Shown here: in pieces, positions 1 through 64,000 of the stretch
Layout: every line of letters begins with the position of its first letter
How positions within the stretch are numbered: the stretch's first letter is position 1
The notes under the pieces: generated by a model
Databases searched by the model: none
What the model saw: the letters and a program-made list of their open reading frames with translations, nothing else
Told to the model about the DNA's origin: nothing
Assembly: GCA_018818835.1 (NCBI GenBank)
Contig: JAHIRD010000141.1
Coordinates: forward strand, 4,608 to 68,607
DNA length: 64,000 bases
Direction: 5' to 3'
Source of the DNA: Pseudomonadota bacterium
GTDB lineage: Bacteria; Desulfobacterota; Desulfobacteria; Desulfobacterales; Desulfolunaceae
Position numbers and translations under genes: made by a program

Positions 1-2292
1 GCCCCAACCGGTCTGTGATTCCAGGTCAAACGGAGTACTGATAAAACATCCCGAATCAATGGTGGGAACCAGATCCTCGGAGATATCAGTTTTCGTTGAG
101 TCATAGAGATAAAGGATTTTGATGCCGGCTGATCCATTGGCAAGGGTGATATAAGGTGTTTCATCGACCATGTTTGCTATAATTTCGGATACATGGGCCC
201 ATGAGCTGTAATGGGTGAGTTCCACCGGATTATCCGGTGTGCTGATATTAAGCACCAGAACGCCCTGATCGCCAATGGCCACATAGGCCTTGTCTTCAAG
301 AACAGAAATACCAGTGGCATTTATGTCAATGGCGGGCGTGACGATGGTAATGGTGTCATCGTCTTCCGTTACGGTGCCTTGGTCATCTGTTTCGGTAACC
401 TCAGCAATGGTTGTAAATGAAGCAGGTTCGGGCAGAGGCGATGAAAGATCGGAAATATTTAAAATTTTGACACCGGAGTTACCATCTGCCACAAGCAGAT
501 ATGTTTGATCCCCGCTGTGATAGGCAGCTATGGAATTGGCATTGTCCATAGGGGCAGATGCCTTCAGTACAGGGCTTGATGGTGTGGTGATATCGAAAAT
601 CTCTATGCCTGACGGGCCTTCAGCGATGTACGCGTGGTTATCCGAGATAAAGATGCCCTGGGCTGGTCCTGTCGTTGGGGTTGAGCCCAGGTCAACCGGA
701 TTTAAGGGGTCTTGAATATCCACAAGGTGCAATCCGGTGATACTATCTGCAATAGAAAGAATGTTTTCAGAGACACACAAGGCCATGGGGGCAGGTGATG
801 TGATGGAAACCCCTGTAAAAAAGGGATTGGAAGGGTCTGTCACATCAGCCACCTTAATATCACCGGCCTCAGCACTTAAATACGCATAATTCCCGGACAC
901 AACAACATCGGTTGATGGCTCAGAATCTTCAAGGAAACCTTTTAGCAAGGCATAAGAGTGCTCAGAGCTGTCAAAGATTCGAAGACCATTGTCATGGTCC
1001 AGCATGTAAGTATAATCACCCTCAACAAAGATATCATCGGCGGTCAAAGGCGAATCGATTTGGCTTGACAAGGTGGGTGCTGAGGGTGTGGACACATCCA
1101 GCTTGCTCAAGCCGCTTTGGACAGAGCCCATATACACCGAGGGTGGGTCTGCAAGGATGCTGTACGACATGCCCACATTCGTAGTGTACTCGCCGATGAC
1201 TTGATACTCAAGTACTTCATCACTTTGAGCAGGTTCGGCAAAGATGTCCACAATCTGAAGCCCTGAATCCCCGTCAGCCACATAGGCATAGGAGCCGGAA
1301 ATACTTAAACTCCGGGCATTGCCAGGCATAATACACCGACCGAAGTTTGTGATGGTAATGCCGTTGACATCTGAAATATCCATGCGTGATACGGCATAGC
1401 TTTTTTCATATTCGTAGGTCCCACTAATGTATACGGTGAGACGCCCCCCGGTTACTGTGACAAAAAGGTCTGACAACAGAGATATGGACCCATACCAGAA
1501 GCTGGTTAGTGTGTCTTTGATGACCGGGTCAAGGATCACCGCAGGATTGGTAACATCAAAAATTTTGATCCCATGATAAAAATCAAGAACAAAGGCATAG
1601 ACCTTCCCGCCAAAGGGATACAGATTCATGTTCACATACCCACCGGTGGCGGTGTAACTTCCATTGACGTCCGGCTGTTTATAGCCGGAAATTCTTTCAT
1701 CATCCTGAAGATCCTCAGGAAGAGTCAGAAGAATTTCGACGGGTTGGGATGGATCGGTAACATTTATGGCACGGAGCCCGAAGTTATCATCGGCTAGATA
1801 CAGTGTCCCATTGTAAAGACCCAGTGCACGGGCATCGATATCCGGAACATCCACACTTATTGTATCGCTTTCACGAAAGGCCCCCGGGTTGTCCGGTGCT
1901 TGATCAAAGGTGGTGACAAGAATAGGATCCGCAGGGTCAGTCAGTGAATAAATCTGAAGCCCTCCGGCTTGGTGCCGGGTGTCATATCCTGCTGCAATAT
2001 AAAGATTCGAATTTGGGTCATCAAAGAGCATATCCTGAATGCTTGTACTGGTCTCTATCCGAAAAATGCTGGAAACCGTATAGGAAGCTTTATCAATAAC
2101 AACAACTGTGTCCCCCAGTGCCCAGAAAATAAAATCCCCACCTGATTCAACGGCATTGACGCCCCCATGAAGAAAAAGTGTTGGGGGTGAAAAGGGCCAT
2201 TCGGCTGTTTTTCTCAGTGTCGTTGTTCCCCATGCCCCCATAGCATGGAAGATAATCAGGACTGACAGAATGATAATTTGTTTTAGTTTCAT
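1..2292 (-). CDS. Secreted LVIVD-repeat beta-propeller protein; the 3' end runs off the left window edge
   Basis: ATG at 2292-2290 is preceded by AAAGG. My translation starts MKLKQIIILSVLIIFHAMGAWG (signal peptide). The frame must stay open to position 1, because no closed minus-strand ORF is listed in the track. Repeated units GLQIVDIF, GLHLVDIQDPLNP, GIEIFDITTPSSP, GVKILNISDLSSP and GVLVLNISTPDNP match the LVIVD repeat signature. Confidence 0.75.
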   Translation of the reverse strand, partial: MKLKQIIILSVLIIFHAMGAWGTTTLRKTAEWPFSPPTLFLHGGVNAVESGGDFIFWALGDTVVVIDKASYTVSSIFRIETSTSIQDMLFDDPNSNLYIAAGYDTRHQAGGLQIYSLTDPADPILVTTFDQAPDNPGAFRESDTISVDVPDIDARALGLYNGTLYLADDNFGLRAINVTDPSQPVEILLTLPEDLQDDERISGYKQPDVNGSYTATGGYVNMNLYPFGGKVYAFVLDFYHGIKIFDVTNPAVILDPVIKDTLTSFWYGSISLLSDLFVTVTGGRLTVYISGTYEYEKSYAVSRMDISDVNGITITNFGRCIMPGNARSLSISGSYAYVADGDSGLQIVDIFAEPAQSDEVLEYQVIGEYTTNVGMSYSILADPPSVYMGSVQSGLSKLDVSTPSAPTLSSQIDSPLTADDIFVEGDYTYMLDHDNGLRIFDSSEHSYALLKGFLEDSEPSTDVVVSGNYAYLSAEAGDIKVADVTDPSNPFFTGVSITSPAPMALCVSENILSIADSITGLHLVDIQDPLNPVDLGSTPTTGPAQGIFISDNHAYIAEGPSGIEIFDITTPSSPVLKASAPMDNANSIAAYHSGDQTYLLVADGNSGVKILNISDLSSPLPEPASFTTIAEVTETDDQGTVTEDDDTITIVTPAIDINATGISVLEDKAYVAIGDQGVLVLNISTPDNPVELTHYSSWAHVSEIIANMVDETPYITLANGSAGIKILYLYDSTKTDISEDLVPTIDSGCFISTPFDLESQTGWG

Positions 2293-2326
2293 ATGATGAT
2301 GCCTTTGTTAAACGTCAGATCACTGC

Positions 2327-3202
2327 TTAAAAACGGCTTGTTACGTTGATTCCAAGACCTTTTTCATCTCCGGCCCTTATTTCGAGGCCCAGAGAGAATA
2401 ACTCCTTGATATTCATGGTCACCCCCACGAAATATCCAATGTTTTTAGACCATGTGATATCTTCTGTGTAATGAATGAACCCCTCATTAAAATAGAGGGT
2501 GCTGTAATTTCTGTTCGTATAATCCTCCGACCCGGTGATGCTGGCGACTTTTACTCCCATGTATGGAGAATAGGTTGGCATGTTTGCCGATAAACAGAAC
2601 GCCAGTTGAACCTCGTCAAGTGTGGATGCGTAGGATATTCCTTCTGACTTGAATCGGTCTTCTTCTATGGTTAATCGTCGGTAGGTGATATCCATTCCAA
2701 ATGTCACAGGGATATCACCTTTGTATTCTCCCCGGTGCATGACAAAACTTGCACCCATGCCATAATAAAGATCAGGCCCTGACTCGAAGGTATCATGGCT
2801 TGCATAGGACCTGCTGACGGTCCAGTCGCTGTAATCGAAATTAATGGTAGATGTGCTGGTCCCCAGAAGGGCGTAAATGATACTGCTGTCGTTGATGGGA
2901 GCACCGACTTTAAGCCCCATGGTATCCATGGTATTTTTTGATTTTCGTGTCTGGGGGTAATGGCGCTGCTCAGGAGGCGAAATGTTCGGATTGGTCCAGG
3001 GAAAACGCGTGATCTGTTCGGGAAGATCATTGACCTGCCTGTCAAAGGAAACCGTGGTGATGATTGATATTCCACCATCTTTCTGGAACGGACCTGGATT
3101 CCACAATGCCGGATCACCGATATTACCAACAGGAGCGGCACATACGGCAATGGGCAGTAAGATACAGAAGCAGATCAATAGCATGTAGGGTGTACGGTTC
3201 AT
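2327..3202 (-). CDS. Outer-membrane beta-barrel protein, possibly MOMP-like
   Basis: ATG at 3202 with a GGAGAAAAGGA RBS. Signal peptide LLICFCILLPIAVCA. Alternating-polarity strands and a C-terminal ...NVTSRF with terminal Phe, the typical BAM signal. The mature N-terminus PVGNIGDPALW weakly recalls the LPVGNPAEPSL start of chlamydial/Legionella major outer-membrane proteins (from memory). Confidence 0.6.
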   Translation of the reverse strand: MNRTPYMLLICFCILLPIAVCAAPVGNIGDPALWNPGPFQKDGGISIITTVSFDRQVNDLPEQITRFPWTNPNISPPEQRHYPQTRKSKNTMDTMGLKVGAPINDSSIIYALLGTSTSTINFDYSDWTVSRSYASHDTFESGPDLYYGMGASFVMHRGEYKGDIPVTFGMDITYRRLTIEEDRFKSEGISYASTLDEVQLAFCLSANMPTYSPYMGVKVASITGSEDYTNRNYSTLYFNEGFIHYTEDITWSKNIGYFVGVTMNIKELFSLGLEIRAGDEKGLGINVTSRF

Positions 3203-3279
3203 TCCTTTTCTCCGAATAAAACCTCGAACAAATCAGGACAAGCCAGGCAATGGACCGTTATTCCCACAGTTTATCATGA

Positions 3280-3317
3280 TGAAAAAATATCATGGGGGCG
3301 GGTTTTACTCCGCCCCA
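3280..3317 (-). terminator. Rho-independent terminator after the 166-aa secreted-protein gene
   Basis: Minus sense reads GGGGCGGAGTAAAACCCGCCCCC followed by ATGATATTTTTTCATC. It lies about 100 nt downstream of the stop at 3414. Confidence 0.5.
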
Positions 3318-3413
3318 TGCATCATGGTGTGCTTTAAATATACTGGGATTTTATAACGGACTGTTTTCTGACGAAAAAAAGGAGGTAAAAGAGTGGCTGG
3401 TATAACGGCCCCA

Positions 3414-3914
3414 TTAGTTGGTCGTTATTCGCACGTTTCCGCTGATCTGGGCATGATAGTCACGGATGCTGATACTCCCGAAACTGTTTCCTTCTCCTGG
3501 TTCCGTTCCCACGGTGATGGATCCGATGTCAAAATGATCGACGTCAATGGTGGCGCCGTTTAAGCTGACATTGATTCCTGTCATCATGGTATGGGAAAAA
3601 AGATCTTGCTCGGTTGTAACAGAAATGGATACGGGTTCTTGAAGGTTGATAACGCCCTGGAATGAAACGTCATTGACGCTTAAATACCCAGCAGTGCCAT
3701 CGGTCCCGTCCGAATCTCCGTAAACCATGCTTCCGATTTCCATGTTAAGGGCAATTTGATCTGCTGCTGTAATTGCAATTCCCGCCTGTGCTGTTGCTTC
3801 GCGCATTCCCGTCTCAGTAAGTGCAGACAAGACCGCATACCCTTTTGAAGGAGTGATGGCCATACCCATAGAAACACATAATACAATTGTCATTAGGAAA
3901 CTAAGCTTTTTCAT
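3414..3914 (-). CDS. Small secreted protein (166 aa) with an N-terminal TAQAG box; paralog family member a
   Basis: The best start is ATG at 3914 (MKKLSFLMTIVLCVSMGMA) with a GGAGA RBS; the longer track ORF to 4040 runs into the riboswitch array. After the signal peptide comes LTETGMREATAQAGIAI, a box shared with ORFs 10042..10746, 10793..11599 and 11812..12642. Confidence 0.7.
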   Translation of the reverse strand: MKKLSFLMTIVLCVSMGMAITPSKGYAVLSALTETGMREATAQAGIAITAADQIALNMEIGSMVYGDSDGTDGTAGYLSVNDVSFQGVINLQEPVSISVTTEQDLFSHTMMTGINVSLNGATIDVDHFDIGSITVGTEPGEGNSFGSISIRDYHAQISGNVRITTN

Positions 3915-3944
3915 TGAGATCTCCTTATCTGTCAACGTCCTACA

Positions 3945-4006
3945 GGCAACCCGGCTGTCCATGGAGGACCCGTGGCTTTCCGTCCCAGGATTGCTCCTGG
4001 TTTGGC
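3945..4006 (-). promoter_or_regulatory. c-di-GMP-I (GEMM-I)-like riboswitch aptamer, unit 1 (closest to the gene)
   Basis: Minus sense: GCCAAACCAGGAGCAAUCCUGGGACGGAAAGCCACGGGUCCUCCAUGGACAGCCGGGUUGCC. The blocks are CAAACC, a 6-bp stem with a GCAA (GNRA) loop, GGGACGGAAAGCC, a second hairpin, and GGGUUGCC. This order matches the GEMM-I aptamer architecture as I recall it. Confidence 0.8.
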
Positions 4007-4010
4007 ATAG

Positions 4011-4092
4011 GAGGCGGCTCGGCTGTCCATGAAATTGCAATGCAAAAAAATGGACCCGTGGCTTTCCGTCCCAGGGTTACCCCTGGTTTGGC
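4011..4092 (-). promoter_or_regulatory. GEMM-I-like aptamer, unit 2
   Basis: Minus sense: GCCAAACCAGGGGUAACCCUGGGACGGAAAGCCACGGGUCCAU[19-nt loop]AUGGACAGCCGAGCCGCCUC. GUAA tetraloop. The 3' end is the variant CCGAGCCGCC. Confidence 0.65.
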
Positions 4093-4119
4093 CTTGTACG
4101 TCTTCTGTTAACTGTTACA

Positions 4120-4197
4120 GGTAACCCGGCTATCCATTTTATCATAAAGAAAAAATGGACCCGTGGCTTTCCGTCCCAGGGTTACCCCTGGTTTGGC
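4120..4197 (-). promoter_or_regulatory. GEMM-I-like aptamer, unit 3
   Basis: Minus sense: GCCAAACCAGGGGUAACCCUGGGACGGAAAGCCACGGGUCCAU[AU-rich loop]AUGGACAGCCGGGUUACC, except that plus-strand tatcc at 4131-4135 gives GGAUAGCC in place of GGACAGCC. Nearly identical to unit 5. Confidence 0.8.
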
Positions 4198-4200
4198 TCT

Positions 4201-4270
4201 GGAGGCGGCCCGGCTGTCCACACAATTATGGACCCGTGGCTTTCTGTCCCAGGGTTACCCCTGGTTTAGC
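4201..4270 (-). promoter_or_regulatory. GEMM-I-like aptamer, unit 4
   Basis: Minus sense: GCUAAACCAGGGGUAACCCUGGGACAGAAAGCCACGGGUCCAUAAUUGUGUGGACAGCCGGGCCGCCUCC. Two point variants are present (CUAAACC, GACAGAAAGCC). It resembles unit 2. Confidence 0.65.
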
Positions 4271-4277
4271 AATAAAT

Positions 4278-4355
4278 GGTAACCCGGCTGTCCATTTTAT
4301 CATAAAGAAAAAATGGACCCGTGGCTTTCCGTCCCAGGGTTACCCCTGGTTTGGC
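4278..4355 (-). promoter_or_regulatory. GEMM-I-like aptamer, unit 5 (5'-most in the RNA)
   Basis: Same blocks as unit 3; 3' end GGACAGCCGGGUUACC. Confidence 0.8.
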
Positions 4356-4515
4356 GCGCTTGTCACCCTTTTACCTCCACGCCCACCCTTTTTTTACGAA
4401 AAGGGCAGGCATGGTCTGTCCCGACTTGTCAAAGAACATGAGCTCACCCCAACCATGCAGATAACCTAAGACGGATATCGACATGATACAGGGAAAACTT
4501 AACGATAATAATTGA

Positions 4516-6021
4516 TCAGTTCGATAAAGTGACAGTGATCCTGAAAAATTCCGGATCAGGATTATCCAGCACACTGATCAGATGAAGTTTATTTGAACCA
4601 TCAAAAACAAGGGGTATCCCATCAATAATGCTTTTAATCTTTAAATTAATTTCGTGGTCGTTAATTACCAGAATCACATTTTTCCCCTTTTCGGCCAGAT
4701 ACGCTATATTCATCCCATCCGGGCTGAACAGGGGATTGAAAATCCGTGAATAGCCACGTCCTTCAATCCCGTCAGTAACCAGAAAGATATTTTTTTTATC
4801 GAGAACTTCATAAAACATATGGTTTGAGTCATTACTGAAACATGGGCTTTTTACATCCATATATTTTTTACCGGGTTTACCGTCTAAAATCACCATGTTA
4901 TTTTTTTCAGTTTTGACTGTATAGGCAACGTGTTTTGAATCCGGGCTGAACACCGGAGTACCCACAAATGGATAAAATCCTTGTTCCTGCCCGTCACAAA
5001 TCACGGTAAACTTATTCTTTTTAATTCCGATATGGGCAAAACGATTGGAATCAGGACTGAAAATATATGTACCGAGAAGATCATATGCGGAACCTTCTTT
5101 CCTATCCATAACAAGTACCCATTTGTTTCCTTTTTTTGCAGGGTAGGCCATATGTTTTGAGTCGGGGCTGAATACGGGAAGGCCCACAGTAGGATATTTT
5201 TCATGTTCCTTACCATCTTCGACGATGAAGATTTTAAACTTTTTTTGGGCTGCATAGGTAAGTCTGGTGGAATCAGGGCTCCATGTAATGGTCAGAACAT
5301 TCTCATAGGGTTTCCCCGTGAATCCGTCTTTGAATAGGAACCATGCCCCGTCTTTGAGTACAGCGCCGGCCAGATGGTTTGAATCCGGACTGAAAATAAG
5401 CTCTTTGATTCCCAAAAATGTGCCGATCTTCCGGGAATTTTTGATAACAAACCATTCCTTACCTTTTACGGCGATATAAGCCAGGTGTTTTGAATCCGGG
5501 CTGAACAAGGGCCGGCTTTTAATTTGATCAAACGGTTCGCCTGCCCTGTGATTTAACACGACAAAGAGTTCATTTCCCATCTTGGCCTTATACGCAAACT
5601 GTTTGCCGTCCGGGCTGAAAATCAGGTCGGATACCCCATCGAAATCCGGTCCTTTTTTCCCATCGATCACCACACATTGCTTGGAACCTTGAACCGCGAT
5701 ATAAGCAAGCCGGTTTGTTTTCGGGCTGAAAAAAGGGGTCCCCTTGGCGATACCATCAAAATCCGGGCCTTTCTTCGTGTCCAGATGAACAGCCATTTTC
5801 TGGTTAACTCGCGTTGCATATGCCACATGCTCTGCATCAGGCTTGTTCGTAGTCAGTCCGAACAGTTTGGACTCTTTGGGGAGTTTTCCTAAAGAGGTTT
5901 TGGTGATTGATACAGTCGGTTTGTCGCTTTTTTGACCTGCAAAGACAGCCAGGGTATGTGAAAAAAAACCGATCAGGCAAATAGAAAACAATGTCATACT
6001 TATTTTTTGAAACAAAACCAT
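4516..6021 (-). CDS. Periplasmic PD40 (TolB-type WD40-like) beta-propeller repeat protein
   Basis: ATG at 6021 and signal peptide LFSICLIGFFSHTLAVFA. About ten repeats of roughly 45 aa carry FSPD(S/G)(K/N)xxAY (FSPDGKQFAY, FSPDSKHLAY, FSPDSNHLAG, FSPDSKHMAY, FSPDGMNIAY). Confidence 0.8.
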   Translation of the reverse strand: MVLFQKISMTLFSICLIGFFSHTLAVFAGQKSDKPTVSITKTSLGKLPKESKLFGLTTNKPDAEHVAYATRVNQKMAVHLDTKKGPDFDGIAKGTPFFSPKTNRLAYIAVQGSKQCVVIDGKKGPDFDGVSDLIFSPDGKQFAYKAKMGNELFVVLNHRAGEPFDQIKSRPLFSPDSKHLAYIAVKGKEWFVIKNSRKIGTFLGIKELIFSPDSNHLAGAVLKDGAWFLFKDGFTGKPYENVLTITWSPDSTRLTYAAQKKFKIFIVEDGKEHEKYPTVGLPVFSPDSKHMAYPAKKGNKWVLVMDRKEGSAYDLLGTYIFSPDSNRFAHIGIKKNKFTVICDGQEQGFYPFVGTPVFSPDSKHVAYTVKTEKNNMVILDGKPGKKYMDVKSPCFSNDSNHMFYEVLDKKNIFLVTDGIEGRGYSRIFNPLFSPDGMNIAYLAEKGKNVILVINDHEINLKIKSIIDGIPLVFDGSNKLHLISVLDNPDPEFFRITVTLSN

Positions 6022-6081
6022 GTTAAAACCTTTTCTTATTTACAAAATTATATGGTTGCATGATATCTCTGCACGGTCCAA

Positions 6082-7965
6082 TTAGTTGTATTCCGCTGAT
6101 AAACGCTCAAGATATCTGTTGAACTCTTCTTCTTCCGTTTCCTCGGTTGTATTCAATTTTGATTCATCCGATTCCGGATGTTTTTTCTTTTTAAAGGGAT
6201 TTAATTTATGAAACAGCTCTTTGATTTTATGGATGCTGTGCTTCATCATCATCTGTTGGTGGTGAAGCATCTCCATCTGGACTTCCAGGGGCATGGTCAC
6301 GCCGAATGTGACAAGATAGATGCTTAAATCCTGCTCGTAATCAAGGCCGGCAAAGGGATTTCCCATCTGGGTGAAATCCAGGGAGTTCATATTGGTGCTT
6401 TCGTTATTATAAATGGTGAAATGATTGCTCCACAGATATCCCAGGCCCAGGTCAAAATCGATGCCGTTGGGGAGTTTGAGGCCAATGCCCGCTCCCACGA
6501 AATCAGCGTCCGGGATAAAATACAGGGCATCGAACTGATCATGCTGCAAAGATGTGGGGCGTTTTTCGTACCCGCAGCGCAAGGTCAGTTTATCGTTGAC
6601 CTCGAATTCCATGGCAGTACTCCAGTGCCAGGTGTCTTTCATGTTTCTGTCCACCACAAAGGTATAGGCCCCATGCTGGTAGCCCAGCATTTTTGCAATA
6701 CGAAGAATCTGGATCCTTTGGTCAAACACAAATCGGTCTTCTTTGCCGGCTGCTGCCCAGTTGGCCCAATGAACATCAAAAAGAAATTTAATCCTGTCCA
6801 AGGGGCGGACCATAATCCCTGTTTGAACCCGTGCAGGAAAAATCTGAGTGGCTGTAACGGTTCCGCTCTGATAGGGCACGGCCTTGATGGGAAGGTCCAG
6901 CATGCCTGCCGATTCCATGGTCATGGGGGTCGAGGCATTCCAGGCCACCTGTTTTTGGAACTGCTTGCTGTATTCCCACATGTATTTTCCGGAAATTTCT
7001 CCTACGGATTCACTTTGATAGCAGAACCCGTAGGAAAACCAAGTCCGAGGGCGCCATAAAAGACCCAGGTTGTATGAGGGAACAAAATCGTCTCTAAGGT
7101 CCATGGTAATGCTGATGTTGTGCTCATAAGGCCCAAGGCCGCCTCCCAACCAAGGGGGCGGGAGGGTTTGCTCTGACACCACGGGAATTTCAAGATCCTT
7201 GGTAGCATCCCCGATAACACGGGTCATGGCCACGAGTTCGTTGGGTGTCCGTACATCCAATTCAAGGCCCATGGCTCGCTGGGCCATACCAATGGAAACA
7301 CCCAGGAAAAGCTGGTCAGATACAGCAAAACTGGCTGAAGGTGCTGCATAGATCAAATGTTGTGCATACAGGGACTTGCATCCGAACTGGAAGGGATCAC
7401 CCTCATCCCGGTGGGCCATTCCGCCAGCAAAGGGGGCATAGTTGGCGTATGCAAAGGTCCACTTGCTGTCCGGCTTTCGTGAGGCCAAGCCCAGGTTCGG
7501 ACCTGCTAAAAAATCAATGGGGCCGTAGAAGGGCAGGTACATACGTCCTGATGAGTTTGTACCCGATTTCCCGTTCAATGGGTCAGGCCCGCCGTGGTCG
7601 CTGTTGGGATCGGTTGCGGAATCGTAATATTCAGGATATTTATTCTCATCCGGCCCCCAGTAACCGTTCATGAACCCTTCAAAATCATCAGCGGTCTTAA
7701 ACCGTCCTGTTCGTTTGATGATGGGCAGGGCAAATCCGTTGCTGAAGGTCTTGCCTTCATCTAATAAAGACAATCCCGCAGGATTGTAATGAACGGACAT
7801 CAGGCCGGGCGGGTCGGCTGTGCAGGTATTGGCCAGGGACACGGCACGGGCATCCACGGCAAGCTGCTCATTAAAAACCGCATGGCTCAAGGAAGGCATC
7901 AGGAATATACAGATAGGTATGGTGAACAACCCGCTGTATTTTATTATGAGACAGAGAACGCGCAA
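6082..7965 (-). CDS. FadL/TodX-family outer-membrane channel with an unusual charged C-terminal tail
   Basis: After the signal peptide: DARAVSLANTCTADPPGLMSVHYNPAGLSLL, a FadL-type N-terminal motif. I prefer the TTG start at 7965 (AGGAGA, then 6 nt, then TTG, giving M-RVLCLIIKYSGLFTIPICIFLMPSLSHA). The track ORF start at 8046 would overlap the upstream gene by 52 nt. Confidence 0.7.
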   Translation of the reverse strand: MRVLCLIIKYSGLFTIPICIFLMPSLSHAVFNEQLAVDARAVSLANTCTADPPGLMSVHYNPAGLSLLDEGKTFSNGFALPIIKRTGRFKTADDFEGFMNGYWGPDENKYPEYYDSATDPNSDHGGPDPLNGKSGTNSSGRMYLPFYGPIDFLAGPNLGLASRKPDSKWTFAYANYAPFAGGMAHRDEGDPFQFGCKSLYAQHLIYAAPSASFAVSDQLFLGVSIGMAQRAMGLELDVRTPNELVAMTRVIGDATKDLEIPVVSEQTLPPPWLGGGLGPYEHNISITMDLRDDFVPSYNLGLLWRPRTWFSYGFCYQSESVGEISGKYMWEYSKQFQKQVAWNASTPMTMESAGMLDLPIKAVPYQSGTVTATQIFPARVQTGIMVRPLDRIKFLFDVHWANWAAAGKEDRFVFDQRIQILRIAKMLGYQHGAYTFVVDRNMKDTWHWSTAMEFEVNDKLTLRCGYEKRPTSLQHDQFDALYFIPDADFVGAGIGLKLPNGIDFDLGLGYLWSNHFTIYNNESTNMNSLDFTQMGNPFAGLDYEQDLSIYLVTFGVTMPLEVQMEMLHHQQMMMKHSIHKIKELFHKLNPFKKKKHPESDESKLNTTEETEEEEFNRYLERLSAEYN

Positions 7966-7993
7966 AAAAAATCTCCTGTTCCTGAACCTGCCA

Positions 7994-9100
7994 TTACAAT
8001 TCGTAGGCAAAAGGGACTCTAACCTGAAGGGAAAAATCAGAGTCATTATTGGTCAAACCGATTCCCAGCCGGACATTCACAGAACGTTTCGGTGTAATGT
8101 TCCAGCCTGTTCCTATGCTGAAAACCGAGGAAATAGATCCTTCGGAACGTGTTTCCCGTGGCCCTTCCGGTCTGACCCAGTCATAGGATGTTTTGGACTG
8201 GTATGAATACTGATAGCTCAAGGTCAGGGATGCTTTATAGGACAGGGAATAGCCGATACCCATGGAAAAGGAATAAACTTCTCCAGGCTTGACACCGGCG
8301 AGGAATATTCCGGCTTCACCTTGAGTCCCGGTTTTGGAATTCAAATGGGTGGTTTCAATCCCATGCTCCACATTTATACCACCAAAAGCAACCAGGGGGT
8401 CGATGGATTTGCTGACATTGCAGCCCATGCCGATGGAATAGGTTCCGTTGCCCGTCGACATTTCTTTGGTGCTGTCAATTTTATAGGGGCTTCTTCCTGT
8501 TGGGCATGTTAATGACCCCGAGACAATTATTGATGGCAGGTCCTTACCGCTTTTCACGGGTTGGAATTGGAGACCGAACGACGTATCTCCAAAATCTGAA
8601 ACATTCTTTGCTGACGTATTGGTCTGGCTGTTGTATTTGTAAACAAAGGGGATATTGCTGTTTACTGTCAGGTTTTCTTTGACAGGATACTCGATGAGAA
8701 ATGAATTGGTCACCGTGTGGTATGCGTTGTGTTTCACGGCCACAATACTATCTGCATTGGCGGTGACGTTATCATAAGAATCACCGGCATAGCGAATGCT
8801 GTATTCAAAACCCAGTTTCCCAGGCTTCATGAGGGTATAATCACGGCCTGCGGCTGAAAGAATCGCGTCATCTTCAGAACTTTTTTCTTCCTGGGTGGTT
8901 TCAAGACGCCGCCTAATATCATTTTCTTCTTCCATTTTCGTGAGCTTGTCTTCAAGTCGTTTGATCTGCTCCTTGAATTGCTCCATATCGCTTGAAGGCT
9001 GCGCCTGCACGTTCACCACAGGGGGGGCTTCGGCATAAACCGCAGAGGTGAGAGTTATCATGGCTAAAATGATCAGTAGTTTTGTAAAATGTTTTATCAC
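7994..9100 (-). CDS. Outer-membrane beta-barrel with an N-terminal coiled coil (FapF-like architecture)
   Basis: GTG at 9100 follows GGAGG at 8-nt spacing and gives the signal peptide IKHFTKLLIILAMITLTSAVYA. Alternative starts are 9127 and 9139. A heptad-rich segment MEQFKEQIKRLEDKLTKMEEENDIRRRLETTQEEK is followed by about 270 aa of amphipathic strands ending ...QVRVPFAYEL. Confidence 0.6.
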   Translation of the reverse strand: MIKHFTKLLIILAMITLTSAVYAEAPPVVNVQAQPSSDMEQFKEQIKRLEDKLTKMEEENDIRRRLETTQEEKSSEDDAILSAAGRDYTLMKPGKLGFEYSIRYAGDSYDNVTANADSIVAVKHNAYHTVTNSFLIEYPVKENLTVNSNIPFVYKYNSQTNTSAKNVSDFGDTSFGLQFQPVKSGKDLPSIIVSGSLTCPTGRSPYKIDSTKEMSTGNGTYSIGMGCNVSKSIDPLVAFGGINVEHGIETTHLNSKTGTQGEAGIFLAGVKPGEVYSFSMGIGYSLSYKASLTLSYQYSYQSKTSYDWVRPEGPRETRSEGSISSVFSIGTGWNITPKRSVNVRLGIGLTNNDSDFSLQVRVPFAYEL

Positions 9101-9147
9101 CTGGTTTCCCTCCGGACTCGGAACCATCTGGTCAGACAAAAATGGTT

Positions 9148-9912
9148 CTATTGTTTATACCGGTTAGTCTTTGTGTCTGTCGTAGTTCCATTATTATGAA
9201 AATCAGCTTCCCATTCCTGGGGAAGGTCAAATGGTCTGTCTACATCGAACATCAGAGTTTTTTCCATATCCTTATCTATAAACCGGAGATCCTGTTCTTT
9301 GAGGCTTAGGCAGGACAGGGCGTTCCCGTATTTCGGGTAGATTCTGAAAAGGATATTGTTATACCACATGCCCATAAACTGGTCCACCGGGTAACTCCCG
9401 TTTCCCCGCCAGGGATCGGCTACGAACACATGGCCTTTGTGAATGGCTTTCAAGACCACAAAATGACGGTAGCCGAACAGCTCTATGGGAACAATGCATG
9501 GCCAGAGTTCAGGATTTTTCAGGTCGGAAAGCTCCGCGTTGTAGCCACCGGCCTTGTACCCCAGAACATCCACGAACTTCTGCATGTCCCAGAGGGAAAA
9601 AGCTCTGAGTTTTTTAATTTGTTCTTTGTCCCCATACTCTAGAAGACCCTTGATAATTTGTTTTTCAGTAAAATTTTCTCCCAGGTAGTTGTTGAGGATG
9701 GTCCCTAAAGCCGCTGATCCGCAGCTGTAATCGTAATTTTGCTTCATCAGGCAGGCCTGGGAACTTTCGGAGAGAGGGATGACTTCAGGGTAGATGCGCA
9801 AGGCTTCATTAGTCCCCATGGCAATATTCAATTCACCTTTGGGGGATGAATGGAAGGGATGAAATCCTGAGATCAGTCCAGCAAAAATGATAAATGCAAA
9901 AACCACATGCAT
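9148..9912 (-). CDS. Secreted C39-family (bacteriocin-processing type) cysteine peptidase domain protein
   Basis: ATG at 9912 with an N-terminal hydrophobic signal. Q-x5-C motif in KQNYDYSCGSAALGTIL, His in YRHFVVLKAI, and Asp in HVFVADPW. This is the complete C39 Gln/Cys/His/Asp arrangement. Confidence 0.8.
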   Translation of the reverse strand: MHVVFAFIIFAGLISGFHPFHSSPKGELNIAMGTNEALRIYPEVIPLSESSQACLMKQNYDYSCGSAALGTILNNYLGENFTEKQIIKGLLEYGDKEQIKKLRAFSLWDMQKFVDVLGYKAGGYNAELSDLKNPELWPCIVPIELFGYRHFVVLKAIHKGHVFVADPWRGNGSYPVDQFMGMWYNNILFRIYPKYGNALSCLSLKEQDLRFIDKDMEKTLMFDVDRPFDLPQEWEADFHNNGTTTDTKTNRYKQ

Positions 9913-10041
9913 ATTATAACCCTCTATCCATCGCGCAGGAGAAATTTCCTGCCCACTGTTCCCAAAGTATTGAAACAGTACATATCAAAAAATATCGGAA
10001 AAGGCACTGTATTATTGCTGTGATATCCAGGTTCACGGCGG

Positions 10042-10746
10042 TCATGGAGAATCCCACCACGTTCCAATTGAACCCGATTTAATCTCAGTCTCATCATACC
10101 CTGCAACGACCTTGAGGCCGGGCGTTGATCCACTCTGGCCCAGGTCTAATATAAAAAAAAGACCCATGTTACTGGTTGGGCTTCCATCGGAATTGAAATT
10201 AAATGTGGTCTGCCCCAGGTTGGCTTTATCATATACGGTCGGGCTTCCACCACTTAAGGCGATGGCAGGATTGTATGTGCCGGAGTAGCTGAGCATGTTG
10301 GCGCTGATCGTCCCCTGGAGCCGATTGGATCCTATGACGATGCGTTCGAGAACAGGATTTGTGGCAGAGGTGTCATCAAAGTCGGCAATAAAGACCAAAC
10401 CGTCAATGGTCAGGGGGGTATCCGTAGATGTATCCCCCAAAATCACATTGTTCCATTGAATATCATAGTTTGCTGCTGCTCCGCTCCTTAAGCTGTCGAT
10501 GGTCGCGTAGGTTTCCATATGAATATCCAGAAAAAGTCGGGCCGTACTGTTGCTCATGGTGAAATTGGTTAAACCGGCCTGGCCGGTCGATGATTTGAGC
10601 GCGTTTTCGTCCATGGCTTTGAGCTCGGCATGGAGCGACGATGGTAAGAATATAAAACAGAAAATAACAAGCACCATTAACTGGTAAACCAGTTTATCTC
10701 TGAACAAAAGTCCATCGAATCGGTGTATGAAAATTACTCTGTTCAT
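10042..10746 (-). CDS. Secreted protein (234 aa) with an N-terminal TGQAG box; paralog family member b
   Basis: ATG at 10746. Signal LMVLVIFCFIFLPSSLHA, then ELKAMDENALKSSTGQAGLTNF. Ser/Thr/Gly/Asn-rich and beta-rich, with no Cys after the signal peptide. Confidence 0.7.
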   Translation of the reverse strand: MNRVIFIHRFDGLLFRDKLVYQLMVLVIFCFIFLPSSLHAELKAMDENALKSSTGQAGLTNFTMSNSTARLFLDIHMETYATIDSLRSGAAANYDIQWNNVILGDTSTDTPLTIDGLVFIADFDDTSATNPVLERIVIGSNRLQGTISANMLSYSGTYNPAIALSGGSPTVYDKANLGQTTFNFNSDGSPTSNMGLFFILDLGQSGSTPGLKVVAGYDETEIKSGSIGTWWDSP

Positions 10747-10792
10747 TATGCTGTATTCCTGCCTTACCCTATTTATTCGTTATGATAACGGC

Positions 10793-11599
10793 TTAAGGAT
10801 TTCCTAACCCACGGCCGGGGATCTCTATGTAAAGTTTTTGAACATTCATGCCGTCAATTGCAAATAGACCCAAGTCTGTCGTGCCTGAGTCAGGAGCATT
10901 GACCTGTATATTATCGATATGGAAGGAACCCGACATGGGCATGTTCAAGCTGATATGTGCATTAGATTCAGCTGAAATATCGATGGTTGCAGGCTTGTTA
11001 TTCGTAAGATCACCCACTTGAATATCAAAGGTGATACCGGAAAAGTTCAACGCGTCTGTCGTGTTGTACTTATAAGAGAGAGTGTCTATTGTGATTTTGT
11101 GGCCTAGTTCGTAGTCGATACCCATACTGCCGACATGGGGCCCAATGAACAGGTGAAAAGATGACAGGACCATGGATTCAGCGGTTAGAGAACCGATATT
11201 TGTTCCGGAAAAATCGATGGCGTCAATGGTCATATCCGTGGATATTGAAATATCAGGACTTTGGCTAAAAAACATGATTTGATCATTGTAAGTGCCCACA
11301 TCAATGCTCAAATGGTTGATTTTGCCGTCATCGTCCATGTCAGATGAACCTGTGTTTGTGTGGGTAAGAATATGGATGTCGTTGAAGCTTATATATTCAG
11401 TTTCATCATCGGGATTGTAAAAGGTCATGTTGTCACTGTGGACTTCTGTGATCATGTCACCAATGGCGATATCAATACCGGCCTGGGCCATGGTTTTTTT
11501 CATCTGTTGGTTGGACAGTGCTTCAAGGCAGCATCCGGTGTCCGGGATGATGCTTATGATGCTCAACACGATGAATAAGTATGTTAAGGCCTGGGTCAC
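10793..11599 (-). CDS. Secreted protein (268 aa) with an N-terminal MAQAG box; paralog family member c
   Basis: GTG at 11599 after AAGGA. Hydrophobic N-terminus LTYLFIVLSIISII, then LEALSNQQMKKTMAQAGIDIAIGD. Asp/Ser/Thr/Ile-rich. Confidence 0.65.
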   Translation of the reverse strand: MTQALTYLFIVLSIISIIPDTGCCLEALSNQQMKKTMAQAGIDIAIGDMITEVHSDNMTFYNPDDETEYISFNDIHILTHTNTGSSDMDDDGKINHLSIDVGTYNDQIMFFSQSPDISISTDMTIDAIDFSGTNIGSLTAESMVLSSFHLFIGPHVGSMGIDYELGHKITIDTLSYKYNTTDALNFSGITFDIQVGDLTNNKPATIDISAESNAHISLNMPMSGSFHIDNIQVNAPDSGTTDLGLFAIDGMNVQKLYIEIPGRGLGNP

Positions 11600-11641
11600 A
11601 GAGTTGTCCTTTAAAACATAATGTTTTGTATGTCACTCCAA

Positions 11642-11708
11642 GGCAACCCGACCATCCGGTGGGCACCGGACTCGAAGCTTTCCGTCCCCGGATTGCTCCG
11701 GGTTTGGC
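11642..11708 (-). promoter_or_regulatory. GEMM-I-like riboswitch aptamer in the leader of the 10793..11599 operon
   Basis: Minus sense: GCCAAACCCGGAGCAAUCCGGGGACGGAAAGCUUCGAGUCCGGUGCCCACCGGAUGGUCGGGUUGCC. Stem 1 is CCCGGA/UCCGGG with a GCAA loop (compensatory changes relative to the other copies). It ends 42 nt upstream of the start codon. Confidence 0.8.
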
Positions 11709-11732
11709 GTTTCTTGAAACATTTGATCCTAT

Positions 11733-11776
11733 GAAAAAGCCCCTTCCGGGAAACATCTATGTTCAGGGAAGGGGCT
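11733..11776 (-). terminator. Rho-independent terminator after the 276-aa gene
   Basis: Minus sense: AGCCCCTTCC-loop-GGAAGGGGCT (10-bp stem) followed by TTTTTCAT. It starts about 35 nt downstream of the stop at 11812. Confidence 0.65.
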
Positions 11777-11811
11777 CCACGTAAATCACTTATGAGGATT
11801 GTGCTAATTCA

Positions 11812-12642
11812 TTAGTGAGCAGCGATTTCAACAATTCCACCAAGGATAGCCATTGCGCTCTGGCCTTTGGAAATTTTGATGAAGTTTGCATTATTGTTGA
11901 TACCGGTTCCTGCAACACCAACTGAATATTCATCAGCTGTGGTGGAGATAAGAAGGGTCGGAAGACCAATCACAACACCAGTGACAGCCTGAGTGGTACC
12001 AATCGCAGTTGCTGTAGGATCAGCTGCAAGAGTAGCAACACCGGAACCTAAAAGAACGCCGGCTTCAGAGATGTCACGAACATCAGTATCTGCAGAAATA
12101 GTAGCAAGTGCAGTTGCTTTTGCAGTACCGAGAGCAATAAGGTTGGCCATAGAAGGATCGCCAGCATAGGTAGCAGCTGCTGTGGCAACAAGACCTGATT
12201 GAGTCAATACGGTAGTCAGGAGTGCACCGGCATCAGCATTAATGATGGCATTATTGGCATTAACTCCAGCTGCAAGGATTGAACAAGCTCCTACGTCAAT
12301 GTTAAGAGCAGCAGCTTCAACCCAAGTACCCTTGTTGACAACACCAGCTGCAGCAAGGAAGTCAGCTTCGTAATCAGTCTGTGAAGTCATGGCTAGGTAT
12401 TCTTTCACAACGTGTTTGTCACTGATAACGATTGAGCCTTCAACACCGTTTGTTCCGTCTTCATCCGTATAAGTGGTTGAACCTGTGAATTGTTCGATCA
12501 CAACGTTATCCAAAGTGATGCTCACACCAGCCTGACCAGTGGCGGATTTCATGTTGGCGTCAGTCATTGAAGTCAAAGCAAAGACTGAAGGAGCGATTGC
12601 GAGAGATGCACCAAGAACTAAACTCATAGCTAATTTTTTCAT
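11812..12642 (-). CDS. Secreted Ala/Gly/Thr/Val-rich protein (276 aa) with an N-terminal TGQAG box; paralog family member d
   Basis: ATG at 12642 with a GGAGAAGAAA RBS (the track start 12654 is a TTG). Signal MKKLAMSLVLGASLAIAPSVFA, then LTSMTDANMKSATGQAGVSITLDN. The rest is low-complexity A/G/T/V sequence. It has its own terminator and its own riboswitch-like leader. Confidence 0.75.
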   Translation of the reverse strand: MKKLAMSLVLGASLAIAPSVFALTSMTDANMKSATGQAGVSITLDNVVIEQFTGSTTYTDEDGTNGVEGSIVISDKHVVKEYLAMTSQTDYEADFLAAAGVVNKGTWVEAAALNIDVGACSILAAGVNANNAIINADAGALLTTVLTQSGLVATAAATYAGDPSMANLIALGTAKATALATISADTDVRDISEAGVLLGSGVATLAADPTATAIGTTQAVTGVVIGLPTLLISTTADEYSVGVAGTGINNNANFIKISKGQSAMAILGGIVEIAAH

Positions 12643-12686
12643 TTTCTTCTCCAAAGTAAAATTAAAAATTAATTTAATTTACCAGA

Positions 12687-12762
12687 GGCAACCCGACCAT
12701 CCCCATCGCAAGCATGATGCGGACTCGTTGGCTTTCCGTCCCTGGATTACTCCAGGTTTGGT
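12687..12762 (-). promoter_or_regulatory. GEMM-I-like riboswitch aptamer, variant with A at the selectivity position
   Basis: Minus sense: AUACCAAACCUGGAGUAAUCCAGGGACGGAAAGCCAACGAGUCC...GGAUGGUCGGGUUGCC. Stem 1 is CCUGGA/UCCAGG with a GUAA loop. The base two nt 5' of CAAACC is A here; it is G in the other six copies. Confidence 0.75.
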
Positions 12763-13765
12763 ATTTTCTTTGGCGGTTTTGCTTGCGCACCCTTGCGCAA
12801 GACAAATTGATTTGTAAAAACGATTTACCATTAAACAGATTCGTTTAACGTTCTTAAGAATTAGCCTCCTTTCCATATAAAAAGAAATGTCCCCACATTC
12901 CAGTTAATATTCATATCCCTAATGAGTCTTTTTAAAGATCTTAAGGGACACGCGACGACCTAACTAAAGCCGCCGGAAACAACATGTATGTAAATTTTAG
13001 AAAGAGCTGATTTATGCCTACCTCGTAAACCGGTTGGCTGTGCGGCCCATGTGTTCTCGTGTGTGGGCCTTGTCTTCGCATTCAATCATCGGATGAACCA
13101 TTCAAAAATTGAAAGACCGTAACAATGTTTTATAAAACGTACGAAGATAATCCTTATGTACGAAAGTAGTAGGGTCGAATGATGATTGTATATCCGCTGC
13201 CCTTTTGCTTTGTCAATTAAAAATTTTCGATTTTCTTAAAAATTAAATTGTACGAGTATAAAAAAAAGTACTTGAAACGATTGACAATAGTCATTGTGAA
13301 CGCTGTTCATCAGTTGTGCCAAATGTACTAAATAGGTCCATTCGGTTGTACAGCTGTTAAAATATCGAAATTTCAGGCATTTGAATTATAGCCCCGAAAA
13401 ATGATTTCGCGAAATCCTGCGAAAATATGGGCTTTTACCGAACAATGTTCATGTACTGGAATGGGATTTTGAGGAAAAAATATGATTTCTATTGAGTTTT
13501 TAAGGAACTTGCGCGTTTGGTAAGGTACCTTTTTGATAAATCGGGGGTCACCATGGGCGTTTGTCAGGTGAAAGTAATTCAATTATCCGATTTTAAAGGT
13601 ATTTTAACTGAATATATGTAAAAAAGTTCTTAGCTTTATTAAGTATTTTACCCAAGGAGAGAAACATAGTTTCAATAAATGGACATAGATCTTAATGACG
13701 ATCATGATACTCAGACCCTATGTTTTTAAGGGCTCGCAGGCGTTTAATTGAAGGATGGCATGGGA

Positions 13766-13781
13766 TGGCACGTATGTTGCT
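13766..13781 (+). promoter_or_regulatory. Sigma-54 (-24/-12) promoter, orphan
   Basis: TGGCACGTATGTTGCT is an exact match to the TGGCACG-N4-TTGCW consensus. There is no plus-strand ORF of 60 aa or more downstream before 19959. Confidence 0.5.
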
Positions 13782-14354
13782 ATTTTATCCATTATTATTC
13801 GAGGGGTCGGATAATACAAAAGATCATGTCATAGGATGTGGCAAAGAAAAGCACATTGGAAATTTTAAAGGCATCATAGGTCTCTTGGGTTTAAGCCGCT
13901 GAGACCGCATTATCGGGAAAGGTTATCCTTATTGGATTCCCGTTACACACATAAAGCCTGGTATACGCGTGTTGAACGGTAATCTGGGGAATGATTGTGA
14001 CATCCTGTAATGAATGGTTCTTCATTTGGCTTAAGCAAGGGGTACCCTTACATGCCCCAACGACGCTTATCTACGCGTCGTAGATCATACTTATTTTTCG
14101 CAAGTGTTTAACCAGAAGCCTTTCCGCGACGACTTCAAGGAATTTCTGCGATTTTTTTCAGCCTATTTGGCCATTTTATTCATCAGTGGCTCAGGGTTTT
14201 CTCTGTTTTAAATTTCCAAATTATACACTATAAAAAATTAGCCATGTGGTTTTCCCAAAGAGAGTCCTATATATAAGGTGCAAAATCTTATGATTTTCTC
14301 ACAGAGGTACAAAAATTCGGAGAACAACTCAGGGACAGGCCAATAATACACTCA

Positions 14355-14659
14355 CCACCCGGTCGCATAGCTCACTGAAAAACACAGCGTGGCAAAGCCA
14401 CACCCAAAAGCCTCGTCTCTCACGGTGGCACAAAGATTACGGAGAAGTGCCAAAAGCTGATTGCGATGTAAAAAGCCCCATATACAGCGTTATCGTGTTT
14501 AGCTGGGCTTAAATATACGACCAAGTATGCCTTCACGCCCGGCTAAACACTATGCCTTGCCTATGGACCTTGTTTCATAGCCATCCATCGACTTTTTATG
14601 AGTTCATCAAAGCTTGTGAATAATAGTTTTTTCTTTGTGATCTTTGTGCCTCTGTGGGA
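14355..14659. repeat. Composite MITE-like repeat: a family-A hairpin element with a family-B element nested in its loop
   Basis: Family A arms are tctcacggtggcacaaagattac (14417-14440) and gtgatctttgtgcctctgtggga (14637-14659), which are inverted. The interior 14465-14613 matches the family-B element at 58016-58175 (cgtgtttagctggg...cccggctaaacac hairpin, then ...ccatccatcg...gagttcatcaaagc). Confidence 0.7.
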
Positions 14660-14870
14660 AAAATTTGTGCACATCCCCCAACAGTTAAAACATACTTGCG
14701 CTCAATTTCTATCCTATGGACGCACAGATTAAACCTGTTTGGCAACCTTTTTAAAAGGTTGGCCCCCGGCAGGGGACTCATTTTGCCCTTCTTCGTGTTC
14801 TTCAGCGAACCACTAAGAGTGGGTGGTAGAAAAACAGATTTTGAGAAGTATGAAGAAAAAAATCCCTTCA

Positions 14871-15926
14871 TCAAATATGATCTTTGACCACATGAAAATG
14901 AAGGGTGGATTCTGTGACGGTGCTTTTCCCCATATACATAAATACGACGAGCCAAAGTCCCTGGACTGTCAGAATAACCAGGGGGTTCCACAAAAACAAA
15001 AGCCCTTGGGCAATGTCTGGAACCATGGGGCTGTTTTGCCTGAAGATCAGGGCGATGACAAGGGCGTAGGTTCCAGCGATTATGCCCATGATCTGGTAGG
15101 CGGAAAAAGTGCCTTCTCCCCGGTAATCGGCCCTGAAGAATTCCGAAAAACTTCGCCAGGTCTGGGTGACCCCAAGGGTCAGGACCAGGGCTGTGCCTGG
15201 GTGACCTGCAAAGAACAACCCCAATCCGATCAGGGCTGAAACGGCATAGATCACCGATGTCACTGCCTGAATGGGAAGAACTTTAACACCCTCAAGCCCT
15301 GACGCATAACATGCTTTGCGGGTAGCCCCCCGGTAAATAAAATGGTGCTTTGAAAAAAAACGTTGGAGCAGGGGATGGGTTTCGGAAAGGGCTTTCCCGT
15401 AACAGCATCCAAAACTGACACAGGACAGACGGCCCAAAGATTCACCCAGGCTGTATGAAATGGCAAAGGCGGCAAGCGTCTCTACAATGGGGAACCGAAA
15501 GCCAGGCACAGGTTCAAAATGATTGAATCCACAAATCACCCAGGGAGAGATGAGAATGCCCGTGAACACACTTCCGCCGATGGTGAAGGTGTGTTTCTTT
15601 TTTTCCACGATCCGGGCGATCCATCGGGCAGAGGGCAGGAGGACGGAAAGAAGCAGGGTGATCAGACAAAGGCTTGCCATGATGGGCGTTCCCATAGATG
15701 AACTGAGAATCAAAAACAAAATCACGGCCACGCATACCCCATTGGCAGACAACAGGCCGTACCAGGTGAAATTGACACCCTGGAAAAAACTGTCTTTGAT
15801 CCGTTGTTTGGGCATGGCCGCAAAAATCTGGCGGTTTTCAGCGGTAAGGCGGGTGAAGCCCCAGTACAAATAAAGGGCTGTGAACAGGCCTAAACATAAA
15901 ACAAATAAAATCTGGTAAATCATCAT
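14871..15926 (-). CDS. lgt: Prolipoprotein diacylglyceryl transferase (Lgt) family membrane protein; possibly a paralog
   Basis: Multi-TM protein. LGRLSCVSFGCCYGK aligns with the E. coli Lgt GRLGNFINGELWG block, VLPIQAVTS with LPRHPSQLYE, and WRSFSEFFRADYRG...FSAYQIMGI with FRIIVEFFRQPD...ISMGQILSI (E. coli sequence from memory). Confidence 0.7.
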   Translation of the reverse strand: MMIYQILFVLCLGLFTALYLYWGFTRLTAENRQIFAAMPKQRIKDSFFQGVNFTWYGLLSANGVCVAVILFLILSSSMGTPIMASLCLITLLLSVLLPSARWIARIVEKKKHTFTIGGSVFTGILISPWVICGFNHFEPVPGFRFPIVETLAAFAISYSLGESLGRLSCVSFGCCYGKALSETHPLLQRFFSKHHFIYRGATRKACYASGLEGVKVLPIQAVTSVIYAVSALIGLGLFFAGHPGTALVLTLGVTQTWRSFSEFFRADYRGEGTFSAYQIMGIIAGTYALVIALIFRQNSPMVPDIAQGLLFLWNPLVILTVQGLWLVVFMYMGKSTVTESTLHFHVVKDHI

Positions 15927-15941
15927 CTTCCTTTAATAGTT

Positions 15942-16964
15942 TTAGTTAGCGTCAGGTTTAATACCTTTTCCAATATCGCAACGGACGCATAGGTCCGTTT
16001 CAACCAATGGCTGGCCAAACCCCTTGGTGAATCTGCTTGTAACATCGTGCCGGGCTACGTTTTCCAGAAGATCCGGGCTGAATGTGAAACGGTTCTTCTG
16101 GAAAAGAAGAACCACCGTGGAGCTTCCCGGTCTGAAAAGGCTTTTGGGCTGGCCTTTTCTAAGGGTTTCTCCGATGCGGATCTCTCTGGGAGAATCATAA
16201 GCAACATCGCTGTATTGTTGGACAATATCCCCGATCATCAAAGCAACGATCTCGATCATGGCAACAAGGCCGGCGCCGGTACCTCCCGGGACATCCGTAT
16301 CGATGATGGTCACCACCCGTTTGTTTTTGGAATAGGGCGTCGCCACCTCAATGACGGCTGAGGGATTGCAGGAATGGTAGACTCCCCGGACGCCATAGAA
16401 ATCCATCACCGTCCCGGTGACGGGCATATGGTTGTAATGATATTTGTCCGGTGTCAAACGGAAAATCGCGTAATGCCCCTCTTCAAAGGCCGTGATCCAG
16501 TGTTGGTTTTCTCGTCCCAAAAGGTCTTGAACATCGAAGAATTTATCTTTGATGAAAAAGGTGGCCCCGTGATCCAGTGAGCCCGGTATCATCCTTGAAT
16601 CACAGGGGGAAACCACCTGATGGGGTGAGTGATGCATGGGGCGGGCCGTCCAGTATGTAATTTTTCTTTCAAAAAGTTGGCGGACCGAACGAATCGTTTC
16701 GGGCTCAAGGGCTTCATCCATATTCAGACCCAGGTCCCGGATGATGCGTTGGATTTTCTCCGGCCGGTGATTCAAGGGAAAATCGTAGTTGAAACAGGCC
16801 AGAAGATCCGAGGCCAATGATCCGGTCAAGGATTTGAATAGAAAGGACGCATTTTCACGGATACGGGAGTAGAGCATGCGGACCATCCGGTCTCCCAAAA
16901 GTTTTTCCGTTTTGATTTCACCGCTTCGTCGTTCAATGTATTGGTGGGGGTAACACAGGTCCAT
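15942..16964 (-). CDS. psd: Phosphatidylserine decarboxylase family (pyruvoyl-dependent) protein
   Basis: FRLTPDKYHYNHMPVTGTV matches the L-x-P-x-DYHR-x-H-x-P motif. LFRPGSSTVVLLF contains the G-S-(S/T) self-cleavage site. Confidence 0.75.
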   Translation of the reverse strand: MDLCYPHQYIERRSGEIKTEKLLGDRMVRMLYSRIRENASFLFKSLTGSLASDLLACFNYDFPLNHRPEKIQRIIRDLGLNMDEALEPETIRSVRQLFERKITYWTARPMHHSPHQVVSPCDSRMIPGSLDHGATFFIKDKFFDVQDLLGRENQHWITAFEEGHYAIFRLTPDKYHYNHMPVTGTVMDFYGVRGVYHSCNPSAVIEVATPYSKNKRVVTIIDTDVPGGTGAGLVAMIEIVALMIGDIVQQYSDVAYDSPREIRIGETLRKGQPKSLFRPGSSTVVLLFQKNRFTFSPDLLENVARHDVTSRFTKGFGQPLVETDLCVRCDIGKGIKPDAN

Positions 16965-16969
16965 GGGGC

Positions 16970-19483
16970 TTATCCTTTTGTCACTGTTTTTAATGACAGG
17001 TGGCTTTTTGATTTTTCCCGGAAAGGGGCGGAATGGGTCTGGGTTGAGTCGTCTTTGGCTTTTTTGTCAAAATAAATCTGAAGAATCAAAAGCCTGGCCA
17101 TGGCAAGGATGTCTTTTTCTGAGGCCCTGTCATTTAAAATGGGGTCTTTGATCCGGTTCAGAAAATCCACCGGGCTTTCCGAGCCAAGGATTGAACAGAC
17201 AACATCCTTGAAGACAGGCTCTCGGTAAGTGACCCAGAGTTCCATTTTCTCAATGTCCTGTTTCATTTGGCCCAGGGCCTCCTGGATGTGTTTTGTCCTC
17301 AACCCGTTTCTGTAATAGTCTTCGGCCATGCTGTTGAATTCTTCGGCCGGAATTTTCATGGGGTTTTTGATGGTTTTTTTCTTTTTACGGGAGATGTGAC
17401 CCATAATTCCCTGGCTGAGCTTTGATGAAACCGACGATTCAACATGATGTGTCAGGCGATTCTCAAGATCGGCCATGGTTTTTTCAAGGCCAAGTTCACG
17501 GATCAGCTCTTTTCCATCTTCTTTGAGCATGGACAGAAGACCCATGCGATATTCCTGATTTTTAACCCGGACATATCGGGGATACCGATTGCTTTTTCTG
17601 CTTTTTTTTGTGTGGCTGAGAATGTTCGAAAGAAAACGGTTTGTGCTGTCCATGGAGACGTAGAAGGTCGGTATGCCGATGGCCGTCCCAAAAAAGATCT
17701 GTCGCCTCTCACTTTCCGTGAATGGATCATCGGGGATATCCAGGTGATCGACCTGACCCGTGAGGATGTACTGATAGCACAAGGCCGTGATCAACATCTG
17801 AAGATTGATCGCATGGGTGAGGTCTTCTCCCGGATTGTCGAACATGCTGTAATAGCGACCTTCAAATCCGGAAAAACCCATGTCCGAGTGCTTGCGCATC
17901 CGATACAGAAGGTACATGGGCATTCTCATGTCAAAAATACCCATGTCGTCCAGGTCTTTTTTAAGGCGGGTATCATTTCCCGGGCGTCCGTCCAAAGCCG
18001 GACTTTCATCGGAACTCATCAGGCAGGCAAAATAGTCGATGAGCCTGAAGTCGGGGACCACATCACCTTTAAGGCCGAATATGCGGCTGGTCAGTCGGTC
18101 CACCCATTCGGGACCGAAGGGCGTGAGGGTCCGGCCCAGGATATTTAATGAGGCCTTTTTTTTCCATCGCCGCCATATCATCCGAAGATGTGTGAAATCA
18201 AGTTCATGGGGAAGAAAGCTCAGAACTTTTTCAGGATGAAAATCCTTGAAAGAAAGCCTGTAGGGGGCCGCACTGTAGGTGTTCACAAAAAGGGGGAGAA
18301 AATGTTCGGTGATTTTGATCACCAGATCACCCAGGTATTTTTCATGCTCTGCTGTGAACCCCGAGTTTTTATTTTCAAGGAGACGGGATAGTTTTTTGCT
18401 GCCCAGGCTCACATGGGTTCCGTTATTGGCAAGACTGATGTTGGACATGTTGGGCAAAACCACCAGATTCCGGGTGATAATGCCCGCATTTTTCAGTTTG
18501 GATACCGCATTCATCTGGCTTCGGGAAAGGACACGGTGGCAGAGTCCCATGTATTGTTTTTTTTCCTCGCCTTTATCCCAGCCCGAAAGGCAGGGGCTCA
18601 TGAATAATTCCCGGTAGAACGAATCCGGGATGATGTCATTGATCATTTTCTGACGTACGGGCGGGGTGGCAGCCGAATACGTGAAAACGGTTTGCCCGCT
18701 TTGGTTGAGGCCGAATTTTTTGTTGGCATACTGGGTGAGAATCTGTGTGAGGAGAAACCGTTTCACGGCCTCTCCTGATGCAGCTTCCCCGATGCTTGAT
18801 CCTTTGCTGTGCTGGGCCGTGTAAAAGGAAAAAATTTCAGGGGAGGAGTTATCGTTTAAAAAATGATGCATCAGGCTCTCTCCGGTCACTTTGATCACGC
18901 TGTGGGTGTCCGGCTCAGAGCCGATGATGTCGGCCAGTGACAGTTTCAGAAGATAGCTGACCGGGATGCGGAGCAGGCTCATGTCATCGTCTTTGATGAA
19001 AAAAGTGTGTGCATCACTGCGGCGGGGGGAGTCGGGTTTGGATTTATCGCTCAGAAGATCCTGGTTGAAAACAAGTTTTGCATAAGAGCTTAAACAGGAC
19101 ATATCCAGGCGAACCCAGCTGTTTTCCCAGATCTGGCTGTGATTATTTTCGATAAATTGCCGGAGTCTCTCTTGAAGTGATCTGTCATTGTCACCTGACT
19201 GGGCCCGTTTGATGACGTTTCTGTAATAGTTGGAGTTCCTGATCATCCGGGGCAGATCCACCCGGTCACCGGAACCCATGACAACAGTCTGGAATTCATT
19301 TTCAAGTCCTGCTGTTGTGTCGTTTGATGAAAAGGGCAGGGATTTAACAAGATTTTCCGGTGAACTGAAATCAATGCCCAACAAGTCGCAGAGTTGGGAT
19401 AAAAGGGAATTTGAGGTATCATGGGGTGTTTGAATTTTTATTTGAGTGTTAATTAGCACATGAATCCTTTTCTGAATAGACAC
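16970..19483 (-). CDS. Large (837 aa) cytoplasmic protein of unknown function; first gene of the psd/lgt-like operon
   Basis: Long uninterrupted ORF, 5 nt from the downstream psd-like start. No signal peptide or TM segment, and no motif I can assign. Confidence 0.6.
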   Translation of the reverse strand: MSIQKRIHVLINTQIKIQTPHDTSNSLLSQLCDLLGIDFSSPENLVKSLPFSSNDTTAGLENEFQTVVMGSGDRVDLPRMIRNSNYYRNVIKRAQSGDNDRSLQERLRQFIENNHSQIWENSWVRLDMSCLSSYAKLVFNQDLLSDKSKPDSPRRSDAHTFFIKDDDMSLLRIPVSYLLKLSLADIIGSEPDTHSVIKVTGESLMHHFLNDNSSPEIFSFYTAQHSKGSSIGEAASGEAVKRFLLTQILTQYANKKFGLNQSGQTVFTYSAATPPVRQKMINDIIPDSFYRELFMSPCLSGWDKGEEKKQYMGLCHRVLSRSQMNAVSKLKNAGIITRNLVVLPNMSNISLANNGTHVSLGSKKLSRLLENKNSGFTAEHEKYLGDLVIKITEHFLPLFVNTYSAAPYRLSFKDFHPEKVLSFLPHELDFTHLRMIWRRWKKKASLNILGRTLTPFGPEWVDRLTSRIFGLKGDVVPDFRLIDYFACLMSSDESPALDGRPGNDTRLKKDLDDMGIFDMRMPMYLLYRMRKHSDMGFSGFEGRYYSMFDNPGEDLTHAINLQMLITALCYQYILTGQVDHLDIPDDPFTESERRQIFFGTAIGIPTFYVSMDSTNRFLSNILSHTKKSRKSNRYPRYVRVKNQEYRMGLLSMLKEDGKELIRELGLEKTMADLENRLTHHVESSVSSKLSQGIMGHISRKKKKTIKNPMKIPAEEFNSMAEDYYRNGLRTKHIQEALGQMKQDIEKMELWVTYREPVFKDVVCSILGSESPVDFLNRIKDPILNDRASEKDILAMARLLILQIYFDKKAKDDSTQTHSAPFREKSKSHLSLKTVTKG

Positions 19484-19929
19484 TGTTTAGAGTTTTTAAC
19501 CGCTGCCTTAATTCGCTCAGGGCATCATGACTATGCCTTTGAATTGTTTGGATATAATGAGTGTTATGATATGGTTGTGTTAAGTCGTATTAGGGATGTG
19601 AAAATGATGGTTGTCATTTAAGGGTACATAAAGCCTACAAGATGACACCCATTGAAAAAAAATTGCGACGGGGTTCCATTCATTGATCCTCATAAAGAAT
19701 GTGTCGGATCTGCCTTAATCACTGAAATTAAAAACAATGTATACAATTGGTAACGGTGTGCGTTTAACATTCGGATAAATAAAATTGGTCGATTGGTGAA
19801 AGAAGCTTGACAGATTCCGTGATGTTAATTATTTCAAATAATATTCAGACTATACTTGAAATAATCATGCTCAGAAATGTATCGATGATCATCGTGTATT
19901 AATTTGAATCGAGCCCCTGGTAAGATGTC

Positions 19930-19944
19930 TGGCATCCCGTTTGC
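19930..19944 (+). promoter_or_regulatory. Candidate sigma-54 promoter of giant lipoprotein gene 1
   Basis: TGGCATCCCGTTTGC has GG-N10-GC spacing and lies 54 nt upstream of ATG 19998. Confidence 0.45.
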
Positions 19945-19997
19945 CCTGACAACGCAAGATGGTAACAATTAAATTCAATTTAGTGGTGGAGTTGAAT

Positions 19998-22900
19998 ATG
20001 AAAAAGCATTTATTGATATGGATAACGGCATTTTGTATTGGCCTTATGTTGACTGCATGTGGAACAATGACGGAAAATACGGATGAAGAGGTTGATGAGT
20101 TCCAGAGTAATGGAACCCTGGATCCGGAAATCTACGCAAACTTCAAACTCCTTGAAGTATTTGACGGAAGGGGAGCCCTGGAGGAAATCTGGGACAGCAT
20201 TGATGCCAAGCAAACCAACCCCCGCCTGGAATGCACCGTGGACAAGTATCCCGATGATTTTGTGACCTTCTCCAATGTGGCTGCTGGGATTCTTCGTGCC
20301 GACAGCCAACCTGTTGCCGGCATGTTGTCATCGGAAACGGCGAGTATTATCGGGCGCATTCAGGATGAAAGCCCGGCTTTTATGGACAGCCCTCCGGATG
20401 TCGGAGCCTTTTACACCAAGGGCACGGATGTTTATGCAGATGACTTTTATAGTTTTCTGGACAAACTCTGGGAAGGGGATCAGAATCCGGGTGATCAGGC
20501 CATGGCGGCCATTGCCAGCAAGGTGGTGAGCCGGATTCTGGCTAAAAAGACCGCGGCGGATATTCTTGCCGACATGCAGGAACTGGTTGATGATATCCTG
20601 GATGCCGATTTTGACAGGGATTTCAATGATCTGGCCTCTCTTCTCGGCAAGCTGCTTATCCAGGCAGACTATCCGCTCTGGGTGGATGCTGAAGGACATC
20701 CTGTGAGCAGGGATGCCATTGATCCAACACTGGATACCAACCTGGGCGTGGGAAATGCCGTTGAAGGCATGAACACCTTTGTAAACTGGTTCAATAAATT
20801 AATGGCCAATGCCCAGTCACGGGAACTTCTCTACGGTGTGATCCGTGAGTCTGTGAAAATGTTCGATCCTGATCCCGACTCCCCGAACAGCGAAAAAGTA
20901 AAAGCACTGCTTCGGAATCTGGAAGACCATTTTACAAAAGGCGGATCGGTTTACGAGTCCAACCCCCTTTACAAGAGTGCGCCGGATGATCCCACTTACA
21001 CCGATACGGAACTCGGGCAAACTGTCCGTGAATTCATGCCTTACCTGGCCCAGCTTCTGGCCCGGTCGGACCGGCCCATTTCCCTGGTCAAACATGATGA
21101 GGGTGAGGAGCCTGTGTATCTCTTGAGGGAGATGGTCCATGCCTTGAAGAGCGTCGGCTATGATCCGGATGCCCTGAACATGGAAGATTCCCTGACGATG
21201 ATGATGCAATACGACCTTCTTGGGCGTGATAGGACTGACAAGGATTCCGGAGCTTTCCCGGCATCATTCCTTGAAAGTATGATGTTTCTAACCTGTGCCA
21301 CAACAAATTTCGGATTTGCTGACGGTGGGCACACAGGGGAAACCACCCAGGTTACGAATCCCACCACCCAGCACGGCCACGGAGCATATCTGGAGGCTTT
21401 AACGCTCAACGATTCACTGATCAGCATGACCACGAACAAGACCATGGGGCTTCTCGGGATTTACGATATTTCATTCATGGCAAATGACAAGGAGTACATG
21501 TCCCGGAGTCTGGTGCCGTTCACCACGGATAACCGGAGTGACTATCAATTTGATTTTAATCAGGACTACGCTATTTTAAAGGCCCTTCCCACGAATTGTT
21601 CCGGAGATCTGGGTACACCGGACGGGGGGAATCCCAACGGTGTGAGTCCTGGGAAAAATATGTACACGCCCTATAATCCCACAGGCATTGGCGAAACCCA
21701 GCTGGCGGCATGGACGGTGAACTGGGTGGTCCGAAGTTGCTTCGGGGGAGAAGGACCTTATTACTATGCCGACCCGAATGCGGAAACCGTTACGGTGAAC
21801 GGAAAAGAATATTCTAAATTTTTGCGTCCCGACGGCCGTGTTTATGCCCTTGTCAATATGGCCACCGATCCCTGGGAATATATTTATCCCACAGACGGAG
21901 ACAGGGATGCCGAAGATATGGAAACTGCGGCTCTTGCCGATTATAACGGCCAACGCCAGCGTTTGAACCGGTTTAAATCAACCTGGCATTCGGATTATTA
22001 CATGTACCGGAGGAATAATCTGATCCGGACGGTGGACAACAGCAGCGGAAATTTTACAACCGTGGCATTGAGAGACGGAGACGCGGCACAAAGGCTTACC
22101 TATCATGAACTGATTCCCGAAGATGACCGGACCCATGTGCGAGCCTGCGCAAGTCCTGAAGAAGCATTTTTCAGAAACTATCAGTGGGTTTACATGGAAA
22201 AGAAAATGGTCTTGATCATTCCCCAGAGTTTGAGCCTCATGGGGCTTGGCTATGGCCATGTGTTCATGGTCCTGGAAGCCAATGGCTGGTCTGGACTTGC
22301 AAATATGAGGATTTTAGAAGAAAACCATGTGTGGGCCAAACAAAAAACCGATGGAATCTCGGATATCCCGGGTGATTACCGGGTTGAGTTGAAAGCCGAC
22401 ATGACAGCCATTACATCCGTTGCCGTAAACACAGGCTCTGTTTACAATGGAACATTGGGCAGGGGACATTCCACGCCGGCCATTGTTGGAAAAAATCTTC
22501 CGGCACTCTATCGGCTGGCCTTTCCTATCAGTCCTGAGATGGACCGGGGCAATGGTGTGATCGATGTTGAACTGGGATCCCGGGAATTTGAGGTGGGGGA
22601 TGAGATATGGCAGCGACGAAATGCCGTTGCACCGGCCTTTGTCTCATTGCTCTACGCCATTGATAAACACCGGGTACTCTATCCGGATTTTGACCCGTCC
22701 TCCCTGCAAAGCGGCATTCATGGTAACTTGAACAACCTGGTTCCCCTGATAAAGCCTTTGATGTTTTATGCAAAAAACGGTGAGGGGAACATTCCGCCAT
22801 ATGATGTCTGGAAAGTTCGCGTTCAGTCCGCACCCAACAGTGAAGATTGGGCTGGAGAACCCTATCTGAGACCCAGCATAGGCTTTTCGGGCAACCAGAG

Positions 22901-23999
22901 GTGGGATGGAACCGATGATGAATGGACCTATTACCAGCCTGCTGTGATGAAAAACTTTATCAATGTCTTGATTGACAGTGATATCATGGCATCGGTGACC
23001 CAGGGAAAACGCATGGACGGGATTCTGCCTGTCATGGCGGAAAACAGGGCTGTGACCAATCTTTTTAAAATTTTGATGAGCGATATCAACGATACCAATG
23101 AGCTGTACAGTGCTTTGGAGCAGATCACCGGGGCCGTAAAATACACCGAAGGCCAGTTGACAGCAATCAACCGCCCGATGGATTCAGCCAAGAAACTTTC
23201 CTTCCCCGACTGGATGTTCGCCCAGGGAACGGGTGCCGACGAATTCGGTTTTTATACGGAGTTTACAGGTGTGCGCCCCGAGGATATCATTCTTGACATC
23301 GGTCTGGACCGGCTTGTGGGCCATAATTCTTTTGATGATGGTGTGGAACATGAGGGCTATGGCCTTGCCTACTATGTGGATGACCAGGAAGCATTAAGCT
23401 GGGCTGATTTTGACAAGGATGTGGATGCCATGGAGGATTTACTGCATCCTGACAGTGAATACAGCATCGTGGAGTCCTTCATCGATATGCAGGATGCCAT
23501 CTTTGCAAGGGATTATCAGTATTCACAGGATCAGGTGGCAGGTCTCTTGTATACCCTGGGAAAGGTCTTTACCCGTTTTGATCATGACCAGAGTCGGTGG
23601 GTGGTCCAAGGGGAAGCCGGTTTTAATGATCTATACTCCATTTTAAAGCAGAGGGTCCCGGTTATCCACGATATGGTCAAGGACGAGACCGGAGCCAATT
23701 ATTGGTCCTTTATGAAAGTGAACAAGGACATGCTTGCCCAGATAAACGCGTGCGAATCCTCCAATGGAATGATGCCCTACCTTCTGAGTGCCATGAGCAG
23801 CGACGATGGGGCAGAAAAGATCATGACCGATTTCCACACCTTTTTGATGGATGACATCGTGTCCAAACCCGCCCCATTGTGGACCACTCTGGCTGATCTT
23901 CTGGCAGACATGGCCCAGGCCGTGGATAACTCCAATGAAGGGGAGCTGGTTGAAAAGGTTTTCGAGTCCTATGGGTTCCAGCGCAACGGGGATTATTGA
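19998..23999 (+). CDS. Giant lipoprotein (1333 aa), unknown function; paralog 1
   Basis: ATG at 19998 lies 7 nt after GGAG. MKKHLLIWITAFCIGLMLTAC carries a lipobox (LTAC). Acidic, no recognisable domain. Collinear with ORF 24664..28740 along its whole length; both end ...YGFQRNGDY. Confidence 0.85.
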   Translation: MKKHLLIWITAFCIGLMLTACGTMTENTDEEVDEFQSNGTLDPEIYANFKLLEVFDGRGALEEIWDSIDAKQTNPRLECTVDKYPDDFVTFSNVAAGILRADSQPVAGMLSSETASIIGRIQDESPAFMDSPPDVGAFYTKGTDVYADDFYSFLDKLWEGDQNPGDQAMAAIASKVVSRILAKKTAADILADMQELVDDILDADFDRDFNDLASLLGKLLIQADYPLWVDAEGHPVSRDAIDPTLDTNLGVGNAVEGMNTFVNWFNKLMANAQSRELLYGVIRESVKMFDPDPDSPNSEKVKALLRNLEDHFTKGGSVYESNPLYKSAPDDPTYTDTELGQTVREFMPYLAQLLARSDRPISLVKHDEGEEPVYLLREMVHALKSVGYDPDALNMEDSLTMMMQYDLLGRDRTDKDSGAFPASFLESMMFLTCATTNFGFADGGHTGETTQVTNPTTQHGHGAYLEALTLNDSLISMTTNKTMGLLGIYDISFMANDKEYMSRSLVPFTTDNRSDYQFDFNQDYAILKALPTNCSGDLGTPDGGNPNGVSPGKNMYTPYNPTGIGETQLAAWTVNWVVRSCFGGEGPYYYADPNAETVTVNGKEYSKFLRPDGRVYALVNMATDPWEYIYPTDGDRDAEDMETAALADYNGQRQRLNRFKSTWHSDYYMYRRNNLIRTVDNSSGNFTTVALRDGDAAQRLTYHELIPEDDRTHVRACASPEEAFFRNYQWVYMEKKMVLIIPQSLSLMGLGYGHVFMVLEANGWSGLANMRILEENHVWAKQKTDGISDIPGDYRVELKADMTAITSVAVNTGSVYNGTLGRGHSTPAIVGKNLPALYRLAFPISPEMDRGNGVIDVELGSREFEVGDEIWQRRNAVAPAFVSLLYAIDKHRVLYPDFDPSSLQSGIHGNLNNLVPLIKPLMFYAKNGEGNIPPYDVWKVRVQSAPNSEDWAGEPYLRPSIGFSGNQRWDGTDDEWTYYQPAVMKNFINVLIDSDIMASVTQGKRMDGILPVMAENRAVTNLFKILMSDINDTNELYSALEQITGAVKYTEGQLTAINRPMDSAKKLSFPDWMFAQGTGADEFGFYTEFTGVRPEDIILDIGLDRLVGHNSFDDGVEHEGYGLAYYVDDQEALSWADFDKDVDAMEDLLHPDSEYSIVESFIDMQDAIFARDYQYSQDQVAGLLYTLGKVFTRFDHDQSRWVVQGEAGFNDLYSILKQRVPVIHDMVKDETGANYWSFMKVNKDMLAQINACESSNGMMPYLLSAMSSDDGAEKIMTDFHTFLMDDIVSKPAPLWTTLADLLADMAQAVDNSNEGELVEKVFESYGFQRNGDY

Positions 24000-24057
24000 T
24001 GGCGTCGTAAAAAAGAAATTGTGATGGGCAAGCGAATCCTGCCCAATATTTATATCG

Positions 24058-24089
24058 AAAGGGCGGGTAATAACCCGCCCTTTGTTTTT
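24058..24089 (+). terminator. Rho-independent terminator of paralog 1
   Basis: AAAGGGCGGG-taataa-CCCGCCCTTT followed by GTTTTT. Confidence 0.65.
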
Positions 24090-24142
24090 GAAGTACTTCG
24101 CGTTGTGTAGCCGCAACCAAAAAAATAGATCTCTCAAAAAGA

Positions 24143-24270
24143 CACAGCGTGGCAAAGCCACAACCAAAAAGCCTCGTCTCTCACAGAGGCACAGAGATCA
24201 CGGAGAAGAGCTAAAAGCTTGGTAATGAAAGTTTTTCTTTGTGATCTTTGTGCCTCTGTGAGAAAAATTC
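24143..24270. repeat. Family-A MITE-like hairpin repeat, simple form
   Basis: cacagcgtggcaaagccacaaccaaaaagcctcg is followed by inverted arms tctcacagaggcacagagatcac (24179-24201) and gtgatctttgtgcctctgtgaga (24241-24263). Related copies lie at 14355-14659, 33160-33250 and 62635-62735. Confidence 0.7.
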
Positions 24271-24663
24271 TTCCTGTTGTCTGTGAAAGGGACGTACATG
24301 TTATCCACGGTCCCCATGGCCCCAAAATGCTGTCAGATATCCAAATTGTTTTTTTGATGGTAAACCCATGTCATGCCTTTCTTAGTTGTTGAAATCAATG
24401 AACAATGTACACCCAAGATAACGTTGTGAGTTTTGCACGTGTAAAATAAAGTGGGGGGCGTTGTTGAAAGATTCTTGACAGTCGCTTTAATGCCATTTAT
24501 TTCAATATAATAGTTAGATTGTATTGGGTGGGGGCCTTCTTGATTTTTTAGATGATCTCTGTTGTTTTTGCTTGCAAAGTACCTGCGTATGAAGTCTGGC
24601 GCCCCGGATGTCCCGAAATATTAAATGGTAACGTAAGATTCATTGACGAGCTGGAGTTTGAGA

Positions 24664-27600
24664 ATGAAAAAACGTTTATTCGTATGGGTAATGGCTATGG
24701 GGCTTGGCTTATTTTTAAGCGCCTGTGGAATGATGAGTGATGATTCAACAGACAATGGTGACGCATTTCAGAAAAATCAGACACAGAATCCTGATGATCC
24801 CTATCCGGAATTTAAGCTTCTTGAGATATTCGATGGTCGTGGCGCTCTTGAGGAAATTTGGGACAGCATTGATGCCAAGAAAACCAACCCGCCTTTGGAA
24901 TGTACGGTGGATCGTTACACCGATGAGTTTGTGACCTTTTCCAATGTAACGGCCGGAATTCTCCGTGCTGATAGCCAGCCCGCAGCCCATCTTTTATCCG
25001 TAGAAACAGCGAGTATTCTTGGGCTCATACGAAATGAGGACCCGTCTTTTATAGAAAGCCCCCCGGATATCGGGGCCTTTTACAGCAAGAGTTCTGATGT
25101 TTACGCCGATGATTTTTACGCCTTTCTGGACAAACTCTGGGAAGGGGATCATAACCCGGGAGACCAGGCCATAGCAGCTATTGCAGGCAAGGTTGTGAAC
25201 CGGATTCTGGCAAAAAAAGATGCCGGAGAAATCCTTGCAGACATGCAGGACATGATCGATGATATTCTGGATGATAAGTTTGACCGGGATTTCAATGATT
25301 TGGCTTCACTTCTGGGTAAGCTCCTGCTCCAGGCAGATTATCCCCTCTGGATAGATACTGACGGGAATCCGGTGGGCCGGGATTTAATTGATCCTTCTTT
25401 GGATACCAATCTGGGAGTGGGTAACGCCGTTGAAGGCATGAACACCTTTGTGAACTGGCTTAACAAAATGATGTCAAACGTCCAGTCACGGGAAATGCTC
25501 TATGGTGTGATCCGGGAATCCGTAAAAATGTTCGATCCCGATCCCGACTCTTTGAACAGTGAAAAAGTCAAAGTTCTGCTGCAAAATATCGAAGACCATT
25601 TTACCAAAGGCGGTTTGGTTTACGAGGCCAACCCCCTTTACAAAAGTCTGCCTGCTGACCCCACATACACCGATTCCGAACTGGGGCAGACCGTCCGTGA
25701 ATTCATGCCCTACCTGGCCCAACTCCTGGCCCGGTCAGACCGGCCCATTTCCCTGATCAAAAATGATCAGGACGAAGAACCGGTTTATCTTCTCAGGGAG
25801 CTTGTGAATTCCTTGAAAAGTATTGGATATGATCCGGATACCCTGAGCATGGAAGACTCTCTGACCATGATGATGCAACACGACCTTCTGGGGCGGGACC
25901 GGACCCAGGCTGATTCCGGTGCCTTCCCGGCATCAATGGCCGAAAGCCTGGTCTTTCTCACCTGCGCCACCACCCATTTCGGGTTTGAAGATGGGGGGAA
26001 TACGGGAGAAACGACTGCAGCTGTGAATCCCATTACTCAGCACGGTCATGGGGATTATACCGAGGCTATGAGCCTGAACGATTCATTGATCAGCATGACC
26101 ACCACGAAGACCGCGGGCCTTTTGGGTCTTTATGATATCTCTCTTTTGGATGGGGATGACGAGTATCTGTCCCGAAGCAGTGTTCCATTTACCACAGCCA
26201 CCCGGAGCAACTACAAGTACGATGTTGACCAGGATTACCCGATTCTTGGTGCCTTGCCCGGGACCTGCGCCGGGGATTTCGGAACGCCGGATGGTGGAAA
26301 TCAAGGCGGGGCGATTATCCCAAAAAATCAATACAAACCTTACAACCCCACCGGCCTCGGGGAAACCCAACTGGCGGCCTGGACCGTTAACTGGGCCGTT
26401 AGAAGCTGTTTCGGCGGAGAAGGCCCCTATTATTACGAGAATCCCAATGCAGACATTGTGACGGTAGACGGGAAAGACTTTTACGCGTATCTGCGTCCCG
26501 ATGGAAGGGTCTACGCCCTGGTCAACAAGGACAACGATGTCTGGGAATACATTTATCCTACGGATGAGAGAGATGCGGAAGATCCGGAAACATCTGTTCT
26601 TGGTGATTACAACAACCTGAGGCAGCGTTTCAATCGATATAAATCCACCTGGCATTCGGATTATTACATGTACCGTCGAAGCAATCAGATCCGTACGGTG
26701 GACAACAGCAGCGGCAATTTGGAAACCCGTGCACTGAATGACGGTGATTCTGCACGGTCCCTGACCTATAATGAATTGATCCCCGAGGACGATGAAACGC
26801 ATATGAGGGCCTGTTCCAGTCCTGAAGAGGCTTTTTTCAGGAATTATCAATGGGTGTACATGGAGAAAAAAATGGTGCTGGTTATCCCCCAGAGTCTGTC
26901 TGTGAATGTCTTGGGCCTGGGCTTGGGGTATGGCTCCGTGTTTATGGTTATGGAGGCCCATGGATGGTCCGGGCTGGCAAACTTGCGAATTTTTAATGGC
27001 AATCATGTCTGGGCAAAAAAAGGAACGAACGGGACTTCGGATATCCCCGGTGATTATCGGGTGGAGTTGATCGCCGATATGGTATTTCCAGCCTCATTGG
27101 CTGTGACGACCAATACGGTATATAATTCGACCCTGGGCCGGGGTAATGCCAATCCGGCCATCATCGGCAAGAACCTGCCGGCGCTGTACCGGTTGGCCTT
27201 CCCCCTCAGCCCGGGAATGGACCGGGGTAACGGCATTGTGGATGTGGAGCTGGGTTCCCGTGATTTCCAAGTGGATGATGCCATTTGGCAGGACCGAAGC
27301 GCTGTCGCGCCAGCCTTTGTTTCTTTGCTCCAGGCCATTGAAAAAAACCGGGTCAATTATTCGGATTATGATCGTAACTCACTGAAGAACGGAATTCTCG
27401 GAAATGTGAATAATTTGGCTCCCCTGATGAAGCCACTGATTTATTACAGTAAAAACACAGACGGAACCTTCCCCAAAGAAACCTGGAAAGTTCGAGTGCA
27501 GACGGCACCCAGTAGCGAAGATTGGTTTGGTGAGCCCTATTTGCAACCCAGCGTCGGTTTTGACACAGAAGAAGCACAGAGGTGGGATGGGACAGATCAC

Positions 27601-28740
27601 GAGTGGCAGCATTACCAGCCTGCGGTGATGAAAGATTTGATCAATGTCTTGATTGACAGTGATATCACCGCACCGGTGGCTGATGGAAAGAGAATGGACG
27701 GGATACTTCCGGTGTTGGCTGAAAACCATACGGTGACCAACCTTCTCAAGGTGCTGATGAGTGATACCAACGATAGCAATGATCTGTATAGTGCTCTGGA
27801 GCAGATTGTGGGAGCCGTTAAATACACTGAAGGGCAGATGACGAAAATCAATCGGGCAGCGGACGCCACAAAGAAAATTCCATTTCCTGACTGGATGTTC
27901 GCCCAGGGAACAGGTGCCGACGAATTTGGTTTTTATACGGATTATTCCGATGTGCGTGATGAGGATATCATTCTTGACATCGGTCTGGACCGGCTGATAG
28001 GGCATAACAGCTTTGAGGATGGCACCTTCCATGAGGGCTATGGCTTGGCCAACTACGTGGATGAACAGGAAAATCTCACCCCGGTTGCCTGGGCTGATTT
28101 TGACAAGGATGTGGACACCCTGGAAGATCTTCTCTACCCTGGCCCGGTAACCTATGATGGAGTGCCTTACGTTGAAAATCCCTATTGCATCGTAGAGTCA
28201 ATTATAGATATGCAGGATGCTATTTTTGCAAGGGATTCTCTGTATTCCCAAGATCAGGTTGCAGGTCTCTTGTACACGCTCGGCAAGATGTTTACCCGCT
28301 ATGACAGCGAACTGGGCCAATGGGTGGTTCAAGGAGACGCTGGATTCGCAGACCTATACACTATTCTGAAGGTCAGGGTTCCGGCCATTCATGATCTGGT
28401 CAAGGACGATACCGGAGCCAATTATTGGGCCTTTATGGTTGTGAACGGGGATATGCTTGTGAACAAGGATATGCTTGCCCTGGAAAATCCCTGCGGGATC
28501 TCCAACGGTATGATACCCTATCTTCTGGAAGCCATGAGCAGTGATGACGGGGCTGAAAACATCATGAGAGATGCTCACACCTTTTTGATGGATGATCTCG
28601 TCTCTGAACCTGCTCCTTTGTGGTCCACCTTGGCCGATCTATTGTCGGATATGGCAACGGCCACGAAGGAGGCCAAGGAAGGTAATCTGGTTGAAAAGGT
28701 ATTCGAAAACTACGGGTTCCAACGTAACGGGGATTATTGA
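24664..28740 (+). CDS. Giant lipoprotein (1358 aa), unknown function; paralog 2
   Basis: ATG at 24664 lies 7 nt after GGAG. MKKRLFVWVMAMGLGLFLSAC carries a lipobox (LSAC). Collinear with paralog 1; by eye well over half of the residues are identical. Confidence 0.85.
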   Translation: MKKRLFVWVMAMGLGLFLSACGMMSDDSTDNGDAFQKNQTQNPDDPYPEFKLLEIFDGRGALEEIWDSIDAKKTNPPLECTVDRYTDEFVTFSNVTAGILRADSQPAAHLLSVETASILGLIRNEDPSFIESPPDIGAFYSKSSDVYADDFYAFLDKLWEGDHNPGDQAIAAIAGKVVNRILAKKDAGEILADMQDMIDDILDDKFDRDFNDLASLLGKLLLQADYPLWIDTDGNPVGRDLIDPSLDTNLGVGNAVEGMNTFVNWLNKMMSNVQSREMLYGVIRESVKMFDPDPDSLNSEKVKVLLQNIEDHFTKGGLVYEANPLYKSLPADPTYTDSELGQTVREFMPYLAQLLARSDRPISLIKNDQDEEPVYLLRELVNSLKSIGYDPDTLSMEDSLTMMMQHDLLGRDRTQADSGAFPASMAESLVFLTCATTHFGFEDGGNTGETTAAVNPITQHGHGDYTEAMSLNDSLISMTTTKTAGLLGLYDISLLDGDDEYLSRSSVPFTTATRSNYKYDVDQDYPILGALPGTCAGDFGTPDGGNQGGAIIPKNQYKPYNPTGLGETQLAAWTVNWAVRSCFGGEGPYYYENPNADIVTVDGKDFYAYLRPDGRVYALVNKDNDVWEYIYPTDERDAEDPETSVLGDYNNLRQRFNRYKSTWHSDYYMYRRSNQIRTVDNSSGNLETRALNDGDSARSLTYNELIPEDDETHMRACSSPEEAFFRNYQWVYMEKKMVLVIPQSLSVNVLGLGLGYGSVFMVMEAHGWSGLANLRIFNGNHVWAKKGTNGTSDIPGDYRVELIADMVFPASLAVTTNTVYNSTLGRGNANPAIIGKNLPALYRLAFPLSPGMDRGNGIVDVELGSRDFQVDDAIWQDRSAVAPAFVSLLQAIEKNRVNYSDYDRNSLKNGILGNVNNLAPLMKPLIYYSKNTDGTFPKETWKVRVQTAPSSEDWFGEPYLQPSVGFDTEEAQRWDGTDHEWQHYQPAVMKDLINVLIDSDITAPVADGKRMDGILPVLAENHTVTNLLKVLMSDTNDSNDLYSALEQIVGAVKYTEGQMTKINRAADATKKIPFPDWMFAQGTGADEFGFYTDYSDVRDEDIILDIGLDRLIGHNSFEDGTFHEGYGLANYVDEQENLTPVAWADFDKDVDTLEDLLYPGPVTYDGVPYVENPYCIVESIIDMQDAIFARDSLYSQDQVAGLLYTLGKMFTRYDSELGQWVVQGDAGFADLYTILKVRVPAIHDLVKDDTGANYWAFMVVNGDMLVNKDMLALENPCGISNGMIPYLLEAMSSDDGAENIMRDAHTFLMDDLVSEPAPLWSTLADLLSDMATATKEAKEGNLVEKVFENYGFQRNGDY

Positions 28741-28771
28741 TCCCGGCAATTCCATGACATGATCTCTTGAT

Positions 28772-28804
28772 AAGGGCGGGTCCTTGACCCGTCCTTATTT
28801 TTTC
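28772..28804 (+). terminator. Rho-independent terminator of paralog 2
   Basis: AAGGGCGGGT-ccttg-ACCCGTCCTT followed by ATTTTTT. Confidence 0.6.
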
Positions 28805-29039
28805 TTAAACACTGGAAGATAATAGGACATATAAGTCCCATGGGTCCCATAGGTCCCATAAGACTTTTATGTCCTTTTTTTTAGAAAACCTGTGTTTTCC
28901 AGGGCGGAGTCCCCGGCTTTTCTTTTCAGGTTTGTTTGATCAAGGGATTGATCAAACAAATCACGATGTGATACATTTAATTCACGTATTTTTTATTCTG
29001 TGTCATGGCAATTCCCAGTTTAATTCACGAGGCCACTGT

Positions 29040-30470
29040 ATGTTTAGGCTATTGATGACATGGCGAACCATTCTTGACATTGTGCTCATCGCCGGAGCGC
29101 TTTTCTTTTTGTACAGGACTCTGATCCGCCTGGGAACCTGGAAGATCGTGTCCGGGATTCTAATTGCGGCCATTGTGTTTATCCTTTCAAGTTTTATGGA
29201 TTTGAAAGGCATTGAATGGATTTACCAAAATCTCAGCCATGTTGCCGTCATCAGCCTGGTGGTGATTTTTCAGCCAGAACTCCGAAAAATCTTGGAGAAA
29301 ACTGCCACCATGAGGCGGAACAAAGGCCTGGCCTATGATGAAGAATTTTCCAAGCTCATTGCCGGGAGTATTTGGGAAATGGCATCCAAGCGGATCGGGG
29401 CGATTATTGTCATCCCCGGCAATGAACCGGTGACACCCTGGTTGACCGGTGGCCTTCCCATCGACGCCATCCCAAGCCATTCATTGATTTTGAGTATCTT
29501 TGACCCCAACTCTCCTGGCCATGACGGCGCTTTGATTGTCAATCAAGGAAAGCTTTCCTCTTTTGGTGTCCGCCTGCCGATTTCAAGAAGCGGAAAACTT
29601 TCGGAGGATTTCGGCACTCGACATCAGGCTGCCATGGGTTTGAGTGAACGGTGCGATGCCCTGGTCATTGTCGCTTCGGAGGAGCGTGGGGTTGTCTCGG
29701 TGTTCTTTAACGGTGGAATCAGTACCATGGCCGGTGAACAGATGATTTTCGATGCCATTTGTTCTCACTGCAATGACGACGGAACCTCCCATCTGGATAT
29801 TCAGCCTGTGCATATGGGGCGGAAAATCATCAGGGATGGCGTGGGTTCCCTTCTGGTCGCCCTGATTTTCTGGTTGACGATGATTTATTCCCAAAGTGAA
29901 ATCTTGGAAAAAATTATTTCAGTGCCCATCGAATACACTGCCACGGCCCAGGACGTGGTCATGATCGGAGAAAAACCCAAGGAGATAAGGGCCCATCTTA
30001 CGGGTTCCAAGTCCGACCTGGACGCCTTGAACCCCGCCTCCCTGAGTGTCAAGCTCGACCTATCCAAATCCGAGGAGGGCAAGCAGACATTTCCCATCAA
30101 CGAAGACAATATCCAGCTGCCCAAAGGACTCCGGCTCATCGACGTGGAACCGTCCTCGGTTGATATCACCATGGCCAAGCTCATCATGAAAGAGGTTGGT
30201 ATCAACCCCCAGCTCGTGGGCAAACTGCCCGATGGGTTTGAACTGGTTTCGGTCAAAACCGTGCCGGAAAAAATAGCCGTGTCCCTGCCATCGGCAGAAA
30301 ACGGTCAGACAAGCCAACATGTGACCACCACACCGGTCTACCTCAGCACCATCCGGGAAACCACCACCTTGTTCTGCAAAATCGTGGCCCCGCCCACGGT
30401 GCAACTTCGTGAAAAACAATGGCCGGATGTGTCGGTGACCCTCACCGTCAAGGAGGTCAAACCGCGATAA
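29040..30470 (+). CDS. cdaA: Diadenylate cyclase CdaA fused to C-terminal YbbR (CdaR-like) domains
   Basis: The preferred start is ATG 29040 (MFRLLMTWRTILDIVLIAGALFFLYRTL). Three N-terminal TM segments, IFQPELRKILE, and DAC-domain motifs GHDGALIV and GTRHQAAMGLSE. A further TM follows, then YbbR-like repeats (ISVPIEYTA..., LSVKLDLS..., VEPSSVDITMAK). Confidence 0.8.
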   Translation: MFRLLMTWRTILDIVLIAGALFFLYRTLIRLGTWKIVSGILIAAIVFILSSFMDLKGIEWIYQNLSHVAVISLVVIFQPELRKILEKTATMRRNKGLAYDEEFSKLIAGSIWEMASKRIGAIIVIPGNEPVTPWLTGGLPIDAIPSHSLILSIFDPNSPGHDGALIVNQGKLSSFGVRLPISRSGKLSEDFGTRHQAAMGLSERCDALVIVASEERGVVSVFFNGGISTMAGEQMIFDAICSHCNDDGTSHLDIQPVHMGRKIIRDGVGSLLVALIFWLTMIYSQSEILEKIISVPIEYTATAQDVVMIGEKPKEIRAHLTGSKSDLDALNPASLSVKLDLSKSEEGKQTFPINEDNIQLPKGLRLIDVEPSSVDITMAKLIMKEVGINPQLVGKLPDGFELVSVKTVPEKIAVSLPSAENGQTSQHVTTTPVYLSTIRETTTLFCKIVAPPTVQLREKQWPDVSVTLTVKEVKPR

Positions 30471-30502
30471 CGGGGATTAATGGTCCCGCTTATTCTGTGA
30501 CA

Positions 30503-31081
30503 TTATAAAGAAAAAACCCCATGCCCATGGAGGATATTGATGCCGATGACGATCAGGACCAGTCCGCCCAGGATTTCGGTGTAACGGCTGAGCCGGGTCA
30601 TGTTGCCCAGTCTGGCCCCCATATTTATGCCCACGGCGGTGAACAGGGCCGCCACAATACCGATGACCAGGGCCGGATAAACAATGGACACATTCAAAAC
30701 AGACAGGGTGAAGCCAATGGCCAGGGCATCGATGCTGGTGGCCACGGAAAGAACAATCAGTTTGATTGATTTTGTCGGGTCCTTAGGGGGTGGGGCATCA
30801 TCATCCTTTTCAGCAAAAGCTTCTACCAGCATTTTTCCTCCCACCATCAAAAGCAGCCCAAAGGCGATCCAATGATCATATTTTTCGATGTAGGAGATCA
30901 CATGAACCCCCAGGCTCCATCCCAGAACAGGCATCAGGGCCTGGAATAGGCCAAAGTGCCAGGATAGCCGGAGGGTCTGACGCAAGCTGACCTTTTTTAA
31001 AATGATACCGGAGGCAATGGACACGGCAAAGGCATCCATGGCAAGGGCAACGGCAATGGCCATGATATTGAAAAGAGTCAT
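30503..31081 (-). CDS. mntP: Manganese efflux pump MntP
   Basis: MTLFNIMAIAVALAMDAFAVSIASG, HWIAFGLLLMVGGKML, SIDALAIGFTLS and EILGGLVLIVIGINIL align along the full length with E. coli MntP as I recall it. Confidence 0.85.
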   Translation of the reverse strand: MTLFNIMAIAVALAMDAFAVSIASGIILKKVSLRQTLRLSWHFGLFQALMPVLGWSLGVHVISYIEKYDHWIAFGLLLMVGGKMLVEAFAEKDDDAPPPKDPTKSIKLIVLSVATSIDALAIGFTLSVLNVSIVYPALVIGIVAALFTAVGINMGARLGNMTRLSRYTEILGGLVLIVIGINILHGHGVFSL

Positions 31082-31434
31082 TGTTTTTCCTCTTGTTTGA
31101 CAATAAAAAGCGGATTATAGACGTAATGAAGGGGATTGGCAACGATCATAATCCAATGTTTAATGGTTTATGCTGAGACGGATACGTCATGTATTTCGTA
31201 TCAGCAAGAATAACTTAATCGTTTTTTTTATTGATTCTTGTTTTGAAATATGGGACTGTTACCATGATTTAAGGTGGGGTAGATTCTTTCATATGGTTAT
31301 GATATTACCGGTAATGTGAAACTAACCGGAGAACAGTATATCCGAAAAATACGGCATCCTTCAATCTCATGAGAGTGTTTGGCGGTATCTGGGCTTTCCG
31401 GCCAAAGGGTTTTACGGGCGTTCATGGGGAGAAA

Positions 31435-31827
31435 ATGGTGATGTTAACAGAAAACAGGCTTGATCGACGTTTCTTTGAACGATTCAAAGTATTGGGCCCT
31501 GCCTATGCGGCCATTGGACCGGGTTTCGAGCGGATGGGCCACATTATCAACATCAGCAGAAGCGGAATTGCCTTCAATTATATCCAGCATGCAGGTACAC
31601 CCGCGATTTTGGGTGAAAGCTTTATACAGATCAGCGACAACTTTCAGGTGATCAGTGTCATGCCCTTTATTTCAATCCTTGATGACAGCGGTGATTTGCC
31701 TGATCCTCACAGTTCAGTTGAAATCAGATGCCACCGGGGACGTTTCGGCCCCCTTTCCCGAAACCAGCTGGATACCCTGATCGGGTTCCTCGAAGAAAAA
31801 ACACAGTTTGAACTGATCAAGAACTGA
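31435..31827 (+). CDS. Single-domain PilZ protein (c-di-GMP receptor type)
   Basis: ATG at 31435 after GGGGAGAAA. RRFFERF (RxxxR) is followed by INISRSGIAF, the (D/N)xSxxG motif. Confidence 0.65.
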   Translation: MVMLTENRLDRRFFERFKVLGPAYAAIGPGFERMGHIINISRSGIAFNYIQHAGTPAILGESFIQISDNFQVISVMPFISILDDSGDLPDPHSSVEIRCHRGRFGPLSRNQLDTLIGFLEEKTQFELIKN

Positions 31828-32266
31828 ATAAAATGGCCGGCACTAAGGGCTCTGTGAGACTGCCTTGTAAAATTTAGTTGCTCTTGCTGGAAATTAGAAG
31901 ACGCGTTTCATAACATTCTCAACATTCGATGCTTCAGAGCCCATCGTCAAAATTTATCTTATTTCCTCAAATAAATCTGTCAGGATCCTCAAGAATCTTT
32001 CTGTCGTGATGATCACCATCTATTCCTATCTTTGCGGTTTTGCGAGAGTCAACCCTTGTAAACCCATTCCCAGTCTTCATATTCCGGGAGCAAGGCCTGA
32101 TTTACATGATGTAAAAAAGCCTGACATACCCGGGTTCCCCTTTGATTTAAAATCCAACTCTTAAGAACAATTCCTTAGGTTTTGCGACGGCGTTCGTGCT
32201 CCAAAACAGTGTCGTGGGGCAATGCACAGGTGTTTCTCGGTTTTCTTCACGTGGGCCATGGGGCCA

Positions 32267-32282
32267 TGGCATATCTTTTGCT
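32267..32282 (+). promoter_or_regulatory. Candidate sigma-54 promoter
   Basis: TGGCATATCTTTTGCT has correct GG-N10-GC spacing and lies about 105 nt upstream of ATG 32387. Confidence 0.45.
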
Positions 32283-32386
32283 TTTATAAAGAGAAAACGC
32301 CATCATGCAACGGCCCAAAATGGACCGGGCAGCCGTATCCCTATAACAAAAACCCAATAGCATAGTGGGTTTAAAAGGAGGCCACC

Positions 32387-33133
32387 ATGACTCACCATAT
32401 AGATTTATCCGATTATAAACCGGGTGATTACAGAAAGAAACGGGTGAAACCCTCGGACTGGCTCAATGCCCAATTCCAGAAATGGTGCAGTGCACAGGAA
32501 GAGCACAAGAGACAAAAAATAGCGAAGATCATGGTTCCCACTGTGTGTATTTCGAGAAAAATCGGAGTGGGTGCCCTTGAGGTCGCCGACCACCTTTCGA
32601 ATATGATCGACTACAAAGTGGTGGATCGACAGATTTTGGAGCATATGGCTGCTGACGGGCAGCTGTCCGAAAAAACAGTCAATATTTTTGATGAACGGTA
32701 TCCTGGAAAAATGAAGGAATTTTCAGCCCTTCTTTTTGCGGAAAAATCTTTTATCAAAAGTGATTACGCTCGGCAGCTTGCCAAATCCGTAATCGCGTTG
32801 GCTAACCTTGAACCCACCATCTTTGTTGGACGGGGCACGCATCTGGTGCTTCCCAGGGAAAATGTCATGGCAGTGCGTCTGATCGGAAGCCCGGCTTACC
32901 GAATCAAACGTCTGGCCGGTATCATGGAGGTGAGCGAGGCTGAAGCGGAAAAACGTATGGCCATAATTGACAAGGAACAGCGGGAATTTTTCAAGACTAT
33001 GTATAATAAAAAAGACGCGGTTCCCTATGAATTTGATCTTGTGATTAACATGGATTACATCCCAGAGCCAAAAAAGGTAGCGAATATCATCGCCTGTGCC
33101 TTTGATGAAAAATTTGAGGACCGGAAGGTCTGA
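32387..33133 (+). CDS. Cytidylate-kinase-like family (AAA-type) protein
   Basis: VCISRKIGVGALEVADHLS resembles the ISREyGSGG N-terminal motif of the cytidylate-kinase-like family. RBS AAGGAGG. Confidence 0.55.
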   Translation: MTHHIDLSDYKPGDYRKKRVKPSDWLNAQFQKWCSAQEEHKRQKIAKIMVPTVCISRKIGVGALEVADHLSNMIDYKVVDRQILEHMAADGQLSEKTVNIFDERYPGKMKEFSALLFAEKSFIKSDYARQLAKSVIALANLEPTIFVGRGTHLVLPRENVMAVRLIGSPAYRIKRLAGIMEVSEAEAEKRMAIIDKEQREFFKTMYNKKDAVPYEFDLVINMDYIPEPKKVANIIACAFDEKFEDRKV

Positions 33134-33159
33134 TTGCCAACGTAATCATTGGCCCAACC

Positions 33160-33250
33160 CGTTCGCGTAGCTCACCGGGAGCGGGTGGTATACATTAAAC
33201 TGTTTTTAGACCTTCTCCGTACTCTTTGTGCCTCCGTGTACGGAAAATTC
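33160..33250. repeat. Family-A repeat fragment overlapping the 3' end of the pterin dehydratase gene
   Basis: cccaacccgttcgcgtagctcaccgggagcgggtgg ... cttctccgtactctttgtgcctccgtgtacgga. The same building blocks occur at 62635-62735 and 24143-24270. Confidence 0.5.
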
Positions 33251-33580
33251 ATCAAAGGCATTATCGACTTTGGCGGCAAAGATAAAATCGCTTTCCACCA
33301 GACCCTTGATTTTGTGGGTGGTGATCTCAATACCCAATCGTCCCCAGCTGATGTGAAGATCCGGGTGGTGGTTTTCCGCCTCGGCTATGTCCCCGATTTT
33401 TATGGCAAGGGCCATGGCGTCCTTGAAGTTTTTAAAGCGGAAGTTGCGCGTCAGGTGCGTGCTGTCGTCTTTCAGGTCCCAGTCCGGGTGAACCTGCTTC
33501 TTCATGGCCTGGGCCTGTTCAGGGGAAAAGGGCTTGACACCGCCCTGGCAGGGAATGCATGTTTTTTGGAATAATTCCAT
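33206..33580 (-). CDS. phhB: Pterin-4a-carbinolamine dehydratase (PCD/DCoH family)
   Basis: ATG at 33580 after GGAGG (MELFQKTCIPCQGG). The catalytic block is EAENHHPDLHISWGRLGIEITTH. Confidence 0.8.
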   Translation of the reverse strand: MELFQKTCIPCQGGVKPFSPEQAQAMKKQVHPDWDLKDDSTHLTRNFRFKNFKDAMALAIKIGDIAEAENHHPDLHISWGRLGIEITTHKIKGLVESDFIFAAKVDNAFDEFSVHGGTKSTEKV

Positions 33581-33748
33581 GGGAGCCTCCTTGTTTGAAA
33601 AAACGAATCTCATCGGCTTTCGGATATGCTGCCCTAAGCCCTTTGTGTCTCAACTAATCTTAGAATATAATCACTGTTTGAAGCAAGGGCAAGGCCATGG
33701 AATGAGGAAGGGAGCGTCTCGGAACATTCCCGGACGCTCCCTTTTAAT

Positions 33749-34204
33749 TTATTTAAGGTCGTAGGTGAATTCGTCCGTGAGGTTTTTCCCATCGGCAGTG
33801 ACTTTGGTTTTAATGGTATACGTCCCTGGATTCATCATGCTGATGTCGGCACCGAACCCATCTCCCATGGCCATACACATGGCTTTCTGGGTCTTTCCAT
33901 CCGGGCCGGTGACCATATAACCGGCCTGGCCCTTCACGGGTCCATTGGGGCCCTTGACCGTGACCATCAAGTGATGGGTGGCTTTCATGTCCATGCCTTC
34001 CATATGCCCCATTTTTTTCATGTTTTCACGCATGTCCATCATGCGGTAGTCCATGGTGTAGCCATCAACCTTTCCGGTGTGAATGGCGTCTCCATCATGG
34101 CTCATATCCATGGCCGGGGCCTGGGCTGCGAAAAGAAAGAGGGTTGCAATCAGGATTGCGAGTTTATGTGTTATTTTGTTCATGGTGTTCTCCTTTAACG
34201 TCAA
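33749..34204 (-). CDS. Periplasmic Met/His-rich metal-binding protein; last gene of the cus operon
   Basis: Signal peptide LAILIATLFLFAAQAPA, then MDMSHDGD...MMDMRENMKKMGHMEGMDMKATHH and a beta-rich C-terminal half. Its start lies 4 nt after the cusA stop. Confidence 0.55.
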   Translation of the reverse strand: MTLKENTMNKITHKLAILIATLFLFAAQAPAMDMSHDGDAIHTGKVDGYTMDYRMMDMRENMKKMGHMEGMDMKATHHLMVTVKGPNGPVKGQAGYMVTGPDGKTQKAMCMAMGDGFGADISMMNPGTYTIKTKVTADGKNLTDEFTYDLK

Positions 34205-34207
34205 TAT

Positions 34208-37200
34208 TTATAGTGGTTTATGAATTTCCCGGTGCTTCACGATAAAGTAAATGGCCGGGATAATGACCAGTGTTAAAATGGTGGAGGAAATCAGTCCCCC
34301 CACCATGGGTGCTGCAATCCGTTTCATGATTTCCGAACCTGTTTCGCTTCCCCACATGACGGGCAGAAGACCGATGAGGGTGGTTGAAACGGTCATCAGT
34401 TTGGGCCGGACCCGATCCACGGCTCCTTCCATGATGCCCTGGTGCAGGTCCTTATCGTTTGTCATGGTGCCTTCGGCTTTTTTCCGGTCAAAGACATCGT
34501 CCAGATAAACCAGCATGACCACGCCGGTTTCCGATGCCAGGCCGGCCAGGGCGATGAACCCCACCACCACGGCCACGGATATATGGTAATCCAAAAGATA
34601 GATCAGCCAGATTCCCCCCACCAGGGCAAAGGGCAGGCTGGCCATGACAATGACGGCCTCGGTGATGTTTTGAAAGTGAAGGTATAAAAGGATAAAAATA
34701 ATCACCAGGGTGGCCGGAACGATCAGGTTCAGGGTTTTTCTGGCTTTTTCCATGTATTCGAACTGGCCGGACCAGACCATGGAATAGCCGGGGGGCAAGG
34801 GAACTTTTTGATCGATCAGGACTTTGGCCTTGTGCACATAGGACCCCAGGTCCACGCCTTTGATATCCACATAGACCCAGGCTGTTCTCCTGGCGTTTTC
34901 ACTTTTGATTCCGGCAGGCCCTTTGTGGATGGACAGATCCGCCAGTTGGGCCAGGGGAATCTGGGCTCCTGTGGGGCTTAAGACCAGGACCCGTTTCAGG
35001 GCATCGAGATTGTCCCTGAGTTCCCGGTTGTAGCGGAGGCTCACCGGATAACGTTCCAGGCCTTCCACGGTGTAGGTCACATTGGTCCCTCCAATGGCGG
35101 TCATGATCACCTCTTCCACATCGGCAATGGTCAGGCCATATCGGGCAATGGCCTCCCTTTGGATGGTGAAATCCAGATAATTGCCGCCGGTGATCCGTTC
35201 GGAAAAGGCGGAAAGGGTTCCGGGCACAGCCTTGATTTCAGCCTCGACTTTTTCACCCAGGCGGGTGAGCACATCAAGATCAGGTCCCATGATTTTGATG
35301 CCCACCGGGGTTTTGATGCCGGTGGCCAGCATGTCGATGCGGGTCTTGATGGGCATGGTCCAGGCATTGGTGACACCGGGAAACATGATGGCGCTGTTCA
35401 GATCATCAATCAGTTCGCCTATGGTGATGTGCCGCTCAAGGGGAAGCACGAGGGACAGGGGTTTTTTAAGAAAACCGGGCCAGGTTTCAAAAAATCGGGG
35501 AATGGCTTTTTTTCGCCATTCATGAACAATCCGACCTTTTTTCATCTCGGGGAAAACAAGAGAAAGGGGCGCTTTGAGCCAGTCCGGCCAGCTGGGAAAA
35601 AACCGTTTAACCGGAATCATTTCATACTCCACCTGGGGACGGAGCATGATGGTGGTCTCGATCATGGAAAGGGGCGCGGGGTCCGTGGGTGTTTCGGCCC
35701 GTCCTATTTTTCCCAGGGTATGGTGGACTTCGGGAAAGCTCTGGATGATTTTGTCGGTCTGCTGCAATAGTTCCCGTGCCTTGGTGATGGAAATCCCAGG
35801 CAGGGTGGTGGGCATATACAAAAGATCCCCTTCGTTCAAGGGAGGCATGAACTCACTGCCCAGTTTTGACAGGGGGAAAAGGCTCAGGACCATGAGGGCC
35901 AGGGCAACGGCCACGGTGGTTTTTCGAAAACGTAAGACCAGATGGATCACCGGGGTGTAGATACGGATAAAAAACCGGCTGATGGGGTTGGCAGATTCGT
36001 CCAGGATTTTCTGGTGCAGCATCAATGAAAAAATCATGATGGCTACCACAAGGGCAAGGATCAGGCTCCAGTCGGGCAGGGCCACTCCAAGAAAACCTAA
36101 CATCAGCACCAGAGCCACCGGCAGTGTTGAAAATAAAAACAGGTACCGCTTTTTTGCTTTTTGGCCCGGCAACTGTCCAAGGCCTTCTTCCCGGATAAAA
36201 AAGGTCATCAAAACCGGGATCACGGTGATGGCCAGCACAGAAGACGCGGCCATGGCAAAGGTCTTGGTAAAGGCCAGGGGCTTGAACAGACGGCCGGACT
36301 GTTCTTGGAGGGTGAATACGGGCAGAAAGGACACGGTGATGATCAACAAGCTGTAAAACAGGGCGGGCCCCACTTCCTTGGACGCCTTGATAATCAGGTC
36401 CGTATGATTCAGCTTATCGGGGTTGTTCTTGATGTGTTTGTGGGCGTTTTCAACCAGCACCACCGAGGCGTCCACCATGACCCCGATGGCAATGGCAATG
36501 CCACCCAGACTCATGATATTGGCGTTGATATTCATGGCATACATGATGATCAGCGAGATCAGGATACCCACGGGCAAGGTGAAAATCGCCACAAAGGCCG
36601 ACCTGAAATGGAGCAGGAAAAGAACGCAGATCAGGGCCACCACAGTCATTTCTTCCACGAGTTTGCTCGAAAGGGTGGAGACGGCCCTGTGGATCAGGTC
36701 CGAACGATCGTAGCCCATCTCAATGGTCACGCCATCTGGAAGCCCTTTTTCAAGGTCCTTTAATTTTGTTTTGACCCGGTCAATGGTTTTAAGGGCATTT
36801 TCCCCGAATCGCATCAGGACGATGCCGCCGACAATTTCCCCTTCCCCGTTCCATTCCAGGATGCCCCTCCGAAGCTCGGGGCCTGTATGGATGGATGCTA
36901 CATTTTTCAGTAAGATGGGCGTTCCTGCTTTATCGACTCCCAGGGCAATATTTTCAAGGTCATGAATGGATTTTATATAACCCAGGCCCCGGACCATGAA
37001 TTCGGTTTCGGCCATTTCCACCAGCTTGCCGCCCACATCGTTGTTGGACCGTTTGATGGCCTCTTTGACTTTGGGAATGGATAGATTATAGGCCCAGAGG
37101 CGGTTGGGGTCCACCTCCACCTGGTACTGTTTGACAAAGCCACCGATGCTGGCTACTTCGGACACACCGGGCACGGCTGTCAGTTCATAGCGAAGGTACC

Positions 37201-37684
37201 AGTCCTGGATGCTTCGCAGCTGCTGAAGATCATGCTTGCCCGACGAGTCTTTCAGAACATATTCATAAACCCAGCCCACACCGGTGGCATCGGGTCCCAA
37301 ACTTGGTGTGACGCCCTGGGGCAGCCGCTGTGAGACCCCGTTCAGATATTCAAGAACCCTGGACCGTGCCCAGTAAAGATCCGTGCCGTCTTCAAAAATG
37401 ATGTACACAAAGGACAGGCCGAAAAAGGAGTATCCACGAACCACCTTGGCATAGGGTACGCTGAGCATGGCTGTGGTCAGAGGGTAGGTGACCTGATCCT
37501 CCACAACCTGGGGGGCCTGACCCGGATAATCGGCGGAGATGATCACCTGGACATCGGACAGATCCGGGATGGCATCCAGGGGCATGTTTTTCATGGCGAT
37601 AAGACCGCCCGCCACGATGAACACCATGGCCACGATGACCAGGAATCTGTTTTTCACTGACCATTCAATGATATGTTCTATCAT
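34208..37684 (-). CDS. cusA: Cu(I)/Ag(I) RND efflux pump CusA (heavy-metal efflux family) with two insertions
   Basis: Full-length collinearity with CusA (MIEHIIEWSVKNRFLV..., GGIAIAIGVMVDASVVLVEN, AIPLAQLADL...). 1158 aa, against about 1047 aa in E. coli. Confidence 0.9.
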   Translation of the reverse strand: MIEHIIEWSVKNRFLVIVAMVFIVAGGLIAMKNMPLDAIPDLSDVQVIISADYPGQAPQVVEDQVTYPLTTAMLSVPYAKVVRGYSFFGLSFVYIIFEDGTDLYWARSRVLEYLNGVSQRLPQGVTPSLGPDATGVGWVYEYVLKDSSGKHDLQQLRSIQDWYLRYELTAVPGVSEVASIGGFVKQYQVEVDPNRLWAYNLSIPKVKEAIKRSNNDVGGKLVEMAETEFMVRGLGYIKSIHDLENIALGVDKAGTPILLKNVASIHTGPELRRGILEWNGEGEIVGGIVLMRFGENALKTIDRVKTKLKDLEKGLPDGVTIEMGYDRSDLIHRAVSTLSSKLVEEMTVVALICVLFLLHFRSAFVAIFTLPVGILISLIIMYAMNINANIMSLGGIAIAIGVMVDASVVLVENAHKHIKNNPDKLNHTDLIIKASKEVGPALFYSLLIITVSFLPVFTLQEQSGRLFKPLAFTKTFAMAASSVLAITVIPVLMTFFIREEGLGQLPGQKAKKRYLFLFSTLPVALVLMLGFLGVALPDWSLILALVVAIMIFSLMLHQKILDESANPISRFFIRIYTPVIHLVLRFRKTTVAVALALMVLSLFPLSKLGSEFMPPLNEGDLLYMPTTLPGISITKARELLQQTDKIIQSFPEVHHTLGKIGRAETPTDPAPLSMIETTIMLRPQVEYEMIPVKRFFPSWPDWLKAPLSLVFPEMKKGRIVHEWRKKAIPRFFETWPGFLKKPLSLVLPLERHITIGELIDDLNSAIMFPGVTNAWTMPIKTRIDMLATGIKTPVGIKIMGPDLDVLTRLGEKVEAEIKAVPGTLSAFSERITGGNYLDFTIQREAIARYGLTIADVEEVIMTAIGGTNVTYTVEGLERYPVSLRYNRELRDNLDALKRVLVLSPTGAQIPLAQLADLSIHKGPAGIKSENARRTAWVYVDIKGVDLGSYVHKAKVLIDQKVPLPPGYSMVWSGQFEYMEKARKTLNLIVPATLVIIFILLYLHFQNITEAVIVMASLPFALVGGIWLIYLLDYHISVAVVVGFIALAGLASETGVVMLVYLDDVFDRKKAEGTMTNDKDLHQGIMEGAVDRVRPKLMTVSTTLIGLLPVMWGSETGSEIMKRIAAPMVGGLISSTILTLVIIPAIYFIVKHREIHKPL

Positions 37685-37696
37685 AGTTTTGTCCTT

Positions 37697-39127
37697 TTAA
37701 TTCATATCCTTGAAAAAATCATCGGCTTCGGGTTCTGTTTTCACAGGCTCCGGCATTTTCTCAGGTTCGGTCATTTTCCGGAGGGATTCCTTGAGTTTGG
37801 ATTCCGAATCCAGAAGGAACTGTCCGGATACCACCACCCGGTCTCCGGGGACAATGCCGCTGATAATGTGAATGGTGCCATGGTCCATGGCAACTCCTGG
37901 CACGACGCGTCTTGGACTGAATTTACCATTACCCCTGTCAACGAAGACCAGGTTCGTCTCGCCCGAGCGCAGGACCGCTTCCTCGGGAATGATGGTTCCG
38001 GTCTCACCTTTCTGTGTGCGAATGCTCACATCCGTGAACATGTCGGGCTTTAACATCTGGTCGGCATTTTCGAATTCAAGGCGGACCACCACATCCCGGG
38101 TTTTTTGTTGAAGATAAGGATAGATATAGGTCACTTTTCCCCTAAAAATTTTACCGGGATGGTAAGGCAGGGTGATTTCGGCGTCTTGCCCCAGTTTGAC
38201 CAGATCAAGCTCGTATTCATAGATGTGGGCTTCCACCCAGATGTTGGACAGATCGGAAATGCTGTAAACCTTGGTGCCCGCATTGAAGTAACTCCCTTCC
38301 ACAAGGGGTTTGTCCATGACAATACCGTCAAGGGGCGAGTAGATGGTCAAGCTTGTCTTGGGGGAATTGCGTTTTTCCATATCCCTGATTTCATTGAGGG
38401 GAATGTCATAATTCAGGAGTCGTTGACGGATGGCGGAAAGCATGGACCCGGAGTTATGACTCCGGTACACGTTCAGGTATTCTTCCTGGGCTGAAATCAG
38501 CTCGGGGGAATAGACGGTGAACAGGGCCTGGCCCTTGGATACGCTCTGGCCCGTGACGTTGGCCATCAGTTTTTCAACCCAGCCGCTGAACCTGGGATTG
38601 ATCTGGGCGGTGCGCGTTTCGTCAACGGTCACATGGCCGTATGTTCGTATGGTATGGACCAGGGGGCCGCTTTGGGCGACTTCCACGCGGATACCCATGG
38701 ATTGCTGGGTCACGGGATCAATGCGGATATCAACACCCCCTTTGAGTTCATCCTCGTAAACAGGGACAAGATCCATGCCCATGGCACTTTTTCCGGGCTG
38801 TTTGTAGATTTCCCGGGGGTTCATGGGAGCTTTCCAGTACGCTATTTTTCGCTCACCTGTTGCCTCGGTGGGTGCGTCCTTTGTCTTGGGGACCAGGGTC
38901 ATGCCGCAAATGGGGCAGTTTCCCGGTTCTTTCTGGATGACAAAGGGATGCATGCTGCAGGTGTAAAGGGTTTCTGCCCCATGGTCATGATTGGTTTCCG
39001 TTTCCTGAACGCCCCTGCTTCCGGACATGGTGATGTAAAAAAAAGCGAAACACAGGGCAGAGGTGATCAGAGCCGTTACGAGTACGACCCGGGCCGGGAA
39101 TCCTTGCTTAGGGTTGAGGTTTGTCAT
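37697..39127 (-). CDS. cusB: Periplasmic adaptor (membrane fusion protein) CusB with an N-terminal Cys-rich metal-binding motif
   Basis: YTCSMHPFVIQKEPGNCPICGMTLV (heavy-metal-binding domain) followed by barrel-sandwich/lipoyl HlyD-type regions. Overlaps cusC by 4 nt. Confidence 0.85.
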   Translation of the reverse strand: MTNLNPKQGFPARVVLVTALITSALCFAFFYITMSGSRGVQETETNHDHGAETLYTCSMHPFVIQKEPGNCPICGMTLVPKTKDAPTEATGERKIAYWKAPMNPREIYKQPGKSAMGMDLVPVYEDELKGGVDIRIDPVTQQSMGIRVEVAQSGPLVHTIRTYGHVTVDETRTAQINPRFSGWVEKLMANVTGQSVSKGQALFTVYSPELISAQEEYLNVYRSHNSGSMLSAIRQRLLNYDIPLNEIRDMEKRNSPKTSLTIYSPLDGIVMDKPLVEGSYFNAGTKVYSISDLSNIWVEAHIYEYELDLVKLGQDAEITLPYHPGKIFRGKVTYIYPYLQQKTRDVVVRLEFENADQMLKPDMFTDVSIRTQKGETGTIIPEEAVLRSGETNLVFVDRGNGKFSPRRVVPGVAMDHGTIHIISGIVPGDRVVVSGQFLLDSESKLKESLRKMTEPEKMPEPVKTEPEADDFFKDMN

Positions 39128-40437
39128 GGCATGGTCCTCGTCAAGGTGTTGGGGGTTAACGGCAGGCCCACAAGCTCATTGAGCTCCGCCCGCTTTTTTT
39201 TAATGAGAAAAAGGAAATTTGTTGCCTCAAGCTCCAGGGTCAATGCTTTGATTTGGGAAGAAATCAGGGTGCTGAATTCGCTTTTCCCCACCTCATAATC
39301 TGATTGAGCAGAACGGGCAATGTCCTTTGCTGTGGGTATCAGTTTGTTTGTGTAAAGGGTGTACCGCCTAATTGTTTCCCGGATATCGGTGGCCAGACGA
39401 TCCACATCGTGGGGGATTCGGCTCTGGAGGTTCCGAAGCTTTAGTGTTGCGGATTGCACAGCCGATTCCTGGGCCGCCAGATTTTTATCCTGCCTGCTAT
39501 GCTTCCACAAGGGAATGGACAGGCCTGCGGACAAGGACACGAAATCCGTTCGGGTTTTGCCCATGGGATCATCGTCCCTCTGGCCGTAGGTGAGCCTCAT
39601 ATCCACATCCGGATAATAGTCCTTCTGGGCAAGCATCCGCTGGGCTTTGTTTTTTTCAATATCCAGCTTTAATACGGCAAGTTCCGGGTTGTTTTCAAGG
39701 GCCTGCTCCACAAGATCCGGGATGTGTGGCAGACTCTCTGAAACACCGGGTGTATCATTATGGGCCACCGGTAAGTAATTGCTCCGGTTCAAGAGGCCGT
39801 TGATGCGGTCTTCGATCTGACGGTATGCGTTTTCAAGCATAATCCGTTCATCCTCACGCTTGTCCAGCTCCATGCGGGCCATCAGGATGTCCTGGCGGTT
39901 TCCTTTTCCCGAGGTGTATCGGGTTTCTGCCACCTGGATCAGTTTTTGGACCAGCTCGTAGATGTTTCGGTTCAGGACAAGGCTTTGTCCAATAAAACCG
40001 AGATCATAGTAGTTTTCGGTAAGGGTTCGGATCATGGATAGTTTTTTGGATCGGAGTTGATGTTCGAGCTTTTTCGCATCAAAGTCAACCGATTGAGATT
40101 TCAGTGCCCGTTTTCCCGGCCAGGGAAATTTCTGGCCCACAAATATCTGCTTCTGAGTCATGGCTTCATCCCGGAAACTTAACGAATCAATGGGGACGTT
40201 TGACAGGGAAAATCCAATCTGGGGATCGGTCAAGGCACCTTCAAAAGAGGCCTTTGACCTGAGGCTGTCAATGGCCGACTCCATGGCCTTTATGTCCTGG
40301 TTTTTTTCAAAGGCTTCCTTGATAAGCAGAGAAAGGCCTGAACCACGCCCAGGGGTTTCCATGGCAAAGGACCCCATGGGTTGCGAAAGGGAGACAACCA
40401 GAGTGAAGGCAATAAAGAATGGGTAATAAATATTCAT
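39124..40437 (-). CDS. cusC: TolC-family outer-membrane factor CusC
   Basis: Signal peptide, then two tandem alpha-helical/coiled repeats typical of the OEP family. First gene of a three-gene RND operon. Confidence 0.8.
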   Translation of the reverse strand: MNIYYPFFIAFTLVVSLSQPMGSFAMETPGRGSGLSLLIKEAFEKNQDIKAMESAIDSLRSKASFEGALTDPQIGFSLSNVPIDSLSFRDEAMTQKQIFVGQKFPWPGKRALKSQSVDFDAKKLEHQLRSKKLSMIRTLTENYYDLGFIGQSLVLNRNIYELVQKLIQVAETRYTSGKGNRQDILMARMELDKREDERIMLENAYRQIEDRINGLLNRSNYLPVAHNDTPGVSESLPHIPDLVEQALENNPELAVLKLDIEKNKAQRMLAQKDYYPDVDMRLTYGQRDDDPMGKTRTDFVSLSAGLSIPLWKHSRQDKNLAAQESAVQSATLKLRNLQSRIPHDVDRLATDIRETIRRYTLYTNKLIPTAKDIARSAQSDYEVGKSEFSTLISSQIKALTLELEATNFLFLIKKKRAELNELVGLPLTPNTLTRTMP

Positions 40438-40526
40438 AGCGATTCCTCGATAATGTCTTGATGCCGTGAACCATCTTTAATCTTTTTATGAGTTCAACAG
40501 GGTGTAATGGCCCTTGGATACAGGAT

Positions 40527-40542
40527 AGCAGGGATCATGCCA
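40527..40542 (-). promoter_or_regulatory. Candidate sigma-54 promoter of the cus operon
   Basis: Minus sense TGGCATGATCCCTGCT has GG-N10-GC spacing and lies about 90 nt upstream of ATG 40437. Confidence 0.35.
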
Positions 40543-40889
40543 TAAAAGGCTGCCGGTATGTTCGCGTGTGATTCCAGATGATTAAAGAATAAGACTGGGC
40601 TTGTCTTTGGGCGGCACTGTGTGTATAGTAAAGAATAATCAACAGTGGCTTTAAAGAATAATCTTCATATCAGAAAAAATCAATGAAAATAAAAATGTTT
40701 CAATTTTATATCTTCTCATGTATTTTATAGGTGAGATTAATCGCCATTCCCGTTGATACCTAACGCAGTAAGCGAAAATAATGATCAGTTTCAATTACAT
40801 CTAAAGGTAATGAAAGATAAGCGGGCTTTTCTTTTTATACGTTTCTTTCCATGAATGAACATTGAATGGAGGCATCATGAAGGAGAACC

Positions 40890-41639
40890 ATGGAGTTTGA
40901 CGACTTGTTTGGTCTTGAGGAGAAAATCATTCGTCATGGGGAAAAAATCATGAGCTTGGACTCACCCCAAGGGACCATGTGGAAGGATGAGTATGCAACA
41001 CTCCTGAAACACTATGAAAAAATGTATAAGCAGTTGACCCGATTGATCAAGATTAACGACAGGCAGCAGAGTAAACTTTCCCAGGCCAACACCATCCTTG
41101 AAAAACACTCCAAATACGATGAGCTGACCGGGATATGCAACCGGCGAATGTTCAATGAGATGTACGAACGTGAGTGGCGTCGATGTATCCGTTATAAACA
41201 AACCATGTCAATTCTGATATTTGATATCGATCATTTCAAGCAGGTTAATGATGAATACGGTCACCAGGCAGGGGATGAGATTCTGAAAATAACGGCCAAA
41301 AAAATTGATAAGGTGGCGCGACGTGTCGGGGATCTGGCCGCGCGATATGGCGGAGAAGAGTTTATCCTTCTTCTCCCGGACACTGAGAAAATGGGTGCCT
41401 TTAAGATGGCCGAAGAGATCCGCAAGGATATTTCGAAAATACGGTTCCCCTATGAGGACAAGACCATTGGCATTACCATCAGTGCCGGGCTTGCCTTCAT
41501 GGTTCCTGATATGGGCAATGATCCTGAAAAATTGATCCGGAGATCTGACGATGCCTTGTACATGGCCAAACGGACGGGTCGAAATCGCGTGTGTATCTTT
41601 GAGGACATTCGGATGGAGGGGGCGGATCATGCTGGATAA
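40890..41639 (+). CDS. Diguanylate cyclase (GGDEF) with an N-terminal helical module and intact I-site
   Basis: DIDHFKQVNDEYGHQAGDEIL, and RVGD-LAARY-GGEEF (RxxD I-site five residues before GGEEF). No TM segment and no sensor domain other than an N-terminal module of about 75 aa. Confidence 0.9.
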   Translation: MEFDDLFGLEEKIIRHGEKIMSLDSPQGTMWKDEYATLLKHYEKMYKQLTRLIKINDRQQSKLSQANTILEKHSKYDELTGICNRRMFNEMYEREWRRCIRYKQTMSILIFDIDHFKQVNDEYGHQAGDEILKITAKKIDKVARRVGDLAARYGGEEFILLLPDTEKMGAFKMAEEIRKDISKIRFPYEDKTIGITISAGLAFMVPDMGNDPEKLIRRSDDALYMAKRTGRNRVCIFEDIRMEGADHAG

Positions 41640-42189
41640 ACTCTATGGTATGGTGGAATATTTCAAAGACCATGAGCTGGTTTTCTGGTATAATGGACCC
41701 GTATCCCAGGTTCTTGTGGTGGAGATAGGAGACATCATCAAGAAAAGCATTGATACGTCATCGGATAAAAAGGTCATCACCAGGATATTCGGCATCCTGG
41801 TGGAACAGATGCAGAACATTATTAAATATTCAGTTCAAAAAACACCACGTATGGACAAAGTAAACCGTTTTTTCATGAGTTCCGGCCTGATTGCCGTAGG
41901 CATTGAAAATGAATTCTATTCGGTGGTCAGTGGAAATCCAGTCAAAAACAAGGATATTAAACGCATTAGTGAGCGTTTGGACAGAATTATCGCCATGGAC
42001 CGGGAGGGCCTGAAAGACTATTACAAAACCATGAGGAGACAGGAGCCAGACGAACAAAGCCTTGGAGCAGGTCTGGGTTTTATCGAGATGGCAAAAAAAG
42101 CCAGCATGCCCCTGGAATACAGATTTACAGCCATTGATGAGAATCATAGTTTTTTTTCCATGAAAGCGCTTGTTAAGATGGAGCCATGA
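41629..42189 (+). CDS. SiaB-like (GHKL-type) partner-switch protein kinase
   Basis: ATG at 41629 after GGAGGGGG, overlapping the GGDEF stop. LVFWYNGPVSQVLVVEIGDIIKK and GAGLGFIEMAKKASMPLEYRF resemble the SiaB family blocks F-x-GP-x-S and GAGLGL...P-L-x-Y-x-F (from memory). Confidence 0.6.
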   Translation: MLDKLYGMVEYFKDHELVFWYNGPVSQVLVVEIGDIIKKSIDTSSDKKVITRIFGILVEQMQNIIKYSVQKTPRMDKVNRFFMSSGLIAVGIENEFYSVVSGNPVKNKDIKRISERLDRIIAMDREGLKDYYKTMRRQEPDEQSLGAGLGFIEMAKKASMPLEYRFTAIDENHSFFSMKALVKMEP

Positions 42190-42569
42190 TGGATGATCTG
42201 ATCATAAACGCTACCCCGTTCACACCTGAAATCCGATTTTATTACTCGAAAGATTGCCTTGAAATCTCAGGGGAATCCTATCCCGAAAACACGTCGGAAT
42301 TTTACGGCCCGGTGTTTCGGAGTCTTTCCACCTACCTGGACGGTATCATTGACCGAACCGTGACCGTAATCGTGCGTATGAAATATTTTAACAGTAGCTC
42401 CTCTAAAATATTGATCAATCTGTTTGATCAGCTTGACGATGCCTGCGAAAAGGGAAATGATATCACCGTAAACTGGTTTTATAGAAACGGCGACGATGAT
42501 TCACGTGAATTTGGCGAAGAATTCTCAGAAGATCTTCAGTACCTGCATTTCAATATCGTGCCTGAATGA
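42186..42569 (+). CDS. SiaC-like DUF1987 protein (partner-switch component)
   Basis: ATGA overlap with the upstream gene. TPFTPEIRFYYSKDCLEISGESYPENTSEFYGPV...KYFNSSSSKILINLF...ITVNWFY matches the DUF1987 pattern tP.v.f......l.isG.S.PEn...FY.P...yfNTsSsK (from memory). Confidence 0.75.
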   Translation: MMDDLIINATPFTPEIRFYYSKDCLEISGESYPENTSEFYGPVFRSLSTYLDGIIDRTVTVIVRMKYFNSSSSKILINLFDQLDDACEKGNDITVNWFYRNGDDDSREFGEEFSEDLQYLHFNIVPE

Positions 42570-42627
42570 GAGGGGTTAAGAATACACAGGGGGTTAAGAT
42601 CTCCTGAATGTATCCTTATGAAAAAAT

Positions 42628-44439
42628 ATGAGTGACGATCTACTATTTAGTCTTGAAGAAACGATAATCACTGAGGCAGAAGACGTCTTGAAACACATGT
42701 CTTCTTCGGACGCCTCTTTGAATAAGCATTACGCTAAGCTCCTAAAACAATACAAGAAAATTTTCAAAAATCATAAAAAACTCATCAAGATCAATGATAT
42801 TCAACAGAAAAAACTCAATGAAGTGATCAAGGAGGTGGAGCAGGCCAAAGAAGCCGCTGAAACAGCGAATAAATCCAAAAGCAGCTTTCTTGCCAACATG
42901 AGCCATGAGATCCGGACACCCATGAATGGCATTATTGGAATGACTGGCCTTCTCCTTGAAACACCCCTTAACGTGGAACAGATCGATTATGCCCGGACGA
43001 TTCAGTTCAGCGCGGATTCCCTACTGACCATAGTCAACGATATCCTTGATTTTTCTAAAATTGAAGCCAAAAAACTTGAACTGGAAATGACTGATTTTGA
43101 TCTCCGGCAATCCATGGAGGATGTGGTGGAGCTCATCTCTGTCAACGCCCATGAAAAAGAGTTGGAGCTTATTTTGAACATCGCCGTTGACGTGCCTTGC
43201 TTTTTAATTGGTGACCCGGGACGATTGCGTCAAATCCTGTTCAATCTTGCAGGAAATGCCGTGAAGTTCACTGAAAAAGGTGAGGTGGCCATCAGGATAT
43301 CCACGGAAGATGATGATGGAAAAACCGTTAGGCTAAGATTTGAGGTGTCGGATACCGGTATGGGAATTCCTGAAAATCGTTTGAATCGGCTTTTCAAATC
43401 CTTTTCCCAGGTGGACGAATCCACCACTCGAAAATACGGCGGTACAGGTCTTGGGCTTGCCATATCAAAAGAACTGTCCGAAATGATGGGTGGGGCAATC
43501 GGGATTATTCCGAATCCGGGTCAGGGTGTGACCTTCTGGTTCACTGCTGTGTTTGAAAAACAGGCCCAGGGGCAGGAATGTCTACCGGTGATTCCCTCGT
43601 CCGTTTCCGGGAAAAAGATTCTGGCCGTGGAAGATAATGAGACCAATCGCCTGGTCCTGGAGGGATATCTCAAATCATGGGGCTGCAGGTGTATTTCGGT
43701 CCCGGGTGCAAAACAGGCGCTTTCGATGATGAAAGAGGCCCTGGCCGCAGGAGATCCCTTCCATCTGGCTGTGATCGATCACATGATGCCTGGTATGGAT
43801 GGCGAAATGCTTGGGAAAATGATAAAGGCGGATCCCTCCTTGTCCGGTACCCGGTTGGTGATTCTGGGATCTCGTGGTTTGAGGGGCGATGCTGATGCCT
43901 TGGAAAAGGCCGGATTTGATCGGGTCATTACCAAACCAGTGCGCCAAAATCAGCTTCTGGAATGCATATCGCTCCTTCTCGGGGATGTTCCAGGCACACA
44001 GGTTGACAGTAGTATCCTCCCTGGGGAGGATAGAGTCATGGGCAGAATCAGGCCCAAACGGAAAATGCGAATTCTTCTTGCCGAAGACAACATCGTCAAC
44101 CAGAAACTGGCTTTGGTTCTGTTGAGAAAATTCGGGTTCAATGTCGATGCCGTGGCCAACGGTAAGGAAGCTGTGGAATCCCTGAAAAAAATACCCTACG
44201 ACCTCGTTCTCATGGATGTCCAGATGCCTGAGATGGATGGTTTTGAAGCTACCGGAATCATTCGTGATCCACGTTCAGGGGTCCTTAATAACGAGGTCAT
44301 GATCATCGCCATGACAGCCCATGCCATGAGGGGTGACAGGATGCGGTGTATTGAGGCAGGGATGAACAGCTATGTGTCAAAACCCATTGACCCCCGGACA
44401 CTGATTGACGTGATCCAGGAGGTTTTCCAGGGGGGGTGA
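42628..44439 (+). CDS. Cytoplasmic hybrid histidine kinase with two receiver domains
   Basis: H-box [18 protein letters not shown]. HATPase blocks [17 protein letters not shown] and [11 protein letters not shown]. Two REC domains ([13 protein letters not shown]...DHMMPGMDG and [13 protein letters not shown]...[10 protein letters not shown]). Confidence 0.9.
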
Positions 44440-44449
44440 GCAGGTGTTA

Positions 44450-47400
44450 TCACGCCGGAATAGAATAGCTTGTAATATCAATCATGGTTCGATCATCAAT
44501 GGGCATGTCAAATTTTAGGTGAAGGGAAAAATGAGTTCCTTTTTGTTCTCTGGCACTGATGATGGTCCCCACCCCAGCCACTTCGATGGGTTTGCTCCGG
44601 GTCAGTATGGCGATGGCCATGTTGAGCTTTCGGCCAAGCAGAAGACGAGCCGTTTCCTTTTTCGTTGTCTTGATCATGAATGAAATCCCCCCGATGGAAA
44701 AATCCAGGAGTTTGCCCTTAAATGGCTTTCCAATGGGCTTTTCGTGTGTATCCAGAAGCTGAACCAGAGTTTTCCCGTTTAGATTCAGTCGTTTTTGCTG
44801 GCGACGATCAAGTCCTGTTTTCGTGACCAGGGTGTTAATCCCATCCCCCAGAGCACAATAATCCATCAGTTTTTTTTCCAGTTCGGGATGTTTGAAACAC
44901 AGATTTTTCAAAGTGTCCCGATCCAGATAACTCACTTTGACCTGGGACAGGGTGATAAGGGACACCGTGGACACCGAGATTGCGAAAAAGGTGTCGTCAC
45001 CGGCAATATCTCCGGCACCTAACATTTTTAAAAAAAACTCGTTGTCCCCATGGGTATAGACAATTTTCAGCTGACCCCGGTTGATGAAATAGAGCCTTGC
45101 GTTTTTTTGATGCTGGGTGATGATGGTTTCATCCGAGGCGTATTCGGCTACTTTTAAGCTGTAAAAAAGATCATTGGCTTCTTCGTTGTTCAGCCGTTCA
45201 TACAGATTCCCCCAGATATTCATGTAATCGTTGATAATGGCATTGTTTTTTTCTTCTTCGATCACATCGCCGGTTTTCACAATTTCATTGAGGGCCATGG
45301 GATCCACTTCAAAAAGTTTTTCCCGGAGTTCTTCGGCTTTGGTGAAATTTTTCTCCCTGGCAAATTTGACAGTCATTCGGTAAAGGAGCCGGACGGCTTC
45401 AGCCGTGTTTTTTTGTCTGACATACTCATCCACCAGTGCCTCAAGGCGCGCGGGATCCGCAGTGAGCAGATCTTCGGTTTTTGCGTCGCCCCGGGTACGA
45501 CTTTTTTTCGTGTTTGAGTCGGTTTTGTTTTTTTCCGCCTCATCTTTTGCCCCTTTCGTGGGCAGACTCTGTAGGTATTTTAATGTCAGGGATGCAGACT
45601 GCCGTAATTCCGGTCCATAACTATTGATTCCCAGGATTCCTTTCTGGGTGACAATGGAGCTGAGTGTGGGGATGGCTTTTTTGGAGCCGATTCGTTTCAA
45701 GGCAGCGCATATGGTCAGATCAAGCTCATTTTTCGCTTCAGCAGACTCTGCTGCTTTTGCCTTGAGGACCTGTGTCAGGGGAAAGACACCCTCGTCACTT
45801 TCAGTTTTTCCAATCAGATCAGCGGCCAGACGTTTGATGCTGTCATCCGGAATGGCAAGGGCTTGGATAAAAAATTTGACTCTTTCCTTGCCTCCGATAT
45901 CAAAGGCACAGTTCAGAGCCGCTTTGGGGACCTTCTCATTTTTATGTTTCAAAAGAGGTCTGAGTATGTCCAAGTGCTCTTCGGAACCCATGTCGCTGAG
46001 AAGTTTGATGAGGTTCCTCATATAGAACCATGAACTACCTTGCTGGAGGCGTAGCACAATGGCGGGCAGGGCCGGTGTCCCGATTTCTGTGAGAGCATTG
46101 ATGGTGCGCACCCGTTGGGACATGTCTTCACTGGTTCTAAGCAGGTCCAGAAGGGGGATAACCGAGATTTCGCTCAATCGAATTAGCGTGTAATAGGCGT
46201 TTTTACCTTCATTTTTTTCATTATCACGAAATTCAGAGAACACCAGATCAAAGGTCGCTTCATTGGCAATGTCGCTAAGAATCCTTGCTGCGATGTCTTT
46301 GATTTCCGTGTTTTTTCTGAGACGCCCATCGGTGATGAAGCTGAATGTTTCAAGGATGGTGTTGGCCTCGGAGAATTGATAGTTGTGGATGAGCTGCCGG
46401 GTATGGCTCTGTAGCATCTTGCAGGCCGCTTTAAAGTTGAAGGTGGCCTCGGTTTCAAATTTAATCCAGAGGTTAAGCTTGTGGGCGAGTTTGTTGATTT
46501 CATCCTGTTTGTTTTCGGAAATGAACGTCTCCATGATGGAAAGGAGAGCTGAAGACGCTAAGGACCTGATCTTCAAGGATTCATTGAGAAGACCATCGGC
46601 TATTCTGTTGATAAGGTTATGGGCCGAATCTACCTTGCCCGAATTGAACCAGAATCCTATCCGACCTGAAATACTCTCCATGATAAGGGGGTCGGCCAAA
46701 GACATAAAATCTCCCTGGAGGATTTTGTTTATTCCTTTCTGCTGATGGACCTTGTCCAGGGCGATCCTTTTTTTTTCTGTCAGGATTTTTTGTTTGATTT
46801 CTTCCCGGAGTACTCGGGTTTTCTGATTTTTTTTAAGCAGGCTCATGACGCTTGCAAACTGAGCGCTTTCTTCGGTCGTCAGTTGTTTGTCTGCATAGGC
46901 ATGGTTTTCGTTGATTCGGTTGATTTCGGAGAAAAAATCCACATACTGATCATCGGAAAGGGTTTTGACCAAGGTGTCAAAGAGGTTGCCAGCCTGGTTT
47001 TTCGCCATGACAACCGTGAGGAGTTCCTTATCGTTGTCAGACAAAGCACGGGTGATGCTGGAGGACACCCGGTCCCAGTTTTCCCGGGGTGTGGACCGGC
47101 CAAAGGCTTGAACCATTTTGCTGATGGTGTCGGGAAGAAGACTGTCAGCAAGGTTGATCCCCTGGCGCTTGATCAGTTGGATGCCTGTCTTGAAAAATTC
47201 ATTCACCCATTGGGAATCCGACGATTTTTCCCCAATACGCAGAAAATCGGTTTCCATGATACGCCGTTCACCCAGAAATGATTTGATCAGATCAATGTCT
47301 GTGCTGTCAAGCAAGGATGATTGAATTTGAGCGGTTTCAGGAATAAACAGGGAAGGGGAGATGGAGATGGAGCTTAAACCAGCCCCTGCCGCTATTTTTT

Positions 47401-47782
47401 GAATGCCACCCTCCAGATCGACCTCATCGCTGTTTTTGCTCAGGATATACAGCAAGTTTCTGAATTCAGTCGGGCTCGTTTCTTTTTTAAGAATGATGCT
47501 TTTAATCCTGAGATCGGACAAGATGTTCCTGAACGACGCCACCTGAGGAAACTGCTGGTGTTTGAAGCTTAATGGCTCTCCTGAAATCAGAAGGCTCTTT
47601 TCCGATTCTGCGATGAGAAGGGGCGTGTTCGACGTAATGGCATTTTGAATTCCGTTAAAGGCCTTATCGATGGAATTTGCGATCAGTGCACTTGATGGAG
47701 GATAAAGTCGAATATTATTTATGGCTGCAATCATGGCTGCAAGAATGTTAATAATTTTATCCATTGGAATCGAATTGGGCAT
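44450..47782 (-). CDS. 1110-aa HEAT-repeat / cNMP-binding / PilZ multidomain protein
   Basis: The helical N-terminal 700 aa contain HEAT-like units (RVRTINALTEIGTPALPAIV, ICAALKRIGSKKAIPTL). A cNMP-binding-like segment follows (LYFINRGQLKIVY...GAGDIAGDD). The C-terminal PilZ has RRQQKRL (RxxxR) and DFSIGGISF (DxSxxG). Confidence 0.75.
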   Translation of the reverse strand: MPNSIPMDKIINILAAMIAAINNIRLYPPSSALIANSIDKAFNGIQNAITSNTPLLIAESEKSLLISGEPLSFKHQQFPQVASFRNILSDLRIKSIILKKETSPTEFRNLLYILSKNSDEVDLEGGIQKIAAGAGLSSISISPSLFIPETAQIQSSLLDSTDIDLIKSFLGERRIMETDFLRIGEKSSDSQWVNEFFKTGIQLIKRQGINLADSLLPDTISKMVQAFGRSTPRENWDRVSSSITRALSDNDKELLTVVMAKNQAGNLFDTLVKTLSDDQYVDFFSEINRINENHAYADKQLTTEESAQFASVMSLLKKNQKTRVLREEIKQKILTEKKRIALDKVHQQKGINKILQGDFMSLADPLIMESISGRIGFWFNSGKVDSAHNLINRIADGLLNESLKIRSLASSALLSIMETFISENKQDEINKLAHKLNLWIKFETEATFNFKAACKMLQSHTRQLIHNYQFSEANTILETFSFITDGRLRKNTEIKDIAARILSDIANEATFDLVFSEFRDNEKNEGKNAYYTLIRLSEISVIPLLDLLRTSEDMSQRVRTINALTEIGTPALPAIVLRLQQGSSWFYMRNLIKLLSDMGSEEHLDILRPLLKHKNEKVPKAALNCAFDIGGKERVKFFIQALAIPDDSIKRLAADLIGKTESDEGVFPLTQVLKAKAAESAEAKNELDLTICAALKRIGSKKAIPTLSSIVTQKGILGINSYGPELRQSASLTLKYLQSLPTKGAKDEAEKNKTDSNTKKSRTRGDAKTEDLLTADPARLEALVDEYVRQKNTAEAVRLLYRMTVKFAREKNFTKAEELREKLFEVDPMALNEIVKTGDVIEEEKNNAIINDYMNIWGNLYERLNNEEANDLFYSLKVAEYASDETIITQHQKNARLYFINRGQLKIVYTHGDNEFFLKMLGAGDIAGDDTFFAISVSTVSLITLSQVKVSYLDRDTLKNLCFKHPELEKKLMDYCALGDGINTLVTKTGLDRRQQKRLNLNGKTLVQLLDTHEKPIGKPFKGKLLDFSIGGISFMIKTTKKETARLLLGRKLNMAIAILTRSKPIEVAGVGTIISAREQKGTHFSLHLKFDMPIDDRTMIDITSYSIPA

Positions 47783-47867
47783 AACTTACCTAAAATGAAA
47801 CGAAAATAGTGTATTAGAAGAAAAATTATTTTTCATAAAATTACAACGCCAAAGCAAACCACTTACG

Positions 47868-47896
47868 AATATAAGGATTTTGCATGGAATTGTCAA
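47868..47896 (-). promoter_or_regulatory. Sigma-70-type promoter of the 1110-aa gene
   Basis: Minus sense TTGACA, 17 nt (ATTCCATGCAAAATCCT), then TATATT. About 85 nt upstream of ATG 47782. Confidence 0.4.
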
Positions 47897-47965
47897 ACCA
47901 ACATACAGAAATCAAGGGAAAGATTTAGATGTGGCTGAAAAAAATGTAAAATTAAAAACTTATAT

Positions 47966-48634
47966 TCATGGGCCGGTGAATAGGAAAGGGATAAGGTCCG
48001 GGAAGAGACGGGTTACCAGTGCAGTGGAAAATAATAGAAGGAGTGAGTAGGTGACAAAGGTGCTGAATATGTCATTCCCCACAAGTTTCAATGCGCTTCC
48101 TGAGGAACGTTTGACCACCACGATGAAACCGAATTTGAGGCTCATGGCGTGGAGCTCGTCAAGGATAAGATGGGACAGGCAGCCGCAGAATACGGACAGG
48201 CTCCCGTAAAAGGCGATAAACTTACCCGAGCTGTCCAAGAGAATATAAGCCGCTTCCGCAGACAAAAAGGCAAAGGGAAGACTGTGCATCATGCCCCTGT
48301 GCCGAGTCATTTTTTTGACCATAGGGCAGGCCAGGTAATTGATAAAAAGATAAAAAATAGGAAAATAGCAGAGCTGAAAAGTTATATCCGTTACGAGACC
48401 CGGCTTGACATGGGGATAAACCAGAATGGGGATTAATACTGAAACCAATTGAAAGAGAAGAGCCAGGGGTTTTCCAGAGTCACTGTCGATGTCAGGAAGA
48501 AGACCTCCCGTGGCTCCAAGGATCAAAACAGCTCCAGCCTGGATTGGATCAAGGTCATGGCCGATGAAACCCGCCGTGGCCATGGCCGTTCCGGTGAGTA
48601 CCCCGGCAGTAAGATGTATGTTGAAATCCGGCAT
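47966..48634 (-). CDS. Membrane-bound metal-dependent hydrolase-like protein (YdjM/DUF457 type)
   Basis: Polytopic membrane protein. N-terminal NIHLTAGVL, and PDIDSDSGKP after TM2 as in the YdjM family. Assignment is weak. Confidence 0.45.
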   Translation of the reverse strand: MPDFNIHLTAGVLTGTAMATAGFIGHDLDPIQAGAVLILGATGGLLPDIDSDSGKPLALLFQLVSVLIPILVYPHVKPGLVTDITFQLCYFPIFYLFINYLACPMVKKMTRHRGMMHSLPFAFLSAEAAYILLDSSGKFIAFYGSLSVFCGCLSHLILDELHAMSLKFGFIVVVKRSSGSALKLVGNDIFSTFVTYSLLLLFSTALVTRLFPDLIPFLFTGP

Positions 48635-48975
48635 GGATATTCCTTCTCCTTATGTTTTCTTTCAGATACCAGTACGGCCCCATATGTGGCAAGGAAAAAA
48701 CATCATGGATTGTCTGTTATGTTCAAACAGGGGTTTTTACTCAGAAGTGAAGGCCCATTTACTTTAAATTATTTGGTTTTTTAGTGTGACAAACCCCGAG
48801 GCTCATCTCTTGGTGCTCGATTTTTCTAATTGACAGCTTTGCTGAGAAAACGTTATAGTTTGAAGGTAAACGAATACTATTTGGAGTGTCTCATTGACTG
48901 TCCGTCCTGAACTTGGGGATGGTGTTTCTTTTTATCAGCCTTATGAATCATGGGTGCGCATGGAGATATTAAATT

Positions 48976-50313
48976 TTGAGCGACAGCGATAAGGACAATA
49001 AATTCAAGGAAGAGCTGGAAAAAGAACTTGAAACCGGTTTGCATAATACGTCAGACGATGGTGGTGCAGATGATTTCACTGTCAAAGTCCGCCGTGAGGA
49101 ATATATCGTCAAGCGGCGGTTTTATGATAAAGATAAGGCCCTTGAGGCCGCTGAATCCTTGCGAAAAGACAAGCGGAATCTTGTTGAGGACAATATCCAG
49201 GGTCAGGCCCTCTCATCTGATGAGGACGTAGAAGATGAAAAGGTGGACTGGGATAAGCTGGTGGATGCCGGCCTGGTGTTTGACCCACCCATTGCCCAGG
49301 CTGTGGAAAAGAAACCCGGTGAAGCCGTGCTGGTAGTGGCCCAACGGGTGACAAAGGCTGTCATTGATGACAAGGAACTGGAAAAAACCCTGGTGGTCAG
49401 GCGGCCGAAAGTTGTACCTCTTTCCGAAACGGATGATGAGGATGAGGACGGGGAATTTGAGGATGACGAGACCGAATTGGATCAGGATACATCGGCCGCT
49501 CAAAAATCAAGACGTCTATGGTTGGTTTTGGTCCTCCTTGTTCTGGCTCTGGGGGGAACCCTGTTTTATGTTATGCAACAGTCTCCTGAAAAGGCGGCCC
49601 TGAATTCCACAGATACGAGATTAGATAAGGCCGAGCCCAAGGACCTTGGGCATAAAACCACACCCCTGACTCCCAATGCAAAAAATGACGAAAAACAGGT
49701 GTCAAAAACGTTGGACAATCAGGCGAAACCCGTGGCGGCCCCTAAACCAAAACCCCCGGCTATGGTCACGACCCTGGCGGATAATGCCCCGTATCACGTT
49801 GAGAAAACCCCCCCTGTTTCTTCCAAACCGGATAAAATCAATACAGACGTGACGCAACATTTTACCCATACGGTTCATGTGAGTTCTTACAGGGATAACA
49901 AACGTTCGACCACAGCCGTTGCCCAGTTGAAGAAAAAAGGGTTTAACGCCTTTTCAGGTGTGATTCGAATCCCCGGTAAAGGGGACTGGTACAGGGTTTA
50001 TGCCGGCTATCTCACGAATCTCGATGAGGCCAGGACCCTTGCAAATAAAATTAAGAAGACACTCCGTGAGGACGCCGTACCACGTAAAACCCCCTGGGCA
50101 ATCCAGGTGGGAGACACAGTGCCTTTGTCACAAACCAAGGAACTTATTTCCCGTTTACAGAAAAAAGGGTATTCGGTAAACACAGTGCCCGTATCCAAGG
50201 ATAATGACGTGGTCCGTATTCTTGCCGGTGCCTTCATGTCTGAGTCAGAAGCATCGACCATGAAATCGTTTCTGGCCAAAGATGGATTTTCCGTAAAGAC
50301 TGTTCAACGATGA
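48976..50313 (+). CDS. SPOR-domain (septal peptidoglycan-binding) protein with an acidic N-terminus and one TM segment
   Basis: TTG start 9 nt after GGAGA. TM segment LWLVLVLLVLALGGTLFYV. Two C-terminal SPOR-like units (HVSSYRDNKRS...WYRVYAGYLTNLDEARTLANKI and a second unit ending RILAGAFMSESEASTMKSFL). Confidence 0.75.
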   Translation: MSDSDKDNKFKEELEKELETGLHNTSDDGGADDFTVKVRREEYIVKRRFYDKDKALEAAESLRKDKRNLVEDNIQGQALSSDEDVEDEKVDWDKLVDAGLVFDPPIAQAVEKKPGEAVLVVAQRVTKAVIDDKELEKTLVVRRPKVVPLSETDDEDEDGEFEDDETELDQDTSAAQKSRRLWLVLVLLVLALGGTLFYVMQQSPEKAALNSTDTRLDKAEPKDLGHKTTPLTPNAKNDEKQVSKTLDNQAKPVAAPKPKPPAMVTTLADNAPYHVEKTPPVSSKPDKINTDVTQHFTHTVHVSSYRDNKRSTTAVAQLKKKGFNAFSGVIRIPGKGDWYRVYAGYLTNLDEARTLANKIKKTLREDAVPRKTPWAIQVGDTVPLSQTKELISRLQKKGYSVNTVPVSKDNDVVRILAGAFMSESEASTMKSFLAKDGFSVKTVQR

Positions 50314-50839
50314 TCCTGATAACCATTCAGGTTCTTTGATTATAAACCACTCGGGTTACTCAGCGTGACAAACAATCTAACTATCGCCAAGGATCACTGG
50401 TGCGAAGACTTAGCGTCCGGTGCATCCGTTTGTTTGGATTAAGTTTCTTCGGGATCGGAATCGATTTGCTCAAATCCACAGACCCGGGAGTCTTCTTTGA
50501 TCCCGCGCGGGTCGGTGGACGCCGCTTAGATTTCCGGCTTTCTCGAAAATTCGGGCGACATAGCCGATTGAAAGGCCTTAGGCATCACGCTTTTCGTGTC
50601 CAAGTGTCATTTCGATTGCACTCCCGATTATCCCAACATATTCGTTCATCCACGAAGGATATTCGCTCAGCAAATCTATAATAAAAATGCACAAAACATT
50701 CTATGATATGCCCGGGCCGGGGTTAAGTGCATGGGCTGCCTTATAATTTTTTGACACAAGTCTGGTTTTCGGTTATGAAGTAATGGACGTCACGAGTGAA
50801 TGATTTATCGAAAGGGCTTAGAAGACAAGGAGAAGAGGA

Positions 50840-51997
50840 ATGAGTGATAAACTCACAAAAGAGCCGTCTGTTTTTATTCAGTTTGCCGGTCAAGGTGTTA
50901 AATACATGGAGGATCTTCGCAGGATGTATACAACATGCCCGGATATCCGTCCGTTTATTCACGCATCCATTGCTGAGATTAAGGCCCAGGCCTCTTTGTA
51001 TGATGATTCACAGACCCACTTTTTTACCAAGGGACTGGACGTGGATGTTTGGATCGAAAAGCCTGAAACAACACCGGAGTTGAGTTATCTTTTGTCTTCC
51101 CCCCTGTCCCATCCCCTTATCAGTCTGACCCAGATGGCGTCGTATATGTCGGCTTTAACAGAGGGGATAGACCAGGACAGACTTCTGGCACAGACACACA
51201 GCGCAACAGGATTTTCAACAGGTATTGTGGCCGCTATCCTGGTGTCCATGGGGCTGCCCTATGATGATTTATGCCGCATGGCCATCAAGGTCCAAGCCAT
51301 GTTCTTCTGGCAGGGGGTTCGGTGTCAGGAATCCATGCTCACCTTTGGCGTGAATCCAAAACTCGTCACTGAACTTTATCATTCGGTGGAGGGGAGTCCC
51401 AGTTGTATGGCCAGTATCACCAATTTGACCCGGAGCAAGTTGGAGACCGCCATACACTCTTTTTCAGGAAACGGAAACTGCAACATCTATCCTGCCTATG
51501 AGCTTTTCCCTGGTCGATGGATCGTATCCGGACTTCCCGACGACCTTTCGGTGCTCAATCAATACCTCAAGAAGGAAGAAGCCCAGGCCACATGGCGTTA
51601 CATTCCTTCCACCATCGGTGCCCATTCGCCTTTTCTTGCCCATGCTTATGAAACATCTCCCAGGGATGCCAAACGACTGGGGCTGTCATTTAATGGGAAG
51701 GACATGAAAATTCCAGTCTTGTCCAATGACAAAGGTGAAGACCTGAGGGCTCTGGATGACATTATTGATGAGGTGATGCGGGCCTATTTCCTCTGTCCGG
51801 CCATATGGAGAAAACAGATTTCTCCGATTTTGCCTCCCACGAAAATTCGTTATGTACTGGATTTTGGGCCAGGGACAGGTGTGGCCAGCCTGACAGAGAA
51901 CCATAGTGCCAGTTCAGGCATTCAGGTGGTTCGGTGTTCCATTCCCCTTGGGCGCAAGAAACTCATGGAAGAGATCCGGCCGCAACTGGGATTGTGA
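50840..51997 (+). CDS. Acyltransferase-fold protein related to FAS/PKS malonyl-acetyl transferases, with an atypical active-site motif
   Basis: RBS AAGGAGAAGAGGA. FAGQGVKYMEDL resembles the F-G-G-Q-G-x-x-(W/Y) AT start. HSATGFSTGIVAAI takes the place of the GHS(L/Q)G nucleophile elbow (His replaced by Phe). Confidence 0.45.
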   Translation: MSDKLTKEPSVFIQFAGQGVKYMEDLRRMYTTCPDIRPFIHASIAEIKAQASLYDDSQTHFFTKGLDVDVWIEKPETTPELSYLLSSPLSHPLISLTQMASYMSALTEGIDQDRLLAQTHSATGFSTGIVAAILVSMGLPYDDLCRMAIKVQAMFFWQGVRCQESMLTFGVNPKLVTELYHSVEGSPSCMASITNLTRSKLETAIHSFSGNGNCNIYPAYELFPGRWIVSGLPDDLSVLNQYLKKEEAQATWRYIPSTIGAHSPFLAHAYETSPRDAKRLGLSFNGKDMKIPVLSNDKGEDLRALDDIIDEVMRAYFLCPAIWRKQISPILPPTKIRYVLDFGPGTGVASLTENHSASSGIQVVRCSIPLGRKKLMEEIRPQLGL

Positions 51998-52099
51998 CCG
52001 TTTTGATGGCCCTAACGAAATTTTAACCTAATTCTTATCTGATCCATATCACGGAGGCCTAAAAATGCATTAAAACATAATTTAAGGAGAAAAAAATAC

Positions 52100-52480
52100 A
52101 TGGGTAAACACTCACAAAAGGAAGCCCTCCAGCGAGCCCTGGATTATCTGCAGTCACTTCACGATGAATTCATTGACGAAATAGAATCTAAAACCCGTGA
52201 CATCAGTATCCATCGGGCCAGACGTGAACACCTGAACGACATATGCAAAGAACCTCCGGATATGATACGCCAATTGCAAGCATGGCGACGGACCAGTTTT
52301 GCTCTGCACCAGAGGCGATCCAAACTAAAGACCATGGATGATAACCTTGTTCGTCAGATCAATGAGGTGAAAATGACACTGGACCGCCTGGAAGACATGA
52401 CAGCCCGGATGTCAGTATCCCATGAGGGGGTGTCCATAAACAGACCCAACCTGTCAATGCCCCTTCAGGATTTTATCTGA
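52100..52480 (+). CDS. Hypothetical 126-aa helical protein
   Basis: ATG follows a strong AAGGAGA RBS. Charged helical sequence with no recognisable family. Confidence 0.5.
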   Translation: MGKHSQKEALQRALDYLQSLHDEFIDEIESKTRDISIHRARREHLNDICKEPPDMIRQLQAWRRTSFALHQRRSKLKTMDDNLVRQINEVKMTLDRLEDMTARMSVSHEGVSINRPNLSMPLQDFI

Positions 52481-52841
52481 ATAATCCGATTTCGATTTAT
52501 CATTGCCTGCAAACGTGGCCCATTCTCGGAGCTGACTTTTGCTTACGCTCACTTCGGAGCAAGTCTGAGAATTAAATTTGACACAGAACTCTGAACACTC
52601 CCCCAATTCTCACCTGTGAAAATCCCATAAGTATCCCTTCGTGTTTTTATATTCATGATATCCGGTTGATTAATTATCACCACTCCAAGGTTGAACACAA
52701 TTTGGGGTGTTTAAATATCATCTGGGTTTTTGATCAATGCCATGCCAATTCTTTTTTCCCCATGGAAGATGGTTTCGGTTATGTACTCCAAAGGCCTTAT
52801 AATAGCGAGACTTGGCCGCTTGCATGGAATTGTGTCTGTGT

Positions 52842-52857
52842 TGGCACGAATATCGCT
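52842..52857 (+). promoter_or_regulatory. Candidate sigma-54 promoter
   Basis: TGGCACGAATATCGCT has GG-N10-GC spacing and a perfect -24 box; the -12 box is TCGC. About 130 nt upstream of ATG 52986. Confidence 0.4.
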
Positions 52858-52985
52858 AATAGATGTTAGAAGATCATAAAAAAATCACGCCTTGAAGAAA
52901 CGTGCCCGTTTCCTTTAAGGGAAAAAACATAAAAGAATCATAAATAATCCTGATGACAGGGATGCATTGAGTTGGAGCCATTTTT

Positions 52986-53891
52986 ATGAACAAGGTCAGC
53001 AGCAGATGGCAGGAAGATAAGAGTCTTTCGGAATCCTATTTTGGGGAGGATTCTTCATTGTGTGGTGGATATTCATTGATCCCGTATGAGATTGGCAGTA
53101 CAGGGTGTGGGCCTGTGTTTGAATTTTTTGGGTGCTGGTTTGATTTGTATAAAGATATGAGCACCGAAGAACTGGGAGTATTTAACAGCATCCTTCAATC
53201 AAGAACATACGACCGCGAGACAGCCCTGATGACTCAGGGCATGGTGAGCGACCGGCTATATTTCATAAACAAGGGCCATGTCAAAACAATTTTCAATGAA
53301 AAGGGAGCCCGGCTCATGGGGGCGTCCATGGGCATGGGGGACATCACCGGTGTGGAAACGTTTTTTGGCGGGGGACTCAGCAAACGTTCTGTCCTGGCTG
53401 AACAGGGCACACGGGTGGATTTTCTTGAAAAAGATGATGTTCTGGAACTTTTTGCCCATGTTCCGGGACTGATTGGGAAATTGAAATCATTTTGTTTGAA
53501 AAGGAAAAACGATATGCATGCCATTCAATTGTCAACAATGGAAAAACGAGCCCAGAAACGGTATGCCGTGTCCGGATTGACCGCTGCAAAAATTCTGGAT
53601 ACCGAAGGCATTCCAACGGGAAAACCATTCCGCGGTGAGCTTCTGGACATTTCCCCGGGTGGATTCTCCTTTAACCTCCGGCTGACCGAAGAGAATATGG
53701 CTCAGCGGCTCCAGGGTCGGAGTATCGTGTCCCTGCTCAAGATTCATCAGTCCCGTCCCGGTGAGGATGTGTTCTGGGGCGGGCGCATTGTCAAAGTATG
53801 CAGGCGCAGTGGCCTCAATTATTCGGTGCACCTCAAGGGCGATGTCACATCCAGTCATGTGTCGTCCATGCTTGAGAATTTGTGTGATTGA
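52986..53891 (+). CDS. cNMP-binding domain / PilZ fusion protein
   Basis: LYFINKGHVKTIF...GMGDITG (cNMP-binding-like beta-roll), then RAQKRYA (RxxxR) and DISPGGFSF (DxSxxG). The same two-domain C-terminus occurs in the 1110-aa protein. Confidence 0.75.
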   Translation: MNKVSSRWQEDKSLSESYFGEDSSLCGGYSLIPYEIGSTGCGPVFEFFGCWFDLYKDMSTEELGVFNSILQSRTYDRETALMTQGMVSDRLYFINKGHVKTIFNEKGARLMGASMGMGDITGVETFFGGGLSKRSVLAEQGTRVDFLEKDDVLELFAHVPGLIGKLKSFCLKRKNDMHAIQLSTMEKRAQKRYAVSGLTAAKILDTEGIPTGKPFRGELLDISPGGFSFNLRLTEENMAQRLQGRSIVSLLKIHQSRPGEDVFWGGRIVKVCRRSGLNYSVHLKGDVTSSHVSSMLENLCD

Positions 53892-53989
53892 AGTTGATGG
53901 GAAGGCTTAAGCCTTGCCCATCTCATTCACTGCAATATGGTATCGGGTAAAATGCATCATGTCCACCATCAGTGACATATCGACAGTGT

Positions 53990-55120
53990 CTACCGGGTCG
54001 TTTTCAAAAGTGCCTGATGGATTTCTTCCCCAACCGGATTTTCAGAGGTCATGTTCCGACTGAACTGTTCCAGGGCCTTCCGGGCCTCTTTCCCTCCGAT
54101 TCTTCCCAGTGCCCAGGCGATCATCCCCTTAACCCGCTCATCGGTGTTTTCTTCAAATGCCCTTGTTAAATCGGGAATGTAAACCGGATCCAGGCTGTTT
54201 CCCATGACCCGCGCAACATTCATCCTCCACCGCCAGATATCCTCATAAGACATGTAAAACATATGGGGCCATATTTTATTCTCAAAATAGTCTTTGTCCA
54301 TATGGAGCAGACGTGAAAGATCAAAATCATCGGCTTTGACCACCACGTTTTCGTTGACCGGAAGGTCTTTGGCCAGCCAGGCCAGGTTCCGGGGACAGAC
54401 ATTCTGGCAGCGGTCGCACCCGTATACAAACATCCCCATGGGTTCACGGAGCTCTGTGGGCGTGATGCCCTGGCCAAAATAGCTGAGGTAAGAGATACAT
54501 TTTCTGGGGTCGATCCGGCTGTTGCCTTTGAGAGCCCGGGTGGGGCAGGCCGCGATGCATGCATTCCTGCACCAGTCCGGGCAGTTCGTTTCAATGGTTG
54601 GGATACCCGGCTCAAAGACATGGTCAACCACAAGGGCAATGGGAAGGGTCCAGGAACTCTGCCGGGCCACCTTGCTTGAGTAAAACAAACAGTTTTTCCC
54701 AAAGGTCCCCATGCCTGCACGGGCAGCAGCCACCCGGTGGGGGAGGTTGAAGGGCACCTTGGACGCGATGCCCTGGTCCCGAAGATAGGACCTGAATGCT
54801 TTGATTCTGAGGCTGAGGCCGTCTTTGGTCACACGGTCGTCATCCAGGTAGCAGCGCCCGAAGGTCCCTTCCATTTTCCTTGGATAGGATTTTTTAAAAT
54901 AAAGTTCCAGAAGCACAATAATGGACTGGGCCCCTTTAAGAATGGTCTTGGGGTCTGTGCCGTTTATAAGGTCTATGCCCGCAGCCTGGGTCCATCCGTA
55001 TTCGTCCGGCATGGACTCAAGCAGTTTTTTGTGATCATCAAAGGCCTCGGCCGTGGTGAATCCAATATCTTCGAACCCCAGTTCCCGTGCTTTGGCGATA
55101 ATATCCGAATTTGTGACCAT
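53990..55120 (-). CDS. queG: Epoxyqueuosine reductase (QueG)-like Fe-S protein
   Basis: Two ferredoxin-type clusters (CRNACIAACPTRAL and CDRCQNVCPRN) and a C-terminal HEAT-like unit ERVKGMIAWALGRIGGKEA, as in QueG. Confidence 0.65.
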   Translation of the reverse strand: MVTNSDIIAKARELGFEDIGFTTAEAFDDHKKLLESMPDEYGWTQAAGIDLINGTDPKTILKGAQSIIVLLELYFKKSYPRKMEGTFGRCYLDDDRVTKDGLSLRIKAFRSYLRDQGIASKVPFNLPHRVAAARAGMGTFGKNCLFYSSKVARQSSWTLPIALVVDHVFEPGIPTIETNCPDWCRNACIAACPTRALKGNSRIDPRKCISYLSYFGQGITPTELREPMGMFVYGCDRCQNVCPRNLAWLAKDLPVNENVVVKADDFDLSRLLHMDKDYFENKIWPHMFYMSYEDIWRWRMNVARVMGNSLDPVYIPDLTRAFEENTDERVKGMIAWALGRIGGKEARKALEQFSRNMTSENPVGEEIHQALLKTTR

Positions 55121-55487
55121 TTATGTTCTCCCTTTTATATGGGGTAACCCCAATCCCCGAACAAAAACGCGCGATCTACCCAATTGGTATGTTGGTAGCC
55201 ATAAGATATATTTGGTATAATAGAAATTTCATCTTATTAATATAGAACAAGATGAAATTTTGCCTATAAAACGGTTTATCGCATGCATATGGAATATGAC
55301 AACGTATTTTTTGTCAGATTATTTAACAATAAATAATTTGTTAAAATAATTAGGGACGAATAAATGGAGCCATTAATAACATTTGGCCTACCTTGCTTAA
55401 AATTCTTTCACCGCAGATGCTTAACCGTGTTTTGCGATTCATTACTCCCTAAACCCCAAATACCCCAAGGCGAAAATGAGCCCTGTT

Positions 55488-56957
55488 TCAGGGGTGCCCG
55501 GAATTGACATTCAGTGAATCCAACAGGTCCTTGACCATGATCCAGACGAAGCCCACGGGAAAGAGCAGGGGGAAGACCACGGTCCATTGGCGGGTTTGCC
55601 ACAGGAACCAGACCGGGAACAGGGTGTAGATGAAGATGGGGAGATTGATCGCCATGGCGCCGAGGGAAGGACGCTGGTACACCCGGAACAAGCCGGACAG
55701 GCGGGTCCGGCTGGGTACACCGTATTTGGGGGTTCGTACAAAGGTTCCGCCACGGGTAAACAGGCCCGATATCACGGAAAGGGAAAGGACCGGGGCCATG
55801 CCGATGGACAGCAGCGGGATCAGGGGCAGGATCCGGACCGACGACTTGTGGTAAGTCAGGGCGAACACCAGGAAATAAAACAACACGGCCCCGCTTGAGA
55901 AAAAAAACAGACCGATTCCCACCTGAAGCAGGAGCGGCGGGATCAAGGTTCGACTCATGGTCACGGCCGGGTAGAGGGTCAACGTCATGATCAGGCACAG
56001 GAGCCAGCCCAGATTGGCCAGGAGATGGGCCGTTGCTTCCAGTTTGGCCGTGGGGGTCAAGGTGTTTGAGAAAACAATGCGTGGCAGGAGTTTCCGTGCG
56101 GTCTGGATGGACCCTTTGGTCCAGCGTTTCTGCTGGTTTCTAAAGGCGTCCAGGGTGGTTGGAAGTTCGGACGGCACGGTGTAATCATCCACATACACAA
56201 AACGCCAGCCCTTGAGTTGGGCCCGGTAGCTGATGTCCAGATCCTCGGTCACCGTGTCCGCCTGCCAGCCTCCGGCATCAATCAGAGCTTCTTTTCTCCA
56301 GATCCCTGCCGTGCCGTTGAAATTGAAGCACATCCCAAAATGATGGCGGACCCGGTGTTCGATCCGGAAGTGGGAGGCCAGCATGATTGCCTGAATCCGG
56401 GTGAGCCAGGAGTGATCTTCGTTTAAAAACCCCCAGCGGCACTGGACCATGCCGATATCCTTGTGTGAAAAACAGGGCACGGTCCTAAGTAGAAAATCCG
56501 TTCCCGGAACAAAATCCGCATCAAACACGGCGATGAGCGACCCCTTGGCCTGCTGAAGCCCCTGGGCCAGGGCTCCGGCCTTGAATCCCATTCGGTTGGT
56601 TCTTCGAAACACCCGGATATCCACACCCTGGTCCCTGAAGTGGGTTACACGCTCGTCCACAATGGATCGGGTGTGGTCCGTGGAATCATCGAGAACCTGA
56701 ATTTCCAGACGGTCCCTGGGCCAGGTCAGGGCGGCGGTGGCGTCGATAAGCCGTTTGGCCACGAATCGTTCGTTGTACAGGGGCAGTTGGATGGTTACCC
56801 ATGGAACCGATGCGTCACAAACCATGGCCGGAGGACTCGGTTGCGGGGGAAGCCGCCGCCAGAGGATCAAAAGCCAGATGCGGTGGACGCCGTAAAGGGC
56901 CAGGCCGCACAGGGCTGTCATGTGAACCAGCCAAAGGCCGTATGTGGTTGAATCCAT
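55488..56957 (-). CDS. Family-2 glycosyltransferase, processive membrane type (cellulose-synthase-like fold)
   Basis: VLDDSTD, AVFDADF, TEDLD and QQKRWTKG (QxxRW) motifs. N-terminal TM segments and four or more C-terminal TM segments. Confidence 0.8.
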   Translation of the reverse strand: MDSTTYGLWLVHMTALCGLALYGVHRIWLLILWRRLPPQPSPPAMVCDASVPWVTIQLPLYNERFVAKRLIDATAALTWPRDRLEIQVLDDSTDHTRSIVDERVTHFRDQGVDIRVFRRTNRMGFKAGALAQGLQQAKGSLIAVFDADFVPGTDFLLRTVPCFSHKDIGMVQCRWGFLNEDHSWLTRIQAIMLASHFRIEHRVRHHFGMCFNFNGTAGIWRKEALIDAGGWQADTVTEDLDISYRAQLKGWRFVYVDDYTVPSELPTTLDAFRNQQKRWTKGSIQTARKLLPRIVFSNTLTPTAKLEATAHLLANLGWLLCLIMTLTLYPAVTMSRTLIPPLLLQVGIGLFFFSSGAVLFYFLVFALTYHKSSVRILPLIPLLSIGMAPVLSLSVISGLFTRGGTFVRTPKYGVPSRTRLSGLFRVYQRPSLGAMAINLPIFIYTLFPVWFLWQTRQWTVVFPLLFPVGFVWIMVKDLLDSLNVNSGHP

Positions 56958-57169
56958 GGATAGACTCCCGGGTGATGGTTATTGCCTGAAACCATGGGTT
57001 ATCGCTGAATCAGCGGTTGGGGTCAAATCAAAATTTCCGATAGAAGGTATCGAAATCATCCGGAATATCGATTTGCATTTAGGTCTATGGCAAGATACCT
57101 TGCTTTTTTCCATGACAAAAAAATAAGTAAGGGTTGTTAGGAGAGAACTCCAAATTGAAGGTGACTGTG

Positions 57170-58018
57170 ATGAAAAAAAGGGTGACAAACCTTATCCTGG
57201 CGGCAGGATGGGCGGGGGTGATGCTGATCGTTATACCGGTGATGTGTTTTGCCGGGGCCTGGACCCAGGAAAAGGGGGCCTCGTATCATCAGTTCACACT
57301 GAACTGCTATTATGCGGACCGGTATTTTGATGATGACGGGCATGATCAAACCATGGCTGACCAGGGAGAATTCAGGGATATCCATGTCAGTTATTACGGG
57401 GAATACGGCCTTGGGGAACGGCTGACAGTGCTGACGTCCCTTTCTTTCAAATATCTGAAATTTGAAGACAACACGGTGGAATCCGATTCTTACGGGGTGT
57501 CGGATATTGATCTGGGACTTAAGTACAAACTCGTGGATTCACCCCTGGGTATCGTATCTGTCCAGGGGCTGGTGAAGATCCCCGAAGCCTACGACGAGGA
57601 TGACGCGGTACCTCTGGGCAACGGCCAGTATGATCTGGAGTGCCGTCTCCTTTACGGAAAATCTCTGTATCCCTTTATTCCGGGGTATATGAACCTGGAA
57701 GCCGGATATAGGTGGCGGGCCGATTTCCCTGCCGATGAATTCAGGTATCTCGCGGAATTCGGAGTAAACGTCACATCGAAAATCTATGGCCGTATGAAAC
57801 TCGACGGCATTTGCAGCATGGGCAACAGCGATACCCTGGACGCAGCCGGAAACAATCCCAGTGTGACTCCGGAGTTTGATCTTGGAAAACTCGATTTGGC
57901 TGTGGGATATAAGGTTACGGAATCCTGTCTGGTGGAAGTGGGTTTCAGGCCGGAAATCTACGGCCAGAACACGTCCAAAGGGAACAATGCCTCGGTTTCG
58001 GTAGCTTTCAAACGGTGA
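57170..58018 (+). CDS. Outer-membrane beta-barrel protein
   Basis: ATG at 57170 (MKKRVTNLILAAGWAGVMLIVIPVMCFAGA signal). Alternating strands with Y/G-rich turns. No family assigned. Confidence 0.55.
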   Translation: MKKRVTNLILAAGWAGVMLIVIPVMCFAGAWTQEKGASYHQFTLNCYYADRYFDDDGHDQTMADQGEFRDIHVSYYGEYGLGERLTVLTSLSFKYLKFEDNTVESDSYGVSDIDLGLKYKLVDSPLGIVSVQGLVKIPEAYDEDDAVPLGNGQYDLECRLLYGKSLYPFIPGYMNLEAGYRWRADFPADEFRYLAEFGVNVTSKIYGRMKLDGICSMGNSDTLDAAGNNPSVTPEFDLGKLDLAVGYKVTESCLVEVGFRPEIYGQNTSKGNNASVSVAFKR

Positions 58019-58175
58019 TGGCGTCGTAAAAAGATCCATATGCGGCGTTATAGTGTTTGGCCGGACGTTCGACATACGCTCGTGTATGCCTTCACGCCCG
58101 GCCAAACACTATGCCTTGCCTATGGACCTTTTTCCATAGCCATCCATCTGTAGCCTTTTTACGAGTTCATCAAAC
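58016..58175. repeat. Family-B MITE-like hairpin repeat
   Basis: tgatggcgtcgtaaaaag..., then a tagtgtttggccgg/cccggccaaacacta hairpin, then ccttgcctatggacc...ccatccatc...gagttcatcaaac. Matches 14465-14613. The first 17 nt also occur at 23997-24015. Confidence 0.65.
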
Positions 58176-59483
58176 GGTGGATGATTTTCCAAAGGCTTTG
58201 ACCAGATACCCGGCAAAGCAGGCCCCAAGGGGCCCTGCCCAGATCAGATTGATGGACAGGGGATCCTCGGTCCAGGCCCCGGTGAGGACATAGGGAATCT
58301 GAACGGAATAGGCCAGAAACACGGACCAGCTCAGAATGACGCCGGCCATGCCCGGAACAAAGGGCAGCATGGCGGTCATGTACAGGGCGTACCAAGGGTG
58401 AAGGGTGGGCGTTAAAAAAAGAAAGGCCAGGTTGATCAGATAAAACGGATAAAAGACCCGGTGTGTGAAATCTCCCGGACCCAGGGCGTACCTGCAAACG
58501 ATCCCGGTAAGGGCCAGGACAAAGGCCGAGCCGAGGATCACCCGGGAAAGATCCCCGGATAAGCCCCACTGCCTGAGCCAGAAAAAGGAAAAACCGGAAA
58601 ACTCCCAGTGTCGGGTATAGGTCCCAAGGGTGCCAAACATGTGAGGCAGATCGGGCAGAAAGGGATGGCATAACAGCAGGGTGCCGGATACCGCGCCCGC
58701 GAGAAAGAGAATCCGTTGGCGTTTGTGAAGACTGAAGAAAAATAAGGGAAAAAAGACCAGGGGAAACAGCTTGACCAGGCAGGACCAGGCGAATAACCCG
58801 CCGGAAAGCCCCAGGCACAAGGGCCTTATTTTTGAATTCCAAATGGTCTGGGCCAGGGTCAGAGATAAAAACAGAAAAAAGATTCCGGCCCCGTCAATAT
58901 GGCCGGACCCCGCGATTTCAAGGACGGCCAGGGGATGCCAGGCATAGATCAGACTCCGGGTGACGGGCTGCCCCAGTTGGCGGAGCCATTGGATGATCAG
59001 GGCGCAGGTGGCCAGGTCCATCAGGACGAGAAGGGTTTTCAGAACGATGGGCCAAGGACCGATGAGGGCTGCGGCAAAAAAGACGACCTGGGCTCCGGGA
59101 GGGTACACGGTGATCAGACCGGGATGATTGACCAGGGGCAAAAGCGTCCGGGCCGCCTGGCTACCGGAAACGACCTGGGCCGGAGCCAGCTGGTAGGGAT
59201 TGTGCCCCGAAACTGTTTGGAGCCCGTCCCAGAGATAGCGGAAGATATCATCGGACAATTCCGGAGCCCGGAACAGGACCATGATCCGTATGATGGCGGC
59301 CACAGTAAGGATCAGGCCCGGTGACAGGTCCTGGTCTGTGTAAATGCTCACCAAAATGAGAACCATCACCCAGGCCGTGGCAAACACGACAAGGGGCAGA
59401 GAAAGACGCAGGTCCTGCGCAAAGGCCATCATGGCGTATAAACCGAGGACTCCGGCGCTTATGGAGAACGTGGATAATTTCAC
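58170..59483 (-). CDS. Polytopic GT-C-type glycosyltransferase-like membrane protein (DUF2029/GT87-like)
   Basis: GTG start. About 11 TM segments. The loop DDIFRYLWDGLQTVSGHNPY resembles the DUF2029 family N-terminal loop motif. Confidence 0.5.
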   Translation of the reverse strand: MKLSTFSISAGVLGLYAMMAFAQDLRLSLPLVVFATAWVMVLILVSIYTDQDLSPGLILTVAAIIRIMVLFRAPELSDDIFRYLWDGLQTVSGHNPYQLAPAQVVSGSQAARTLLPLVNHPGLITVYPPGAQVVFFAAALIGPWPIVLKTLLVLMDLATCALIIQWLRQLGQPVTRSLIYAWHPLAVLEIAGSGHIDGAGIFFLFLSLTLAQTIWNSKIRPLCLGLSGGLFAWSCLVKLFPLVFFPLFFFSLHKRQRILFLAGAVSGTLLLCHPFLPDLPHMFGTLGTYTRHWEFSGFSFFWLRQWGLSGDLSRVILGSAFVLALTGIVCRYALGPGDFTHRVFYPFYLINLAFLFLTPTLHPWYALYMTAMLPFVPGMAGVILSWSVFLAYSVQIPYVLTGAWTEDPLSINLIWAGPLGACFAGYLVKAFGKSSTV

Positions 59484-59612
59484 TCAGTACCTTGCATGGT
59501 TAGCGTTAAACGCGGAAAGCTCTCGGCAGGATCGCCCGAAGCAAAAATACTATTAAGCTACAAAAAACCTTTTGTCAAAGATAGATGAACACGAACGCTA
59601 TAGGAGATGAGA

Positions 59613-62540
59613 ATGATGAAGAAAACGTTTCGGTTATACCAACAGCTCGCCATGATGGTCTTGCTGGCTGCCCTGGTCTCGGGCTGTAACAGTTCCACCC
59701 ATGTGAAAGAAACGGGAACCCCCATAACGACCGTCTCTGACCCCCAGACCGGCGATGTGTCCCTGTTTCCCAATTCGACTCTCCTGGCTTCGGCCAAGGA
59801 TATCCAAGATAACCCGGACGGGCTGATTCTGATCGATACCCGGTCTGGGGACGCCTATGCCGCAGGGCATATACCGGGAGCCATTTCCATGGATTGGAAA
59901 GAGTATGTTCTCTGGAATGATCCGCCCCAGAAAGCCGTACTCAAATCAGTGGCCAACCTGGAGTCCGCTTTGGGCAATAAGGGATTGACTCGTCTGTCTC
60001 ATATCGTGATCTACGATGACACCGTGACCTCCTGGGGTTCGGCGGGTCGGATTTTCTGGATGCTGGAAACTCTGGGCTGCACCCATGTCCGAATTCTCAA
60101 TGGCGGCTGGGATAAATGGATTACCGACGGTCTCGGGACCGAAACCACGGCCAGCACCCTGGACCGGGCGAAATTCGAGGCGGACCTGACCTTGTTTAGC
60201 GGGAACAGCGTGGATAAAGCGTATATTAAAAGCCGTCTTTCCGATGATGATTTTGCCGTGGTGGATACGCGGACCGATGCGGAATATATCGGCTGGAAAC
60301 TTTATGGAGAGGCCCGTGGCGGTCACATCCCCGGCGCGGTTCAGCTTCCCTATGAATCCTATTACAATGCAGATCATACCCTTCTTGGATACGATGATCT
60401 AAAAGCCATGCTTGACGCCCACGGGATCACTGCGGACAAGGAAGTGACGGCCTACTGCACCGCCGGAATCCGGTCCGGATTTTTTTATTTCCTGGGGCGG
60501 CTCATGGGCTTTCACCGGATCGCTAACTATGATGGGTCCATGTGGGACTGGTCTGCGGCCGATGAAGCCGACTATCCCATGGATACCATGGCTCATTATC
60601 AGGCGTTGGTGTCTCCTTCCTGGCTCGATACCCTGATCAAGGGTGAGGAAACCCCGGAAACGTTTCCGGCAGGCCAGGACTATGTGATTCTGTTTACGTC
60701 CTATGCGGCCCGTTACAGTGAAAACCGCACGGATTACGTGGGAACACCCTATGAAACCGGGCATATTCCCGGTGCCATTTTTCTCGATACCTATTCCATT
60801 GAAAACGGCCCATCTTCTGAATACGGGGACGGCTACCAGTCTCCCGAAGAAGGCAACGCCAAACCCATAGCTGACCTTCAGGACCTGTTCGGTTCTCTGG
60901 GTATTGCCCATGACACCACCGTGATTGTGTATGCGGATGATGAGATTTCCATGATGACCGCCGGGCGAGTGGCCTGGTCCCTGCTGCTGGCCGGAGTGGA
61001 GGATGTGAGAGTGTTAAACGGGAATTTTAAGGCCTGGGTGGCTTACGGTGGCGCGACGGAAACCGCTGTGAATGTCCTTGATCCGGTGGCCTTCGGCCAT
61101 GTCCCCGGCCGGGCGGATGTGCTGGCCGACATGGATGATCTAAACGATGTGATTGACGGCACAACCCCCGATGCCCTCATCGTGGATGACCGGGAATGGG
61201 CCGAATATGTGGGGTCATCCAATTCCTATTATCCCTATTTCAGCGAATACGGGCGGATTCCCACGGCCCAGTGGATCGGTGACTGGGTCAAGGTGGTCAG
61301 CGATGATATGCAATTTTTGAAAAGCCCCTATGCCGTGGATAAAGACTGGCGCGACGCCGGATTCACCCCGGCCAAAACCATGTATTTTTACTGCGGCACG
61401 GGCTGGCGCTCGGGCCTTTATACGTTCTATGCCTATCTGATGGGATGGCCCGCGGCCAACTTCGACGGGGGCTGGTTTCAATGGTCGTCTGTGGAGGGAA
61501 ATGACAGGGAGACCGGAAACTCAGATAAGCTCGTTACAGCATCCTGGGTCAAGACCATGGTCGACACGGAAAACGACGGGAATCCCTATGTGATCGTCGA
61601 AACGGGATGGGGCCAGCCTCCGGCGTCTTATTTAGACGGCCATATTCAAGGCGCCATCTGGGTAAACACCGATGAAATCGAATACGACTGTTTCAACGCC
61701 CGGAACGACTGGCCCGTGGATGAGGGTTACCCGGCCTGCATGGACCGGAGTACCACAGAAGAGGAAGACCTGGCCAAAGGATTGGGCCCTGATGATGCCC
61801 TGCCGAGAAATTGGTGGAACATCTATCCGGATCGCTACCTGCTTCCGGCCATCACCAACATGGGTATCGACAAGAACACCACGGTGGTGGTGTACGGCAA
61901 AGGCGGTTCCGCTGCCGCCAGGGTACTCTGGACCCTGATGTACGCCGGGGTTTCGGACGTGCGGTTCCTGAACGGCGGGAAGACCGCCTGGACAAGCGCC
62001 GGATACACTCTTGAAACCGGCTCCGTCACCCGGACACCGGTGGACTTTTTTGATCCGGATGACCAAGCGCGCGATACGGCCCTGCATCCCGAATACAAGG
62101 TGGATATCCCCTATGTCCGTGACGTGGTGAACGGGGTGTATCCCGACGATGTTTTGGTGGATATCAGGTCCCAAGACGAGTTCATCGGTGCCAGCCGTCC
62201 CTACCGCTACATCCCCACCGACGGCCGGGTTCCCGGAGCGGTCTGGGGCACCGATGATTTTACAAACACCGACGGCACCCTGGTCTCACCGGCGGAGATC
62301 TACCCCTACTGGCGGTCCTTGGGCATCACCCAGCGTGTCCACTCAAGCTACTACTGCGGCACGGCCTGGCGCTCCAGCCTGGCCTGGTTTTACGCTTACC
62401 TGATGGGTTACCCCGACATCAGCAACTTCGACAGCTCCTGGTTTGAATGGAGTATGGGCCTAGGGTCTGACTACAACGGGGACGATCCCGTGCTGAACCC
62501 CATTGAGGATGACAGCCCCACCTTGCCTGAACTGGAGTAG
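59613..62540 (+). CDS. Lipoprotein with six rhodanese domains (three tandem thiosulfate/polysulfide sulfurtransferase modules)
   Basis: AGGAGA RBS and lipobox LVSGC. GHIPGA occurs four times, plus GHIQGA and GRVPGA. Active-site loops CTAGIRS, CGTGWRS and CGTAWRS are in domains 2, 4 and 6. Confidence 0.85.
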   Translation: MMKKTFRLYQQLAMMVLLAALVSGCNSSTHVKETGTPITTVSDPQTGDVSLFPNSTLLASAKDIQDNPDGLILIDTRSGDAYAAGHIPGAISMDWKEYVLWNDPPQKAVLKSVANLESALGNKGLTRLSHIVIYDDTVTSWGSAGRIFWMLETLGCTHVRILNGGWDKWITDGLGTETTASTLDRAKFEADLTLFSGNSVDKAYIKSRLSDDDFAVVDTRTDAEYIGWKLYGEARGGHIPGAVQLPYESYYNADHTLLGYDDLKAMLDAHGITADKEVTAYCTAGIRSGFFYFLGRLMGFHRIANYDGSMWDWSAADEADYPMDTMAHYQALVSPSWLDTLIKGEETPETFPAGQDYVILFTSYAARYSENRTDYVGTPYETGHIPGAIFLDTYSIENGPSSEYGDGYQSPEEGNAKPIADLQDLFGSLGIAHDTTVIVYADDEISMMTAGRVAWSLLLAGVEDVRVLNGNFKAWVAYGGATETAVNVLDPVAFGHVPGRADVLADMDDLNDVIDGTTPDALIVDDREWAEYVGSSNSYYPYFSEYGRIPTAQWIGDWVKVVSDDMQFLKSPYAVDKDWRDAGFTPAKTMYFYCGTGWRSGLYTFYAYLMGWPAANFDGGWFQWSSVEGNDRETGNSDKLVTASWVKTMVDTENDGNPYVIVETGWGQPPASYLDGHIQGAIWVNTDEIEYDCFNARNDWPVDEGYPACMDRSTTEEEDLAKGLGPDDALPRNWWNIYPDRYLLPAITNMGIDKNTTVVVYGKGGSAAARVLWTLMYAGVSDVRFLNGGKTAWTSAGYTLETGSVTRTPVDFFDPDDQARDTALHPEYKVDIPYVRDVVNGVYPDDVLVDIRSQDEFIGASRPYRYIPTDGRVPGAVWGTDDFTNTDGTLVSPAEIYPYWRSLGITQRVHSSYYCGTAWRSSLAWFYAYLMGYPDISNFDSSWFEWSMGLGSDYNGDDPVLNPIEDDSPTLPELE

Positions 62541-62560
62541 TGACAGTAAACCCCATGGAA

Positions 62561-62594
62561 TCCGGCTGCCTGTAACTTCAGGCAGCCGGATTTT
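62561..62594 (+). terminator. Rho-independent terminator of the rhodanese gene
   Basis: TCCGGCTGCCTG-taacttc-AGGCAGCCGGA followed by TTTT. Confidence 0.8.
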
Positions 62595-62634
62595 ATGCGT
62601 TCATGGGGTAAATCATACGCCTATGCTTTTTATT

Positions 62635-63110
62635 AACCACCCGTTCGCGTAGCTCACTGAAGGGCACGAAGAACACAGCGCGGCATAGCCACAACTAAAA
62701 AGCCTCGTCTCTCACGGAGAGGCGCACAAAGAACCTGATGACGTGTCAATGGGAATATGGCCTTGGGCGGAACATAGTTTTTTTATCAACCACCCACTCC
62801 CGTTGGTCGTTTGCGAACACGAAGAACAAGCGCGGCAGACAGTGTTCCAATGTCCGTGTCAGTCCGTGGTCGTCTGTGTTCGTCCACGAAAGAAATAGCC
62901 TGGACAAACACGGACTGTCACAGACAAACACGGACATGTTCCACAGACGGTGTTGCAAGGTTAAACTGCTTTTTTTCAATCCCAGGCAAGGACTGGGATT
63001 TTTATAATCACCATGAAGGTCATGAAGTTTAGGGTGGATATGTTTTCTTTTTTTAAACCACCCGTTCGCAACGCTCACTGAAGGACACGAAGAAAAAGAA
63101 ATAATTTTCC
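62635..63110. repeat. Cluster of intergenic repeats (family-A left half, three accacccgttcgc-type heads, gtccgtg-rich palindrome)
   Basis: accacccgttcgcgtagctcactgaagggcacgaagaacacagcgcggcatagccacaactaaaaagcctcgtctctcacggagagg at 62635-62735. Related heads lie at about 62789 and 63055. An imperfect palindrome gtccgtgtcagtccgtg...cacggactgtcacagacaaacacggac is at 62851-62936. Confidence 0.6.
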
Positions 63111-63130
63111 TGACCTTACCCATTTAAGTT

Positions 63131-63907
63131 TTACGACTTTTTTGCCCTTTGTTTTCTGACGATAAGGGGAATGGATGACACGATTCCGATCAGAACCCCT
63201 CCGGCAACGAAGGCGGGTGAAACATGACCACGGAGAATGTCAGGAAGAGAGCTTGAAAAAACAATGAAGGCGATGCATGCCGGAAGCATGCAGAAAAATG
63301 ACGTGACCGCATAGTGAATAAAGCTGATTTTGGTAAGACCAAAGGCATAGTTCAGCAGGTTGTAGGGGAAAACCGGAATAAGGCGTGTGAACGCGACGAT
63401 TTTCCATCCCTGACGTCCCACGTCCTCATCAAGGCGTTTCAGCCGGGGATGGGCCATCAGCATGGTTTCAGCCCAGGACCTTGCCCCGTATCGTGCAATA
63501 AGAAACGACACGCAGGCACCCAGGGTGGCCCCGGTGATGGCGTACACCACGCCCCAGAATGGCCCGAACAGTATGCCTCCCACGATTGTAACAGGTAGCC
63601 CCGGAAGAAACAGGGCAGGGGATATGGAATAGATAAGTATATAAATAAGGGGTGCAAAAACGCCCCCGCGTTCTACCCAGGCTTTCAGAGTTTCCGTTTC
63701 AAGGTAGCCGGACGCACCAGAGAATTTTAAGGCCAGTATTGCACTGATGATCAGGGACACAATGAAAAATCCCCGCGCTGCTCCGTGTTTGCGGCCATTA
63801 TCGTCGGCTCTGAACCGTCTCTCTCTGGTGATTGCCCCAGGATAGTCTTTTTTTATCCGGCGTTTCACAATCAGACGGTTTATGTATGTGACAGGAGATG
63901 ATGACAC
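63131..63907 (-). CDS. TVP38/TMEM64 (DedA-related) family membrane protein
   Basis: PGLPVTIVGGILFGPFWGVVYAITGATLGACVSFLIARY is the family signature. The listed start 63907 is a GTG, and the frame stays open to the window edge (63908-64000), so the 5' end is uncertain. Confidence 0.75.
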   Translation of the reverse strand: MSSSPVTYINRLIVKRRIKKDYPGAITRERRFRADDNGRKHGAARGFFIVSLIISAILALKFSGASGYLETETLKAWVERGGVFAPLIYILIYSISPALFLPGLPVTIVGGILFGPFWGVVYAITGATLGACVSFLIARYGARSWAETMLMAHPRLKRLDEDVGRQGWKIVAFTRLIPVFPYNLLNYAFGLTKISFIHYAVTSFFCMLPACIAFIVFSSSLPDILRGHVSPAFVAGGVLIGIVSSIPLIVRKQRAKKS

Positions 63908-64000
63908 CTTGGATTTCCCGGCAATAGCCTTATCGGTATCAAAAATAATGTCAAGGATATGGGAGATGTTTGACGGTCCTTTGAGATAATTTGAGCACCC

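Follow-up and report, generated by a model that had tools for sequence, protein, structure and literature searches.

A SiaB/SiaC partner switch with two candidate outputs, a diguanylate cyclase and a hybrid histidine kinase

Gene organization of the cluster

The window, that is, the whole 64-kb stretch of DNA analyzed, comes from a Desulfobacteraceae-like genome of metagenomic origin and contains four plus-strand genes packed as one unit, which encode a diguanylate cyclase, a SiaB-family kinase, a SiaC-family phosphoprotein, and a hybrid histidine kinase. The ORF coordinates confirmed the junctions given in an earlier note on this DNA: an 11-nt overlap between the cyclase and SiaB genes (SiaB ATG at 41629 against the cyclase stop), an ATGA overlap between the SiaB and SiaC genes, and a 58-nt gap between the SiaC and kinase genes. 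The ribosome-binding site GGAGGGGG lies upstream of the SiaB ATG, and no terminator-like site was found on the plus strand inside the four-gene cluster. The features are listed by position.

40890..41639, + strand: SiaD-like diguanylate cyclase, 249 aa, putative N-terminal docking module and GGDEF domain (Pfam GGDEF, 169 bits)
40890..41108, + strand: putative SiaC-docking module of the cyclase, residues 1-73 (44% identity to kinase residues 1-66)
41037..41078, + strand: putative core docking motif of the cyclase, TRLIKINDRQQSKL, residues 50-63 (gap-free alignment to SiaD EKVARISDRYQQMM)
41322..41363, + strand: cyclase I-site RVGD (residues 145-148) and active-site GGEEF (residues 154-158), from the translation
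41629..42189, + strand: SiaB-family GHKL-type Ser/Thr kinase, 186 aa (NF038262, DUF6272)
42186..42569, + strand: SiaC-family switch phosphoprotein, 127 aa (Pfam SiaC PF09345, DUF1987)
42393..42395, + strand: SiaC Ser70 codon, equivalent of the P. aeruginosa phosphosite Thr68 (alignment YFNSSSSK versus YLNTSSIK)
42628..44439, + strand: cytoplasmic hybrid histidine kinase, 603 aa, module-HisKA-HATPase_c-REC-REC (Pfam; AF2 model with pLDDT 80)
42628..42846, + strand: putative SiaC-docking module of the kinase, residues 1-73 (blastp match to the N-terminus of the cyclase)
42775..42816, + strand: putative core docking motif of the kinase, residues 50-63 (register equal to the cyclase motif)
42877..43548, + strand: HisKA (residues 84-147) and HATPase_c (residues 195-307) (Pfam, 75 and 102 bits)
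42904-42906, + strand: kinase phospho-acceptor His93 in SHEIRTP (alignment)
43615..44415, + strand: two receiver domains, REC1 at about residues 330-448 and REC2 at residues 482-596 (Pfam Response_reg, 143 bits, two stretches)
44450..47782, - strand: convergent HEAT/cNMP-binding/PilZ protein, 1110 aa (Pfam)
44465-44809, - strand: PilZ domain of the 1110-aa protein (Pfam, 27.6 bits against a cut-off of 22.5)

The arrangement is kept in related genomes. The order cyclase-SiaB-SiaC-kinase is repeated in four other contigs (L001, L002, L010, and L011) at a SiaC identity of 63 to 80%, so the arrangement is not due to chance, and the SiaB orthologs in L001 and L002 are likewise 186 aa long with the 11-nt overlap preserved. 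The 1110-aa PilZ protein is syntenic with the operon, with orthologs at the equivalent position in L002, L010, and L011. Its RxxxR (RRQQKR) and DxSxxG (DFSIGG, in agreement with D/NxSxxG) motifs are intact in all four orthologs compared, and the protein is likely a c-di-GMP receptor.

SiaB, SiaC, and the cyclase

The family assignments proposed in the earlier note for the second and third genes held in profile searches. The SiaB-like protein scored 175.6 bits against NCBIfam SiaB_fam_kinase NF038262 (cut-off 85) and 142 bits against Pfam DUF6272, matched SiaB in the PDB (6kko_A, E 2.9e-15), and retained the GHKL N-box (E..QN) and G-box (GAGLG), with VEQMQNI/GAGLGFIEMAKKAS corresponding to IEMTQNI/GAGLGLLDIARKSS in 6kko_A. 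Its score against the SiaB equivalog NF038264 was 112.3 bits, below the cut-off of 225. The SiaC-like protein scored 137.2 bits against PF09345 (cut-off 24.5) over profile positions 1-119 of 120 and matched the SiaC structures 6k4f and 6kko_C in the PDB (E about 1e-15), with 91.8 bits against the equivalog NF038265 (cut-off 150). Ser70, in the Y-x-N-[TS]-S-S loop, is nearly invariant in a family alignment of 23 homologs. On the side that contacts SiaD, residues Y31, Y65, N67, S69, D79, E110, and D114 are identical to those of P. aeruginosa SiaC; R103, Q10, and I71 differ, and the phosphosite is Ser instead of Thr.

The cyclase carries the GGEEF active site and RxxD I-site reported before, with the I-site five residues upstream of GGEEF, and the alignment of module-GGDEF proteins shows no variation at R145, G154, G155, E156, E157, or F158. 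SiaD was its best-scoring NCBIfam model at 191.5 bits, below the NF038266 equivalog cut-off of 290. The AF2 model of the cyclase (pLDDT 91.6) matched SiaD 7e6g_A over 232 of 249 columns (Foldseek E 9.8e-20), and residues 18-121 aligned to residues 45-148 of 7e6g_A, the SiaD stalk (phmmer E 1.9e-12).

The hybrid histidine kinase

The last gene had been described as a cytoplasmic hybrid kinase with two receivers, in line with the HisKA, HATPase_c, and two Response_reg matches in Pfam; a purpose-built HMM and the AF2 model agreed on the two-receiver layout. The protein has no transmembrane domain, sensor domain, or Hpt, and its N-terminal module segment is covered by no Pfam model. Residues H93, N206, D242, G244, and G246 are invariant in the kinase alignment, so that the H-box His and the N and G boxes are present, and D530, the receiver Asp, and K585 are conserved. 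An Hpt domain of their own was found in 18 of 105 module-bearing relatives; the window kinase is not of this unorthodox type. No Hpt was detected anywhere in the 64-kb window with Pfam or a purpose-built Hpt HMM, nor were further receivers outside the kinase.

A shared N-terminal module in the cyclase and the kinase

The N-termini of the two enzymes are homologous over about 70 residues, with 29 of 66 positions identical (44%; blastp E 3e-15). Within this segment LIKIND.QQ.KL is identical in both proteins, and this predicted docking motif is the most conserved part of the module. AF2 predicted the same topology for both, a helix at residues 8-22 followed by a long stalk, which spans residues 29-75 in the cyclase module. 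In the kinase the motif sits on a single continuous predicted helix, residues 26-109, which runs into the DHp domain.

Both modules align without gaps to the stalk at the N-terminus of P. aeruginosa SiaD, including the ARISDRYQ-type motif. SiaD EKVARISDRYQQMM is the proximal SiaC-binding motif, and its contact residues are listed in PMC8457831. Of these, both enzymes keep K77, V78, R80, I81, S82, D83, and Q86 or carry a conservative replacement, R84 is Ile in the kinase, and R74, Y85, M88, and R90 have no conserved counterpart. SiaD of P. aeruginosa has two such motifs, and the proximal one alone is clearly retained. The kinase module profile aligned to a profile of classical SiaD N-termini with an hhalign probability of 97.1% (E 5.4e-11). 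From homology and gene neighborhood, we infer that SiaC docks on the kinase stalk.

Distribution of the module and of SiaC loci

The module is confined almost wholly to the N-termini of enzymes encoded beside SiaB/SiaC. Across 80 GTDB loci, it lay within 500 nt of SiaB/SiaC in 66 of 68 module-bearing ORFs and was always the first domain. In the reverse direction, all three module-bearing kinases chosen regardless of SiaC adjoined DUF6272 (SiaB), two of them also SiaC. Histidine kinases were the most frequent output beside SiaB/SiaC; the others were GGDEF, HD-GYP, class III cyclase, and PP2C enzymes. A Pfam census of 105 module-bearing representatives gave HATPase_c 53, GGDEF 24, Guanylate_cyc 12, SpoIIE 4, and HD_5 2. 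A weak module profile alone recovered 452 clusters at 50% identity.

Module-bearing kinases have SiaB/SiaC as neighbors in lineages and gene orders that are independent of one another (L005, L009, L012, L015, L018, and L022; further cases are L026, L028, L030, L036, L093, and L094), and in L017 a single ORF encodes module-HisKA-HATPase-REC-REC-Hpt-SiaB, followed by SiaC and a module-GGDEF gene. The kinase-targeting version of SiaB/SiaC is a widespread class in sequence databases and no one-off, and no description of it, experimental or other, was found in the literature open to searching. The earlier suggestion of a rewired module that connects the switch protein to phosphorelay signaling is supported by the SiaD-type docking module on the kinase, but the rewiring is not unique: 59 of the 114 top module-bearing representatives classified with purpose-built HMMs were histidine kinases, a share inflated by kinase-type N-termini in the seed profile of the census.

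In L094, the module-bearing kinase adjoins SiaB, but SiaC is missing from the surrounding 6 kb, so the module may have partners besides SiaC.

Absence of a linked phosphatase

The earlier note had pointed to a missing PP2C gene in the cluster, and the absence extends across the window: no PP2C or SpoIIE domain was found in any ORF of at least 150 aa, and no PP2C with a purpose-built HMM (E <= 10) in ORFs of at least 90 aa. The operon has no SiaA-like PP2C gene in the 40 kb upstream of it or in the 20 kb that follow, and no REC-PP2C regulator was found in the 64 kb. A SiaB kinase without a cognate phosphatase in the window makes an incomplete switch.

This absence is not exceptional. An adjacent PP2C was present in 46 and absent in 17 of 63 well-flanked SiaC loci, and in 11 of the 63 the 10 kb to each side were free of PP2C genes. 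The adjacent classical PP2C was absent in five of seven kinase-containing loci and present in all 27 GGDEF-only loci (Fisher p = 7.5e-5, for loci that are phylogenetically non-independent). A missing adjacent phosphatase is therefore common among SiaC loci and typical of the kinase-containing ones.

Proposed mechanism and alternatives

The cluster probably works as a SiaB/SiaC partner switch to which two outputs dock, the cyclase and the hybrid kinase. Since both enzymes begin with the same docking helix, a single small switch protein probably governs c-di-GMP synthesis and a phosphorelay together. Unphosphorylated SiaC would bind the LIKINDxQQ stalk motif of the cyclase and the kinase alike. 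On the cyclase, binding would steady the parallel stalk dimer and turn on c-di-GMP synthesis, as in SiaD, and the adjacent HEAT-cNMP-PilZ protein probably reads the resulting signal. On the kinase, the motif precedes His93 by about 30 residues, on a helix that passes into the DHp helix, so SiaC binding should set the dimer or register state and hence autokinase or phosphatase activity, in either direction. Phosphorylation of SiaC Ser70 by SiaB would release SiaC from both targets, and SiaC-P would be reset by an enzyme encoded away from the operon. As neither an Hpt nor a response regulator accompanies the two-receiver kinase in the 64 kb, it appears to be an orphan with distal relay partners. 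Its place is not that of SiaA. It directly follows SiaC, in the position of SiaD in the canonical A-B-C-D order, and so looks like a SiaC target and not a phosphatase replacement; most likely it is a second target parallel to the cyclase.

Alternatively, the kinase may be a mere neighbor, its stalk a generic dimerizing coiled coil shuffled in from a SiaD-like gene that has lost SiaC binding, with SiaB/SiaC controlling the cyclase alone. Coiled-coil stalks are common upstream of GGDEF and DHp domains and several SiaD contact residues are not kept in the kinase, yet we regard this reading as unlikely. A motif identical in two enzymes that share 44% of the module overall, the recurrence of module-bearing kinases next to SiaB/SiaC across independent lineages and gene orders, the fusion of such a kinase with SiaB in L017, and the retention of the gene order over 63 to 80% SiaC identity all argue against it. 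A switch that works with no phosphatase, either because SiaB sequesters SiaC according to its ATP/ADP state, as SpoIIAB and RsbW can, or because SiaC-P is cleared by turnover and dilution, would agree with the 11 loci devoid of PP2C within 10 kb and with the stable SiaB-SiaC complex of P. aeruginosa (PDB 6kko). We consider it very improbable given the strictly conserved phosphorylatable Ser and kinase motifs and the adjacent PP2C retained in 46 loci. Bacterial genomes also commonly carry several unlinked PP2C genes, and the enzyme resetting SiaC-P is most likely a PP2C encoded elsewhere in the genome.

Another arrangement would be a closed loop, in which the SiaC-controlled kinase signals through a stand-alone Hpt to a REC-PP2C regulator that dephosphorylates SiaC-P, so that two-component signaling takes over the role of SiaA. 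In the closest fully syntenic relative, L011, genes for a 132-aa Hpt protein and a 373-aa REC-SpoIIE protein come after the syntenic SPOR gene, about 6.5 kb downstream from the kinase; the SiaC/SiaB/module-kinase clusters of L015, L024, L026, and L028 are flanked by a set of HK, REC, and REC-SpoIIE genes. The lack of the classical adjacent PP2C in five of seven kinase-containing against none of 27 GGDEF-only loci points the same way, as does the window kinase itself, whose receivers without an Hpt need external relay partners. However, the REC-PP2C of the L011 type belongs to a separately conserved Hpt/REC-PP2C/HATPase_c_2 (RsbW-like) cluster that resembles an HptB/HsbR-type switch of its own (L090) and is far more conserved (60 to 98% identity) than the Sia genes. 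The 64-kb window has no ortholog of this REC-PP2C and no Hpt or further receiver of any kind, and the adjacency in L011 may be a coincidence; the loop has a small chance of being right. Still more doubtful is its broadest form, in which the module would be a portable SiaC receiver for sensor-less kinases, GGDEF, HD-GYP, class III cyclase, and PP2C, and one SiaC would here command c-di-GMP and a relay running via a distal Hpt to a REC-PP2C that resets SiaC-P, in a self-reinforcing loop; a dedicated SiaA sensor-phosphatase would then be unnecessary.

Comparison with known systems and significance

The two-output switch has its nearest counterpart in SiaABCD of P. aeruginosa (PA0172-PA0169; 6K4F, 6KKO, 6KKP, and 7E6G), with which it shares a SiaB-family kinase, a SiaC-family phosphoprotein, a GGEEF/RxxD cyclase with a helical N-terminal stalk and SiaC-docking motif, tight gene packing, and presumably the logic by which unphosphorylated SiaC binds and activates the cyclase. 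It differs in having no SiaA (HAMP-PP2C) within 64 kb, the order D-B-C-HK instead of A-B-C-D, a second module-bearing target after SiaC, a phosphosite Ser instead of Thr, one clear docking motif instead of two, and a cyclase, SiaB, and SiaC that all score under the NCBIfam equivalog cut-offs.

HptB-HsbR-HsbA-HsbD of P. aeruginosa and BgrSTUWV of Sinorhizobium, as cited in PMC8457831 and PMC7647112, are likewise phosphorelay-linked partner switches that steer a diguanylate cyclase via a small phosphorylatable antagonist. Their antagonist is a STAS protein and the relay feeds into the switch via the REC-PP2C HsbR, whereas the antagonist in the window has PF09345 as its sole match and the kinase looks like an output of the switch. 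With that antagonist and no REC-PP2C in the window, assignment to the HptB/HsbR/HsbA (STAS) type was rejected. RsbU/RsbV/RsbW and SpoIIE/SpoIIAA/SpoIIAB also combine a GHKL-type Ser kinase with a small alpha/beta antagonist whose partner is chosen by phosphorylation state; here the output would be an enzyme stalk and not a sigma factor, and the operon has no linked phosphatase.

Small cytoplasmic proteins that bind the helical core of a kinase and set its activity include Sda and KipI on KinA and PII on NtrB, which are unrelated to SiaC in sequence and fold. To our knowledge, none of them is governed by a Ser/Thr kinase switch or uses a portable N-terminal docking module that nucleotide cyclases also carry.

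Many cytoplasmic histidine kinases have no recognizable sensor domain, and their input route is often obscure. Should SiaC bind the kinase stalk in the way it binds SiaD, two-component phosphorelays would be regulated directly from upstream by a partner switch based on Ser/Thr phosphorylation, and a short N-terminal module could serve to recognize hundreds of sensor-less kinases. The single characterized SiaC-SiaD pair would then become a modular rule for cyclases, phosphodiesterases, phosphatases, and kinases, and this operon would offer a concrete case of one switch protein coordinating c-di-GMP and phosphorelay outputs.

Operon layout and family assignment

Four plus-strand ORFs were called in the window, at coordinates that match exactly those in the earlier note:

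40890-41639, +, SiaD-like cyclase
41629-42189, +, SiaB-like protein, 186 aa
42186-42569, +, SiaC-like protein, 127 aa
42628-44439, +, hybrid histidine kinase

The tight spacing claimed for these genes was read in the sequence at all three junctions. The SiaB ATG at 41629 lies within the last codons of the cyclase gene (11-nt overlap) with GGAGGGGG immediately 5' of it, the SiaB and SiaC genes meet in an ATGA overlap (42186-42189), and a 58-nt spacer separates the SiaC gene from the kinase ATG. The terminator scan found no terminator-like site on the plus strand inside the four-gene cluster, and promoter-like sites were not more frequent than in shuffled sequence. The quoted motifs, GGEEF, RVGD five residues before GGEEF, and GAGLGFIEMAKKASMPLEYRF, were present in the translations.

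Profile searches bore out the SiaB-family and DUF1987/SiaC assignments. The 186-aa protein matched Pfam DUF6272 (142 bits) and the SiaB structure 6KKO_A (E 2.9e-15), kept the E..QN and GAGLG boxes, passed the NCBIfam SiaB-family subfamily model (175.6 versus a cut-off of 85) and failed the SiaB equivalog (112 versus 225). The 127-aa protein matched Pfam SiaC PF09345 (137 bits) and the SiaC structures 6K4F and 6KKO (E about 1e-15), and failed the NCBIfam SiaC equivalog (92 versus 150). Its Ser70 (YFNSSSSK), nearly invariant in 23 aligned homologues, aligns with the Pseudomonas aeruginosa SiaC phosphosite Thr68 (YLNTSSIK). The cyclase matched Pfam GGDEF (169 bits) and the SiaD structure 7E6G_A (E 7e-34), with SiaD as its top NCBIfam model at 191.5 bits, under the equivalog cut-off of 290. 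The kinase, assigned by Pfam and not by NCBIfam, comprises HisKA, HATPase_c and two Response_reg domains; no transmembrane segment, sensor domain or Hpt was found in it by the Pfam scan.

A putative SiaD-type docking module common to cyclase and kinase

The point missed by the earlier note is an N-terminal module common to the cyclase and the kinase. Residues 1-66 of the two proteins are 44% identical (blastp, E 3e-15), and no Pfam model covers the segment. Cyclase residues 18-121 aligned gap-free to residues 45-148 of SiaD in 7E6G (phmmer, E 1.9e-12), which sets LTRLIKINDRQQSKL on LEKVARISDRYQQMM. In the SiaC-SiaD crystal structure the aligned segment is the proximal SiaC-binding motif; SiaC is contacted by SiaD residues R74, K77, V78, R80, I81, S82, D83, R84, Y85, Q86, M88, R90, and D91, and its Thr68 is held by S82 and Q86 (PMC8457831).

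SiaC-contacting residues of SiaD and the residues aligned with them in the window proteins
SiaD K77: cyclase R, kinase K
SiaD V78: cyclase L, kinase L
SiaD R80: cyclase K, kinase K
SiaD I81: cyclase I, kinase I
SiaD S82: cyclase N, kinase N
SiaD D83: cyclase D, kinase D
SiaD R84: cyclase R, kinase I
SiaD Q86: cyclase Q, kinase Q

On the SiaC side, Y31, Y65, N67, S69, D79, E110, and D114 of the P. aeruginosa protein are identical in the window, D29, T68, M75, and L107 are conservatively changed, and Q10, I71, and R103 differ. Compared in hhalign, a profile built from 12 kinase N-termini and one built from nine SiaD N-termini of the classical beta/gamma-proteobacterial type aligned over 64 columns with 97.1% probability (E 5.4e-11).

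The predicted kinase model (23-row alignment, pLDDT 80) has a helix at 8-22, then an unbroken helix at 26-109 that carries the motif (50-63) and continues as DHp helix 1, where His93 lies. The predicted cyclase model (pLDDT 91.6) likewise has a helix at 8-22 and a stalk at 29-75 running into the GGDEF domain; in Foldseek, SiaD 7E6G_A ranked second for this model and aligned over more columns than any other match (232 of 249, E 9.8e-20). The predicted topologies and the Foldseek match suggest a SiaD-like N-terminal topology common to both window proteins. We lean towards the hybrid kinase being a target of SiaC.

Distribution of the module

In the loci compared (L numbers), the same N-terminal sequence was found near SiaC homologues on GGDEF (L003), HD-GYP (L004 and L005), and class III cyclase (L008) proteins, a 312-aa kinase (L005), and hybrid kinases (L001 and L002). 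A SiaC alignment searched against GTDB genomes gave at least 550 relatives, and the best-matching 80 loci were analyzed. SiaB was present in 77 of these 80. HMMs built for the analysis detected 68 module-bearing ORFs, 66 of them no more than 500 nt from a SiaB/SiaC ORF, and the module was always the first domain.

A word-indexed protein search with the module alignment returned six matches only, mostly fragments; instead, 1.84 billion representative proteins were scanned in full with HMMER (four-sequence module profile, E ≤ 1e-3). The scan yielded 452 clusters, with the match almost always at residues 1-73. The census covered the 150 top representatives. Pfam domains on 105 module-bearing representatives were HATPase_c (53), HisKA (44), Response_reg (30), GGDEF (24), Hpt (18), Guanylate_cyc (12), SpoIIE (4), and HD_5 (2). 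Our own HMMs classed the 114 representatives of at least 200 aa as 59 kinases, 27 GGDEF proteins, 13 cyclases, 6 PP2C and 2 HD-GYP proteins. In both counts the share of kinases is probably inflated, because the seed profile included kinase-type N-termini.

At three module-bearing kinases picked from the HMMER scan (L009, L093, and L094), DUF6272 adjoined all three and SiaC two. At L094 (5197-9860), SiaB directly precedes a kinase of module-HK-REC-Hpt-REC architecture and a regulator of REC-GGDEF type, and SiaC could not be detected within 6 kb; the order at L093 is SiaB-SiaC-(REC-HATPase_c_2)-SiaB-SiaC-SiaB-module-HK-(REC-HD-GYP). At L017, a single 997-aa ORF (6994-9987, +) encodes module-HisKA-HATPase-REC-REC-Hpt-DUF6272 and is followed by SiaC and module-GGDEF genes, a kinase-SiaB fusion that is evidence that module-bearing kinases and SiaB act together. 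In this Desulfosudis oleivorans MAG, an 1896-aa Pkinase-AAA16-GAF-PAS-SpoIIE protein precedes the fusion ORF.

Locus L005 (7450-11685) carries a tandem array, SiaB-SiaC-SiaB-SiaC-module-HD-GYP-SiaC-module-HK, in which three SiaC paralogues accompany two targets. The docking motifs of the two targets differ (RLIKLSDKQQ versus RMMKISDRQQ), which hints at pairing specific to the SiaC paralogue. PP2C phosphatases with the N-terminal module were seen at L071 (885-1839, +; SiaB-SiaC-module-PP2C, Candidatus Achromatium palustre) as well as in the 6 PP2C representatives; therefore, the same motif may also recruit the phosphatase itself in some systems.

Phosphatase and relay partners

The absence of a PP2C gene from the cluster, claimed from the sequence, held across the 64-kb window: the Pfam scan found no SpoIIE/PP2C domain in any ORF of at least 150 aa, and PP2C, REC, HK, and Hpt HMMs built from related loci matched nothing else there even at E ≤ 10. 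This makes the window kinase an orphan: the 40 kb upstream and 20 kb downstream of the operon encode no Hpt, phosphatase, or response regulator. Where at least 3 kb of flanking sequence was available on each side (63 loci), PP2C was adjacent to the SiaB/SiaC cluster in 46 and not adjacent in 17, and in 11 it was absent within 10 kb either side. All 27 GGDEF-only loci had an adjacent PP2C, the classical SiaABCD layout, compared with none adjacent in 5 of the 7 kinase-containing loci (Fisher p = 7.5e-5, the loci being phylogenetically non-independent). Locus L003 is not phosphatase-less; its giant upstream Pkinase-AAA16-GAF-PAS protein ends in a SpoIIE domain.

As a rival to the kinase being a SiaC target, or an extension of it, the hybrid kinase might feed a REC-PP2C that resets SiaC. 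REC-SpoIIE genes do occur near kinase-type loci: L015, L024, L026, and L028 have an HK, REC, REC-SpoIIE gene set in place of an adjacent PP2C, and in L011 an Hpt and REC-SpoIIE pair follows the SPOR gene. The L011 pair, however, belongs to a separately conserved cluster of Hpt, REC-SpoIIE (373 aa), and RsbW-like HATPase_c_2 genes (L011 18748-20338, +; L090 7570-9623) that is 60-98% identical within Desulfobacterales, far above the conservation of the Sia genes, and it has no orthologue in the window. For these reasons it was rejected as the missing phosphatase, and the REC-PP2C reading is kept as improbable. At L028, the dCache-HK, REC, REC-SpoIIE operon (13426-17355, -) abuts SiaC-SiaB-module-HD-GYP-SiaB-module-HK, with similar arrangements in L015, L026, and L024; the genomes are of SAR324 type. 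The operon resembles the dCache-SpoIIE SiaA seen at L004 and L008, divided here into a two-component pathway.

Synteny and surroundings of the operon

The nearest loci among the GTDB matches listed were MAGs labelled Desulforapulum autotrophicum and Desulfobacteraceae (63-64% SiaC identity). The order cyclase-SiaB-SiaC-kinase, a convergent HEAT/cNMP/PilZ protein, YdjM, and SPOR is kept in contigs L002, L010, and L011; L001 has the operon and upstream Cus-type efflux genes in common with the window. The convergent neighbor is:

44450-47782, -, HEAT/cNMP-binding/PilZ protein, 1110 aa, 10 nt between its stop codon and that of the kinase

Because this protein is syntenic and all four orthologues retain the RxxxR and DxSxxG motifs of its PilZ domain, it is a plausible local reader of the cyclase's c-di-GMP, and it may also integrate c-di-GMP with a cyclic mononucleotide signal.

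The minus strand of the window carries five c-di-GMP-I riboswitch aptamers (4009-4365, 11639-11718, and 12684-12772), every one of which scores over its Rfam gathering cut-off. Three stand in tandem (4275-4365, 4117-4207, and the GGC variant 4009-4101), and each group precedes a DUF6160 paralogue (ORFs 3414-4040, 10793-11599, and 11812-12654) in a cluster that also has a C39 peptidase, a FadL-like outer-membrane protein, and a PD40 protein. The riboswitch-linked genes, 28-38 kb away from the cyclase gene, likely encode surface or secreted proteins under c-di-GMP control. The window also encodes a 533-aa fusion of the c-di-AMP synthase CdaA (CdaA_N and DAC) to a YbbR domain (28869-30470, +), a 977-aa protein in which six stretches match the rhodanese domain (59607-62540, +; 262 bits), and proteins of 837, 1346, and 1365 aa with no Pfam match at E ≤ 1e-3 (16970-19483, -; 19959-23999, +; 24643-28740, +).

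Proposed mechanism and relation to SiaABCD

Family membership, homology of the shared module to the SiaD docking stalk, its strict association with SiaB/SiaC, and the conserved synteny are established. Building on these, unphosphorylated SiaC would bind the stalks of both the cyclase and the kinase, activating the cyclase as in SiaD and setting the DHp state of the kinase in either direction. Phosphorylation of SiaC Ser70 by SiaB would release SiaC, and the phosphatase that resets SiaC, like the Hpt and response-regulator partners of the kinase, would be encoded elsewhere. The system is proposed to work like SiaABCD, from which it differs in lacking SiaA, in its gene order, in proteins that score under the equivalog cut-offs, and in a putative additional kinase target.

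The authors of an eLife study suggested only that DUF1987 proteins "modulate adjacent proteins". The literature searched contains no paper that ties a histidine kinase to either SiaC/DUF1987 or DUF6272, and no definition of a portable N-terminal module; the switch in the Anabaena HenR/All4160 preprint is described as STAS-type. The window operon belongs to a large class with no description in the literature searched and is not a singular rewiring.

Follow-up and report, generated by a model that had tools for sequence, protein, structure and literature searches.

An N-terminal module shared by a SiaD-like diguanylate cyclase and a hybrid histidine kinase is a probable docking site for the partner-switch protein SiaC

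In the SiaABCD system of Pseudomonas aeruginosa, the DUF1987 protein SiaC activates the diguanylate cyclase SiaD via its stalk (PDB 7E6G; Chen et al., 2021, PMC8457831; Poh et al., 2020, PMC7647112). The stalk of SiaD is dimeric and has two conserved motifs to which four SiaC molecules bind; T68 of SiaC inserts between the stalk helices and bonds with S82 and Q86, and D83, K77, V78, R80, I81 and R84 of SiaD also contribute to the binding (PMC8457831). Phosphorylation of T68 by SiaB abolishes SiaC's binding to SiaD (PMC8457831). Diguanylate cyclases are also controlled by STAS-type partner switches (viz. HptB-HsbR-HsbA-HsbD in P. aeruginosa and BgrSTUWV-BgrR in Sinorhizobium; PMC8457831), which resemble the locus reported here in that a small phosphorylatable STAS-like protein swaps partners and controls a signalling enzyme. 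They differ from it in that the phosphoprotein is a true STAS protein rather than a member of DUF1987, and a portable docking module common to several output classes has not been reported for them. For the DUF1987 proteins themselves, an eLife paper has proposed that they modulate 'adjacent proteins' and nothing beyond this, and in the literature that our search could reach, viz. that outside subscription journals, DUF1987/SiaC was not tied to histidine kinases or to cyclases besides SiaD, and the module described below was not found.

The present work concerns a locus in a stretch of 64,000 nucleotides that was analysed as a whole (hereafter the window). The locus consists of four tightly packed genes that are read in the same direction (40890-44439, forward strand), and these genes, the N-terminal modules of two of their products and the convergent neighbouring gene are as follows:

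40890-41639, forward strand: predicted SiaD-like diguanylate cyclase, 249 aa (Pfam GGDEF, 169 bits, residues 75-233)
40890-41087, forward strand: N-terminal module of the cyclase, aa 1-66 (predicted helix 8-22, loop, helix 30-72)
41629-42189, forward strand: SiaB-family protein kinase, DUF6272 (PF19788, 142 bits; NF038262 SiaB_fam_kinase, 175.6 bits against a cut-off of 85)
42186-42569, forward strand: SiaC-family phosphoprotein, DUF1987, 127 aa (PF09345, 137.2 bits against a cut-off of 24.5)
42628-44439, forward strand: cytoplasmic hybrid histidine kinase, 603 aa (module, HisKA 84-147, HATPase_c 195-307, two receiver domains)
42628-42825, forward strand: N-terminal module of the hybrid kinase, aa 1-66 (predicted helix 3-23, loop, helix 29-110)
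44450-47782, reverse strand: HEAT-repeat/cNMP-binding/PilZ protein, 1110 aa, convergent to the kinase (Pfam)

The start of siaB overlaps the stop of the cyclase gene by 11 nt. The cyclase retains both the GGEEF active site and the RxxD I-site, and its longest structural alignment is with 7e6g_A. Its top NCBIfam match is diguan_SiaD (NF038266), with an alignment that reaches into the N-terminus and a score of 191.5 bits against an equivalog cut-off of 290, and we class it from these scores as SiaD-like rather than as a SiaD equivalog. The SiaC protein, which matches the SiaC structures in the PDB (6k4f/6kko/7e6g) at E 6e-16 and scores 91.8 against the NCBIfam SiaC equivalog cut-off of 150, is similarly assigned to the SiaC family but not to the equivalog. 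Its phospho-loop (YFNSSSS) has Ser at the position of P. aeruginosa Thr68 and keeps the equivalents of N67 and S69. In the hybrid kinase (HisKA 75 bits, HATPase_c 102 bits, Response_reg 143 bits in two stretches), the phosphorylatable histidine is His93, within SHEIRTP. The nearest relatives belong to Desulfobacterales, e.g. Desulfatiferula and Desulforapulum, and word-index searches with the N-termini alone retrieved close orthologues and nothing further.

The locus resembles SiaABCD in several respects. It encodes a SiaB kinase and a SiaC with a conserved phospho-loop and stalk-binding surface, its cyclase consists of N-terminal helices followed by GGDEF with an ISD..Q-type motif placed 20 residues ahead of DxLTG, exactly as in SiaD, and SiaA-like PP2C phosphatases are present in the genome. 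However, the ORF and Pfam scan of 40890-44439 detected no SiaA-type PP2C phosphatase in the operon itself, the phospho-acceptor of SiaC is Ser rather than Thr, both the cyclase and SiaC fall under the NCBIfam equivalog cut-offs, and a second target is indicated by homology here, viz. the hybrid histidine kinase carrying the same module as the cyclase. The module also has one clear SiaC-type motif and a conserved extra N-terminal helix, whereas SiaD has two motifs.

The HEAT-repeat/cNMP-binding/PilZ gene is syntenic in the orthologous loci L006-L008 (58-62% identity), and its product may act as a c-di-GMP receptor for the SiaD-like cyclase. On the other side of the operon, a 452-bp intergenic region separates the siaD-like gene from a divergent cusCBA-type heavy-metal efflux operon (34208-40437, reverse strand) encoding an outer-membrane factor, a membrane-fusion protein and a 1158-aa RND pump.

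The sequence-only reading of this DNA had proposed that the cyclase and the kinase share a helical module of about 70 aa at their N-termini, which it quoted and which are present in the window as stated. Our comparison bears this out: residues 1-66 of the two proteins align gaplessly with 29/66 identities (44%; BLASTP E 5e-12, composition-adjusted), and their Smith-Waterman score of 126 stands against 26.8 +/- 5.1 for shuffled sequences (n=5000, maximum 61), a z-score of 19.5. The interval that was assigned to the module, 42628-42850, covers the kinase copy, and the cyclase copy lies outside it, at 40890-41087. Pfam detects no further sensor domain in either enzyme, as had been claimed; the first residue of GGDEF is 75 and that of HisKA 84, and the N-terminal 70-80 or so residues of each are without a Pfam domain. 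The genome (6.75 Mb) holds about 24 GGDEF and 89 HisKA/HATPase ORFs (~113 in total). When the 100 residues ahead of the catalytic domain were scored for the other 107 GGDEF/HisKA ORFs, no Smith-Waterman score of these linkers exceeded 43, a value at the level of noise. A module HMM run on the whole genome matched two ORFs, the cyclase and the kinase, even at E <= 10, and both of these copies flank SiaB-SiaC.

Run on 1.84 billion representative proteins, a profile made from the two sequences identified 246 clusters at E <= 1e-3, in which the match nearly always covers residues 1-67 of proteins that are 60-940 aa long. Among the best 150 of the 246 clusters, Pfam places HATPase_c in 57 proteins, HisKA in 53, GGDEF in 30, class III adenylate/guanylate cyclase in 15, SpoIIE/PP2C in 6 and the HD-GYP-type HD_5 in 2, and combinations with CheW, Hpt, PAS and GAF also occur. 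Unlike in the SiaABCD system, the module is thus carried more often by histidine kinases (~57/150) than by cyclases (GGDEF, 30). Its consensus is M....LF..EE..I..AE..L.........L...Y..LLK.YKKLF.Q..RL.K.SD.QQ..LN, in which E10 and D57 are invariant and F7, L38, Y42, L52, Q60 and L63 nearly so. The core of the module, Y42-K-K ... Q48 .. R51-L52-x-K/R54-x-[S/N/G]56-D57-x-x-Q60 .. L63-N64, lies on the long helix. No Pfam or NCBIfam model covers the module, the tallies reveal no common N-terminal family, and the kinase module gave no meaningful match to either collection. These profile searches show the module to be a true domain family that is widespread and uncatalogued, and it merits a domain-family entry of its own.

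Some members of the family have unusual architectures. PP2C-type module proteins (6/150 representatives) include one at locus L015 (177-1211) that is encoded directly downstream of siaC, which suggests that via the module SiaC may attract, or control, the phosphatase that acts on it. In genome G166, a protein at locus L024 (3934-5112) has two tandem modules ahead of GGDEF, comparable to the two motifs of SiaD; P0018 was noted together with it. The protein P0078 was considered as a SiaC-module fusion (Rosetta stone) and rejected, as its SiaC C-terminus is frameshifted and its module has a start Met of its own; in all likelihood two adjacent genes were joined by an artefact of assembly or gene calling, and the case counts as adjacency alone.

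The relationship of the module to the stalk of SiaD was evaluated by scanning ten isolated 70-residue modules, free of GGDEF residues, against NCBIfam. For 6 of the 10, including modules from kinases and from a PAS protein, the top or sole match was NF038266 diguan_SiaD (E 1.4e-5 to 1.8e-3), always in the same register, with module position x corresponding to profile position x+20. The module of the window kinase itself did not match the SiaD model at E <= 0.01, and its link to SiaD therefore runs through the family. The E-value of 2.6e-5 that is obtained for the in-register SiaD-stalk match derives in part from the first residues of the GGDEF domain. Against the PDB, the best match of the family profile is SiaD (7e6g_A, E 0.0056), over both SiaC-binding motifs. 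SiaD is also the best natural protein for a kinase-only profile (E 0.012), but a designed coiled coil scores higher, and the support at the PDB level is therefore marginal (E 0.006-0.012). In the common register, module positions correspond to those of SiaD as follows:

Module Y42: SiaD Y68
Module K44: SiaD K70
Module R51: SiaD K77
Module L52: SiaD V78
Module K54: SiaD R80
Module I55: SiaD I81
Module N/S56: SiaD S82
Module D57: SiaD D83
Module Q60: SiaD Q86

K77, V78, R80, S82, D83 and Q86 of SiaD contact T68, N67, S69, E110 and D114 of SiaC (PMC8457831), and the equivalents of S82, D83 and Q86 are N56, D57 and Q60 in both window proteins. The distance of 20 residues from D57 to DxLTG also equals that from D83 to D103 in SiaD. 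The premise of the sequence-only reading that SiaC binds at SiaD's N-terminal stalk agrees with these published contacts, and it is to this place that the module core aligns. Taken as sequence evidence, these results indicate that the module is related to the stalk by which Pseudomonas SiaD binds SiaC, with a core that is homologous in register. The correspondence has its limits in that each module has one clear ISD..Q-type motif against two in P. aeruginosa SiaD, and nothing in the SiaC-SiaD interface as known matches the strongly conserved N-terminal helix (F7, E10, E11).

Conservation is seen on each side of the presumed interface. All 22 of the 22 SiaC proteins encoded beside modules keep the residues that touch the SiaD stalk (Y31, Y65, N67, T/S68, S69, D/E79, E110 and D/E114), and the contact-equivalent positions of the module show equal conservation whether the output is a kinase, a GGDEF protein, a cyclase or a PP2C. 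Paired modules of one operon also share uncommon contact residues, viz. N56/N56 in the window, G56/G56 at L022 and L023, S56/S56 at L021 and L012, and E60/E60 at L021 alone. This sharing would fit adaptation of both modules to a single SiaC; it comes from a small sample, for which recent duplication offers another explanation.

The distribution of the module follows that of SiaC closely. In a phylum sample of 401 genomes, a strong module match is present in 11 and a strong SiaC match in 11, and 10 genomes have both (Fisher p 4.6e-18); the single module-only genome is 79% complete and its match lies 80 nt from a contig end. Seventeen of the 18 strong module matches in these genomes are located <=5.8 kb from siaC on the same contig, 10 of them <=200 bp from it, and the remaining one, which is not near siaC, lies at a contig edge. 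The immediate upstream neighbour of the module gene is mostly siaC, and a module gene is found near 12 of the 15 strong siaC genes. An independent set of 15 loci was obtained from a close alignment of 8 sequences and also spans Rhodospirillales, Aminicenantes, Clostridia and MAGs of Epsilonproteobacteria. In this set siaC lies <=10 kb away in 9 loci, and the 6 module genes that are not beside siaC all come from genomes with SiaC elsewhere. The module is thus found almost solely in genomes with a DUF1987/SiaC gene, usually adjoining that gene, which answers the survey of co-occurrence that the sequence-only reading had called for. The usual gene order is PP2C, siaB, siaC and then the module-output gene, and the outputs beside siaC comprise GGDEF and PAS-GGDEF proteins, hybrid kinases, a class III cyclase (L020) and a PP2C (L015), with an HD-GYP and a GAF protein on either side of siaC at L021. 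Operons with two outputs, module-GGDEF and module-kinase, recur in other arrangements (L022, L023, L021 and L012), and at L022 and L023 the two outputs stand in a different gene order.

Neighbourhood alone cannot single out the partner of the module, because the siaB and PP2C genes travel with siaC. The module could instead dock another product of the cassette, either SiaB or the PP2C phosphatase, or scaffold the whole switch, rather than bind SiaC; most operons have siaB and PP2C genes close to siaC, so that neighbourhood statistics do not separate them, and some of the module proteins are themselves PP2C phosphatases. We consider this unlikely, however, given that the SiaD residues with which the module core aligns are those making contact with SiaC in the crystal, that the stalk-binding surface of SiaC is conserved, and that siaC is in most cases the gene next upstream. 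Docking of SiaB in particular is also opposed by locus L011, where siaC lies immediately upstream of a module-kinase gene and no siaB is present within 10 kb, an arrangement that favours SiaC over SiaB as the partner.

The predicted structures describe how the module is joined to its outputs. In the AlphaFold2 model of the cyclase (pLDDT 84.5), helix 8-22 and a loop are followed by helix 30-72, which runs into GGDEF, and in that of the kinase, helix 3-23 and a loop are followed by one unbroken helix, 29-110, which passes through His93. The module is more than the common docking helix of the sequence-only reading: it is a unit of a helix, a loop and a long helix, the last of which enters the catalytic domain. 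Across the family (P0011-P0160), the spacing between the module Asp and the catalytic site changes almost solely in 7-residue steps, and indels are therefore restricted to whole heptads. Counted from D57, the values on these series are:

To the phospho-His: 22, 29, 36, 43, 50 or 57 residues, in 35/41 kinases
To DxLTG: 20, 27, 34 or 48 residues, in 21/23 short-linker GGDEF proteins
To the FGRYLS motif of the cyclases: 24 residues, in 7/7

Such heptad-phased spacing marks the connection as a rigid coiled coil. It is shared with the S-helix linkers that precede GGDEF, HisKA and cyclase domains, which are likewise parallel coiled coils continuous with the catalytic domain and heptad-constrained in length. 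However, S-helices link to an upstream sensor domain of the same polypeptide, whereas the module is N-terminal with nothing upstream of it, and it has a conserved polar motif of its own and occurs essentially with SiaC only. The same helical, heptad-phased continuity with the output domain would be expected if the module were a homo- or hetero-dimerisation coiled coil that needs no partner protein, either joining the cyclase to the kinase or dimerising each of them, with the proximity of siaC reflecting co-regulation, and the modules of one operon are indeed often each other's closest relatives. Dimerisation, however, explains neither the invariant polar residues D57 and Q60 within a coiled coil, nor their match to residues that contact SiaC, nor the restriction of the module essentially to SiaC-bearing genomes, and we give this explanation little credence.

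The N-terminal helix with F7 and E10, which finds no equivalent in the SiaC-SiaD complex, could be taken as the mark of a small ligand or metabolite sensor that is merely inherited with SiaBC cassettes, but a helical hairpin of 66 residues offers no obvious pocket, the association with SiaC is strict and the homology is to the stalk of SiaD, which makes such a role very improbable. The possibility that the similarity merely reflects the composition of coiled-coil or S-helix linkers and has no specific meaning can be practically dismissed: although the region is helical and rich in K, L and Q, and the designed coiled coil ranks slightly above SiaD with the kinase-only profile, the z-score of 19.5, the noise-level scores of all other GGDEF/kinase linkers in the genome and the restriction of HMM matches to two ORFs lead us to reject it, and the Fisher test of co-occurrence with SiaC also stands against it.

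The explanation that we favour, and consider probable as a whole, is that both N-termini are copies of one portable module for input, in which a short helix and a loop lead to a long helix continuing as a coiled coil into the catalytic domain, and on which SiaC docks, so that one switch would control both the cyclase and the kinase; the binding of SiaC is what we infer from the homology and the co-occurrence described above. The interpretation offered from the sequence alone, in which one switch protein governs c-di-GMP synthesis and a phosphorelay, gains support from the same two lines of evidence. By analogy with SiaC and SiaD, unphosphorylated SiaC would occupy the [S/N]-D-x-x-Q site in the dimeric stalks of cyclase and kinase and would stabilise or re-register their parallel coiled coils, and the resulting state would be passed to GGDEF and DHp, setting their activity. 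Phosphorylation of the loop serine of SiaC by SiaB would release it, and PP2C phosphatases, likely the three SiaA-like 7TMR-DISM ones encoded elsewhere in the genome, would reset the switch. Two outputs, c-di-GMP synthesis and a His-Asp phosphorelay, would in this manner be gated side by side by a single Ser/Thr phospho-switch.

The genome contains one other SiaB/SiaC pair, on contig C78 (G000:C78), with identities to the window pair of 42% for SiaB and 59% for SiaC. At this locus (L003, 498-8235), three tandem paralogous genes for 7TMR-DISM (DISMED2 + 7TM) PP2C proteins precede the pair. The catalytic part of these phosphatases resembles SiaA, and no target gene was found beside the pair within L003. 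The C78 phosphatases are the likely source of the activity that is absent from the window operon. Since the genome holds the two module proteins alone, we infer that both SiaC paralogues plausibly converge on them, and the window switch may take its input from three 7TMR-DISM sensor phosphatases as well as from two SiaB/SiaC pairs.

What appears from these comparisons to be new is a further target that is not a cyclase but bears the cyclase's docking module and, in more general terms, a portable module that is found mostly on histidine kinases. SiaC/DUF1987 proteins are widespread, and one target, SiaD of P. aeruginosa, is understood so far; the module provides a sequence signature by which SiaC targets may be predicted from sequence alone, and it indicates that the commonest of them are histidine kinases rather than cyclases. 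If SiaC binds the module, phosphorylation in the partner switch would feed directly into two-component, cAMP and c-di-GMP signalling, an explanation would be available for many 'sensor-less' cytoplasmic kinases and cyclases, and a compact, heptad-phased input module that can be tested and reused in experiments would be at hand. On balance, we lean towards regarding the module as a general portable 'SiaC receptor', through which a STAS-like protein phosphorylated on Ser/Thr would act directly on histidine kinases, cAMP/cGMP cyclases, HD-GYP phosphodiesterases, PP2Cs and diguanylate cyclases in several phyla, with one switch driving both c-di-GMP synthesis and a His-Asp phosphorelay in this organism. 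If this is true, it would represent a direct and previously unrecognised junction between partner-switch and two-component signalling.
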